Part shown: positions 1-64,000 of the stretch, piece by piece
How positions within the stretch are numbered: position 1 is the stretch's first letter
Layout of the letters: each line of letters starts with the position of its first letter
Assembly (NCBI GenBank): GCA_040285825.1
Contig: JAUPSS010000001.1
Coordinates: forward strand, 2,108,001 to 2,172,000
From: Eukaryota sp. TZLM1-RC
Lineage: Eukaryota; Protista; Metamonada: BaSk clade
Reading direction: 5' to 3'
Length of the DNA stretch: 64,000 nt
Position numbers and translations under genes: made by a program
Notes under the pieces: generated by a model
What the model was told of the DNA's origin: nothing
What the model saw: only the letters and a program-made list of their open reading frames with translations
Databases searched by the model: none

Positions 1-329
1 AGCATTTGTCTTCAAAAATTTTACTTAATTTCTCGGATGATTGATTTCTCGGCGCTATATTAGTTAAATTTTCGGAATTATTTACAAAATTTTGTTCAAA
101 AGGAGGACAAAAAGAACCAAAAAATTCCCAAATAATATTGATAGCATACTTTCCTTTACATAATTGATCCAAAAATCTTTGAAAAACGAAAGCAAATTCA
201 TTGCATTTGGTCGGATGAATTTCTTGAGGTATTCTTATGGGAGGATGGTAGTTATCAACTATGCGGCATTTCAAGCATCGATCAGAAGTTTTTCCTTTTG
301 CATTTTTTCTAAAAGAAATACCACAATTG

Positions 330-780
330 TTGCAAGTTTTGTGCTTCAATCGATTGCTAACTAATTTTGCAACAACTTGTGGAGCATCATTTATGGGTTC
401 TACATTAGACTCTTTTCTTCTAATAAATTTTCTTTTACATTTTGTTTCAGAATTTGCCACATTATATTTTCCAACATTGGGGCATGTTCGAGCATTATGT
501 CCTTGTTGTCGACACTTTGAGCATCTGTAGGTGCGTGGCTTTGTTTTTGAACAAACTTTGTTTTCATTGTGATTTTCTAAAAATTCTTGATCAGAATTTT
601 TTTTTCTCCAAAAATGAAGAGAGAAGAGGTTGAGGAGGAGAGGTGGAAAGGACGTCTTGAGCATTTTGTTGTCTATCGTTCTTTCTTTTGACTCCATTAG
701 AATCAGAAACTGATTCAGGCATCATCAAGAAAGAATAGAAGCAATGATCGCGGTTCAGCCAGGTTGTAAGTTAAACGGTT
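330..780 (-). mobile_element. 5' end relic of a non-LTR (CRE/R2-like) retroelement with CCHC zinc knuckle
   Basis: Minus strand encodes RTYRCSKCRQQGHNARTCP (CX2CX4HX4C). The leader/start at 660-780 is homologous to 50110-50245, which is joined to an RLE 3' end. Interrupted by stops. Confidence 0.55.
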
Positions 781-2106
781 ATATGTAGAGGAAGGAAAAA
801 AAATGATTCTTTTGATTGAGCTCATTTGCTGCATTGGCTCAAAATTGTTAAGTTAAGATTTGTAGTTGATTTGAAGCAGAAGGTATGAGATTGCTACACC
901 AATTAATTTTATCTAACCACTAAACCAACAGAGTTGCTGATATATGAGTCTATCTTTTGATGAATTATTGAAGGGCCAACATCGCAATTTTGATCCTAAA
1001 TTTCTGTTGAAATGTTATCAAATATTGTTTTAAACTTTGAAGTAATATGTTTGTTTTTCCGGTCTAGCATTCCTATTAGAGGTTTTTTCAAATTCCTGAT
1101 AGAAAAACTATAAAAACTTTAATGTATTTTAAAACTCCTGTAAGGAGAATCACCAACTGTTGTGAAAAATCATTGAATTATATTTGCTAATTCAAGGCTT
1201 AAATTTGACTCTTCTATTTGTGTATTTACTTGCATTTATTCATGTGGTTCTGATACAGTTATAGCAGAATACAAGTACTACTTTGGCAACAAACTATATG
1301 GCACACAACATTGTGAAAACATGATCAACAATGAAACCCAACTGTTGGTTAATGTATGAGGCCAGAAATTATCTTTCACTTGGAATGGAAAAATGATAGT
1401 GTATAAATTTGACTTGTTGTTTGCACAATCCTAATTTTTTTTTCCACGGAGTTTTTTCTTTGTTTTGAATGATTCCATCTGTGAGGAAAATAGGTGGAAT
1501 TTTTGGGATTGTTTAATAAAAATCAATTTTATTTGTACCACTGCTTTTTCTGTACCTAAAAATTGAAGATAGTGTAAATTAACTATTTGTTCAAAAACTT
1601 AGTTATTAACGTGTCAAAATCCTGAAATTTCTTGTTACGAGCTGCTGTTACATTATCTACCATCTTTGTCCATCCTGACAAAACAAAATCTGTTTCTGAG
1701 GCCTGGTGATGAAAATCGTTTATACAAATCGCAGTTTATCCTTGAACCACAAACTGGAAAGTGGCAAAAGTTTTTGTCTGTGTAGTTGTTGGTATAATGA
1801 TAGAAAACATATAGAATAATGATTCATTACAGCTGTTTAATTAGTGGTGATTGTTCCGGAACTGTAACATTTGAATGTGGAAGTTAGACCTATTTGAGTT
1901 GAGAATTCACAGGTGGAAAAACAATTTTGGGATTTTTTCACAACATCCCATATTTCTTTGTTCCCAATCTTATTTGTTCCCACTTTTTTTTCCACCCGGT
2001 TTTTCTTAAATCACGGTACCGTGTTTCCTGAAATGTTGGGCGAATTGGGTGATCAGAATAACATTTCCCAAAAAATAAGTGCGCAATACTTCCTCAGGTC
2101 GACAGT

Positions 2107-2188
2107 GCGAGGATGGCCGAGCGGTTAAGGCGCTTGTCTAGAAAACAAGTGGGGTTTCCCCGCGTGAGTTCGAATCTCACTTCTCGCG
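2107..2188 (+). tRNA. tRNA-Ser(AGA)
   Basis: Acceptor GCGAGGA/TTCTCGC with discriminator G; D arm TGGCCGAGCGGTTAAGGCG; anticodon stem CTTGT-CTAGAAA-ACAAG; long variable arm; T arm GTGAG-TTCGAAT-CTCAC; T-run follows. Confidence 0.95.
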
Positions 2189-3225
2189 GATTTTGCAAAA
2201 TCAAATTGAAATGTATAGCTTTTTGGGGAGGTGTTGGTAAAGGGAATGTTTGGCGCAACAGTTTCTCCCACTAATATAAACAGTTTTAAACAAATAGTTG
2301 CCTTAGGGAAAATAACAGCCGCGTTATTCGATGCTAATAATACCTAATAGTAAATAAAATTATTTCAAAAACAGGGAGAGATGTTAAATAAATTATCTTC
2401 CTTTCTTATATCATCAAAATTTCTGCAAAATCCTGACGAGTGGAAACAAAACCGTTTATGAAATGTGGTCATCAATTATCAGGATCTTGATGATACCGAA
2501 TGTAGTTGTACATTATCTACAAGTAGCCGCCAGTAGCACCAAGTAGCATATGGATTACAAATTCATAACAGGGTAAGTATTTGGCACATTCATTTGCACT
2601 AAATTATTGTTTGTTCCCCTTTTTTCCACCAAATTTTGTCTTTAACAGAAAACAAAATCAGACAAAAATGGAAATAAGAACAGGTGTTGGCCATGAGTCG
2701 AGTCTTGTGTGCCTCATTTTGAATCATAAAGCAAAACAAATAAATAAATGATGAATAAGGAAAAGTTGAATCTCATTCAACACTCCCAACAAAGAAACCT
2801 CCAGTGAAAGGTCACTATATATCAATTGTTCTGAAAGGTGGTTTTTTGAATATAGATCAGTTTTATTTGTTTTTTCTTCATGATCTACAATTGTTTTGTC
2901 AGAAAATTGCCAAAATTCTTCTCTGAAATTTACTGCTGAAAATAGCAGGGTTGAAATTGAATAATTTTCTGCCAAATTCTTCAGCAATATTAAGAAAGCA
3001 ACGTTGCAATAAGTTAAGGTTTTGGTTGAGTTTTAAAATGTGTCTGTTCCAGGAATAAAAATCATATTCAATGTGTAAAAAACTCAAATTAATGTTTGAG
3101 ACAAATAAAATTAAGAAAAATTAAGAGTTTTATTATTCAAAAACTCAACTCGCTATTATACACTTTGCAAAACAAGAAACAAATCAATAATGAAATTAAA
3201 TAAATTACAAAACAAAAAAACCACC

Positions 3226-4836
3226 TCACCTTCTTCTATAACCTTCTAAATTTAACTCAATAACTCTTTCTATTCTTTTAATCGCTGACTCACTTAAACT
3301 AAACCGTTGTCCAACGTCTGAAGCTAAATACCCAGCAGAATCACCCTCTCTTACTTCCAACTCCACTACGGAGCTTCCTTCGTGACCAAGGGCTTTTAAT
3401 CTTCTTGAACCAACATCAATTTCCAAAACGAATAAAACCGGTCGTGAGAGTCGGGTGTTGTGATCAATCAAAGCATGATTGATTGATTGAAAAACTGCCG
3501 CTTTCTGCTCATCACCCAAATGGAATGTCTTGGCAAACGATTCAGTCAACTGATGGGGGTCGTCACCATCTCTGACAGTCAGATTCACAACCCTAGTCTT
3601 GTCTATTAATATTTTCAATGTTATTCCAGGTAAATGACGCTTTTCAACTCTACTTTTGGCCACTTTTTCTGTGGCAAATACAAAAGGTCGAGTTGACGTC
3701 ACTTGTTTGACTTCATTTGACTGCTTGACTTCATTTGACTTCTTTCCCAAAACAGCAAGTCGTGATTGGATAGCTGACACTATTTTAGGAACGCTGCTAT
3801 TCCCCAATTTAAAAGCTTTTGCAAATAGAGTCGCCAGGTGTGTTATGGAATCACCATTACAAACCTCAACTTGACCTACTCGGCCATCAGCCAACTGCAG
3901 GGAAAGTGTAACAGATTTTTTAGTGGGTTTAATTACTGTACTTCTTTGGTGTAATTTCAATGATTTACTGCTGCCAAGTAATGACGTGGCATTTCCAAAA
4001 GATGTTGTATTAGACAGTGATGACGTGGGTGTTTTTGATGACGTGGCAGTTTTGAGTGTTGATGTCAGAGCATGAGTGGTGACCAATGGAACTCCATCAT
4101 TAAGACTAATCTTTGAAACTTCCTCCTGGCCAAATGAACTAGATCTGGGTGACCACACCCCTGAGACAGTGGTCATTAGAGGATTTGTAGTAATGGATGT
4201 AGGGGTATTGGCAGTGGGGCAGGGAGGAGATGGACACGGCGAGATTGTACTTATGGTTGAGTGAGATGGACTGGATGGAGATGGAGAGGAAGGCGGGGAA
4301 GAAGAAGGTCGTTGAGGTAGAGAGCCAAGAAAGGAGGATAGGCGCAAGGAGAGAACTCGTAGAAAGACTGAGGTATTGGAAGGATTAAAAAGAAGCTGAA
4401 AGACACCAAGATTGGTAGAGACCTGTTCTGCTTGATGTGCTACCTGCTCTCTTTGCTGAGGGTTAAGGAGATCAGCCTTAGTGCCAACAAGCAGCATAAT
4501 ACCCGCACCAGCACGTCTAGCACGGGGTATCCATTTGGTAGAAGCTTGAGAAAGTGTATAAGGGTTTGTGGCATCGTATAGAATAATGGCAACAATAACA
4601 TTGGAGAAAAAAAGAGAAGCATTGTTACCTCCATCGACCAAGTCTGAATCAGAGTCCCAAATGTCAAGAGTATAGTCTGAAATGGCCAAAGAGTAGCGAT
4701 TGAAAGTTGATGAGCTTTTAGGAGACGAGGAACCCGTTATGTTGGTGACAAATGTTGTTTTACCGACAGAGATTTCCCCAAGCAAGATGGTTTTTATGGA
4801 AGACGATGGTGAGTATGAAGAAGAGTTGGGTGTCAT
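3226..4836 (-). CDS. Rab-like small GTPase domain + Ser/Pro-rich linker + three repeated ~50-aa C-terminal modules
   Basis: 536-aa ORF; G1 GEISVGKT, degenerate G3 WDSDSD, ILYDAT, G4 GTKADL; repeats of the form L.I....l.V..GD....LA..F...F.L. Confidence 0.8.
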   Translation of the reverse strand: MTPNSSSYSPSSSIKTILLGEISVGKTTFVTNITGSSSPKSSSTFNRYSLAISDYTLDIWDSDSDLVDGGNNASLFFSNVIVAIILYDATNPYTLSQASTKWIPRARRAGAGIMLLVGTKADLLNPQQREQVAHQAEQVSTNLGVFQLLFNPSNTSVFLRVLSLRLSSFLGSLPQRPSSSPPSSPSPSSPSHSTISTISPCPSPPCPTANTPTSITTNPLMTTVSGVWSPRSSSFGQEEVSKISLNDGVPLVTTHALTSTLKTATSSKTPTSSLSNTTSFGNATSLLGSSKSLKLHQRSTVIKPTKKSVTLSLQLADGRVGQVEVCNGDSITHLATLFAKAFKLGNSSVPKIVSAIQSRLAVLGKKSNEVKQSNEVKQVTSTRPFVFATEKVAKSRVEKRHLPGITLKILIDKTRVVNLTVRDGDDPHQLTESFAKTFHLGDEQKAAVFQSINHALIDHNTRLSRPVLFVLEIDVGSRRLKALGHEGSSVVELEVREGDSAGYLASDVGQRFSLSESAIKRIERVIELNLEGYRRR

Positions 4837-4989
4837 CAGTTATTGGACTCACCAGGGTAGCTGCTTTTTTTGAACGCGGAGTTTCAAAACACAAAGAATA
4901 GCTGCAGGATTAATCAGAAATGCTTTCATTCTGAGAATTTCTCACCAACACTGATGTAAACATCTCAGCACCAAGGGTTAGTATACACT

Positions 4990-5830
4990 AATCACCTTGG
5001 AAATACGTTGATGAAAACAGCTACTGCAATTCACTTTTGCTGGGGTCATAAACTCGTCCCCCACTTTCACGTTTTCAAAGTGTTTTTGGATTTGTTTGAG
5101 AAATTTATTTTAGGGGATTTCACAGCTTGACGAGATGGACCACCGCAACCATTATCGAACCAAACTATAGTGTTTCTTCCTTCAGACAAGCGTTTAATTT
5201 TGTTAATATAACTAGTTAGTCTCTTTTGTCTTCATGCAAAAAATCAAACTTATTTCTTTTAAGTTTTTTTCTTGCACCAAGCTGCAGGTTTCCACACATA
5301 AATGAAGAATATTCAGGCCCTTCCTCATACAGGAACATAAATTAAATTTATTTCAGTCAGATACTCTTGGAAGCTCTGAGCGGAACAATTAATAGAAGTC
5401 TCTTGAGTGAGAGAAGGAGGGTGATTTGATTTTCGTTGACTTTTGGATTTAACAGCAAGCCAAAACCCTCAAACACATGTGCATAATTTCGGAAAGAACC
5501 AGCAGTCGAACCATAAAGATTGCTGTGGTTGGGATCAATGGCTACAAAAAAACAAATTATCATCAGGATCTCGATAATTGGGCTGTTCATCCACTGGTAA
5601 CCGTGGTCTCCGCTGTGGATTAGCTTTTCTTGGACATTACATTTTGCTTTCCTTTCAGAGTTATGAACATCATAATTTCCAGAGGCACGACTCAAATTCC
5701 GCTTTAGTCGGGCGACTTTATATATTCCTTGCATTCTGGGTGATCATGAACCGCAAACAATAATTATTTGCAAAAGCAGGATTTTGTTGCTTAGCCGTGC
5801 CAAGTCGAACAATAAAATTTTTACTTTCAA
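4990..5830 (-). pseudogene. Degraded Fanzor1 (TnpB-family) nuclease relic
   Basis: Manual multi-frame translation gives RuvC-I-like FVAIDPNHSNLYG (~5530), then KIKRLSEGRNTIVWFDNGCGGPSRQAVKSPKNKFLKQIQKHFENVKV, RuvC-II DEFMT (~5050) and CSSC; several frameshifts and stops. Confidence 0.65.
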
Positions 5831-7139
5831 ATATTTTCAACAGATGTTTTTGGAGTTTCTTCAGCGGAATTTTGTTGTGTGGATACCATTTTTTATTCGC
5901 CTATTTGAATTTCATTGTGTCACTTTTTTTAGTTCTTTCTAACTTATCACACCATTTAAATTCAGAAACTATTATCGTATTAACTTTGCATCATGCTTTT
6001 TAGTTTTGAATAGCTTAATACAAAATGGTGCAAAGAATAGTTGTTTAGTTTATTTATAAAAAGTAATGAACCAGACCATCAGTAATTGGAAGGGAATGTG
6101 TAGTTATTAGAAATATCAACACTGCAGCCATCAAGTCAACACAATAAAGTTTGAAATAAATTCTTAATTTAAAAGTTAATTGGCCATTTCCTAGAGGTAA
6201 AAATACAAGATCAGTTTGTTAGAAGCTGAATTCACAACAAACAATAATAATACAGCATCTCTTATCAAATCTCTTCATTGAAGAACCATCCAACCAAAAA
6301 AAACTGCTTAATAATTTCCACTTTGACTGATCATCCATTTCAACAAGACTGTGTCTAAAAATATTGTTAACAAATGAACAAAACAATGACAAAACTGATG
6401 TAAATACGAAATTTAAGATTGGCTGTTAATGGCAATTGAAACGGTTCCAAGATGATGAAACATTTTAAGAAAATTGCGAAGGACAAAGAAAAACATGCAC
6501 ACCCGGAGTCACAATACACTGTTGAGTTTTCTCAAAAGGGTAAACACTTTACGCTTTGACTTTTACCAAGGACCAAATGACTATGGAGAGCACGCAATTT
6601 TGTATCTTCTGATGCAGTCTTCTTTGTAGAGATAATGTCTTTGTAAAGGATGTCTGATAAGGTGAATGGCATAGAAAAGTTGACAATGAGTGGAAAAAAT
6701 TGACCCAGTCTAAAAGAAGACCATAGATTTGAGGAATTTGAGCAATTAAACATGAAGAGGAACTGTTTTGGGCTTACAGTTACATTCATTAATCAGAATT
6801 ACAATTTGTCTATTTTTTGAATTAATTTTACACGTATCAACCATTTCAAAAAGTCTTGAAATGTAATGACCCTCGATTATCAAGTAAGTTGTTTTGAAGA
6901 TATTAATTTTTTGTGACTAATTACTAGTGTTACACAGACGCTTTCAAACAAGTCTGCGTCAGTCTGTTTTTGAACAGACGCAGCATGAGATTGGTGGTTG
7001 CAAATATAGTTCCGCCTGTAAACAAAAGTTCCAAAGACGAATGTTTCGTAATAAACTCAATGGTATATCCTTATTGCTGACAAACTTCACCATTTTGCGA
7101 TTAAGTGTAAAGATTGGTGATAAAACAAAGTAAACAATG

Positions 7140-7182
7140 TTGACTTTTGTTGACTTTTGGTGACTTTTGTTGACTCGACTTT
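7140..7182. repeat. Short tandem repeat (TGACTTTTG[T/G])n
   Basis: tgacttttgt tgacttttgg tgacttttgt tgactcgacttttt. Confidence 0.8.
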
Positions 7183-7559
7183 TGGAAGGATTGCGAACTC
7201 TGAAGCTGTTGTTGACTTTGTTTTGGCTTAATGAATTTCATCCCGTAAGTCTATTTTTGTTAAGTGTGGAAGTTCAATAAATGGATAAGTTTTTGGAATT
7301 TGGTTTTTCTCACATTTTACCTAGTTGAATCTTGACAATATTTATTTATCGAAAAATTCACAGAATAAACTCATAAATTTGTTAAATAAATAATAAATTT
7401 ATTAGTGAACATCAGTAACAGGAAAAACTACAAAAGGATGATGTGTTAGGTGAAAAGTTCAACTATTTATGGAACTCTTTGGCGCAACATTATATTCGAA
7501 CAGAAAACTACTGGATTGGTAACTGGTAATCAATTGTACATCTGTATCTCCGTGGAGAA

Positions 7560-7900
7560 GGAGTTCCAATTCTGACATTCAACATTTACTCACAGTTGCA
7601 GAACAAACACAAAATAGAAATCAAAAATAGTTCATGTTCAACGTCTCAATGAAGCAAGAGGCAGAAATATTAGATTAGTTCCAATTGCGATTTAAATTTT
7701 TGGTACTATTGGAAATGAAGGTGTAATCAGTTGAGATGATTTAGGAAAACTTCTCAAAGAAGGTGGTCGCACATTTGATTTTCTGTTTTGGAAGAACAGA
7801 ATTGTTTTTTCGTTATTGAAAGCTCTTCCTCGTTTTATCAGCTCCTTTTTGAATAACTTTACGGAGTTCAATCAAAAGCGAATTACTATCAAGTGAATAA
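7560..7900 (+). mobile_element. RLE non-LTR retroposon 3' fragment
   Basis: Encodes LVPIAI*IFGTIGNEG...FDFLFWKNRIVFSLLKALP, matching the other RLE C-terminal fragments in this window. Confidence 0.6.
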
Positions 7901-8075
7901 CGAAAATCTCTCATCATTCAATTGATCGGGGTTCTAGTAGGTAAAAAATTTAGTTCAGGTTGTTGGTTGAGTTTTAAGGATGGTTGTTCCAGGAATAAAC
8001 TATTTGATTGAAAATGAAAATGAAAAATGAGTTTATTAGGAGCATTATTCAGTATTTTGCAAAATTGGTGAATTG

Positions 8076-8112
8076 CCATTCCCATTCCCATTCCCATTCC
8101 CACCCCATTCCC
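8076..8112. repeat. (CCATTC)n microsatellite
   Basis: ccattcccattcccattcccattcccaccccattccc. Confidence 0.85.
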
Positions 8113-8347
8113 AATTCTCAAAATCCATGCCGTTTAACACCGATCATTTTTTTTCTGATGTCAATTTACTTCAACTTAAGGTTCCAGCTTCCGAAGATAC
8201 AAAGGTGCGTGCTCTAGATGCTCTATCCTCCATTAGTACTACCCAAGCTAATGTGGCACGATTCTATCGTACAATCAAGTACAATCAAGAATTAATTTTG
8301 ATAACAGCGGTTCTAAAAATGGCCACTTAGACAAGGCTGAGTTGATT

Positions 8348-8948
8348 CTAATTCTTTTCTGTTGATTCTAATTGTCTCTTCAGTAATAACTGATCCTTTT
8401 CTGAGCTCTTCTTCCACTCATCTTTATAATTTTCAAGTTTTTCAATCCATTCCGCGTCCTTTGAACTACAAATATTTGTCAGCTGAGACTTGACACTTGT
8501 CAGCTCAGAGAACAGCTCAGTGACACGTGTTTCTGCTGAATTCAACTGACTTTTGTAATTTTGCGCTTCCTTTTGAATTTGTTGAAATTCAGTTTCTAAA
8601 ATATTATTTTCAGCCACTTGATTAGTTAATTCCAAATCCTTTTCATTAATTTCAGACATTAACTGGGAATTTCGGAATCTTAACTTTGAAATTTCAGTTT
8701 CCAGTTTAGACAGAGGACTGTAGTTGAGATTCAATTGAGGTAAGTTCTGCATTGATATCATGGCGAAGGTCATTGAGATCAGAACGAAGCGAGAACGCAT
8801 TTGAAACCTTCTGGAGTGTGTCTGGAGCGAAAAATACATCACTTACTTGTGGAAGAGGAAGATTATGTGATTTGCAGTAGTTTTGATAAGTAGTGATTGT
8901 GTGTTTAAGCTGAATCACCTTGGTTTGTAAAGAATTGAGTTTAGACAT
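8348..8948 (-). CDS. Coiled-coil protein (~200 aa, one frameshift near 8710), divergent from Fanzor; possibly element cargo
   Basis: ORFs 8706-8948 and 8348-8842 join with a 1-nt shift into a heptad-rich E/K/L/Q/S sequence. Confidence 0.5.
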
Positions 8949-9205
8949 CGGCTAATAACACAAAACGTCAAACAGTGGTAACCTGTTGAGATTGATGGAG
9001 GACGTGGATAAAATGAACTGAGATGCTGAACTACTCAGTTGGAGAATTCTTACAAAGTAAATGGAAAGTGAGGGGAAAGTGTGGGAATAGTGAAAACCTC
9101 CCAAAACCAAGTTGAGGGTTAAAAACCTCCCAGAACAGGCAACCAGAAGTCGAAAATGGGGTGACAAGTGTAAAATTTGATAGATGAGCTGTTTATTCTC
9201 ACTAC

Positions 9206-11161
9206 ATGACAGACACCCACTCTGTGGCACGTGTATTCACTCGGTCTTGTGCACTTAACTCTCTGCTGACCCCTGCAGCGGTGCAACAAATTCGGACTGA
9301 CCTTCCTGTGGTCACCGAGATTTGTCATGAAGCTTCTTTATTACTTCAATCTTTTCTTCTAAATTTTCCGTTGGCATCTAGAGCTTTAGTGGAACAGGAT
9401 GTATGGTATCTGTTTATGACCGTCATCACCACTGGTTCTTTTCCTAAGCCTTCCACTTCTAAAGGCCAACGCCAATTACTCCATATCTTTTACAATGGAT
9501 TTCTTCCTGAATGCCCCCAAGACAGGTCTCTTGTTTCTGTGTGGGAAAATTCTTTAGTGCCTTACAGAAATTCATTCAATCTTTTCCTCAATGATTGGCT
9601 GCAGTCCCAGAACTGTAATTTTATCAATAGAAAAGGGCTTTCTTCTTATCTTGCCTGTCGTGCTCGTCAATTGGCCTCCAACGTTAAGACATGTTTACCC
9701 AAAATTTGTCAATCCTGGACAAAAAACTTTATTCGTGCTCATTGTAGAGCCCTGAATAAAACAAATGTCTTTGCAAATAATATTCTTTCACTTTTGCCAG
9801 ATGAACTACTAGCCCAACCCGAGGAAGTAGTAGTTGATTCTGTTCTTGAATACCTCATCAATTTCAATTTGAATAATTCAAGAGAAAGATTTTTTTATTG
9901 AATGCATGTAGGTTTATCTTGAATCTCTTTCAAAGATTTCCTACCACTGCCTCCCTACTGTCCTCACATGATAAAATCACTTTTTCATCAAAGGAAATTA
10001 GTGAGCTTTTTCTCTTCAATCTTAAAATTTCACAATACTTACTCACTTTCTTTTCTCATATGCATTGCTGGAAGAAATTTAGAATAATACCTTTAGCTTC
10101 TCATAAAGGTTCTAAATTTATTGAGGTACCTTCACAAATTTTCCACTCTGTGAAAAAATTTCCAATTATTGAAGGATCATCTTCCAAAACAAAGTTTATC
10201 AAAAATACATGTCTGAAACGAGTATTCAAACAATGTCCTTACCAAAAATTCAATATCAACAGAAAAAGTTTGAAAAATAGATTTAACAAAATTTTATTGA
10301 AAACTAATGGTAATGAACTGCTTTTGACCTTTGAAGGTAAAAATAATGACTCAGAAAACACAGATGAGCTGGATGAACCACCGAAAAAGAAAAGAAGATC
10401 AAAAAGTGAAATGAAAAGTGACCCTAATGCCAACAAAACCAGAGAAACACAGTTGAAGGGTACTAAAAAAATGCCCCGTCGAAGACGTAGACATCCAGTC
10501 GAAATTTTACCTGAAAGGCCCCTTATTGGTGTTGATCTGGGCCAATCAAGATTATGTGGTTACTTCTTAAATGATAATCAATGTGGAGTTATCCCTTGTC
10601 CAACTGGCAGAAGATACATGACAAAAAATTCACCCAGTAAACACTCTCCCAACCAATATTCCGTTCAAAATTTCAACCAATATTTGAACCATTGGAATTT
10701 GGTCAGGAGGAAAGTGTATTTGGAAAGTAATCGCCAGAAATGGAAAATAATTAAATTTGATAACCGCAGACGAAAAGAGAGACGGTTCAGAGAGAGTCTC
10801 AACAAATTTCAAAGTCTGGCTGGACATCCTGAAAAACTCTATCTTGCTGTGGGTTCTGCTAATTTCCCTTCTCATTGCCGAAAAGTCAATCGATATGGAT
10901 CAGCAAGGGCTTTCAGAAAATGGTTGTGTTATCAAAAGGACGTGAAGCACTTGTCAACCAGTGAATTTAATACAAGCAAAATGTCAAGTTGTTGCATGGC
11001 CGAGAATATTCAAGCAGGCTCATGGCAGATGCGTATTTGTACTGAGTGTCAAATAGTATATGACAGAGATATTTCCGCTGCAAAAAAATATTCAAATTAA
11101 GAAGAAAGCGGAATTGTGGCCGGAAAGATACATTTGCCCAGATGCTCTGCTGAGGAGATGA
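9206..11161 (+). CDS. Fanzor1 RNA-guided endonuclease (~651 aa after correcting two homopolymer frameshifts)
   Basis: RuvC-I LIGVDLG, LYLAVGSANF, RuvC-II SEFNTSKMSSCC, Zn finger CTEC, RuvC-III RDISAAK(NI); Fanzor1-type N-terminus; NLS-like PPKKKRR and PRRRRR. Adding one T at 9890-9896 and removing one A at 11082-11088 gives one ORF ending TGA at 11161. Confidence 0.85.
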
Positions 11162-11262
11162 ATAGGGAACGTGAGCATACAGAAACAAAAACTTTTGAGA
11201 CCGATCTACAAATACCTTAGTAGCATTTGGTAGATCCACTTAGATACATCAAGTCGCGAGGC
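11162..11262 (+). ncRNA. Putative Fanzor omegaRNA scaffold / right end plus guide
   Basis: Hairpin GATCTAC-AAAT...ATTT-G-GTAGATC (11203-11236) directly downstream of the Fanzor stop, followed by CACTTAG. Position is typical of omegaRNA; transcription not shown. Confidence 0.45.
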
Positions 11263-11447
11263 TTTGTTCTGTGAATGCAGTAGGTGTATTTAAGTGAGGT
11301 AGCCCATTGATGAAGATCATGATTGTCTTTGTCAAATGATGCTACATGTCTCTTACAGCCTGTGAGTAGACATTGAGAAAGTTGAAAACAGGAGTGAATT
11401 TCACAGGGGAATGCATGATAAGTGAAATTCACAGTTATTTTCCTATA

Positions 11448-14400
11448 ATGCGATTTACAATCCCTCTGTTGTTGCTTGCTCTATGCTCGCTTGCTTACGG
11501 TACGCTACTCCATCGTCCCATTAATCGCAGCATCACGCTTCCACTATGAAATCAATGTTCCTGATATTCCTGAACCGCCTTCTAACATTGCTGATATTGT
11601 AGACTATGGCTTTGTCATCCCTGATATCAAATTTCTTGGCTCTCTTGGACGTGCTTTCGTTAACACCTTACGTTCTCTCCCTCGCTACACACTTCTCGAC
11701 CCTGATGCTCTCTCTCAAGGTCAGTACAAGTTTAAGTTCACCGCCATGGACTCCACTGTTCCACATCTTGATGACCAGGACGACCTCACCTCTTACATGC
11801 TCGGCCACACCATCCCTATGGTCCTCCCCGCTTTCCTTTTCGTTCTTTTCACCCTCATCCTGGTGTTCTGGCTCCTCTGGATCATCATTAAGCTCAGTTT
11901 TTGCTGTTGTGTATGTTGTTCCAAGAAGAAGGATAAGACTAAAGTATCCGCTCCAATGTGCTGCCGGGGAACGTTTATGGTGTTTCTATTCATCATTTTC
12001 CTCTCTGTTTTGCTCGCCTACAGTTCCAATATGATTATTCATGATGGTGTAATGACCTTTGGTGATGCTCCTTCTTCCTTTGACCCTGTAGTCGAGGTTG
12101 CTGCTGATGTGGCATTACGTGGCGTTGACGTGGCAGCTGATCTTTTGAAACACTTGTCTACCCTCAACAACACTATTTGGGAGTTGTTGCCATCTTCTGA
12201 TAGAGTGGTTACTTCCTTTTCTTGCTTTACCGAGAACTTGGTATTACTCCCCAATGCCACTGCTCTGCTCATTGAGATTAGAAAAATTGACGAAATGGTT
12301 GAGGCTCTCCCTGATGTTGATGTTTTAAATGGTGAAATTGATAAGATTTTCAGTGCCAAAGATGATTTACCCGATGATTTGACTAACTTCAAGACTAGTG
12401 TTGTAGCTATTGCTGATTCTATTGATTTAATTGATGGTAATTTTCTCCCTGAATTGGAAAATTTGGTGAATCAACTTGAAGGCTCACTTACAACTGCCCA
12501 TTCAAATATTGGTGATGTCATCAGCGAAGTTGAAAATACCGAGGCTCAATTATCCCCTGTTGACCTTGACGCCTTTTTGACCTCTATTAATGACCTTTCC
12601 GACACGTCATCCAACCTGCAATCAAGTTTTGATACCCTATTATCTGATGTTACCAACACTAATTCTTTAAAGTTTGTCAAGAAGTTTTCTGATGACGTTA
12701 ACAAAATTTTGGTAGAGCAGGAATTAATTGATGATTTGTCCCACTTTGTTGATGGTGAAGCTATCATTACAGAAGAACAAGGCAAGGGTTTACCAAATGA
12801 TCTAAATAATGCTGATTACGATTCAAAAAATGATTTGATCAGCAGAATTGAAGCTATTAATGCTGAAGTTTCTAACTGGAATGACGTTTCATCACGTACT
12901 GATGAGTTGGCAACTAGACTAGAATCCTTACCTGACTTTGATGGAATTGCTGATGAATTGACTAATGTTAATGCTAGTATCACTGAAGGTAAGTCTCAAA
13001 TTGAAGCTCTTTCTGACCATGTTGAGGCGTTGGAAACACTTCAAAGTGAATTTGATGTTACTGATTTGAAATCTCACTTGCAAACTCTTAAATCAACTTT
13101 ATCCACAATTAATTTGCAAGATCTCAAGTCTAAAATCTCAACTCTTGACACCTCCAAAGGTGGTTTACCGGACCTTGGACAATTGGAAGATGATATCCGC
13201 AGCTTTATTACTGCTATTAATAATTTACCAGATTTCGGTGAAGGTTCTGTTTTCCAGAATGAATTGTCCAAATTGACTGAAGCTTTTGAATTAATCCCTA
13301 ATCTCGACATTATCAAACACGAGGTGGTCAAAATCAACTCGACTTTTGACCTAGTTGCCTGTCTTGAAGACCCCTTGAACATGTTTACAGAGATTAATGA
13401 TACCATTATTGAACTACCTCCCCAAGCAAATGATATCTTAGACATGATAAACGAGGTAATTGATCTCGTTAATGACCTGGATCGAACTGAAATTGATCAG
13501 AATATTCAAAATATTTTGGAAACGGAAACCCCTGAAGTTCCCGATATTCAACCTCTATTAGATGATTTAAATTCTATTGCTGATTCAATTAATAGTGTTG
13601 AAAATTTGAATCTTGACCAATTGGCTGATGATGTTGCTGCAATTGATGGCGATCTGAATGATTTTATTGATTTGGCTGATGTTTTGGAAAAAATTGATGA
13701 AATGATTGCCAAAATTGACGATTTGCCTGAAATTTCTCCCCTTTTAGCCGATCTTGATTCAATTTCTCATGAGCTAGAAAACATTGACTTTTCAACCATC
13801 AAGAATGATATCAAATCACTTGAGGATTCACTTGATGAAGTTGATGATAGTCAAATTACCACTGCTATTACTGAATTGGGTACCTTGAAAGATCTTGATT
13901 TACCTGATTTTGATGGTGATTTCAATGACGAAATTCAATTATTAATTGGTCACAAGGACGCTTTCACAACAGGATATAATCAATGTCACTCCGATTTAAC
14001 TGGTTGCGACGAGACTACTTGTAATGTTGATTGTTCTGGTTTAGCTTCATTTGTCGACACTTTCGATGCTGACGTCAGTGCTGTCGAGGAGGCACGTGAC
14101 AACTGCGACAGCCTTTCCAAGTCAATTGAAGATTTGGGAATTGATCAAGTATTAGAAGATTTAGAAGATGTTTCTGGTAAATTGGACATTGACTTTTCCG
14201 CCCAAATTACTCAACTCGATAATGCTAAAGATTCTCTTGATAATGTTGATTTTGTTGAAATCAAAAGTGATTTAACCAATGCTCAGCAAGCTATTAATGA
14301 TCGTCCCAATATGGGTGACTTGGAACAAGATATTAATGATTTATCCACCAAAGTAAATGATCTTCCTGATTTGAACTCTTTTTCCAATGATGTTGATGAA

Positions 14401-15603
14401 TTTGTGGATGCTATTGATGACTTGAACCAACAAGATATGAAGGATGATATTCAAGAAATTGAAGAAATTCCAGAGAAATTACCTGATGTGGATGATATTA
14501 TCTCTCCACTAGAGTCGGTAGAAGAAATCCAAAGCTTTTTCCCCGAAGATTTGGATGATTTTATTGAACAAGGTCATGATTTCATTGATGAATACTACGT
14601 TAATGGAGGCCAACTCGTAGATGAATATTTCGATATGGGAAGGGAGTATCTTGATGATGGAAAAGAATTGGTACATAATGCAACCACTGCTTGGGAGGAC
14701 TTTAAAAATGATGAAAATTTAAACCTATGGACCGAGACAGTGCGTCAGGGTGATTATTTAAGAGCAATTGGGTTCATTTCTCCTTTCTTATTTGTCATTA
14801 TTGCGGTTATCTTTGGTGTCTGTGCTATCACGTGTTGTCAGAATAAGTGCTGCTTGTGTTGTTTCAACATTTTCATTATACTCTCTGGAGTAATTCTCTC
14901 TCTTTTGGCTGTCCTTTTCCTTCCTGTTTCCGTAGTTCTTGCAGATGGTTGCGCTATCTATGAATCTGGTCAGTTGGCCGAATACGTACCACGAATTAAT
15001 GAAGAAATTGCTGTTTTTCAAAACCAAACAGTTGTTGTTAATTCCACAGAACTTGTCAATTATTATTTTTCGACTTGTGAAGAAGATTCTAAACCTGTCG
15101 ATATTGGCGTTTACGATTTGGTAGATTACTCAATCCAAACGTTTTACCACGACAATCTTGACCAGGAATTCGATCTGGATGGATTCACGCTCTCAATCAA
15201 CACTTTCAGAGACGGTCCTAGAGCTGATATTGACACTATTAGTGATTGGGTAGACTCTGATGTCCGTGAATATGCTAATGATGTTTACGATACTATTTTC
15301 TCATGTTCTACTCTATCTCCGGTAACGCAGCTGTTCACCAAACCTCTCTGCGAAGATTTTGTAACTGGGTTTTCTCTGTATGGATTTAGTTGTCTTTTGA
15401 TTGCGTTAATGGCTTTTATGTCGCTTTTCTGCAGTTGCTGCTGTGCCAAACCAAAGTGGAAGAAGCCCAAACAGTACAAGAAGAATTCCAAAGAGCAGGA
15501 AGAGGAAATGGTACCAATGATGTTCCAACCATCCATTAGCGGTGTTGCTTTTCAGTTTAATTCGTTAAAAACTGATGAGAAGCAAAATCTTTTACCCCAA
15601 TAA
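11448..15603 (+). CDS. Prominin/Tweety-like five-TM protein with greatly expanded acidic helical ectodomain
   Basis: ATG 11448 with 31-nt intron 11500-11530 gives signal peptide MRFTIPLLLLALCSLAYA; TM1-Cys cluster-TM2, ~900-aa loop, TM3-Cys-TM4, Cys-containing loop, TM5. Confidence 0.75.
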
Positions 15604-15906
15604 TATGTAGATATGTTTTTCCTTTTTTGTTAATAAATCGTTTTTGTGTTTGTTTTTTGAATAAAGCAATAAATAGCCATAACACTACAAATTAATTTCT
15701 TATAAATTAAGAAAAAAATAAAAAGCCATCTATGAAGTGAAACCCTTCAGAAAGCTCACATCAATCAAATATACTTTTATTGACAGCAATTAACAACAAA
15801 ACATTCATTGAACCAAGTCTTCATATACACGATCCCGACCTGCTTGTTTTCTCCACAAATATCACAAAGGACATTGATGTTTCAAGATATTTCGTTTTTG
15901 TCAAAA

Positions 15907-16509
15907 TCACTTTTCTGATAAACTAAAATCATGTTGAAGATCAGCAGGATTGGAATACATGGACAGTTGAAGCAGATCAACAGCTGCATTGGTCACAAGA
16001 CATACAGCCAAGCTCTTTTTCTTCTCTTCAGCTAATGATGACAGCATGTTGATGGTATCGAGATCATCCATGGGCGTTGAACCATCACGGCAGAAGAACA
16101 GGTACTCCTTTGTAACAAAAACAATGTTGGAAGATGGACAAGGCTCACCAACTAAGGGAGAAAGTCCCATTTTGTAAAGGTGGAGATAAGCCGTTACGTA
16201 CATAAATGACTCGTGTAAAGAAGCAAGATTGTAGTTACATCGCACAACATCTAGCACGATTTCCCAAACCTGACGCTTGTTGTACTCATCAACACAAGTG
16301 TCATTAGGGTAATGTTTAACAAGTGTCAGACTAGACCGTTCAGTGAGGCATCTAATGTGAACGTTTTAAACCAAAACCTACATAACGGTGAAAGGATTGA
16401 GTGTTGGCTTCTTATCAAAGGGACGCCCAAAGATAGCTCCTGGAAGCTTCCCATTCTGGCGAAGAAGTACAAAAAGATTATCATTTGGTTCATATAAGGC
16501 CAAACTCAT
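15907..16509 (-). CDS. tRNA-splicing endonuclease subunit Sen54-like
   Basis: Removing the 30-nt intron 16352-16381 gives ...LRQNGKL..IFG...LNPFTVICLTERSSLTL...YVTAYLHLYKMGL, resembling the Sen54 N-terminal motifs. Confidence 0.55.
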
Positions 16510-16593
16510 TGTTGTTGTTGGTATTGAGATCTATACTTGCTATAAGTCTGTATAGTGCGAAGAGGTGTTACAATTTGCAAACCAACCCAAAAA

Positions 16594-16792
16594 TAGAGTG
16601 GGGCAAAACCTGACTCGAAAAATCGAGTTCACACAAAAGTGAGTTGCTACCTGACTAAAACTCACTCGAAATTGAGTTGGAGTTCGAGTATTTTTGGTCT
16701 TGAGTAAACATTTGGCGTTTGCTAATTCATTCTTGCTCTACAAAAATGTTGAAGTTCGAGTTTGAATTTGAGTCAAGTTTTGCCCATCTCTA
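16594..16792. mobile_element. hAT-type MITE (199 bp)
   Basis: Imperfect TIRs TAGAGTGGGGCAAAACCTGACTC / TAGAGATGGGCAAAACTTGACTC (reverse complement of the right end); 8-bp TSD CCCAAAAA/CCCAAAAG; internal (A)CTCGA/GAGTT subterminal motifs. Confidence 0.8.
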
Positions 16793-16942
16793 CCCAAAAG
16801 AATGAAGATTTCACATTTTGAGTTTTCCTTATAAACAATTGTTATCAAAACATGGTCAAATATGAAAACTCCTATGGGTTTTTAACAAACCCAATTTACC
16901 TGAAAAAAAGAAAGGGCTTTACCCTCTCAATTAGTCGTGCTG

Positions 16943-17006
16943 TTTTGCACGCTCTATCTGTTCTCATCATTGCTTTTTGCACGCTCTATCTGTTCTCATC
17001 ATTGCT
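16943..17006. repeat. Tandem duplication of ~32 bp
   Basis: TTTTGCACGCTCTATCTGTTCTCATCATTGCT occurs twice. Confidence 0.9.
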
Positions 17007-17407
17007 GACTCATCAAATACTGTAATTTTTCATATACAAGCCGGGACCAAATACAAGTCCTGAAATTCTACGGCTTGTAATTGAAGCAACTATCCCCAAA
17101 TACAAGACACCTGAATTTATTATTGAACCAATAAAAACAACGTTTTCCAATATCATGTTCACTACATCCAACTTCGAAGTTTTTATTAAGACATGTTTTT
17201 CTAAGTGTGGCCCACGATTAACACTACATTCCCTCTTTGTTAATCCAAATGCCATTGTTTCCTATTGCGGTCACGACGATCTCAAAGCTATCTTAAAAGG
17301 AATGAAGGCATTCGATGAAAATAAACCTCAACTTGCTTTACGACTGTTTGGTGCATTAGTTAGTGTTGGCTATCTCTCAAGTACAGACACTGCAACAAAG
17401 CGCCGAA

Positions 17408-18390
17408 ATGGCACCTATAGCCACATCAAGAAAAAAAATCACTGTCAAAGACAAGATTTCTTATGTTGAAGATTTCAACAACAATAATAAGTACTTTAAG
17501 GAGTTTACCAAGGCAAAAAGAATTGATGAAAGATCCTTAAGAAGGTGGATGGAAGAGTAACAATTGCTTCTGTCATACAACTAACCCCTGCAGAAAAACT
17601 GGCGCTGGAACACCTCTAGATGAAGACTTAGATCAGTTAGTTTTGGAATAGGTTAAACAACAACGTTGGTTGCTACGCTCTGTTTCTATAAACAAACTGT
17701 GTAGGGTAGCTCCTTCTTTGGCATCTATTGATTCACCGTTGCCATTCAGTAAAAACTGGGCCAAACGATTTTTCAATTGTCATGGATATACAACCCGTAA
17801 ATTTCAAACAAACAAGGGGCTTCGTTTGATGATGAAACAAAACAGTATTACTGTTTTAACCAACTTGACATTGCCAAAGATCAATGTCAACTTCATGAGA
17901 TATCTAAATTTTGACGAGACGGCTGTTTTTTTTGACCCTTTTGAGAAAACAACCATGGATTTCAAAGGTTCAAAAGTTGTGCAACTTCAAAAATTCAACA
18001 TCGAGAAGTTCAGGATGACAGGTTTTTGTGTTGCTAATGCTACAGGATATGAACGTTCCACAATTAATATTGTAAAATGAGATGTAAAACGTGTTTTTCT
18101 TTCTGATAATGAATTAAACATTGTTGCTGAATCAAAATCCTCGTGGATGACAAGTGGTTTGTTTATTGAATTGCTTGAGTTTTTATTTTTTCGCATAATG
18201 AGGCAAAAGGTTCTCATATTTGATGCAGCTCCTTGTCATAAATCAGAACAAATGCTAAGATATCTTGACACTGGAAACAATTTTGTTAAGCGGGTTGGGA
18301 TTCCAGGCCACTTAACAGTATGGTTACAACCTGCTGATGTTTGTTAGTTCAGAGTTGTGAAATCGAAACTGAGGAACAGACCCAAATGAA
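17408..18390 (+). mobile_element. pogo/Tigger-like DDE_1 transposase pseudogene
   Basis: HTH (IDERSLRRW), CENP-B HTH (FSKNWAKRF), NFDET, WMT, LIFDAAPCH, IPGHLT.WLQPADV; stops and frameshifts. Confidence 0.85.
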
Positions 18391-18394
18391 ACAT

Positions 18395-19480
18395 TTATTA
18401 AAGTTGCACACTTAACAAAATAAACTCATATCTAATGGGACGAAAATCATTGAACCAAGATTTCCTTTTCCAAATCTTGATCTGCTTGATGTCTAGCTAA
18501 AGCTTCTCTTATTCGATTGAAAAACCTAGACAATCTATTAATAATAGTAAATTTAATTCGAGAGCACCATAAAAATATATCAAATGTTTTCATTGTTTTT
18601 TCTTGAACCATTTTTTGAAAATCATTCAAAAATTTCCTGCTTCTACTAATAGTCTTCCGTTTATAGAAAATGGGAAAGAATTAAAAACAAGTGGTCTATT
18701 TCTATCATCATTAGCTTCTTCGATATCTTTGTCATATTTTCTATGTTTTGTTGAGCTTTAAATTCAAGAGCACTCACATTTTTTCTATTATTAATTTTAT
18801 TAAAAACCTATAAATCAACATCTAACTAATCCATTTCTCCCAAAACAAAATCACTAAATGCAACTCTCTCATAGTGAGATCCAAGAGAAAGCAAAGCATC
18901 AGAAAATATCTTCAACATCCCCTTAAAACTAGAAAACACAATTCTATTTTGCCAAAACAATCTGTCATTCACAGGATTAAGTTTTTTCTTTGAACCAAGT
19001 GTCTTTTGCAACATTACATGAGACAAAGTCAACAACAGCTTAATAGTTCTCAATCCAAGCACAGTATACATCACCTCTGTCATCAGAACCAAGATTATTC
19101 AATGACAGTTTTTCCTTCAGCAGAAGCTCTTTGATACATGAGATTCTTGCAGTTCGTGCCATATTGAAAACAGTGTCTCTAACAGCATGATGTAATGAAG
19201 AACGATCAGTTATCAATTTCGAACAATTCAGAGCATGGCGCAAAGTGAGCTGTGGTGAATTCGAACAAATACATTTTTGTTTTAATAATAATTGATTAAT
19301 GGGGATATCCAAATACAATTCCGGAAATTCTGTAACTTGAATTTGCATTTTGCTGACTTGTATGTGGGTGCTTACAGTAGACGTTTTGAAGGCACTCCAA
19401 TTCAAAAGCATCTGCTCTTGAGTTGGATTAAGCTTTGAGGTATCAACATTGGAGAAATGAAGCTCATTTGGTTCTGACAA
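18395..19480 (-). mobile_element. CRE/R2-like RLE retroposon 3' fragment (family A) with nested insertion
   Basis: CIC...HALNC, SLHHAVRD, RGDV, KHRKYD, FPFSINGRL, then the shared 3' UTR CGTCCCATTAG...AAGTGTGCA...AATAAA. Confidence 0.8.
18779..18968 (-). mobile_element. 5'-truncated RLE retroposon (family B) nested in family A
   Basis: Encodes FWQNRIVFSSFKG; ends AATAAA...A6 tail; flanked by 5-bp TSD TCACA at 18774-18778 and 18969-18973. Confidence 0.75.
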
Positions 19481-20925
19481 GTGATATACAAAACTATAAT
19501 GCTATCATCCTAAATAATCATTAATATTAATTTTATAGTCATTGACTTAAATTTTCTTGATGTCAATTTTCACAATTTGTCCCCTTTTGTGTGTCCTTTG
19601 TTTTTATTATCGGTATTGTTTCAGGAGGAAATTATTGTGAGGGCATTTTGTCCCAATCATTACAAGATTAAGTTATCAGAAATCATGTTAGACAGATTTT
19701 TAGTTCAATAAAAATACAATTTACAATAAAAAGAAATCATGTTGAGTAACTTTGAAACATAGAAAATTAATTAAAAGAAATAAAAAAAAGAAATTAATTA
19801 AACTGCTTAATTCCGACACCTTATTGACAAGAGAATGGACAGGATCAGAACCAGATAGCATTAGATGATTCCCATTATCATTTACTTCAAACAAATTAAA
19901 CTTGCAACTATATAAAGTATCCAAAAAAAATTGATAATGGTCAACTGGGTCAGAAAAGTTGCCATCGGCCAAAACTCTGTTTGATCTTCTGCTGTTTCCC
20001 ACTTCAAACGGTATATCTAAGATAACGAAATGGGTAAAGAGTGGAGCTAACAGTGGATGATGCAGTAGGAATCATGTATTGTAAAAACTCCGTAATGTGA
20101 CTTTAGAGTAGGAAATAAGGTGATTAAAAGAAGCATAAGCACCACATCTCCTCTTTATATTGGTACATTTTTCATTCCAGTTCTTCATAGTCAGGGCAAA
20201 CAATTATAAGAGCTTGACAGTAGGCACAAATTTTCCGATGGGAATTTATAAACAAATCATTTTTAATTATTATAATAACGAAGAGTCCTTGAAAATACCT
20301 ACATTATCAATTATTTATATTGAGCTCATAATTATTTCGAATGAAGGACACACATTCGCTGAAAGCAACGAAAGAGTGCGGGACCGGTAACACCTAGCTT
20401 TATTGAGAGACAGCTAAGTAACACATGTAAGAATTTGTTATATTTTAAACAACGGTTTAACAATGTCTCTCAAAATAAACGAAAAAAAAAGCAACAGCCA
20501 GTGTAAGCATAGTATGACTAGGTGTAGCTTTCATAATTTAGACAACAATAAATAATGTTGACCCTTCCTATCCCCACAAACTCATCGTTTGTAGAACTCT
20601 GACTTCTGCAAAATCATTCTCATTCAATGAATCCCTATATGAATCCCTCATATTTTGAGAAGAATTTTCTAAAGTAACGGGTGAAGTCAATACCGCACTC
20701 AGATCGCACCCCATATTGAAGATTGCTTACAAAATTTGAGATATTAAGAACACTGAATACGTAGATACATACACCTTGCTATTGAGGTATTAACTCATCA
20801 GTATTAAACAACATAAACGAATCGATCCTATTGTGAATCAAAAACAAGTGATTTTTCATTTTTGTTCTGTCCCTTGTTTTGTAACTCAAACTGCAACTCC
20901 ACTACAATTGTAAACTACATCATCC

Positions 20926-22049
20926 ATGATCGATTTTCTGGACTTCAAAACTACAACAGACTTATGCTCATATCTCTCTTCTACAGAATACGATTCACTT
21001 AGTTTTGCTGTTGATATCGGAGGAACCAATCTTCGAACAGCTTTTGGTTGTCACAAAGATACCACATTCAAGGTTTTACTCCTTCCTTCACATCGTACTT
21101 CTGATGCAAATACTGTGCTCGATATCATAAAAGGTCTTGCATTTGAACTTTCCCAATGTTCATCCAATTTCACAATTTGCAAAACTGTAGTTTCTGTTGC
21201 TGGTCCAATCGATCCCTCCTCTGATACTCTGTTTCTCACTAATTTCACTGGATCAAAGGAACTCCACATTCCGTCACTGCCGTCACTACTATTTCCTCAA
21301 GACCGATCCTACTTCCTGAACGATCTTACAGCTGCGTGCAATGGTATTCTAACCCTCAATTCTGCAGGTTCTATGAACTCTTACTTTAAACCTCTATGGC
21401 CCAAAGACCTCACATGTGATCTTTCTCCCTTGAACTATCTGGTAGTTATGGCTGGTACTGGGTTTGTTTGCTTTGCTCTAGCTCTAACTGTAGCTTTGGT
21501 GTAGGTATCTTGATTCACCACAACAATGAATTCTTAGTGCTCCCTTCTGAATACGGCCACTCTACACTTGCTCTGACGGGCCCAGCTTATGATCTAATGG
21601 CAAGTAAGGAACAGGCCTTTGCTGCTTTTCTCTCCTCTCAGCTGTATGATTGTAAGCACTTTCCTGAATTCGAAGATGCTGTTTCTGGAAGGGGACTAGA
21701 AGCTGCTTATAGGTTCCTCAGTAGTGGAGAAGTACTCACTGCTGGTCAGGTTTCAAAGCGTGCGATTGAGGGCGAACAGACTGCTATTGATGCTACTAGG
21801 TTGTTTTATCGGCTGTTATTTAGACTCGTACAGCAACTGGCCATTGGGATTGGTTGTAAAGGGGTACTGTTATGTGGGGATAATCAGGTCGCAAATGACC
21901 CTATTGTGAGTGGAGAGGAATTTTTGGAGGAGTTGAGGAAAGTGTTTGAGAACCATCCAAAGCAACATTGGTTGAAGAATGTTCGTGTTTGCAGGCAAGT
22001 TGAGAAGATCAATTTAAATTTGGTTGGTGCTTTGGGATATGAACAGTAA
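20926..22049 (+). CDS. glk: Glucokinase, bacterial Glk-type
   Basis: VDIGGTN, VAGP, LTN, LNDL, GTG/FG (joined by 32-nt intron 21462-21493), PSEYGH, SGRGL. Confidence 0.9.
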
Positions 22050-23474
22050 TTAAGAGAAAGAATAGTAGTAATAAATCAATTTAATTTTGGTTGATTCTTT
22101 TTTGAACCATTGATTTGTTTTGATGTCAATGAGTTTTAAAATTTTGTGCACGTTTATTTGCTGATATTCACATCACTCTTTGACCAGTTTAAACAGTTGA
22201 GCACCTTACCGAGTCAGACTTTTTCAGACTTTCTAGTTGTGTCTGAGGATTGGCAACCGTCAACTTGTATGAATTTTCAGTGAAAATTAAATCGAAGCAT
22301 AATTGTATAATTTAATACTAAATAAATAATACTTAGTCATTCGAAAAAGCACTCCATATAATTTCTTCTATTCACGTACTCAACTTGTAAATCACCAACC
22401 AAGAGTGGACCATTGTTTGGTTAGTTCATTTTCACATCTTATTCTTTTTTCAATTTGTTTAATGAAACTAAAGAGGATACAAACACATCATCTTTAAGTA
22501 TAAAAGCGCTTTATCCTAGAAAATACAACCAGTTCAGAGAACTTGTTTTCACATTTTCTATGCTTGTGTTTTCGAGCCTGCATTATTAAAAAAGATCTAT
22601 TGTCTTCAAAAAGTGAACATATTAAGGACAAAATATCATGCACCAAATACAAACAGTAATGCGAACAAAGTAAAACAGAGATTCCTAGATTTCTGTTTAT
22701 TGAACTACTACTGAAACAATCTATTCATCAATAGCTTCTACATGAAATTCAGCTATTTCGTTGACCACAGCCACGTCTTCAGCAAGAACGCTCTCACAAA
22801 TAAAGAAATTAATTAAATAAATCAAATGAATAATATATAGTTATGAATTACAATCAATACATCATGGGGCTACTATTACGAAGTGAAGCTTATTCGTAGA
22901 AGCCTCTTTCAAAACAGCTCCGTTATTACGAGGAGACCAATAATCCGAGGAGGGGCTGAAATTTCATGTCTTACTTTAGTACACCATGGAAATGTATTAA
23001 ACAGTAAATGGAAACTAATAAACTACTTAACTTTTGTGCTTTACCTAAATTGCTTTTTAAACTGTTTTGTACCGATGTAGATTCAATGAGAAGGAACAGT
23101 GTATGAGAAAAATAGTCGACAGAGACATGTTCGAATGATTGCGGTCCCATTGTTGTAGACACAATACACAATATTTGAAGTGTTGTGGGCACAGTGAAAA
23201 ATACGTTGCAAATCAATTGATGAAATTGACTGTAGACCTTGATTGAGCAATAAATGTGACCCAATTGGTCATAGTGTATCTCAATTTAATTTTCAAACAA
23301 TTATTCGAAAAACAGTAACCTTTCATGAAACGGGATAAAATTAGCAACAGTCTTCAATCGGAAATTCAAAACTGCAATTAATTTTGCAAACAACAAAATA
23401 TTGAATTGAGTTGTTGTAAAACCATTAAAGAAAAACTTTCTCCAATTGATATTGCAATCAATAAATTTGGTTTA

Positions 23475-23530
23475 ATGATAGTCGTCCCATTAGTTATGAT
23501 TTAATTTAATCAAGTGTGCAAATTCAATAA
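23475..23530 (+). mobile_element. Family A retroposon 3' tail only
   Basis: GTCCCATTAGTTATGA...AAGTGTGCA...AATAAA motif shared with five other copies in the window. Confidence 0.7.
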
Positions 23531-23770
23531 ATTAACAAATATTAAAAATCAATAAATTACAATTGTTGAATTGCCAATTAATTATTGAGAAGCACTCTAT
23601 GGTTTTCAAGTAGAAATCACACTAGTGGAGTTCATGTCCAATGAAATTTATCGTACAGCAATCCAGATACGTAAATGATGACCTGTTATCACGTGATACT
23701 GTAAATAACTGGTGGTAAACTGTAAACCACACAGTGAGCAAATTTTTCATTCTCTAATTTCACTGTTACA

Positions 23771-26700
23771 ATGAACATTGTTGATGACTCAACATCTGAT
23801 GATTCTCGAACCTTCAGTTTCGACTATTCTACAGACAATTCGGTTTCTGATTCAGAAGCTATTAGTCAAGGTGACTCTTTATCATCAATATTCGATAATG
23901 AGTCAGAGGGCTCTGATATGATGAACCCTTTCACGAATGCTGAAATCTCATCATTTCAATGTAGTTCAGAGTTTTATGACAGCAATGAAGTCATTGAAGG
24001 TACCACTCACTCTTACATTTCTCCACCATCCAACCATGATGTAGAAATCATTACTCTCGCATGTATCCAGCAAGACGAGGCAGAAGACGACTTGGTATAT
24101 AAGATATTCAATGATCGCGATGAAGTACTAAAATTTGCATCCACGTGCTTTCCCTCCCATGTTTTGACTCGCAATGCAACTCTTGACTTTGATGAAATGA
24201 ACAATGTCTTATTCTCGACAACAGGGTTCATTGGGCCCAAAGACGCCCTCTTGGAGTTTCTCTCTCAGAACTTGCAATGCTTTGCAGAATTTGTGAAAAA
24301 ACGTTCCCCTTCACCTGGTCTCTATCTCTATGTTCAAGGCCACCATCTTCGATTTCTTCTATGGCCTGGTGATCGTGCTTTCGCCACGCATTCTGCACCT
24401 ATATTAACTTTCACTCGTCTGATGTTTGAATTCTGCGAAGAAGTCTTTATGGTATTGTCTGAATCATCTGCCGCACGATTGGTTTTATCTACAAGGCGTA
24501 CTCGTGCTGCTGGCAGAACTTTCAAACCGCAAACAAGAGAAGTTACCCATGATGATTTTGGTGTGCAATCATTGACTCAATGTCATCTGAACCTTGTCAG
24601 TCGAAACGGTGCGTTGTTCTGTCCTGTGATGGAAGCAAGTTTGGTATTGTAAGTGTTAAGCAAGAAAACGAGAAATTTGTACATCGTGAAATTGGCCAGT
24701 ATCAATTGACAACTACCCTGATGAATGCAAGAGTGAGTTTTTCAGATCTTTCAGATGACGATTTTGAATGGGTAATAAATCAGTTGAGAGCGAGCTACTG
24801 CCCTAACCAAATTGCTGATAAATTAATACGCCAGTACGATGTTGAAATTTCCAAGATTGATGAAGAAGTTAAAAAGGTACAGATGCAAGTGAATTCAATT
24901 GATCAAGAAAATAAGGCCTTCAAAACGCAAGTACTCAACGAACTATTGAAATTTATTAAGAATCTTAACCAAAAACAACGTTCAACTGCCACGACTCTAT
25001 CCTATGACAACACATGCCCAATTTGCTTAGATCTCCAATGTTCCAATCGGTTCAAGTGCTGTTTAAATGGTATTTGTTCAAGCTGTGCTGAAATGTTCAA
25101 TGATGGTAGAAAATGTCCTTTTTGCAGAGCCGAAATTGATGGAAGATCTGGTCTTGAGGCTGGTGATAGTAGGCAACAAACTGAACACAATCAAATAATC
25201 GCAACTGGGTCAAATGACATTCAAGACGCATTGTCTGATGTCTTGAGCCCTAGGGACCTTACAGAAATTAATTTATTAAAAAGTCAGATTGTGAGAGAAG
25301 CATTGGAACAATCTGCTAGAAAAATCCGATTAGAAGCTATAGCTAAAGTTAGGAAAAAGTTAAAATTTCCTGGTATTGAACTGAATTCAGAAAGTTTCAG
25401 AGAGTTTGTTACTCAAGACTTTTCAAAACCAAAGTTTTGGAAAAACAAGACAGAACATAACCCTGGATCACTCTTCCGGAAACTGATCAACAAGGTACTT
25501 GAAGTAGAAGCCACAAAGCCTATCATTCTACAACCAGTGTTGGAAGAGACCACCAACAAGGTGTTGAAGCTCATCTCTCTTCAAAGGCATCTATTGACGT
25601 TTTGGTTTCGACAACATCAGAGGCCAGTGCTGAAGCACAAAAATCTGAATTATGGACGAAGTTGCGTAATGATTTTGAAGGAGCGTTCCGCAATGGACCT
25701 GAAACTAAGCCGTTGTATGCAATGAAGAAGGTAGAGAGATCAAATTTTTACTTGGGTTGTTCTTCGAAGGTGATCTATGAAACCCAAAGTTCAAGTCCAG
25801 GAAAGTCATTGACATTTCAACAACTACCACCAACTATGCTAGATGAGGACCAATCTGTTTTCAGTGAACACCAGTTGGTTTCCAAAAAAACAGTTCACAA
25901 TGTCAGTCTAGATTACAAAATAATTGGGTTCTTTAATGATGAAAACACCGTACTTCTTATTCTTTCAAGCCAATTTCGCACTGAAATTCGTTTAATTAAG
26001 TCATATTCACAGCAAGCCAAGCAGCCACCTACTTATCCAAAAAGAACAGTTCTTGCTGACTTTGATCCTGTGTCAAAGATTTTATTACTTTATTGGATTG
26101 AGAATGGCAACCATTCACTTTCTACATTTCTGATTGATTCATCATCCAATAATTTCATTAAGCCTTTAAGAACATTTCCACTGGCTCAATCAGGGAGATA
26201 TGATCATGCCGTGTTATCATCTCCTGACCCTCTTCTACTCAAGCTTGCACTTTTTGCTGATGGAACTAAAGCTGTAGCACTTGATAGAACAAATCATTTT
26301 GTATTTATTGATCTAAAGTTTGACAAAATGAACCATAGGGTAGTTCCCTTAAAGCAAAACATTAATCATGACACTTTGTGGATCAGAACTGTCAAGTCAA
26401 ATCTATTGATTATGATCTACAAATCCATGGGAAAATGGTTCTTGTCCTGCAGGTTTCTATCAACCAATGGTAGATCAGATATTTCTTTAATGCAGCCACT
26501 CAAAGAAGAGATACCATTAGAGATTAGCCACAAACATCCTTCAATTCAATTGCATGAAAGCAAGGAACACTGTAAGTTGTTGATTCTTGAAGGACAAACA
26601 CTTTCTTGTGTTGATCTCCTCATATCTCTGCAGTCTTCGTCTCTCTATCTTCACCATGAAGATGATCGTCAGGAACAAGAACAAATGACCAATTCTTCTA

Positions 26701-29700
26701 ACGATGTTTTAGAAGTTGTTCACAAATCCATTCGAAAATTCTCATTACGCAAATGCCACGATTCACTTTCCTCTGTGGTTGATGCACACACTTTCACAGT
26801 TGTGGCCCCAGTCAATCAATCAACCATCTCCAAACTTCTGTCAACAAATTTCGCTAAACTTCAAACCGAAGGCTTTCTTACACATCCAATCAAAGTTGAA
26901 GTAACCAGTGAGTTCAAGTTACCTGAAAACTCTCCCTCAATTGATGGCCGATCTTTCGTTCAGCGTTGGATTGAGTCTATTCCTATTCAAGTTGCCCGTA
27001 TCGATGGTGGAGTCTTCCTACCCCTTCAAGATGGCCATGACTCTTCCGAATGGTTACAAATGGAACAAGTACATGGAATTACTGCTCAACAAATAGCTAA
27101 ACAACTTCGTTTTGGAGTTTTGGAACTAATCTTCAGTGGTTTTCCTTCCTATCCCATATCAGTTGTGGTTTGTGCTGGTAGTCAATCATCTGGTAAAAGT
27201 TCCTTCCTCAACCATCTTTTCAACCACTTTTTTGACGTTGCTGGATCTCGAACCACTCAGGGTGTTTGGTTTGGAGTACGTGTCTTTGAAGAACGGATTT
27301 GGCTTGCTATTGATCTTGAAGGTCTTGGTAGTTTTGAAAGAACTGCACAAGAGGATTGTTATCAGTCACTGTTCGGTGCCGCTCTTGCTCAATGTTTTAT
27401 TCTTCGAACTACCCATCACTTTGATCGTTTTATTCAAAATTGTTTGAACAGTTGGTCTGAAGCTGCGGTAGTTCTAGCTACAGGAGATGATTTGTTCAAA
27501 GGAACTTTGATCATGGCACCAAGAGATGTTTCTGATGAAGCAGCTGGGGAGGTTATAGAAGATTTCACTGTCCATTTGCAACCAATCTGGGACGAATCTC
27601 TGAGGATTCAGGAAGGACACCAACGTCATGCTCTGTCCATTTTTCCAACAACCAGAGTCATTCCTTGGCCAAGTTACGCTGCTTTTCCTGATTATAGCGA
27701 AGAAATTGGCCTTCTTGTGGACGATTTGATCAATGAGGAACCTCGCTTCACATCACCTTCCAGTTTTCACCAAACTGCTACCTTGCTTTTGGCCAAACTC
27801 TATGTACAAGATTTTACTTCACTCTCCGAAACTGCTTTAAAACAGTTAATTGACGAAGTAGAGTCCTCACTTCCTGATCTCATTGCTGTGGGAATGATTG
27901 GACCAATCGAAGGACAACAACTTCAATACCTACCAGATGATGCCTTAGAACAGTGGCTTTCAGAAGCTGTAGTTGATGATCATTTTTCAAATACCCATTC
28001 TCTTCCACTTTCTTTACCATTGACCAGTGATCAACAGCAAAGATTGTTGTCCTCACAATGTATCTTAGGGCAACACAACAATCTTTCAATTCAAGAATTT
28101 CCTGATGTAGGCTTGTTCATTGCAGCTCCTACCTCCCTGCAGTCAGCAAAGAAACAAGGTGATCAAATAATCTTTGAAAAACTGGCTTCATTCTTTACTA
28201 CAAATATACTGGTTCAACGTCATCGTGGCGACAAGTCCCTTTTTGAGTCATTCCTTCAATCAATACTCACTCGTAGGAGACTCTCCATAATTCAGTGGTT
28301 CAAATCAATAACTGTTGACCATCAGAAAGAATCCGTTTTCACTCGAATGGGAAACGATGTTCAAACAAAGTTAGATGGTCTTGTTGAAAGATACATGCTT
28401 TGCAGAGGGATTTGTCGTCACCTTGGAAAGAATCAGTCCAATGCTTGTAACCTTGAATGTTCTTTGCTTGTAAATCATGAGGGAGACTGCTCTTGTCTCG
28501 GTGATCATGCTTGTGAAAAATCGTGTTCCATTTGCCCTCAAAAGCAGTGCTCACTTGGTGCAGGACATGACTCCAATTGCCTATGCTCTGCTGGTCATGT
28601 TTATGGACAAGAATGTAGTCTTAATCACCACCTTGGATGTGCTTCTTCCTGTATTCGTCAAAAGAATCATGAAGGGGATTGTCTTTGTGGAACTCCATAT
28701 GAAGCTCACTTGTGTGGTCACGAATGTAGCCTACCAGGCTGCAATGACAAATGCCAAGAGCCCCATCATGTTGAACACTCTCGTCATCACTGTGGATCAG
28801 GGGGATGTCCTCATAAATGCCCTTTGTGTCAACGTATGTGCTGCTCTACGGATCATTTCCATGAACAAGAATCAGATCAACATCTTTGTGGTAATGATCA
28901 TAACTGTCCCCATGAATGTTCCAAGCGAGGCAATTGCGAGGTACTGACTCATTTGCGTCAGCGGGAAGAAACGTACGTGACATCAACTGGAGATCAAATA
29001 ACTTATCAGCTTTTTTCTGAGCAAAACGCTGTTCGTAGGCAGTGTGGTGTCTCCATCAGCAGAAAATGTACTTCTCATCAAGGCTCTTGCGATTGTATCG
29101 CAGATTCCCACTTTTGTGATGTAAAATGTGATTCTTGTGGATACTTTTGCATGTTACCCATTGATCATGAAGGACCACATTCAGCGACTCATGGCAACAT
29201 GGGAAATCTTCGTCTCGTTTCTTCATCTCAAGAAGTAAGAGTTGGTAGTGTTGGTACTTTTGGCCGAGGGGATTCTGGAATTTGCTTGACATGCACCAAT
29301 TCCTGCCGTGAGTTTGGTAGAGGTCATATTCATCTGGTTCCTTCAGATCACCCTAAATTAGATCACATTCCTGACACTTCAAAGAAACCTCAGTCTACAA
29401 CTTATGAAAAAGGTTTTGAATTCTTCGAAGTAACATGTGAAGCATATTGGGAATATGTCCTGGAATTCGATCCAAATTTCCAATCTGCTGAGCTTGAATT
29501 GTTCAAAAAATGTCCCGCTGTCTGTAGTGCTGACCATGAAGATAAAGTTTTTTGTGAGCTTGAGATCTTTCATGAACCTTATCAGGGAGAGCTTCCCTCC
29601 ACTGTTCCTAATGGTTACATCTCTCGTGATGGACATGTTTTTTCTTGCACTCACTACGTTGGTGGTAACTTCCACACCTTCCTTATTTTTGATAGAAGTG

Positions 29701-30272
29701 GGTCAATGTCTGATTCATCAGCTCAACCAACATTATCGTGGATAACTCAAAAAAATAAGCTTGGTGCTGTCATTGAAGCAATCTATCATTATATCAGTCG
29801 TAGAGTTCAACAAAACCCTAATGACTTATTTTCTTTTGTTACTTTCAACAGTTCTGCTTCTGTTCTTCAGTCCAGTGTGCAGCTCCCGGCGAATCCCCAG
29901 TCCAACATTTCGTCCATCATGTCTGGGATTTCTCCAAGTGGTGGCACCAGTTTTTACCGTGGCTTTGAAGTTGCTATCAATAAATGCAAACAAATCATCA
30001 CCTCTAGACACAAACCGATCTTCATCTTTTTATCAGATGGCTGGGATGGAAATGAACATGAAAGAACTCGTCAGCTTATCCGTTCGCAGTTTAAATCATT
30101 TCCAGAGACAGTGATTCATACGATTGGTTTTGGTGACGGTGCAGGTCATAGCTGGCTTCAAGAAATCGCATCATTAGGTAATGGTAACTACCATAGAACG
30201 ACAGATACTATTTCTCTTTGTGATACTTTTGTTGGAATTTCTGCCCAGCCAGATCGTAGTGCTTTTGTATAG
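23771..30272 (+). CDS. Giant RING - GBP/atlastin-like GTPase - Cys/His (NF-X1-like) repeats - vWA protein, split by two frameshifts
   Basis: RING CPIC...CSSC...CPFCR; G1 GSQSSGKS, RTTQG, DLEG; long C/H repeats; vWA MIDAS DRSGSM, GGT, LSDG. ORFs 23771-24652, 24580-25725 and 25602-30272 are each offset by -1. Confidence 0.8.
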
Positions 30273-31259
30273 TTGGAATGTTTTTACTGGTAATAAATCC
30301 TCAGTTTTTGACTTGTTTTGGAGATTTAAGATGGAGACAGTCATTATTTGTTTTTACTGTACTGTATCAATTTCACATTCCCTGTTGACTTGGAAATGGG
30401 ATGGACAATCATCACTACCACAACATCAGGAGGCTACTGGTCAATAAATCCACGTTCCTAATGCAAATTCACATTGTTCAATATCAAAATACCAACTCAT
30501 TCACTCAATGACGTTTTTCCACTCATTTGATGTCTCTCGTCAGTAAAGTTCTCTTTTCTTAAAATAATCAATTTTGTTTATGAACTATTAATCTAGACAA
30601 TTTCCAATTTCAATAACCAGACTTTCATCTCTTCCAAATGATCACTTTTATTAAAAAAGGTGTCAGTGAATGAAAGACATTCATCCGTCAATATAGTCGT
30701 CAAATAATGACTAAGAATGACGTTATCCGCCTTTGTTCATTTGAACTAAAAGTTTTGGTTATTTGAGGAAGTTATGTATCTTAACAATTTCAACTACGCA
30801 AAGAATCAACCACACTGTTTCTTGCATATGTCGACATAAACACGTGAGTTCAGAAGAAAATTCAAAGTAATAAAGCTGCGATGTTCTACATTACTCGACT
30901 TTGTTGCTTTTCGTGCACTAAACATAGACAAATAACAGGAAGTTTATGACAGGAATATAAGAAATCAGGAATAATAAAATACAAACTACAATTTAAATCT
31001 ACGATGACGTGATCTACCTTCCTAAAAGGGAAGGTCACGTTTAGCCACAGCTAACAACTTCATGCTATTTTTCATTATTTGAAACAACAACAGATATGTT
31101 TAAGAATAGATCCTTTATCCAAAAACTTTGGACTGAAACAATGTTCTAGAGCAAATGTTTTCTCATTTTCAAAATGTGTAATCATGTTTTTGTTTTGAAC
31201 TTTCATCGGTCAAAATTCCAAAAATACAGTAATGAAAAACGAATTGAACATGATGGGTT

Positions 31260-31890
31260 GTTCTAAATTGATAACTTATCGTTCTTAATTACATGATGCT
31301 GTTAGAGACACTGTTTCTATTATGGCTTGAACTGCAACAATTTCGTTTATTAAAGAGCCTCTACTGAAAGAAAAATTGTCATTGAATAGTTTTGGTTCTG
31401 ATGATAGAGGTGATGTATACTGTGATTGGATTGAGAACTGTGAAGCTGTTGTTGACTTTGTCTCCTGTATTGTTACAAATGACACTTTGGTTCAAAGAAG
31501 AAATTAATCCTCTAAGTGCTCTTGAATTAAAAGCTAAACAAAAACATAGAAAAAATGACAAAGATATCCAAGACGCTAGCTGATAGAAACAGACCACTTG
31601 TTTTTATTACCTTTCCATTTTCTATAATCGGAAGACTATCAGTAGAAGCAGGACAAAACATGGTTCGAAATAAATAAATAAATAAATTAATATGAAGATT
31701 TGATAACTTTTTAGGCGCTCTTGAATTCATTTTGCCATTATTGATAGATTGCCTCGGTTTTTCAATCGGATTAGAGAAGCTTTTGCTAGACATCAAGCAG
31801 ATCAAGATTTTGTAAAGGAAATGTTGGTTTAAGCAATTTAGTTCCACTAGTTATGAGTTTATTTTGTTGAGTGTGCAAGTCCAATAAACA
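31260..31890 (+). mobile_element. RLE retroposon family A 3' fragment
   Basis: Homologous to 18395-19200 (LHDAVRD, KEPLL, RGDV, KHRK) with the same 3' tail. Confidence 0.8.
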
Positions 31891-32436
31891 CTAACATGTG
31901 TTGTACTGTGGACAATTAGTTTAGTACATTTGTATTTATATAGTATAGTTCACTAGTGATGGCTTTTATAAGGGCCGGTGAAATTCTAAAAAATTATTCC
32001 TTATTCTTTGTTATCATATATGGATAAAGCATCACATGATGGGAATGTTTAGTATAAACAAATGTAACAAGTAGAGTGACTTGGAAGCTGAAGCTGAATG
32101 AGTACCTCCATAGAGAAGGTACATTGATCATGTAAACAATAGGTTTAAAAATTGCATAATGAAGACAATTGTGTCCTTAGAAAATGACAAGAAAAAGTTG
32201 CCGTTGTTTTTTTTTAATAGAAAACAACTGCCAGCAATGATTGGTGATTTCAAATTGTTCTGACATGGATTGCGATATAAATGGAATGGTTCAATATTCT
32301 TCTTTTTCAAATAAAAAAGTGTTTCCATTATAACTAGAAATTAATATAAAAATTTATTAATAAATTACTTAATTGTTTAATAAAAAAGAAATAATTAATC
32401 AAAAATTGCCATTTCCAATCAAAAACACCCACAGAG

Positions 32437-35325
32437 CTAATCAATTCGAGGTCTCTTCTCGAATCCCTCATCTTCTGCTCTCCTCTTGATGCTAATCGGA
32501 GTAACAGCTCTACTATCATCACTAGCACTTTCCTCTCCTCCTTCACTAAAATACTCTTCCAAAGCATTTCTCAAATATTCATCGTCAGATTCTGGGTCCA
32601 CAACATAAGAAACCTCTGCTCTTCGACGTGCACCTCTACCATACGACGAAAGATCTTCTTCTTCTTCTACTTTTGGCGGCTCCACCACCCACTGGGGTAG
32701 TTCTTCATGCGTCATTAAAGGAGGAGGAGGGTTTGGTGTTTTGTAACGAGCAGCTCTTTCTTCATCATATTCATCATCCATACGATTGAACAAAACTTCT
32801 TCTTCTTCAGATCTGGCCAATTGTTTGTTGATAACTTTAATATTAGATCCGAGCGTAACATCAGTCATTGCTGAAGAAGGACGATGAATCAACTCCTCCA
32901 AAGCAGCTTTACGTTCTTCATTCGTGGCATTTGGGTTGTATAGACCTGCCTGAATGATTTTAGAATCAATATCAAGTTTATGATGGGCCTTTGAAATGAT
33001 ATTCTCCTCAATTGGTGTAGTTGTGCACAATCTTAATACCCTGACTTCATTCTGTTGTCCTAGTCTATGAGCCCTGTCCTGAGCTTGGAGATCAGCTTGG
33101 GGGTTCCAATCTGAATCAAAAATAACAACTGTATCAGCAGATTGGAGGTTGAGACCTAGACCACCAGCTCTAGTTGATAATAAAAATACAAAATAAGGCG
33201 AATCAGGCCGGTTAAATTCCCTCAAGAGCTCTCCTCTTTCATCTGCTTTGGTTCCACCATCCAGTCGGAGGTAATGGTAACCTCTGTATGAAAGGAATTG
33301 GCCTAAAAGATCCATAATTTGAACCATTTGGGTGAAAATCAACACTTTATGCCCAGTAACACGTAGCTTGGGTAACATCCGGTCAAGAAAAACAAATTTA
33401 CCACTACTTCTTATTAAATCCTCGCTAATGTCGTATTCATCCAGAAATACCCAGGGATGATTACAAACTTTTCGAAGCTGCATTATAGCATTTTGCATAC
33501 CTTTAACAGTAGCTTTCCCAGTTGCTGACGTCATGGTTGCCGTTTTTGTCAGTTGAATACGTTGATAAAAAACGTCCTGCCATGCTGAGAGAGGTACCTT
33601 CACGATGACCTCTTTCTTTCCGGGCAGTTGGTCTTCTACATCGCTTTTGAGTCTACGTAGAAGGAAGGGTTGTAGGACTTGATGTAACCGTTGGATAATA
33701 AGTAGTTCTTCTTCTTCTTCGAGTTCTTGATCCTTTTTATCATCAAATGGGGCAGCAAACCAATTTTGAAAGGACCCCACATCACTAAAAATATTTGGCA
33801 ATAACCAATTCAAAAGCGACCAAAGCTCAGGTAGAGAATTTTGTAAAGGTGTTCCTGTCAAAAGTACCCTATTTCTACTATGATAATCCTTTCTTAAAGT
33901 AGTTGTTAGCTTACCAGCAGAGTTTTTCATTCGATGACCTTCATCAACCACGATGTAAGCCCAACTCACTTTAGACAAATACTTCTTGTCTTTAATAATA
34001 AAATCAAATGTGGTAATGCAAACTTGAAACTTTAGAGGTTCAAGACGTTCCTTGTACAAAGCTTTTCGGCTATCCTTGTTACCAGTAAAGCGCACGACGT
34101 CAATGGTAGGAGCCCATCTGCTGAACTCTAGTTGCCAATTTGCAACAGTGGATAAGGGTACAATAATTAAAAATTGCCCAGTCAGATTCTTTTTTTCATA
34201 TAGATAAGTAATTAAAGCTATTGTTTGAATAGTCTTTCCCAAACCCATTTCATCAGCTAATATACCATTCAATCTATTATTATAAAGAGAGACAAGCCAT
34301 TTAAGACCTTCTAACTGATACCCCTTTAATGTTCCAAACACCAAACTTTGTGGTTGTTCTACTTGCTCAGTGACTTTGTGGGCAATTGAATAGTAAGCCT
34401 TCTTCTTAACTTTAAACTGATCTTCTACCTTGTCAAGATCTTCCACATCAACTTCCTTTTCTTCAGTTTCTTTCTCAATCATGGCTCCAATTGATTGAAG
34501 ATAGGTTTCCGTTTGTTGTAACAGGGTCATTAACCTGTCTTTCTTATGCTCTTGTACCAAATTCATATATGCTTCAACATCATTCGCCTTCAACAATCTT
34601 AACCGCTCTCTTTGCTCTCTCTCCTTCTGCATGGCTTCTCGCTTGTCTTTGGCTGCTAACCAGTGAAGAACGGATTTGGAGATACGTTGACGAGTCTTAG
34701 ACTTAGCTTGGTGGAATGAAAAATGTCGCTTTTGTTGTTCCACTACTGAATCAAGGAAAGATTTTCTCTGTTGTTTGCGTCTAATAAAAGCAGTTTTCTC
34801 CTCGGTCAAGCCTTCAGAAGGGGTGTACAGCGGTGTTCGCGAGAGTGCGGGCAAAACAGGGGTTGAGACCCTGCTGACACGTGTCAACAACTCAGCAGCA
34901 CGGACACGGAGACGACGTTGCAGGGGGATGAGTTCAATGGCATGGCGCTCGTTTTGGAGGTGGATGGGTGCAGCAGGAAGACTTGCAAGCTCTTGTTGTC
35001 GGGCGACAAGGCGATTGACTATACGAGCTTCCCGTATCTCGGCAATGTGGTTGAGATTATTCTTTGATGTATTGGTGTCAGGAAGAACGAGGCGAGAACG
35101 ATCAAACTTATTACGAGAGAGCTCATCAAGGGACGTGAATTGGATGTTGTGTATGCCAAAAGTTTTTTCATTAGGAAACTCCTCAACGGGAGTAGCCATT
35201 CCACCAGGACATAGGGGTCTAACTGGATTTTGTGACAGGTCTTTCAGTTTCTCTAGAACATGTTGAGGTGGTTTAAGATTGCGAGAAAGAAAACGATATG
35301 CAGTGACAAGGTCGGATTGTTGCAT
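32437..35325 (-). CDS. SNF2: SWI2/SNF2 (BRG1/Sth1-type) chromatin remodelling ATPase
   Basis: QLQ-like start, HSA region, GILADEMGLGKT, DEGH, TGTPLQN, QAQDRAHRLGQ, SnAC-like tail; no bromodomain. Confidence 0.93.
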   Translation of the reverse strand: MQQSDLVTAYRFLSRNLKPPQHVLEKLKDLSQNPVRPLCPGGMATPVEEFPNEKTFGIHNIQFTSLDELSRNKFDRSRLVLPDTNTSKNNLNHIAEIREARIVNRLVARQQELASLPAAPIHLQNERHAIELIPLQRRLRVRAAELLTRVSRVSTPVLPALSRTPLYTPSEGLTEEKTAFIRRKQQRKSFLDSVVEQQKRHFSFHQAKSKTRQRISKSVLHWLAAKDKREAMQKEREQRERLRLLKANDVEAYMNLVQEHKKDRLMTLLQQTETYLQSIGAMIEKETEEKEVDVEDLDKVEDQFKVKKKAYYSIAHKVTEQVEQPQSLVFGTLKGYQLEGLKWLVSLYNNRLNGILADEMGLGKTIQTIALITYLYEKKNLTGQFLIIVPLSTVANWQLEFSRWAPTIDVVRFTGNKDSRKALYKERLEPLKFQVCITTFDFIIKDKKYLSKVSWAYIVVDEGHRMKNSAGKLTTTLRKDYHSRNRVLLTGTPLQNSLPELWSLLNWLLPNIFSDVGSFQNWFAAPFDDKKDQELEEEEELLIIQRLHQVLQPFLLRRLKSDVEDQLPGKKEVIVKVPLSAWQDVFYQRIQLTKTATMTSATGKATVKGMQNAIMQLRKVCNHPWVFLDEYDISEDLIRSSGKFVFLDRMLPKLRVTGHKVLIFTQMVQIMDLLGQFLSYRGYHYLRLDGGTKADERGELLREFNRPDSPYFVFLLSTRAGGLGLNLQSADTVVIFDSDWNPQADLQAQDRAHRLGQQNEVRVLRLCTTTPIEENIISKAHHKLDIDSKIIQAGLYNPNATNEERKAALEELIHRPSSAMTDVTLGSNIKVINKQLARSEEEEVLFNRMDDEYDEERAARYKTPNPPPPLMTHEELPQWVVEPPKVEEEEDLSSYGRGARRRAEVSYVVDPESDDEYLRNALEEYFSEGGEESASDDSRAVTPISIKRRAEDEGFEKRPRID

Positions 35326-35784
35326 ATGCCGGAATTGAATCCTTTGAAGTGAAATTCAAATTGAAATCTTGATCTAGTGTAGGTCATTACAGTGCAGCAG
35401 TGATTCAACGTCTATATCAGCGCTTTCTTATGACCACACATCTACATTTTTCAAAGCTGTTATTCAGTCTAGTGATGTGATGTTCCTATCAAATTGCTAG
35501 CTTTGTCATATACAGTCTCAAAATTCCTACTTCTGTTATATAAGAATCGTAATGATATTTATTTAAGTGTAGTCTTTTGTGTTCCCTTCCTAATCAAACC
35601 ACTTTGCCTGAAAACCTGCAATCAAACGCATCATATGAAAGAACCATCAAAACTAACAATCGGAAAACAAAACTAATATGTACATTAAATGGAAAAAAGG
35701 CAATTAAAATGAGTAAAAAATGAAAAATTGTAAATAAATACATTAATGAATACTATAAAGGATATACATGGAGATCATTGCGAT

Positions 35785-36447
35785 TCAAGTCAAACAATCA
35801 ATAGATTTCACATCATCACCCAAGTTGGTCCAAAATTCTTTCCAATTCATCAAATACTTTTCCGCGGCATTATTGGGGGGTGGGGGAGGAAAAATGGTTT
35901 TAACTTGTAAGGGATCTATCGAACAAACAAGCCCCTCAATAAAGCCAATTTCTGATTTAAAAGCTACTACTTCACCCACACTCAAAGGATTCTCGTTTGC
36001 ATCTCGTACTGGTAACTTTGTGTAGGGACGAGGTTGCTGTGGAGGGTAAGTAGATGATAAAACGCGATGTGCCGTGGTAGTGTTGCGCAAACCTTTGGGC
36101 AGGGGAATTGTGGGCTGCTCAGGTTTTTGATGAGGTTGCAACTCTTCATTTGCAGGTGATTCAGATTCAGATTCTGTTGATGATTCTTGGGTAGACATTT
36201 CAGATTCTGAAGAAACATCTATAACACGAGGTTTTTTGGCTGGGGGTGCTCCAGGAATATGGGAATCTTGCTTTAATAGGTGTAATATTTCCATGACTTG
36301 TGTAAGGGAAGTTTGTAACAAAGTTAGGCGATCTTGTAGAGCCAAACGTTTAGTGAGATCTGCTTCATTAGTGAGATCTGTGTGACATTGTAGAATCGAG
36401 TCTTGTAAGAAATAAACTCTACTTATTGTGGTTGAAAGTTCAGACAT
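35785..36447 (-). CDS. Uncharacterised nuclear protein with possible coilin-type Tudor domain
   Basis: 220-aa ORF; coiled coil, NLS PPAKKPR, acidic Ser-rich linker, then YTKLP...VGEVVAFK...EG.V. Confidence 0.5.
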   Translation of the reverse strand: MSELSTTISRVYFLQDSILQCHTDLTNEADLTKRLALQDRLTLLQTSLTQVMEILHLLKQDSHIPGAPPAKKPRVIDVSSESEMSTQESSTESESESPANEELQPHQKPEQPTIPLPKGLRNTTTAHRVLSSTYPPQQPRPYTKLPVRDANENPLSVGEVVAFKSEIGFIEGLVCSIDPLQVKTIFPPPPPNNAAEKYLMNWKEFWTNLGDDVKSIDCLT

Positions 36448-36699
36448 CTGATGATGACAGAATGTTTATTAAGAAATGATGAAATTAAGAAATGAACAAG
36501 GCTTTCTAAAGCAAAATTTATACCATTTCTGTCAAGGCTACTGTTTCATTTAAAAAAATTTTTGTTTCAATTCCAATTCTATTCAAGGGAAATTTTGTGA
36601 AAAATGAGTTTTAATTTAGTGTGTTACTATTATACTCTTTCGTCATGTTTTTATTCATTTAATTAGGAAGATGAAAACATAAAATACACAACTAAAACT

Positions 36700-37255
36700 C
36701 CACATCCTCAAAATCTGCATCCCCTACTTCAAAACAATTAATTGCTAAAGATTCAGAAAATTTCCCAAAAGAAGACAGTGAATCAGAAATTTATTTTACC
36801 ATTCTCTTAAAAACAGAAAAGTCAATCCTGTTTTGCCAGTAAACACGATTGAGAATTCTTCCAGTTTTTTCTTTAACAACTACAACAAAATCTTCAAGGA
36901 AAGCCATAGCAGCCTTACCTAGAGATCCGAGCAAAGAAGAAACAAAGTGATATAAATTGTATTGGGCATGAGAATTTCCATTAACTGAGGAAATGGGTTT
37001 CGCATATTTAGCAATTTTATATTTTTTCGCCAGCAAAAAGAGAATTATTGACATCTGAGTTAATGAACTGTTCGTTAGAAGTATTACAAAGGTCAATAGA
37101 CATGGCGCCTAAAATAGTACAACTACCGTTTAAGCCGGGAACAACCGGATCACCTCTTGTCAGACCCATATAAGCTCTGTTGTAGCGCGTACCACCAATA
37201 TTATAGGTCATCAAGAATTAATTTTGATAACAACGGCTCTAAAAAGGAATCTACT
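36700..37255 (-). mobile_element. Internally deleted RLE retroposon (5' leader joined to RLE 3' end)
   Basis: Leader shared with 8283-8325; TRGD, GEK..KY, SLLGSLG, YWQNRI. Confidence 0.65.
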
Positions 37256-37928
37256 TGATATGATTTGCACATTACATAAATTTGGTCCCTGACATTATTA
37301 TGCACTTTACTTCTAAAGGAGATGATATTTTTACAGTTCAAAAGATGAGTAAACAAAAGAGTCATGTTTCGTCATGTTTCGTTTTCCTTTTCCAGTTTTG
37401 AACAATTTTCGATTCATTTGTTTTTATTTCCACATATCTCCATCTGCATTTTTTAACTCAATTTTTATTTATTCTGATAAAATCTGCATTTTTGTTGAAA
37501 AATCTGACTGTTTCTACTTTCAGGTTGAAATTCACTACTGATGGCAAGTTTACAAGATGTATCTAGTAAATTAAATTTAGTTGATCTTAAATCAAAAATT
37601 TCAACAAAAGCTTGGTCAGAGTGAGTAAATTAAGATCATTAAATTTCATTAAAAGACTCCGGATATCCCTCAAACTTCACCCAAAGGTTTGGGAAAGATT
37701 CAGAAAAGGTCTATGTTTGACAAGTATCCGAAAATCTTCCAAGAGACAATAAAAACAAATAAATCGATTAAAACTAAATTCATCCATACAGTTTCCAAAT
37801 AATCAATAAGAAACGTAAATGCGCAAATGGCAAGCCAAAAACATTAACTCAACTGACAACTGAATGAAAAGTTAAATTGAAAAACAGAATCGTAAGTTGA
37901 CAAATCACCAATCAAAGAATGAAACACT

Positions 37929-38510
37929 TCACAAAATGACACACTGCTTCTTTGATTTCAGCATTTCCAAACGTTTTTTCTCAAATTCGTCCTCAGTATC
38001 AATTGCGGCAATAATAAACATTCTAAAGTCATCAAAATCAAGTTCTTGGTCATCTGCAATCTCAAAATCTAGAAAAATTTGTTTAACAGCCTTTTCAGAA
38101 TAACCAAAGAGAAAGCCGAGAGTTTCAAATTCTGTTCTTGATATAGAGCCATTTCCATCAGCATCAAGTAAGTCAAAACATGTTCTAGAGTGCCTAAACA
38201 GAAATTGCTTTTGTTCACCATTATACACGGCTATGAGAATACAAATCATTAGATAAAATTCGTCGAAATCAATACAACCATCACCATCAAGGTCAAAAGC
38301 GTCAAAAACTGCATCAATTTCGCGGTCTTTTAGGTTTGTTGATTCCTTTAAAAATGCGTAAACTTGGACGTCATCAAGACTACCAGTACCTCGAACATTG
38401 ATTGTGTCAAAATACTGCTGTACCATCTGAACAGCTCTAGCACTTAGAAGGTAGCTTCTTCTATCTAGATATAGTCGTTCTAAGAAAGGACAATATAGAC
38501 GTAGGGACAT
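37929..38510 (-). CDS. EFCAB9: EF-hand Ca2+-binding protein, EFCAB9-like, with CaaX end (CVIL)
   Basis: LYLD...LLS.R.V...YF, EF hands DLDGDGCIDFDEF and DADGNGSISRTEF, QFLFRHSR..FDLLD. Colinear with EFCAB9 as recalled. Confidence 0.8.
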   Translation of the reverse strand: MSLRLYCPFLERLYLDRRSYLLSARAVQMVQQYFDTINVRGTGSLDDVQVYAFLKESTNLKDREIDAVFDAFDLDGDGCIDFDEFYLMICILIAVYNGEQKQFLFRHSRTCFDLLDADGNGSISRTEFETLGFLFGYSEKAVKQIFLDFEIADDQELDFDDFRMFIIAAIDTEDEFEKKRLEMLKSKKQCVIL

Positions 38511-39693
38511 TTTGATTTGAGTTACAATTATGGAAAAAGGAAAAAAGAAAGTTGATTTCCTTCTTCCATGAACAGACGTTGGTGAATACATCGAGCGTTC
38601 TTGCTCATCATCACTAGGGAAGTTCCTCGGGACCGTCGGTAGAAAGTGCCACTGGTAAACAGTATCCTCCTAAGCTTGTTGCGGCTTGTCACGGAGAAGC
38701 TTCGGCTGAGTGTTGCTGCACGTTTAGGTTGGTTTTGTCCATGAACACAGTTATGTCTGTTACTGGTCTTCCAGTCACACAACGGGGGCTATTCTGGGAG
38801 AAGGATTTCCTCTTTATTTTAACAACTGTTTTGTCTCTCTTAAATGTGTATGCAAATATGTCAACATCCACAGTGATGCTTGATAGGTCTATCACAATCG
38901 TTTTATCCTCAACCGTTTCATCTCAATGAATACTCTTTATGCTATGATTTTGTGATTTGCAATCTGTGACTTCTCCTAGTTTTTGCTTAATCAATAGTGA
39001 TGTTGAACTATCTCTATGGGGAACAAATACGCTATTCCTCCCTTATTCAGGTGGAGAAGGTATAACACAAGTCAGTGTTCGCCATTAACACTTGTTCCAA
39101 AGGTGTGTTCTCATCACAATTAATTTTTTTATTCTTCCTTAATTTTTTCTTTATTTCTTTTTGTCTTTACCAATATAAATCTGACCCCTCATGCAAAATC
39201 TTGACACTACATTCAACAAATTCTGATAGTGGAAAAAAGGAGAATGTTACTAGTCGTCTTGCAACAAATTGATTACTGAATGTACCTTTTAGACCCTTGT
39301 TATTACGAAAATCATCAGTTTTGTTATAGTAAATGTTTTGTTGCAAATATTTCTTTGCAAATAGGGATACAAACACAAAATGTTGCTCAACTATGAGTTG
39401 GATAACTATCTAATGGAACATTGGAACACGTCTTCAACGAGGAATGTGTGATGATCACATGTAATTATTAATCTGAACACTGGAAAAAAGTCAAAACTTT
39501 AAACAGCCTATTCAGTGTAGATTAATGAGGAGAAATCACAATGGCTCATTCATCACCTACAGCTTTAACTGGTTACACATTATTAAAACAACTTTGAATC
39601 AGTAAAATAAATGTTATATGGGAAAAAATTATGCTAATAAAACTAGAATCTTGTACACTGAAAACTTTATTCAAGTCCCAAACTGAAAAATGA

Positions 39694-41276
39694 TTACAAT
39701 TCATCATATTCTTCATCATCTCCTTCTTCTCCTTCTTCTCCTTCTTCAGATTTGGGTTCTTCAATGTTAATAGTAGGTAATTCAGTTTTGGCATTTTCCT
39801 TCAAAAATTCCAACAAACCAGTAAGAGATCGATCTCCTTCAAATTCAATAGGGGCTTCTTCCTTAGATAAATTGGCGGGATAGAGAGCAACAGTAGGGTA
39901 TCCCGAGAGTTCAATATTGGCATTTTCAGGGACATCGTTAGCATCAGCATTATACAAAACAACTTTAACTTGGGAGAGTGAGACGGCTAATTTTTCAGCC
40001 AAGTCTTCAATAATTGGTTGGAAAGCCTTACAGTGACCACAATCTAAAGTGAAAACTAGGAAAACAACATACAAGGAGCATGATACATAACTAAGACATC
40101 AAAGCCTTGTTCAACAGCCCACCAGACTTCGGTATCAAATGTAGAGCGAACAACAGTACGGGCAATGTCCTGATCTTCGTCCTTGGGGGGTTCTTCCGAT
40201 CTAATGTATTTGGGAGCCTTTTCATTAACAACATCTTCAATAAATTGAGGGATATCTTCAATATTGACCTCCTTCATGTTGTAATGAGCATTTCTATCAA
40301 TCATTACGACAGAGAAAGAAGGAATTTGATCATTTCCAAGTCGTTCCATGAACTGTCCAAACATAACACCGTCAATTGTAGTCAATTGACCATCAGGGAA
40401 AGCCTCCTTTACCTTTTTGGCAATCTTGGTGTATTGTTGGAGAAGTTCGGAGCTGTCATTGGGATCAATGAAAAGGATACCAATGGGACCAGCATCAGGG
40501 TGGAACACGTCTTTAAAGGTGGAACGATTGAGTTCGGCCACTAAAGGTTTACGATGATATTCAATAAACTCAGCAATCTGAGTCATATTGGTTAGGTCAC
40601 CTTCAAAATCAATAACTTCACCAGTTTCAGACTTGTGGAGTTCAAGGCTTGGTTTATCTTCAGGGTTCATTCTGGCAATGCGCACCTTGTCAATGAAAAA
40701 AGCAGCGACTTCATTGACGGCTTCGAATTCGTCAGTGTCTTTATCTACGAAAGCAACTGCTGAAACCTTGTTGCTTTCAACAAACTTGTTGAGTTGTTCT
40801 TCTGACTCAACGTCAAAGACTAAAGGAAGGGTCATTTTGAGACAATATTCAACAATGTCAGAAGCCTTGCGGGCACCTTCGTATTCAGTCCAATGCATGG
40901 CATTACGGTATAGATGAATTGTGGGGAATCCCTGGATACCAGCTTCCTGGCAGAGTTCTGAATGGTCATCACAGTTGATTTCTGCCACAACAAACTTGTT
41001 TTCTTCCTTGATAGAATTTTTGAGGGTAGTTGCTGCTTCCTCGTATTCGCTGAGGTGAGATCAAGAGTGGGAACGAACGGTGCAAGAGATTTACAATGAC
41101 CACACTGGAGTTAGAGCTAACAAAGACAACAATACCCAAGGTGCGTAGTACTTGACTAAAACAAGTTGGTTTGTGGTGAGTACTGATTCGATGTTATCGG
41201 GAGTAAGCTCGACAACATTGGAAGAATCGGCGAGTGAGAACGCCACAAAGAATAACACAAAGATGAGGTACTTCAT
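39694..41276 (-). CDS. PDI: Protein disulfide isomerase
   Basis: Signal peptide, WCGHC and YCGHC active sites after splicing introns 41105-41135, 41050-41078 and 40044-40072; acidic tail ending YDEL. Confidence 0.93.
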
Positions 41277-41367
41277 TAAAAAGTGATCAAGTGAATTGTG
41301 TATACAAAAGCAAAGTTCAATTTGAGTTATCTTGTCAATTGACAATCGACAAATTTGACCCAAATCA

Positions 41368-41890
41368 TTTATTGAACTTGCACACTTAATTAGATTAACT
41401 CATAACTAATGGGACGAATATCATTGAACCAAGATTTCCTCTACAAAATCATGATCTGCTTGCTGTCTAGCTAAAGCTCTTCCTTGACCAAAATGAAATT
41501 CACTGAATAGCTGAAATATGTTCAAAACTCAAATAACATCTTTTTCATTGAACCGATCCTCACAATTGTTGTAATGATAGAATTATTTCACCATTCAGAC
41601 CTGTAATGTTGCAAGTGACACTGTGGTTCAAAAAGGAATACTTAATCCTGTAACAGCTCTTGAATATAAAGCGAATGAAAAATATAGAAAATAAGACAAA
41701 GATATCGAAGAAGCTGATGTTGATAGAAACAGACCACTAGTTTTTATTGCTTACCCATTTTCTATAAACGGAAGACTATCAGTAGAAGCAGGAAGTTTTT
41801 TGAATGAAAACCAAAAATTGGTTCAAGAAAAAACAATGGAGATTTGCTATCTTTTTGTGGCGGTCGATAATTCAATTTGCTACAATTAAT
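41368..41890. mobile_element. Two family A RLE retroposon fragments (minus 3' tail 41368-41480; plus fragment 41585-41890)
   Basis: Sequence similarity to 18395-18780 and 31460-31890. Confidence 0.75.
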
Positions 41891-42205
41891 AGTTAATTCC
41901 ATTATTATTATTATTAATTCCATCAGTTCTGATTTAATTTTATGAAATGTTGTAGTTCATCATAAACTAATAAATTTGACTTAGAATGCATTTGACTTGC
42001 ATTTCACCACTCCCAGAAGATTTTCTGGTTTACAAGATAACTTGTTTGCCCTAAAGCGTATTGCTGTCTTGGATTAAGTCTTCATTGTAACGTTCATTCT
42101 GTTAGGTCAATAATGAATACCAATTATGACCCATTAGCATGTAGTTTTGTGTACTTGAGAATAAACATCTTCTCACCCTCGTTTTATGCGTAGAAGCAAC
42201 AATAT

Positions 42206-42467
42206 TTATTTAGAAAATTCACCAATAATTTTTTCACTATCAGCTAACCAAATCCCTTCCTCAGTTTGCATAACAGGCACAGTCCAGATTCCTTGAATAA
42301 GAACATTTAATAAACATACCAGTGTTATCGTGCAAACGAATGCGTGAGGGATCGCTTCGATCATTTGGGACATTGACTGTTTCAAAAGGGACACCTCGTT
42401 GTTGTAAGAACTCACGAACCTTCACACAGTAGGGACAATTCTCAAATTGGAACAACTTGTGTGCCAT
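42206..42467 (-). CDS. Glutaredoxin / GST-N-like thioredoxin-fold protein
   Basis: CPYC, TVP and DS..I motifs; 28-nt intron 42292-42319. Confidence 0.85.
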
Positions 42468-42533
42468 TGATAGTGAATTAATGAAAATCAAAACAAAGAT
42501 TTCTTTTGCAAGTTCTGAGAATTTCAAGTTCAA

Positions 42534-43039
42534 ATGTACAGGTTTTCTTTAGCACATCTCTTTGATCAACAACCTGTCACATCAGATAAAGTTCGTATAA
42601 CCATTGTACATATTCACCAAAGGAGCAACATCTTGAAGATATTGTAATCGAATCTGCTACTGCTTCACTGTACAAAGATCTCAACAAACGTGTTCTCTTG
42701 ACATTGACTGACAATCGCTTAATAATAGGCACACTTTCTACCATTGATCCTTTCCTCAACTGTGTTTTAGTTGATGCATTCGAACGAATAATAATAGAAA
42801 ATGTGTATGCCGATGTACATATCGGATTTGGTCTATTCAGAGGCACAGACATTGCTTCCATAGGTTCATTAGTATGTGACATTGTCCACTAACCTTAGGA
42901 AACCGAGGAAGTGCCAGAAGCTTTGGAAGAAGTAGAGGAATCAGTAGTACGTGGTCTATTTGCTGAAAAACGAAAAAGAGATAAGCAAATTGGTCGTCTA
43001 ATCAAAGCCGCCTTTATTGATGATGATTTTTTGATATAA
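42534..43039 (+). CDS. LSM1: LSm1-like Sm-fold protein
   Basis: Introns 42591-42622 and 42872-42898; ASL..DLNKRV...L.D.R.IIG.L..ID.F.N.VL...ERI...Y.D...G...RG motifs. Confidence 0.8.
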
Positions 43040-43752
43040 ATTTTCTATTAAAAGTGTATTTGTTGTTAAGACAAAATATTAATGTATTGTGCAACAATTT
43101 TTTACCATGAAAGATTTTTTTTAATTTTTCTTGATAATAAAGAAATAGGTTTTCCAATGATAATTCGAGTAAAATGAACATTACAAGTTTAAACAATTAA
43201 AACAATTGGTAGACAGAGTTACAGAAAAAATCTTTTAAAATATATCTTTTATTCCAAAAATAGTGGTCTAGGTGGTCTGAGCAGTTGTTATTGATTATAA
43301 ATCAATATGTGAGAAAAGGTAATTCTAGTTTTCCAAAATTTCCTTTAGCAATTGGTTATAGATAAATGTTTACTGAATTTTTGATTGAAATTGATCAAAT
43401 AGATTCAACAGATTCGTATCAACTTAATAACTTAAACTGCGAATCAGTAACTATTCTCATAGTTGTGGTTGCTTCTACAATTGTTTTGTCGAATCAATTT
43501 AGATGAAAAGACATTTAAAAGTTGTTATGGATAAAATACTCACACATTAAGAGATTACGAAATAATGTTTTTCCAGCACGGAATTTCAATCAACTTTATA
43601 CTTCTACAGTCATGAAAAAGAAAATAATTTTAAAAATCCAAGAAAATTAGGAGGATATCCAAATAAGAGAAGCAGAGGTGCAACTTGGCTAATACACTAC
43701 AAAAATAAAAAAAATTAAATTAAATCCCATAAACTAAAAAGAAGAATTAATA

Positions 43753-45117
43753 TCAAGATAACTCATAAATGACTAAAACTACATCATTAAACAAAATTTC
43801 ATTAAACTCTATATCAGAAATTTCACTATCATTTGCAACACTCAATTTACCATCAAAATCAACTCTAATAGTGATTAAATGACCGAAATTAATAGAATCT
43901 CCTTTGTGAAGAATTAAAGATTTTAGAGAGTAATTACGATTTGATAAGGTAAAACTTCGAGGAATGTTGACAATGTTGGTTAATTTTTCACATTTTGAAT
44001 TAAACTTTTTCAAATGAATTATCCAAATATTGGGAAATTCAATTATTTTTGATTGGATAAATTGATTTGAATCACTCACAAAAATCTCTTTTTGGAAATC
44101 ATTAATCGCATCAATCAATTCCGATTGATTGACCTCCAAGGAAATCGAGAAGAAAGGTTCAATAATTGTCGATTTTGGTTTCTTATTACTATCATAAACT
44201 TTACTTTCGATTTTTCCTCCAAATAATTGAGAAATTACAGAATTGGAAGAACGAATATTCCTGAAATTTTTAGATTCCACTGTAGACCACGTGTCGTCGA
44301 CATTAAAAGGGATCATTTCTTCGTGGAGTTTATGAAGAAGAGCATTGCAGAATTCGTGACAGTCTTGTTGTTTCCTATTTTGATCATTAATTATGAGCTT
44401 TGTAAACGTCATCAGGTCGATGACGTCAGCATTTTGACCTAGTCGTGGATAGTCAACATGTTTTAAGAGACCTTGTTTCTGTTCAGCAAAAAGATAGCAA
44501 AAAACTAGCAAAAACTGTCTAACTGTGGGGGTCAAAATTGGCAAAAAGTCAATCAAAGTCACACAAAGGTTCAAAACTCTTTTTGAGCTGAACAAAGCTT
44601 GAAAAACTGAATTTAAGTAACAATGGTATTGGCTGAAATTTGGAAGGCCTGTTTTTGTTATTCCTAAATCTAAATGGATATTTAGTGGAGAAAACCTTGA
44701 TAAAGCATCAATTAAGTCTTGCCTACTTGGTGGAGCTGGTGTTTTGACAGATACTTCACTAGTGAGTTTAGGGTTAGGGTTAGGGAGCTTGGAAGATAAC
44801 AGTTCTGCCCATGATTTAGGGGTTTGTTTCTTATCTAGCTGTTTATCTGTTGAAGATTCTTTGTTTTCCTTCTGTTCAGGAGTAGTAGATTTACCAACAA
44901 TAGGTTTTTCATATTCTGGTGGTAGTTTTGTTGATGAAGTAGAAGAAGATTGTGATACATTCAGTGGTTTAGGTTTACGGTGAACTCTAGTAGTGTGAAC
45001 AGTTGGTTTTGAGGGTGTAGGACGCCTCCTACCCCTTCTGGCGCCCCTTTGGTGAGGTTTACCACGTTGAGAAGATGTGGTATTGCGAGGTTTAACAGTG
45101 ACAAAGCCGTCGCTCAT
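43753..45117 (-). CDS. Ubiquitin-specific protease (USP10/Ubp3-like)
   Basis: Cys box GLPN...CYLNS, QQDCHEF, His box HKG...GH, ND; PKSWAEL motif. Confidence 0.85.
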   Translation of the reverse strand: MSDGFVTVKPRNTTSSQRGKPHQRGARRGRRRPTPSKPTVHTTRVHRKPKPLNVSQSSSTSSTKLPPEYEKPIVGKSTTPEQKENKESSTDKQLDKKQTPKSWAELLSSKLPNPNPKLTSEVSVKTPAPPSRQDLIDALSRFSPLNIHLDLGITKTGLPNFSQYHCYLNSVFQALFSSKRVLNLCVTLIDFLPILTPTVRQFLLVFCYLFAEQKQGLLKHVDYPRLGQNADVIDLMTFTKLIINDQNRKQQDCHEFCNALLHKLHEEMIPFNVDDTWSTVESKNFRNIRSSNSVISQLFGGKIESKVYDSNKKPKSTIIEPFFSISLEVNQSELIDAINDFQKEIFVSDSNQFIQSKIIEFPNIWIIHLKKFNSKCEKLTNIVNIPRSFTLSNRNYSLKSLILHKGDSINFGHLITIRVDFDGKLSVANDSEISDIEFNEILFNDVVLVIYELS

Positions 45118-45685
45118 GAACTAGTGAATCAGCTGGTATAGAAGGAAAAAAAGATGAATGTTAATTATAAATCTAGTGTATATTAGTTTTTACTGAACAA
45201 CAAAACAGAGTCAAGCAGAGCAAAGGGTGTTTTTTGGCAGTTTAAAAGGTTGATGGTTTAAACTAATATATACAAATACTAAATATATAAAATATAAATA
45301 TATATATAAATATATAAAATTCGTTTTAGTAATAATAAAACTATTTTTGCTATTAACAATCAATGTAAAATGGCGAGCTTGCAACACTTTTAAGCCACCG
45401 CCCACAGTGTGTTTCTATCATTCTTCTTCATCAAATAACCATATACGAAATTTTCTAGCATAAAAGATGTGGTACGAGTATTTGGTTTTCATTTCAAACT
45501 TTGGAATCTCTAATTATTGGTATTTAGATTGTGAGCATTCGACACATTGATAGGTCAGCCGAACGAACCATCCGTGAGTCTCAAAAAATTCAATCTAGTT
45601 TAGTTTGGTTGATCTAGTAGGGTAAGTCCAACATTGTACACAATCCGAGTTCCAATTACTTATTTGTTCATCATCTTTTCAATCA

Positions 45686-47563
45686 ATGACCTTCTTGAAG
45701 CTCAATAGAATCATTGGATCAACCGCTTCATTGCACAAGTGTGCATCTTTTCATGGAGAAGATACCATTATCTATCCTGTGTCTGCTACTCTTGTTATCT
45801 CCAACAAAACATCTGGGCAACAGAGATTCCACTTTCATACTTATCCCATCAATCTCATCGAAACATCTCCCTCATACATAGCATCGGCCTCCACTTCACC
45901 ATCATACCCCCGTGATCCCTCTGCCGAACTCTACATTTGCAACATTGATGGTTCTGGTGCTGTCAAAATAGCCGATACAGGTAAAGGTCTGTCATCGATG
46001 TGCTTCTCTCCTGATGAACGTCTTCTATGTTGCACTTTCCTAGATGGAACTTTTCAAGTCTACGATCTCTCTAACAACGAGACTGCTTCCTCCATCAAAC
46101 AACCATCCGATTCTCCTCCTCCCTTCACAATCTTCTCTCCTCAGCATTCTTCTTCTTCTTACATCATTTTCACAGCATATGGACAGTCCCTCTACAAGAT
46201 CCATCTTTATTTTGATCGTCCATCTTTTTCTTACAGACTAGCCTTGAATCCCATATCTATACCTTCCCTAAAAAGAAACTTTGCGAGTGTTACCATAAAT
46301 AGTAACAATCTTTTCGCGACCACGACAGCTGGCGAGGTATTAATCCTTAATATTGAAACTTGTTCAGTGGTTTCGGTGCTTTCAGTTGGAAAATCCCTTG
46401 TTGGTATTTGCAAGGGTAATTCCAAATATTTTGCATTTGCAATAACTAATAATGGCAAAGTTTTTGGAATTCAAGCAGTCGGTCAAAAATATGATCTCAT
46501 GGAGGTCAATTCTGATCTACCTGCAAGCGTGTTGGTCAAGTCTGGTCAAGGTCAAAAGTCTGGTGATGACGTGACATTTTTGACCGTCTCTGCTGACAAT
46601 TGTATCTATTTATGTAAGGTTAATCAATCAGGAACTAAATCAAGCCTGCTAGAACAATCACATACATCACCAATTAAATCAATAGTTTCTAACCCCCTCA
46701 ACCTGGATCACGTCATCACTGCTGACTCAGCAGGACGTGTCAATCTTTGGTCACTTTCATCATTTAAAATTATTTCCTTTGTTAACCTCGATGGGCAGTG
46801 CTCTTCCCTTGAGTTTTCCAAGTTTAGCAAAGTTGTGTATGTCGGAACCGACAGAGGTGTCGTTTACTGTCTGGAATATCCTTCACTAAGGGTTCTATGG
46901 CAGAGACAAGCACATAGAGGATCAGTCACTAGTATTAGTGCTCCAAGTGAAGGAAATTTTGTAGCATCAGCTGGTGAAGATTGTACAATTAAAATTTTTG
47001 GAAAGAGCTCATCTAAGTTAGTTGACCAATTAGAATCACACACTGCAGCTGTCAGAGCCTTAAAGTTTGACAGTGATCATCAATTCAAGCTACATTCTGC
47101 TGGTGACGATAGAACCATTGTCACCTCAGATGTTACAACCTCTAATCGATTAGTTTCACACTTCCTCGGAGATGCAAGATTCATGGCATTGGATCAATTA
47201 GACTTGGAAGAATTCGAGTTGGTTACTATTGATACGAGCAAAAGACTGAATTTGTTTGATGTCGATATTGGTCCTTCCATGGGACTACTCAACACCCAAC
47301 ATACATCTACCCCTGTCTCTCTTCATTGTGGAAAGGACAGAACTGTTGTTGTTGGATATGCTGATGGTACGTTGGAGGTTATTAAAGTTGAATACATTGA
47401 TACTTCAAATGTTGGTTTAAAGGGTTCTCCACAGGCTAAGAGGGGTCAAGTCGTGGAAAGCTCGTTGACAGGTCACGTGGGTGCTGTTAATGGGGTCGTT
47501 ATGATTGGAAATTTGATTGTTAGTGTTGGTGAGGATTGTGGAATTTTTGTATGGGAAGTTTAA
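45686..47563 (+). CDS. WD40 double-propeller protein, CFAP52/WDR16-like
   Basis: 625 aa; N-terminal L.L..IIG, multiple GH/AH...W repeats, C-terminal GH...IVSVG.D..I..W. Confidence 0.7.
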   Translation: MTFLKLNRIIGSTASLHKCASFHGEDTIIYPVSATLVISNKTSGQQRFHFHTYPINLIETSPSYIASASTSPSYPRDPSAELYICNIDGSGAVKIADTGKGLSSMCFSPDERLLCCTFLDGTFQVYDLSNNETASSIKQPSDSPPPFTIFSPQHSSSSYIIFTAYGQSLYKIHLYFDRPSFSYRLALNPISIPSLKRNFASVTINSNNLFATTTAGEVLILNIETCSVVSVLSVGKSLVGICKGNSKYFAFAITNNGKVFGIQAVGQKYDLMEVNSDLPASVLVKSGQGQKSGDDVTFLTVSADNCIYLCKVNQSGTKSSLLEQSHTSPIKSIVSNPLNLDHVITADSAGRVNLWSLSSFKIISFVNLDGQCSSLEFSKFSKVVYVGTDRGVVYCLEYPSLRVLWQRQAHRGSVTSISAPSEGNFVASAGEDCTIKIFGKSSSKLVDQLESHTAAVRALKFDSDHQFKLHSAGDDRTIVTSDVTTSNRLVSHFLGDARFMALDQLDLEEFELVTIDTSKRLNLFDVDIGPSMGLLNTQHTSTPVSLHCGKDRTVVVGYADGTLEVIKVEYIDTSNVGLKGSPQAKRGQVVESSLTGHVGAVNGVVMIGNLIVSVGEDCGIFVWEV

Positions 47564-47929
47564 TTTGTTTATCTTAATAAATTGTATTTTTTGTAAATCT
47601 TAATTTTATTTCCAGTACACAATGTTATCGTTGTTGTAATTGGGAGGTGGAGAACCGATTATGTTTCAAAAATTTACTTATTCCAAATTAAATTCAACAC
47701 CCTGAAATTATATCTTGGTACACAATGAGCACTACCAACAGCAGGTGGAAACTTTAACCAACGTTTTGGAAATCATTTTAAGTTTTCTACTAAATTCTGA
47801 TTGTGCTTCTCATGTTGGTATTCAAGATTACTGACTCAACATTTGATTTTAAAGACAATAAAATTAAGTTGACAATTTCTGGTCTTGAGTTTGAAATTCT
47901 TTAAAATATTGAAATGGATTTGAAAATTG

Positions 47930-48275
47930 TAGGGTGATCTCAGCATCCGTGAATGCTGAATCTCACACTCATTGTGTTCTTTCTTCATATACTTTTTCCT
48001 TACATGGTATGCCTGAACCACTGGTTTTATCTTTTTTGGATGATTTTATTGAAATTGTCAAACAACGTATAGGAAGAATCGTTGACAAAATGTTTTGGCA
48101 GAACAGAATTGTACTTTCAATTTATAACGGTGTTGTGCCGCTATTGTCTTCTGCTTCATTATCTTTTGGGCGCTTTTATGAAAGAAAAACTTCCACTCAA
48201 TTTCTGTTGGCTGATTTGCGATATTTAGATTTAGAATTATAAGTTTCTTGTTTAGTTTTTTGAATAGAATAAATT
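47930..48275 (+). mobile_element. RLE retroposon 3' fragment (family B-like)
   Basis: FSLHG...FLDDF...FWQNRIV, followed by AATAAA. Confidence 0.7.
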
Positions 48276-49789
48276 TGATTTTACAATACAATTTCTATAT
48301 TATTTACACATCTGGCTCCAGACGATAAGAAGAGATCAAAAAACATGATTCAGAGTATAGAAGTTCTATTTTCACTTAATTCTTTATCGACCAAGTAGAT
48401 TTCCTGTCACAGTCTTTCATTTTACTGGTCCTCCAGATCAAATTTGCAAATGTTACTTAACTTCGATTGTCAGAAATAGAACCTGGGTCACAACGGAGAG
48501 TTCAAAAATATTGCAGACCCACAAAATATGGTGACTGAAAAATTGGCGAATTGTCAAAGGCCTCCGAAGATTCGCCACTTTGTTTCGCCGATTATATTTT
48601 TCTAAAAGAAAATAAAAAAAATAAAAAAATCAGATTTTTTTGAAAATCAATACTATAAAATTGAACGATAAAGCAGTAGACATTCGTAAAAGTTAGTAGT
48701 TGAATTAATTGAACAAGAATTAAATGGGCGCTGTCGAATAACTACTTCTAATCAATTGAGAGTGAGTCTCTCAATATGATTAAAACTATAGCAGCAACAC
48801 TATACAGTAGTTACCGAGTGTGGGAAAAGGTAGTCGCAAATTTGTAATTGGTTATGAAAACAGCAACACAACAACTGATATATTCATTTAAAACAATTTC
48901 TAATTGAATAATTTAAGTCACAACATCATATTATTGGTACAAATACTGTGGCGGAATACTGTATACGTCTCACAAGATTGTACATGTACAAAAGAGATTA
49001 TAAATTGCATTTCATATTCTGGGTTCAATTTCTATTGTAAACTTGTTTCTGGAAAAAATGCACCCATTAAATATGGCAACTGATTAAATTGGCGAGTTCA
49101 ATGGTGTTGTAAAATTCACCATATTTTGTTCCATAATTTTTCGGAATACAGTAACTGTATACCACGATTACCGACACAATGGAGCAAATTGTCTCACTGA
49201 TAAATTATTTGGTGCATTTTCACTTCTGGGTCAGGTCAATACATTTTGAACATTGATTTTCTCATCAAATACAAGGTAGTGAACGTCTATTTTGGTAAAA
49301 TCTTATTGTATTCCAGCCAACACCATTTGAAAATGACAAATCAAAAGTTTTTTCAGTTCTGAACCTCATTTCAATATACAAAAGACTACTAGTCTTCAAC
49401 ACCTCTACCCACCAGAATATAAAACTGTAGGCTGATTGAAGAAGTTTAAGTTGAATTGTGTGATACGTGAATTCATTTGATTCATAAAGAAACACCAAGC
49501 TATCTATTTGTGAATATTGTGTTGCAATATTGAACTATTTTTCCAAATGAATTGAAATCTTAGATATTTGTCAACCTCTAATCTGATCAACATTTGCCGC
49601 AACAGAAAATGTTTAACTAAGTGTTAACAATAATTCGGATGGTAAAACTTTGAGGACGAAATGTAAAAGTACAACCACTGATGGAGATGCAAAGGAATAT
49701 TTTTTCCAATAATATATTGTTGAAAAGTGCATTTTGGATCGCATACTTTGTCTTTATACATTATAATATTGCACTTATGTAATCCCCAC

Positions 49790-50245
49790 ACTTGAAAAAT
49801 AAATTCATAACTAATGAGACGATATTCATTGAACCAAGATTTCCTTCACAAAATCTTGATCTGATGTCTAGCTAAAGCTTCTGTAATTCAATTAAAAAAC
49901 CGATGCAATCTATTTAAAATGGCAAATTGATTTTGAAAACGTCATAAAAAGTTTTCAAATCTATTCATTCTTTTTACTTGAACCATTTTTTGGAAACCAT
50001 TCAAAAAGTTATAGAAATACCTTTTGTAAAAATTACGTTTATAGAAAACAGAAAAGCAGTAAAAACATCTTTTTATCGAAAATTGAATAAGAAAGGATGT
50101 AGATAGAACAATGAAAAAGACGTCATCAGCATCTTGTTTTCGTTCATTCTATTTTTTGACTCTATTGGATTCAGAAACAGATTCGGACATCAGTAAAAAA
50201 AGTAGAAACAATAATAGCGGCTCTGTAAGAATTTAAGTTAGATGG
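49790..50245 (-). mobile_element. Short internally deleted family A element retaining 5' and 3' ends
   Basis: 5' part matches 660-780; 3' part matches the family A tail. Confidence 0.65.
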
Positions 50246-50324
50246 ATTGTTTGAAGAGGAGAATGAGAAAAATAATAATTACGTTATAAATATAATACTA
50301 TAATACTATAAAACGATATAATTT

Positions 50325-51120
50325 TTGGCGTTCTCGAATTCAATTTGCCATTGTTAATAGATTACCTCGGTTTCTCCATCGAATAAGAGAAGCCTTAGCT
50401 AGGCAGCAAGCAGATCAAGATTTTGTAGAGGAAATCTTGATTGAATGATATTCGTCCCATTAGCCATGAATTAATTTAATTAAGTGTGCATGTTCAACAA
50501 ATAGTATATAATAATATGACATTATATCAATATTTTAAATATATTAAAATACATTCTTCGTACATTACAAAAACGACTGACTGGAACGTATGAAAATGAT
50601 CTTTATAAAAATATATGCAACTCAGCTGTTTTTAAATCATGATCTTCACTCATTGTTATTGGAAAAGGGTGTTTGTGAAAATCAGTCATCAGATTCTTCA
50701 CTGTTTGTAACCATTGAACCACGAAGATTTGGACTCTGTGCCACTAATGAAGCATTTGTAACAAAATAGAGATTGTATTTGAATATCCCCATTAATCAAT
50801 TATATCAAAAGAAAAATGTATTTTTTCGAATTCACCACAGCTCATTTTGTGTCATGCTATGAATTGTTCGAAAATGATAACTTAATTAACTTCATTACAT
50901 GATACTGATAGAGACACTGTTGTTTATCTGGCTCAAACTGTAAGAATTTCCTGTATCAAAGAGCCTCCGGTGAAAGAAACACTGTCATTGAATAATTTTG
51001 GTTGCGATGATAGAGGTGAGGTATACTGTGATTGGATTGAGAACTCTGAAGTTGCTGTTGCTTTTGTCTCCTTTAATATTCCTAATGACGCTTTGGTCCA
51101 AAGGAGAAAACTTAATTCTG
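50325..51120 (+). mobile_element. Family A RLE fragments (50325-50500; 50770-51120)
   Basis: Similarity to 18395-19320. Confidence 0.75.
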
Positions 51121-51266
51121 TAAGGTACTGGTTGAAAACAATGTCTTTATATTATTTAGTTTTTATTATTTAAAATTTATTGGAAGCAAATGCAACCTTC
51201 AACATGGACAAGACATAAAAGAATCACTAGAAAAATCCTAAATCCATCATACTATCATTTATTACA

Positions 51267-54200
51267 TCAGCCGTCTAAGATATCATGTGTTATACACTTC
51301 CAATCCACCTCTTGCCCGGTATAAGTTTTCTGAAAAACAGCTGCACCAGTATAGATTAAACAGAATGGTTCATCCAACAGATCTGTTTCTGGGCTAATCA
51401 ACTCAAAACTATTCTCTCTATATAACAATCCAAACGAGGGCTCTTTATTGACATCGACTGAATTACCATCAATTTCATTGGGTCTCTTGTGGCATTTGAC
51501 AAAGACACATAAGTTGGTGATCCACAATGGCAACTCAGAAAGATCATCGCCAACTTGAGATTCCCAGAAAACATCCAATCGATTTGGAGATGGGGCAACA
51601 TCGTTAAAAGAAACAATAGCCTGCAGAGCAGTTACAGTGATTTGTTGTTTGCTACTCAATTCAAAAAAATCATGAGCCAAAATCGTATCACAGCACGTTT
51701 TCAGTAGCTCATAGTTGTCGTTGCAGTGCGCAAAGGCCTCCAGCAATTTCTCAACAGAATTATCATGTAAAAACTTTAACAACAGACAAAGACGAGTATA
51801 ATCCACACAAAATTGAGGCCAATCATCAGAAAAGAATGAATTCAACCGTCGAAGAAAATCTTTTTCTTCCACACCCAATTGTTCAAAAACCTCAAAGGAA
51901 AATTTTGATGAATTGGAACCCACAAAATCGAGACACCAATCAATTAAAGTACTTGTTGATGGCTGCTGATAGGGAAATTCTAAGACATATATCAAAGCTT
52001 TTAAATAGTTCACAGAAGCATGATATGTTATGGTTTTTTCATTTTTGGGAAGTGAGGTAACTGCATTTGAATAATATTTGAGAGCATTTTCCAAATCTTC
52101 AAATTTATCTAATGAATGGAACGTTTTGCTTGATAAATATCGAAACATGTCTGCTAAAGCGACGGAAAAGACGACATCAGTAGACATAACATTTCCTTCC
52201 TCAACAACAACTACTTTGCTTTTAATTGATTTGTAGTTTGATTGATTAACATAGACATTCTTCAACAGTTTTAACATCAAATGATACAAAACTGATGATG
52301 GTTGTGCTTGAACAATACTAACAAGAGAATCCCAATGCTCGTTGATAAACCTCCATGTAATATCTGATGAACTTTGAAGAAATGATTGGCTTTTAATGGA
52401 TCGACCGATATTGTTAATTAATACAGATTCGTTCGCATAAACTTCTGCTAGCATATTAATGAAAATTTCTTTCTTGACATCAGGATAGGTTTTCAGCAAT
52501 AAATTGATGGACTCCAAATAGGAAGATTTCATTTGAATAAAAACTACACAGAAAATCTTTGCTACTGATAAATTCATGTTGATTGTACCGTCTTGTTGGA
52601 CATCCAAAAACCGTTGAAATAATTTAACATTTGCATCAGGACAAAGAAGAAGGACAACAACATTTTTCCGATTAATTGAGGTGATAACATGCAAGGTACA
52701 AATACAATGAAGCAAAGCTCGATAGAGTGGTGTTTGCACGGATTTGACAAGTTTTTCAATGATAGTGGGTGCGTTTGAGAAACCTTCCTGGAAGATATGC
52801 AATCCCAGATATAAGAAGTCTGGAAAATGAATACCATGTCCTTTAATATTTGAATAATTGGTCAAATCAGTTTCAATCCGAACATGTTGGAGTAGAATAT
52901 TTAAGGCACGTTCGAATTTACTAGAACACAATTCCGATTGGCTGGGAGAAACGTAATCAACATATCTAAATTTTCTATTGTTCCGCTTTCTACTTACAGT
53001 TTTAAATGTATTCAAAACAAGGCGGATGAACACGAGTGAAACTGGGTTTTTGAATGGATACTGGGATGATTTACAGAATTGATCAACTTTATTCCAAGAT
53101 TCATCATCTAACTCAGGACAATATAAATAAACAACGTGTGTGGTGGGAGCAAGAATGTCTCCCAAGCTTCTGAAATAGTTATTCAATTTGCCATACTTGG
53201 AACCAGAATAAACAAAAGCAGCGCAATCTTCATTATGTTTTGATAATTCGAGAATGGACAACAAAATTGCAGTACGTGCTCCAGAAAATGGCTCCTTACT
53301 GTGCACCGTCAACTTCGTGCATGGATCATGATAACTTTGCTTGAGGATATCACATAAATTTTCAACTCCACTATGTATAGGAATGAGACATTGTGCGGAG
53401 AAAAGCTCAAGTTTTGGCTTACAGCCCTTTAGAAAACTAACGTAATCAGCTCTTTGATCACGTGGAACATCACTAACAGGAAATCTTGTGAAAGACTCAG
53501 ACAGTACTGGATGAAAGAAGCGAAAACGACGACCAGAAGATTCTTCTCGTGTAACAAAATCAAAAATTTGGAAGCTTGACAGACTTGAGAACTCATCATT
53601 ATTGTTGCTATTGCATCTAGAATTCGATAAAGGCTCAAGAGGTAATAGATTGTTTGGAAATCCAATACATTCTGCAGACATTCCCTCCCTGAACTTTCCG
53701 ATGATTTCTGGTAAATGAATTGTGGAAACCTTATAAATATATCTATTCTTAAAGGATGCGACTTCATCTAAGTTAATCTGTTCAAAATATATTGCTTTGA
53801 GATTAATCTCAGAGGTTGGAAAATTCTCCATCTTAAGAAGATCAATGACAGAAGTTTCAGATAAATCCAAAAACGATAAGAATGGCAAACTCAATAAATT
53901 CCACAAAAAATATAGTCTATAAGGATTGTCTGAAAAGATTTCAGTAGAATTAAACAACAACGACATCTCCTTAAAGCTTTGGGCTAGAGACCGTGGAAAA
54001 CGTTGCGAGAATATTTGGTAGAAATTAGAAGCTATATGAACTCTTGAAAGCAGGCTATTTCGATCACCACAGCGTAGCCAAATACCTCTTGAATCCCGAT
54101 ACTTGGAATTGGCAGACACAACTTGTAATGGGGATTGTTGAATAGGAATTTCCATTAAAGTCACGATTCTGGTGTTACCATCGGGATCTGTCCATTTCAT

Positions 54201-54584
54201 CAACGGATGAAGATTGAAATTCACAGCATGACCAAAGCAGGTGCTGAACAGCTCATGAGCAGACAGTGTGGAGTGGGAAAATTTAAGAGATGTTGCTTTG
54301 GCTTTGTAATCACGAAGAACGCTTGACAAGGGAGGGTCATTATCACAAGGATCCGGCCAGTATACCACAATAAAGACAGATCTAGAGAAAGAAAGACCCT
54401 TGAACTCTGTCCCCGAGTTATGCATTGCACAAACAGCCTTGACAAATTCAATATTAGCGTTAGACTGTGATGATTGTACAGGAAAGTAGTCCTTAAACTC
54501 CAAACCTTGATCCTCATGAAGTTTGTTGTCAAAGTAGTCAATATAGTAGTCAATGAATTTGAGTACATCTTCTTTTGGAACCAT
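51267..54584 (-). CDS. SAMD9/Avs9-like protein: AlbA_2 (Schlafen-type nuclease) + STAND-like NTPase + helical/TPR region
   Basis: Intact 1105-aa ORF; HEDQGLEFK, KAVCAMHNS, WLR.G (AlbA_2); FLKG..P, HSKEPFSGART.....LEL, YLYCPELDD, LVFIR (SAMD9-like NTPase motif order). Confidence 0.7.
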   Translation of the reverse strand: MVPKEDVLKFIDYYIDYFDNKLHEDQGLEFKDYFPVQSSQSNANIEFVKAVCAMHNSGTEFKGLSFSRSVFIVVYWPDPCDNDPPLSSVLRDYKAKATSLKFSHSTLSAHELFSTCFGHAVNFNLHPLMKWTDPDGNTRIVTLMEIPIQQSPLQVVSANSKYRDSRGIWLRCGDRNSLLSRVHIASNFYQIFSQRFPRSLAQSFKEMSLLFNSTEIFSDNPYRLYFLWNLLSLPFLSFLDLSETSVIDLLKMENFPTSEINLKAIYFEQINLDEVASFKNRYIYKVSTIHLPEIIGKFREGMSAECIGFPNNLLPLEPLSNSRCNSNNNDEFSSLSSFQIFDFVTREESSGRRFRFFHPVLSESFTRFPVSDVPRDQRADYVSFLKGCKPKLELFSAQCLIPIHSGVENLCDILKQSYHDPCTKLTVHSKEPFSGARTAILLSILELSKHNEDCAAFVYSGSKYGKLNNYFRSLGDILAPTTHVVYLYCPELDDESWNKVDQFCKSSQYPFKNPVSLVFIRLVLNTFKTVSRKRNNRKFRYVDYVSPSQSELCSSKFERALNILLQHVRIETDLTNYSNIKGHGIHFPDFLYLGLHIFQEGFSNAPTIIEKLVKSVQTPLYRALLHCICTLHVITSINRKNVVVLLLCPDANVKLFQRFLDVQQDGTINMNLSVAKIFCVVFIQMKSSYLESINLLLKTYPDVKKEIFINMLAEVYANESVLINNIGRSIKSQSFLQSSSDITWRFINEHWDSLVSIVQAQPSSVLYHLMLKLLKNVYVNQSNYKSIKSKVVVVEEGNVMSTDVVFSVALADMFRYLSSKTFHSLDKFEDLENALKYYSNAVTSLPKNEKTITYHASVNYLKALIYVLEFPYQQPSTSTLIDWCLDFVGSNSSKFSFEVFEQLGVEEKDFLRRLNSFFSDDWPQFCVDYTRLCLLLKFLHDNSVEKLLEAFAHCNDNYELLKTCCDTILAHDFFELSSKQQITVTALQAIVSFNDVAPSPNRLDVFWESQVGDDLSELPLWITNLCVFVKCHKRPNEIDGNSVDVNKEPSFGLLYRENSFELISPETDLLDEPFCLIYTGAAVFQKTYTGQEVDWKCITHDILDG

Positions 54585-54612
54585 TATATGATAAGTGGGA
54601 AATTCCCATAAG

Positions 54613-54692
54613 TGTTGCCTAAAGTCTATTGTAGTAAAGAAAAAGTCTGATTTAATTTCTATTCATATTATATAAGCCTTAGGGCGCCAACA
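54613..54692 (-). repeat. 3' LTR (80 bp, TGTTG...CAACA)
   Basis: 4 mismatches to 61550-61629; PPT adjacent at 54693-54710. Confidence 0.9.
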
Positions 54693-54821
54693 CTGCTTCT
54701 TCCCTTTTTCAAAATAAATCAGCTTATATGAATATGAAATAAAAACTATATACAAATAACGAAATAACTACAATAAATGCATATAATCGATATAATATAA
54801 ATAATCGATATAAACTAAGAA

Positions 54822-57800
54822 TTAGCTCCTCTTCCTAATTCTATTGCTGCGTCTAGGCTTCTTAGAAGGCGTAGACTCATTGGAGGTACCTTGTCGTCGA
54901 CTAATGGTACGTTTTCCAATTTTCTTATTATCCTTACTAAATAACTTATAAGCTTCTGAGTGTTTAACTGAATGGAGTGGCTCTTCCGTTGTCTCACCGC
55001 CAAACCACTGAACAGTACAGAAACTACCTGAATCAGAGTGGTATTCTGAGAGGATTTTCTCTATAACGTGTTTTTCGGAATCGCCTGCAGCGACTGCTTT
55101 GAGGAACTCAATGTCCTGTGGATTTTCTGCGTTATAGATTTTGCAATCTTTCTTGGCAGCTTTTAATTCTGTGCCAGTAGTAAGATTCTTCAATAATAAA
55201 GTAGATTTGGATGAAAGGTCAATAACTGAGAATGGTCCATTCCAAGATCCATGCAATTTATTATTTTGCTTGGTTTTACGTAAGACGTAGTCACCAATAT
55301 TAAATGCTAAATAACACGAATTAGTACTATCTACTGAAGACGGAGTATTTAATGTTTGGTGACGCTCTGCTTCTTCCCTTTTTTCTTGTAGACGAGTGTT
55401 TTTCATTTTGATGTCATCTAATAAGGGGATATTAGTTTCAAATTTGGATAAATTTCCTAATATATTAGCAGGGTCTGTTCTTGGGCTAATCGAAAAACCG
55501 AACATGAGTTCGATTGGGGTAAAACCAGTTTTTCTGCTTTTAGTAGAATTTATTAATAGTTGGGATATAGGTACGTATGTAGACCAATTTCCGTAATCGT
55601 TGAAATCTATTAATAGTTTCCTTAAGCATTGAAGAACGTCTCTATGTTTACGTTCTACAAGTCCATTACTTTCTGAATAGTGGGGAATTGAGTTACTCAT
55701 CTCAATCGCTAATCTGTTACACACTATCTTAAAAGTCTCATTGGTGAACTCAGGACCATTATCACTATGAATTAACATAGGTATGCCAAAGATAGCGCAA
55801 ACATTCCAAATCAAAGCATCTGCGGTTTCTAAGGCATTGAGTTCTTTTAGAGGGACTAAGATTGTATATCCAGTAAAAGAGTCTACATATACTAATAGAT
55901 ATTTGTTTCCTTCGTTGTCAGAATTTAGGGGTTTCAATTGTATCGACGTTTAATCTGGCAAAAGGACGATCTGCCCATAAAGATCCTGTGGAAGGTGTTT
56001 TTGATCTTTTAACTGGAGCCGTTTTTTGACAAGTTGGACATCTTTTGACATGATTAATGAGGTCCTTTCTCATATTGGGCCAGTAGAAATCGCTTTTGGA
56101 TAGTTTGTGTAAACTATCGTTTTTGCTAGGGTGACCAGATTGAACCAAACCATGTGTTAATAGTAGTGCCTGTTTTCTGAGGGTCTTTGGAATCAAAATT
56201 TAGTTGTTATTATTTTTCCAAATTTGAGTATTTTCATCTAGAATTGCATTTTCAAATAACGAGTCGTTGTTGTTTTTGGCTATTTTTTGTTCAGATCTTA
56301 TCTTAGAGAACCAAGAAGAAAAAATAGGTAGGTCTTGGTGTCTACTTAGAGATGAGATTGATGGGATGTCTTCAAGATCCGAATCAGAATCATCGTCTAG
56401 TGGAGGTATCTCGTAATTTGAAAGTAAAGTATCTGGTATATTTATGCTACAAATAGAAGGAGTTTTCTCGTTTTGATCCAAATCAATATTCCTCGATAAC
56501 ATATCTGCCCAATGGTTGTCTTCACCAGGTTCGTGGACTATGTCAAAGTCGAATTCAGATAGTATCGGCAGCCATCTCTTTACAATTCTATTTTTCTCTG
56601 GGGCTGTAGCCAGGAATGCAATGTTTTTATGGTCTGTGAAAATTGTTAAATGTCTAGTTAACAAGTAGCTTTCTAAACAACTTCCAGTTAAAATCAAAAG
56701 TATTGCATATAATTTTTTTTGTAACGTGGACCATTTTCTTTGTGTTTCTGTAAGTAATCTACTATAGAATGACAAAGGTTTTACTTTCCTTTTATTTAGC
56801 GGGGTTCCTGCAGGGGAGTAGGGTTCAATTTCTTGCCAAATGACACCTCCTACTGCTACATCTGAAGCGTCAGTACTTATCAATACTCGCTTGCCCGGAG
56901 CTGGTAATTCAAGGGGCATGTGGTTTACTATTAAGTCTTTTATTTGTTTTAAGTAATCGTCATGCTTGCTAGTCCATTTAATTATTCTGGGTTTTCCTTT
57001 AATTAGCTCGTTAATTGGAGCAATTAATTCAGAAATACCTGGAAGCCAATCTCTAATACAATTGATGGATCCTACCAATGAGCGAACTTCTTTCACTGTT
57101 TTTGGTCTAGGGATTCTCATCAAGGCTTCGATTTTTTTCTTACTTATAAATCTAGTTTTATCCTGGAAGGTACTTCCTAAAATGTCGATAGGGTGTTTTG
57201 ATGTTACGAATTTACATTTACGTAAGCCTATATTTACACGTCTATTTCTGGCGCATTGGAGGACTCTTTGTGATCTCTTATAAAATTCTTCGAATGTCGT
57301 TCCAACTATTATGATATCGTCATTGTATATGAAAACGCCGTCTATTTGGAAAATTTCCATCATTATGTTTTGAAAAACTGCTGGGATGTTCTTTAATCCG
57401 AAGCAAGCTCTTTTAAACATGATTGACCTTCCAGGAATTGAGATTGATGTTTTCTCAATGTCCTTTTCAGCTACATTCATCTGCCAGAAAGCTTTTGGTA
57501 AATCAAGCGTGGCTATGTAATCTGCTCTACTTAAAAACTCTAAAATATCACTAATCCTGGGTAGATTAGGCTCTACTGAAATCGTGTTGGCATTGACTCC
57601 ATCTTTACCACTAAAATATCCCGTTAACCTGGGTTTCTTGCCGTCATGATATATAACTAAGACAATAGGAGAGCTGAATTTATAATTAGATTCAACTGCA
57701 TAGCCCATTTCGATCAGTTCATCAAATATTTTGTTGGCTATTTCCATTTTGCTGGGATTTAACCGTCTAGCAGGCTTGTGTACTATAGCATTCTCATCTC

Positions 57801-58224
57801 TGAAGGGGATTGTTAGAGGATTACAATCGATTCCTTTTCTATTAGGAGTTTCATTAAAAACATCGCTGAATAATTTTAGTAGGCTCGTTAATTTTAATTT
57901 ATTATTACTATCATCTAAATTTATCTCACATCCAGATCTTGCTAATTGCTCCTCAAAATCAGAAGGACTTGGTGATTGGTTATCTAAGTTCCCAATCGAA
58001 TGTTGAGCGAACCTAGAGTCGAATTCTGATTCTGCATTTAGCAAAGTGCGGCGTTCTTTGTCTAATCTAATGAAAAGACCATCATCCATCTGAAGCCCAA
58101 GTGCTTTTAACATGTTTGTCCCTATTAATAATTTGTTCGAACCCGGGATTATGGGAAGAGTATGTTTATAATGAACTTGTTGCGCAATGCTTCCAAACGT
58201 TGAACGACAGAATACCAGTTGCAC
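54822..58224 (-). pseudogene. pol: RT, RNase H, integrase, chromodomain
   Basis: LDLPKAFWQ, FGLKN, YNDD, TDASD, H...H..C..C, SDNG, ESNGLVER, IEKIL...VQWFG...EP; in-frame stop near 56200 and frameshift near 55930. Confidence 0.9.
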
Positions 58225-61200
58225 TCCTTAGCGATTTTGTGGATACGTTATTAGCTGGTAATAACTTAATAGTATCCTTGCTATTGATTGACATATGGCA
58301 TTGTTCAGCTAAATGTGCAGTAATAACTGAACAAAACGCAGCCGAATCTATAGTCGCAATCATTTTAATATCATTTATTGATATCTCCAGTCTTAGAAAT
58401 GGAGAACGCTGGGACCTGATGTGGTGTTCACTAACCGTAGAATTAATATCAAAAATACTATTGATATCAGAGCTGGTTTGGTGAATTTGTAGAGGAATTA
58501 AAAGATTTTGTTGAGCTGTTGGAAAGTTGTTGACTGGGTTTCCTAAATCGGTTGTTGATTGATTGTGATTGATTGCGTTAATGTGTACCCGATTAGGTAA
58601 TTTGCCTGTCCTGCTGTTCCGGTTGCTGTTGTTTATCCGTCTGTGAGGAACCGTACTCGAACAGGTCAGTTTTGACTCAGTAGGGGATGCGTTTGATGAT
58701 ATAACCTCTGTAGTGTTGATGTTATAGATAGGTCTGTACTGACATCTACCTTTATGACTTCCAAAACGGCCTCCACGGCCTCCAAATTTGAATCTATGTA
58801 CACGTCTACCACAACCACCTCGGCCCCTATCTACACTGCCTCTACTAGCAGGCGCCTCCTGTTTTCCTAATCTAAATCTTTCTTCTTTGGGAACTCTGCT
58901 TCTAGCACAACGAGGGTCTTTGCATTCGAATACAGTGTGGCCAACAGGATTGTTACCTTCGACGTTGCTGCAGAATGTACAGAATTTTGATCCTTCTCGT
59001 TCATGCTTTTCAGGGATGTATTTGTGTTGGGGGGTTCCTCTTGACTTTCCACCTGATCGTCTTGCTCGTTTTGATGGAGCCTGGGCTGATGGTGTTACTC
59101 CTCTTGAGTAAGTTCTCATCGCCGTGAGTCCCAAAGGAATATCTTCTTCGTTAGCCCTGTTCCTTAGTACATCCATTGTGGGCTTGTTTCCTGCTGTGTA
59201 ACACCAAGCGAGGAAATGTCTTCTTGTTGTCGATATCAAATCGAGTAGAGTTGTTCTGTTCGGTGAGTCCCACAAGGATTCCCTAGTCCATACTGGGAGG
59301 AGTTCGCTCGATATAGCAAAGTTATCCAAACCCATAAGGAAGTATTCGGCTATTAGAGCGGGAGATATGGTTATCAGCCCACTGCTTCCTCTAATTAAAT
59401 CGGGGATGGTTAGGTCGGTCATGTAGGTGGTCATTCTCAAAACGTCTCCAAAATCTTCTACATAACGACCAAACTCGTTGTCAGCCTCATGCCTATTGTG
59501 GATTTTCCTCCAGTTAATTCGAGGCTTCATTAGAGCTGTACCGGCCTCATGATATGATGTAAATTGTGTTTTTTTTAACAGAAATACCATGACGTCGGCG
59601 TCGGTATAATCAACACCGAGTAAACCTTGACTTTGCCATCTGGATAGAAGGCTAGGGTCAATCATGCTGGATATTCCTGTAGGGCAAGTGCTCATCATCA
59701 TGCTCCTAAATAAATCATAATAGTGGATTGGGGGTCCGAGCTTATCTGTTATAGCTGGGTCAATCCTTACCAAAGGCTGAGTTGTATCCCTGGTGATCTC
59801 GTCGCGTATATGTTTGGGGAGATCTTTAATCCTATCTTGGGTTATTTCTGCTTGGCCTTCTCCAAATAAGTGGGTAGCTATCATAAAGGCTCTGGTCCAA
59901 TCTGATTGACCTGGGGCTTCAAAGCTTCTATTGGCTATCTTTCGCCCGTATTTATCCCAAGTTTGATATTTTAAAAGAAAAGCTATGATAGACATTTTGT
60001 TGATAGGGTCATCAGCGGATAATCGAGGTCTTTTATAGTCGATATCCTTAGACCGTGGATCAATCTGTCTGTGAAGGCTACTAGCTATGCTCATGTCAAT
60101 AGCTCTTCTTGAGGATTGTAGGTCCTCGGTATGCATAGATCTGTCGGAAGAAGTGTTTCTTATTGAGGGTTGAGGAGGAGCCGTTTCTCCAACGACTGGC
60201 CCGTTCAACTCTATGTCTTCTCCGATTTCACGTTCCATAGGTTGGGAGGAAGTTGGTTCTTCCTGAGGAGCAACGTTTTGTCTAGTTACAGGTTCCGGGA
60301 CGTTCACTGTTGGAACGTGTTCGGGTATGCTGTCAATAGAGCAGACCTGTATTGGTTGGCTTTGTTCAGAAATTATAGGGGCTACAACAGGCAGTTTGGG
60401 AAGGTGGAGAGATGTGGATGGATTTCCCGTTACCCATTGTCTAAACTTTCGTTGTTTCGTGAACGAGTTACCATGTTGTTGGATGTAGTTGTTAGGACGG
60501 CTCCTATACGTGGATACAGCTGATCGTTCCGTATGAATGTTATTTAAAGCGTCTGCATCAAACCAGGGTGTTACTGGTTCAAGCTTGTCTTGTTCACTAC
60601 TATCCTCCTGCTCCATAAATTCCCTAAAATATCTGGGAGCACCCTCTGTCAGCTCCGTGTAATTATGGATTTCCGTATCAAAGTTAGGGTCAAACCAGGC
60701 AGGCAATTTGGATTGTAGGATGTCTTCCGAGTCGGTCCTACTTCTCTGCTCGATGGAGAGAAACCTTATTCTCCTGCCGTGTTGATCTAGGAAGGAGGCC
60801 TTCCAATCCAATCTATCTTTGATGGGAAGAGACATCATTTCATTGATTCTCTTGTCCATTCCAGAGATTCTGGGGCGGCGCTCTGCGTTACGCCCGAATG
60901 TCTCTCTACTCAGTTTATCAAGTGCCTTTATGAGTTCATTCCTTTCATTGAGGGGAATTTCCAATACCTTTTGGGTATCCCCAATCATTCCGAGGGTCTG
61001 GAAACCAACGTTTCTGCCTCTTTTTTGAATGTAACTCCATAAAGGGGGAAGCTGCTCGAACAGACAGAAATCTGTTGGTTCGAGGTAAGCCTCCGCATCC
61101 TCTCTTAATAACTTGTAGAACCTCTCGGAAGAGTCGTCTTCTCCCTCCATTTCATCCAGTTGAGATTGAATTTCTTCATATTCTCCTAATGGGGAAGACG

Positions 61201-61473
61201 TGTCTAAGGTGGGATTTCCATCCGTTCCCTTTGAGACAGGTTCTAGAATTGGGAGGGGAGAGGGAGCCGGGTCCGTTCTCGTTACCTCTTCTGTTGCTGA
61301 AAATGGAGGGACCTCGTCCACTCTTTCATCTTCTTCTAATTTAAGGGAGGGGGAGGTGGGATCCGGGTCCGTTGCCTTTTACCCTCTATATCATGTATAT
61401 GTGCCGCTGGTACCTGCTGCATATTAAGTGGGGGATTAGAGTCAGAGATATCTGGTTGGGAGATGTCTGACAT
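58166..61473 (-). pseudogene. Long gag + aspartic protease
   Basis: Knuckle CTFC...GHTVFEC; protease TIDSAA; probable start 61473 with a frameshift near 61380. Confidence 0.8.
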
Positions 61474-61549
61474 GCTGTAAAGTGTCTGGGGATGTTTACT
61501 AATGCTGAAGTTATGGTATACCTTTTGACTTTAAAATGGCCAATAATTA

Positions 61550-61629
61550 TTTTGCCTAAAGTCTATTGTAGTAAAGAAAAAGTCTGATTTATTTTCTATT
61601 CATATTATATAAGCCAAAGGGCGCCAACA
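61550..61629 (-). repeat. 5' LTR (80 bp)
   Basis: Direct repeat of 54613-54692; contains TATATAA and AATAAA on the minus strand. Confidence 0.9.
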
Positions 61630-61669
61630 TAAGTACACAATCTATTTTCGTGTGGAATAATTACAAAAA

Positions 61670-63530
61670 CTATCTACAACACAGATACTGAGGCCTTTCA
61701 TTGCCACTCATCCTCGCTTCAGCAATTGCAAACATATTCAGACAAGCCAACTTATTTCTATTGAAAAGCATTGTTGAGCCTTTGTTACTGAGTTTGCAAC
61801 TCTCGCTATTGCAAGCTAATAAACCATGACATGTAGTAACAGGGGTCTTTTCTCTTCTATAGAATCTGGGATTTTTTACTCTCAAAAACGTAGCAACCTT
61901 TTCAAAACAAACAGGACATTTTGCTGAAGTGAAAGCTTCATTAATCATCAATACTTCAAATCCATTTCTTTTCAGGAATTGAATCCATCCAATGCCTCGA
62001 GTAGGTCTCTGATGTTTCAAATTCTTAAAACCTTTTTTACCATAATCACCCATTAGTATTAAAGTGTCTTTTGGATTGCCAAACTGCTGAACAAGGCTTT
62101 GTAACAACCAACTTTCAGTCTTTTGCTTGTGAAGAAAAGCTTGCATTTTATGAATGTTCCACAAGTCAACACTGTAAAAGTCAATTGTCAAAAAAACTTG
62201 CCTAAGTTTGGCAACCACAAAGTTGGAAAAATCTATAAAAGTTGCTGAATTGGCAGCAAATGCGTGACAATTCGATGTTTGCATCTTCAATTGTCATTTC
62301 GTTAGACTCTATCAATTGGTTCCTGTCGTAATCTACCTCAGTATACTTTATCGCCCATCGTTTTTGCTTTTCATTCATCCTACTCTTCAAAGACCAGGAC
62401 ATTTGAGTCATTTTCAACCATTTGTACTTCTTGTCTTGATTCATCACCCGACTATTTCTTTGCTGTTCAGTTTCATATTCAGGCACCATGGCTAAGTCTT
62501 CATCAGTCTTTTTACTCGCAAGATACAATAAATCATGTTTTCCAGGATCACCAACAACAATTCGTTTTTCTTGAAAAGTATCAACATCAACATCATTAAT
62601 ATATAAATCAGAAATACCAGCCTTTTTTGTCTGGCTTACATTTCTGACTTTGTAAATCCTGACGAACAAATTCTACTGCAAAATTAAATCCATCTGTGTG
62701 GATAATGTTGTTGAATTTATAGCTCTTCTGTTTGAACATTGGTTGGTTTTAATCTAGAATATTAAACCAAAAGTCAAATTGCTGAGGTGGTTTGAATTTC
62801 GTAATTTGGGCTAATGTATTGTATAAATCATCCATCAATGTTTGTCTAATAATTGTCCATAGTGTTCTTGTATCAATAGCAATATCTCCTGGACCTACAG
62901 TGGATGAATCAGGAGAAATATGATAAGGTTTTTTCTCTCTACTGGAAATATATTGGGCAATTTGTAATTGCTGGTTTTAGGAATATTTGAGGATCTTTTT
63001 CAACAGCCTCTGCAAGAAAATATATATCCACTGGAAATATGTTGTCAACTAAATTCTCGTCAGTGACCAAATTTTCAATTTGACAACTAAATGGCTCAAT
63101 AATACCTTCAAATATGTCTCTAAGTTCTTTATTTCTTATATCATATTGTTCACATAAATCGAAAAATTCATCATTCAGAAGGTCTGAAATATTTTCTGGA
63201 TGATGAAACAAAGAACTCAAGCAATCTCTATCATCAATTAAAAACAAGTTTTGAATTGATGAAGCCTAATAAATCTATAATTTATTGTATATATTATATA
63301 TAAATAATTGTAGTTAATGGCGTTAAATATATACCCAGCTTGTGCATTTTTGATAACACTTTTTCCACATCTGGTTTGTCAAAATAAACATTAATAAATC
63401 GATTAATATGTTTTTCATAATTTAATTTCAAATTATTCTCAAAATTGTTGGAAAACATTACTGGAGCCATACTCAGGTGGTCTACTGAAACCATCAGTTG
63501 AAAATCGTGGAAAAAACTCAAATCTATATC
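61670..63530 (-). pseudogene. Fanzor1 nuclease pseudogene
   Basis: FENNLKLNY..HINRFIN, IAIDTRTL, IHTDG, RuvC-I VGDPGK, LMGDYG, RuvC-II INEAFTSAKCPVC, HGLLAC...C, NRNKLACLN, ERPQYL; multiple frameshifts. Confidence 0.88.
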
Positions 63531-64000
63531 TCAAATGGTCTACATTACTTAAAGTTTTGTTCAACTTTTGTTGTTCAAAGGTAATCGGTAATGTATAATC
63601 TCCTCCACCATAAACAAAGCACTACATCAACACTAATAAAGGTAACATTTGCATTGTTGATACCAACAACAGTTTGGGATATATGACCAGTAAGTGAGGA
63701 GTAAAAACAATAATAAGTGAGGGTAGTGGTTCTGGGGGTAGTGGGCGTGGGAGTGCTATTAGTGTGCTCAACCATGGATTGTAAATCTCCAAAATCGGCG
63801 TATTCAGTGGAATTGTGACGCTTAGGAAGGAGCCATCCATGGACATTAGTGGCATGGTAATTAATGTAAGGAACACTTCGGCCAAAAATTGCTGTGCGTA
63901 GTAGTAGTACGACATGAAGTTTCATGGAGAAAGGAAAACAACAATTTAATGAACCAACATGTGCCCTCTCTTTCAGCATTGGGGTTTCTAGTGGAACCGT

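Follow-up and report, generated by a model that had tools for sequence, protein, structure and literature searches.

The protein encoded by P0001, a gene of the free-living anaerobic metamonad Skoliomonas litria, is on balance best read as a strongly diverged SAMD9/Avs9-lineage STAND protein built from an AlbA_2 head, a shortened SIR2-like domain, a NOD, and a helical TPR-like tail, for which a tRNA-cutting defense role is proposed. The sequence comparisons uphold the pairing, in a microbial eukaryote, of an AlbA_2 head with a STAND body of SAMD9/Avs9 type, the NOD statistics being independent and those for AlbA_2 weaker. SAMD9-family proteins have been surveyed in animals and bacteria (PMC5445408) and structure searches recovered none from plants, fungi, algae, or protozoa (PMC12680541), an absence that underlies the view of animal SAMD9 and bacterial Avs9 as convergent. 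Finding an AlbA_2-STAND architecture in a metamonad, a lineage remote from animals, would add a third data point to the convergence question and a candidate innate-immune effector to a group with almost none known. The reported protozoan absence rests on databases that probably lacked the 2024 Skoliomonas genome, so limited sampling accounts for part of the surprise. The gene and its parts within the window (the whole 64,000-nt stretch of DNA analyzed) are as follows:

51267-54584, minus strand: SAMD9/Avs9-like gene (P0001), intact, single exon, 1105 aa, from the ORF list and a gene call on JAUPSS010000001.1
54045-54527, minus strand: Schlafen/AlbA_2 nuclease-like domain, approximately residues 20-180, with candidate catalytic E24, E29, E46, and D78 and candidate RNA-binding K31 and K49
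53550-54014, minus strand: shortened SIR2-like (Rossmann-type) middle, approximately residues 191-345, tentative, D240 kept
52440-53477, minus strand: STAND NOD (FLKG/SLI-like insert, NBD, HD1, WHD) of SAMD9/Avs9 (nSTAND5) type, approximately residues 370-715, from hhalign, ESM, and structure
53271-53303, minus strand: degenerate P-loop H428SKEPFSGART438, from counts versus 91 bacterial relatives, with SAMD9 roles from PMC13600222
53112-53135, minus strand: Walker B strand, residues 484-491, conserved acid replaced, model strand at 484-488
52800-52823, minus strand: HD1 motif PDFLYLGL, residues 588-595, matching the bacterial PF(Y)FGL motif
51510-52388, minus strand: helical TPR-like putative sensor, approximately residues 733-1025, from the shallow-alignment model
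51291-51437, minus strand: C-terminal beta-rich segment, residues 1050-1098, possible OB-fold remnant, strands in both models

P0001 is a genuine S. litria gene. Its frame runs from an ATG at 54584 to a stop ending at 51267 through 1105 codons with no internal stop, as an initial annotation had held, and its ends match those of two paralogues (P0002 and P0003) that share 29% identity with it end to end, with both termini aligning. Bacterial contamination was ruled out by the 4-Mb contig, the eukaryotic neighbors (SNF2, WD40, UCH, and LSM), the host-like codon usage (RSCU r=0.85, GC3 0.33), and the location of the paralogues on a second chromosome-scale contig. The Skoliomonas paralogues show tandem duplication, the recent pair having a pN/pS of 0.55, and P0001 itself behaves as a single copy (contig depth 0-6 and a sequence cluster of one). 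Cover over the gene in a public DNA-contig run was sparse, two short pieces at or near it carrying no differences.

Whole-protein searches of P0001 against Pfam, PADLOC, NCBIfam, and PDB sequences were blank or noise, and word-index searches returned only the protein itself, blanks that are weak as the second of these searches missed P0002 from its own query. Exhaustive phmmer over 1.84 billion representatives identified P0002 as the sole match, and no relatives were found in metagenome contigs, viral contigs, and plasmids (tblastn). Approximately 150 bacterial SAMD9/Avs9-family proteins were fetched as templates, residue columns being counted over 91, and this family was taken as bona fide since it has AlbA_2 plus nSTAND5, includes a PNP-headed protein of Labedella endophytica (the species named for Avs6), and yields a profile matching human SAMD9 at E=9e-50. 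A plain HMM search of this profile versus P0001 was not significant, and identity to the bacterial set is 13-19%. An alignment-free language-model search of P0001 ranked bacterial AlbA_2+nSTAND5 proteins top (0.91, 201/256 features) with SAMD9/9L next, and the landmarks E-x4-EFK, NS, FLD, FLKG, P-loop, and PDFLYLGL occur in the family order.

The NOD carries the assignment. Residues 368-690 aligned with the bacterial profile by hhalign at P=77.5% and E=1.9e-5 over 238 columns, with a score of 42.6 versus 16.2±2.2 for shuffles (maximum 20.5; ~12 SD), and with another template alignment at a probability of 30% (33.0 versus 16.7±3.1). Sequence-by-sequence scores of 22.8 and 24.0 compare with a maximum of 18.2 over 41 real-protein controls, and the ESM features of residues 370-760 were at 0.95 to nSTAND5/nSTAND3 clusters. 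The FxRG insert of the SAMD9-type lineage has its counterpart in F384LKG, and PDFLYLGL is invariant across the three Skoliomonas proteins. The STAND fold mid-protein and the FLKG preceding it, both proposed in the initial annotation, were recovered.

SAMD9 holds Mg-ATP stably via T744, D799/D800, R837, and H985 (PMC13600222), and P0001 keeps none of these ligands. Its G435-A-R-T438 corresponds to SAMD9 G742-G-T-T745 with G435 and T438 kept, R437 stands at the Mg-binding Thr744 position, and K430 occupies that of His737, H428 being Val in both paralogues. The initial annotation had likened a Lys-less Walker A, HSKEPFSGART, to HHPGCGGTT; the letters are present but its register, with H428 in place of K430 at His737, was wrong. 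The acidic Walker B it had described is out of register, as P0001 has Y488/C489, and the paralogues T/Q, where bacterial relatives (91/91) have D/E, and the acids E491, D493, and D494 lie beyond it and are absent from both paralogues. Sensor-1 Arg is N525 and the WHD His is Y700, the Walker B and sensor-1 losses being common to the paralogues, which keep the WHD His. The family nucleotide signature (upstream His, GG[T/S]T, Walker B acid, sensor-1 Arg, and WHD His), found in 90-91 of 91 relatives from a set picked in part by P-loop motif, is thus missing from P0001. These replacements, that of the Mg-binding Thr among them, make the nucleotide switch look degenerate, and loss of nucleotide binding may be inferred from them. 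The missing signature lowers the case for a canonical member, but not that for a protein built like SAMD9/Avs9.

The N-terminal head matched Pfam SLFN_AlbA_2 weakly (E=0.0041, below the gathering score) but over almost the full model (positions 1-115/118), and the bacterial Avs9 AlbA profile with a hmmsearch pairwise E=1e-5 and an hhalign score of 25.5 versus a shuffle null of 14.2±2.6, a weak match that nevertheless exceeds every shuffled and real-protein control. The paralogues alone gave no score. All motifs quoted in the initial annotation are present (E24-x4-E29FK31, K49..C52A53..N56S57, and W169LRCG), with pLDDT 65-85 for the region in a model from an Avs9-rich alignment. E24, E29, K31, and N56 are invariant among the Skoliomonas paralogues at a domain identity of only 37%, and the D78 position is D/E. 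E46 and K49 fit the SAMD9 spacing in P0001 only, the paralogues having Arg at E46 and Asp one place off, and the bacterial F.KD Asp, invariant in 72/72 AlbA heads, is Ala (A50). Judged by alignment and spacing, E24/E29/E46/D78 and K31/K49 appear to correspond to the established tRNase site. SAMD9 requires E184, E196, E218, and D241 plus K198 and R221 (PMC10246899), and Avs9 toxicity depends on its AlbA_2 site (PMC12680541), the acidic nuclease site of Avs9 being E14/D19/D45/E65.

Identification of the middle as SIR2-like and of the tail as TPR/OB is tentative, the sequence matches of neither region in P0001 exceeding the null. The middle contains the segment LYFLWNLLSLPFLSFLD240, whose final residue falls in a column acidic in 90/91 bacterial relatives and whose best local match is to the family W..V.DFD motif at a score not above the null; it was Rossmann-like at pLDDT 71-85 in a model biased by the Avs9-rich alignment. 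Residues 740-870, mostly at pLDDT 65-84, were the sole confident region of the shallow-alignment model and matched TPR/HAT solenoids, and no significant sequence match was found between the P0001 tail and the Avs9 tail, against which the paralogue P0003 scored a pairwise E=6e-5. Residues 1052-1098 form four to five strands with pLDDT under 40 in both models, and the C-terminal Y.G..W is similar to the end of the OB domain in Avs9. The colinearity with SAMD9 claimed from the outset was borne out for the NTPase module and modestly for AlbA_2; for the SIR2-like middle and helical tail, the segment, D240, and a modeled solenoid are present and the sequence scores are not above chance.

An AlphaFold model from three sequences failed (pLDDT 35), its Foldseek matches being TPR noise. 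A model from a deep alignment was mostly at pLDDT 62-87 over residues 1-640, and its best matches were SAMD9 (9zjr, Z=14.4, 404 residues aligned, rmsd 11.1) and Avs5 (9jap, Z=14.0, 299 aligned, rmsd 6.4), the SAMD9 match being partly circular as the alignment consisted of 91 Avs9-like sequences. A viral structure library gave generic AAA+ matches only. A quick-search NOD tree, in which the only rows besides Skoliomonas were 43 bacterial ones, gave the Skoliomonas branch ~10 changes per column, leaving it unplaceable.

Compared with bacterial Avs9 (AlbA_2-SIR2-like-STAND-TPR-OB; PMC12680541), the top language-model match, P0001 likewise has AlbA_2 at the extreme N-terminus and no SAM domain, and shares the E-x4-acid-FK spacing, the FLKG/FLRG insert, the Lys-less G-x-x-T P-loop end, the PFxFGL-like HD1 motif, and a similar length (1105 versus ~1220 aa). 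It differs in its ~16% identity, eukaryotic host, a SIR2-like part ~90 aa shorter, a shorter TPR region, Glu rather than Asp as second acid, the absent F.KD Asp, and the replaced P-loop His and Thr, Walker B acid, sensor-1 Arg, and WHD His. Animal SAMD9/SAMD9L, a tRNA-Phe anticodon nuclease (PMC10246899; PMC13600222), was compared via PDB searches and published residue numbers only; the proposed domain order of P0001 is the same and both have a non-canonical P-loop, with spacing equivalents K31=K198, E29=E196, E46=E218, K49=R221, N56=N228, and D78=D241. In P0001 the first acid lies five residues before E29 (twelve in SAMD9), the nuclease-to-P-loop distance is ~140 aa less, and no SAM domain was identified by Pfam, the protein starting 23 residues before E24, unlike vertebrate SAMD9/9L. 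Avs5 (SIR2-STAND, nSTAND5) resembles P0001 in its NOD fold and nSTAND5-type features, but lacks AlbA_2 and uses SIR2 as its effector, whereas the effector candidate here is AlbA_2. The Pfam match of the head also points to Schlafen RNases (SLFN11/13/14), which share with it E-x4-EFK and the downstream acid after the core strand; these carry SWADL/helicase modules in contrast to the STAND-TPR body of P0001.

By extrapolation from SAMD9/Avs9, P0001 would be closed at rest until a ligand of viral or other invader origin engages the helical tail or disrupts interdomain contacts, upon which protomers would associate and bring the AlbA_2 heads together. The heads would then cut tRNA using metal ions held by E24/E29/E46/D78, resulting in translation shutdown and cell-autonomous defense. 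We infer the nuclease activity, tRNA substrate, oligomerization, and immune role, with tRNA cleavage and the antiviral part drawn by analogy from these relatives. The NOD is probably no longer a Mg-ATP switch, unlike that of SAMD9, in which case protein contacts would have to govern closure and opening. With all Mg-ATP ligands apparently gone, P0001 would be a natural case in which to ask if nucleotide is required by the SAMD9 switch at all. Tentatively, and with less confidence than the family assignment, P0001 could represent a third, deeply diverged SAMD9/Avs9 branch, belonging to neither animals nor prokaryotes and combining an active tRNase head with a STAND body that no longer binds Mg-ATP (Mg ligands lost and a basic P-loop residue instead), i.e., a nucleotide-independent STAND immune nuclease. 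If true, this branch would reopen the choice between convergence, transfer, and an early eukaryotic ancestor for the animal and bacterial forms.

The same ancestry and fold could have been repurposed as an RNase or RNA-binding scaffold for housekeeping, translation stress control, or transposon-RNA surveillance rather than antiviral defense, which we regard as unlikely, if the most serious competitor. The degenerate nucleotide switch would suit such a role, as would a genome with a repetitive share of 55% and mobile elements flanking the gene, and we know of no Skoliomonas virus or trigger; tandem duplication and deep paralogue divergence are, however, typical of immune receptors, and every tested relative is a defense protein. 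The flanking elements are:

54613-61629, minus strand: Ty3/gypsy-like LTR retrotransposon, with RT, RNase H, and integrase Pfam matches
61670-63260 (far end approximate), minus strand: frameshifted Fanzor/TnpB-like pseudogene, with a weak Cas12f1-like TNB match (E=0.0044)
50500-51184, no strand assigned: high-copy interspersed repeat just 3′ of the P0001 stop

The retrotransposon is bounded by 80-nt LTRs (54613-54692 and about 61550-61629) and a 4-nt target duplication (TAAG at 54609-54612 and 61630-61633), and its insertion appears fairly recent as the LTRs are 96% identical direct repeats. One LTR ends 28 nt upstream of the P0001 ATG, and it is conceivable, although improbable, that the insertion split the gene from its promoter, leaving an intact but silenced or decaying copy whose nucleotide-site losses reflect relaxed selection, as the Tyr in place of the WHD His kept by the paralogues might suggest. 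Against this, the 1105 codons lack stops or frameshifts whereas the adjoining retroelement and Fanzor genes are broken, the Walker B and sensor-1 losses predate the insertion since the paralogues have them too, and the proximal LTR, in the same orientation as the gene, could supply a promoter. A superficial resemblance, with chance motifs in an unrelated AAA+/STAND-like or orphan protein, is very improbable: the low identity, blank standard searches, and structure match from a biased alignment would allow it, but ESM features, Pfam AlbA_2, and profile-profile comparison, which have no common inputs, agree on the family and the landmarks are ordered. That P0001 serves a mobile element as cargo or as an addiction toxin is hardly credible, as the 64 nt from the same-strand Fanzor-like stop to the P0001 ATG before LTR insertion and the high-copy repeat 3′ of the gene are outweighed by its single-copy behavior, by codon usage that is host-like when that of the retroelement ORFs is not, and by the paralogue locus (L002), which lacks a Fanzor neighbor and has only common repeats in its flanks in common with that of P0001. 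The downstream repeat has further copies at window positions 18971-19319 and 31258-31516 and a contig depth of ~570-680 over most of its length, versus 0-6 over P0001.

The SAMD9/Avs9-like gene of Skoliomonas litria (window 51267-54584, minus strand; protein P0001) comprises 1105 codons without a break, in agreement with the intact ORF of the initial annotation. The exact protein was present as one record on the 4.04-Mb contig JAUPSS010000001.1 of GCA_040285825.1, and an exhaustive phmmer search recovered a single relative, the paralogue P0002 (E=9e-70, 31% identity), of which P0003 is a 97.8% identical tandem copy, both encoded on JAUPSS010000003.1. Contamination was ruled out by the ordinary eukaryotic genes surrounding P0001, its host-like codon use (r=0.85 versus 0.61-0.65 for retroelement ORFs), and the alignment of its start and end with both paralogues; the gene is therefore complete, single-exon, and host-encoded. 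Between P0002 and P0003, 20 synonymous and 40 non-synonymous differences give a pN/pS of 0.55. Short diverged pieces of the AlbA_2-coding part of these genes were identified between and after the tandem pair (paralogue locus L002, 14297-14491 and 21094-21135), which points to several rounds of duplication and decay at this locus.

The architecture of P0001 is very probably of the SAMD9/Avs9 type. Whole-protein library searches with P0001 matched nothing, and a plain HMM search of the bacterial family profile against it gave no significance. Domain-split searches matched residues 24-177 to nearly the full Pfam SLFN_AlbA_2 model (E=0.0041, under the gathering score) and P0003 residues 380-620 marginally to nSTAND_NTPase5 (E=0.1). 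An alignment-free ESM feature search, whose scores count as leads by the tool's own calibration, placed a bacterial AlbA_2+nSTAND5 cluster top (0.91, 201/256 features) followed by SAMD9/9L clusters (0.87), and residues 370-760 by themselves scored 0.95 to nSTAND5/nSTAND3 clusters. For comparison, GTDB genomes were scanned for the family P-loop pattern and 36 long ORFs were extracted, including 15 with an AlbA_2-type head (Avs9 type) and one PNP-headed ORF from Labedella endophytica, which is the species given for Avs6. Another 120 AlbA_2+nSTAND5 proteins came from a profile search. Human SAMD9 structures were matched at E=9e-50 by a profile made up mainly of this test set, and the set thus represents the right family. 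The bacterial SAMD9-like core (L003-L122; e.g., L057, L059, L106, L047, and L021) bore AlbA_2, kinase-like/TCAD9, PNP, or DUF4145 heads, several of these proteins coming from Dehalococcoidia, Chloroflexota, and Streptomyces.

Colinearity with SAMD9 had been proposed for successive segments of the protein and was upheld for the NTPase module and, modestly, for AlbA_2. The nucleotide-binding module (NOD, residues 368-690) gave a colinear profile-profile match to the bacterial set (probability 77.5%, E=1.9e-5, 238 columns), the three Skoliomonas proteins scoring 42.6 against 16.2±2.2 for 40 block-shuffled alignments and 33.0 against 16.7±3.1 with a deeper but cruder template. Single NOD sequences scored 22.8 and 24.0 versus a maximum of 18.2 in 41 segments of other window proteins. 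The AlbA_2 scores of 20.5 and 25.5 also exceeded nulls of ~13-14, with the signal coming mainly from P0001. Neither the SIR2-like middle nor the tail scored above null, although the top middle match coincided with the expected W..V.DFD motif; the D240 column was acidic in 90/91 relatives.

Cleavage by SAMD9 requires E184, E196, E218, and D241, and tRNA binding requires K198, K214, and R221 (PMC10246899). In P0001, E29/K31 correspond to E196/K198, E46 and K49 lie 10 and 7 residues before N56 exactly as E218 and R221 precede N228, D78 follows the core strand like D241 given a ten-residue insertion, and the spacing of E24 matches Schlafen/Avs9. Residues E24, E29, K31, and N56 were invariant in the paralogues (37% identity over the AlbA_2 domain), where D78 is replaced by Glu and the register of E46 and K49 is not retained, while the invariant Asp of bacterial AlbA_2 heads is Ala in P0001. 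An active metal-dependent RNase head is plausible.

Differences were found at the nucleotide site. The SAMD9 P-loop is 742-GGT-744 with H737 in place of lysine; Mg is bound by T744, D799, and D800, the sensor-1 residue is R837, the WHD His is H985, and the closed state keeps ATP bound (PMC13600222). The in-register residues are K430, G435-A-R-T438, Y488/C489, N525, and Y700 in P0001 and Gln, G-G-H-T, Thr/Gln, Gln, and His in the paralogues, compared to bacterial columns conserved in 90-91/91 sequences, these registers resting on alignments at about 16% identity and that of the P0001 Walker B allowing a shift by one or two residues. The P-loop His of the initial annotation (H428) was out of register, the H737 position being occupied by K430, and the acidic Walker B was not recovered, as the acid is replaced at Y488/C489 and by Thr/Gln in the paralogues, which lack any acid across the segment. 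The missing Mg ligands and the basic residue (Arg/His) found at the Thr position suggest that the site either binds no nucleotide or does so without metal. Because the nucleotide-site signature fails, P0001 is, as judged from sequence, not a canonical SAMD9/Avs9 member.

An AlphaFold model from the three Skoliomonas sequences had a mean pLDDT of 35, except for a TPR-like helical stretch (740-870). With 91 bacterial rows added, pLDDT reached 62-87 for residues 11-80 and 110-180 (AlbA_2), 200-300 (Rossmann-like), and 390-640 (NBD and HD1), and stayed <50 for the WHD and final 100 residues. SAMD9 was the best structural match (Foldseek E=6e-10; Z=14.4, 404 aligned, rmsd 11.1), with residues 191-762 superposing on SAMD9 389-1021, followed by Avs5 (Z=14.0) and generic AAA+ proteins (Z about 10). 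As the bacterial alignment draws the model toward a SAMD9-type fold, the match indicates no more than compatibility with such a fold.

Judged by what SAMD9 and the Avs proteins do, the most likely role, favored with moderate confidence, is an immune-type autoinhibited sensor-effector that upon a trigger would cut tRNA and stop translation. Tandem duplication and deep paralogue divergence fit an immune receptor.

The SAMD9 family has been described in animals and prokaryotes and not in protozoa (Mekhedov et al., PMC5445408; Legrand et al., PMC12680541), and a literature search for protist members found no report. In the ESM Atlas, one cluster of nSTAND5 proteins, 609 aa in length, counts Discosea (Amoebozoa) among its four members of known phylum, and the NTPase module may therefore occur in other protists. 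A NOD tree with 43 bacterial rows as the sole comparison did not place the Skoliomonas lineage, which may have arisen by transfer, convergence, or ancient inheritance. The significant NOD test, residue-level registers, and insertion anatomy are new for this gene.

Mobile elements and other features of the window
54613-61629: Ty3/gypsy-like retroelement whose LTRs, at 80 nt, are unusually short, flanked by a TAAG target duplication; frameshifts disrupt its gag, pol, and integrase frames
61670-63260 (frameshifted) and 9898-11100: Fanzor/TnpB-like genes with weak Cas12f1-like TNB matches
49787-50506 (two copies, inverted orientation), 18391-18778, 31417-31888, and 41367-41892: interspersed repeats of about 400-500 nt, with two further copies in L002
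2106-2189: tRNA-Ser(AGA) gene

The Ty3/gypsy-like element ends 28 nt upstream of the P0001 ATG, where before insertion 64 nt separated the ATG from the stop of the broken Fanzor-like gene, and may either silence P0001 or drive its expression. A high-copy repeat follows the P0001 stop. Carriage as mobile-element cargo is unlikely since P0001 has the profile of a single-copy gene and its paralogues lie in other surroundings. The palindrome TGGGAAATTCCCA at 54596-54608, inside the 28 nt between LTR and ATG, could be a small hairpin, a factor site, or chance. A related LTR end was present at L002 3748-3939, and the two Fanzor/TnpB-like genes of the window shared no blastn similarity. Adjacent ORFs at 23771-30272 encode RING finger, RHD3/URGCP-like GTPase, and vWA domains and may belong to a single large GTPase gene of immune type that introns or frameshifts interrupt.
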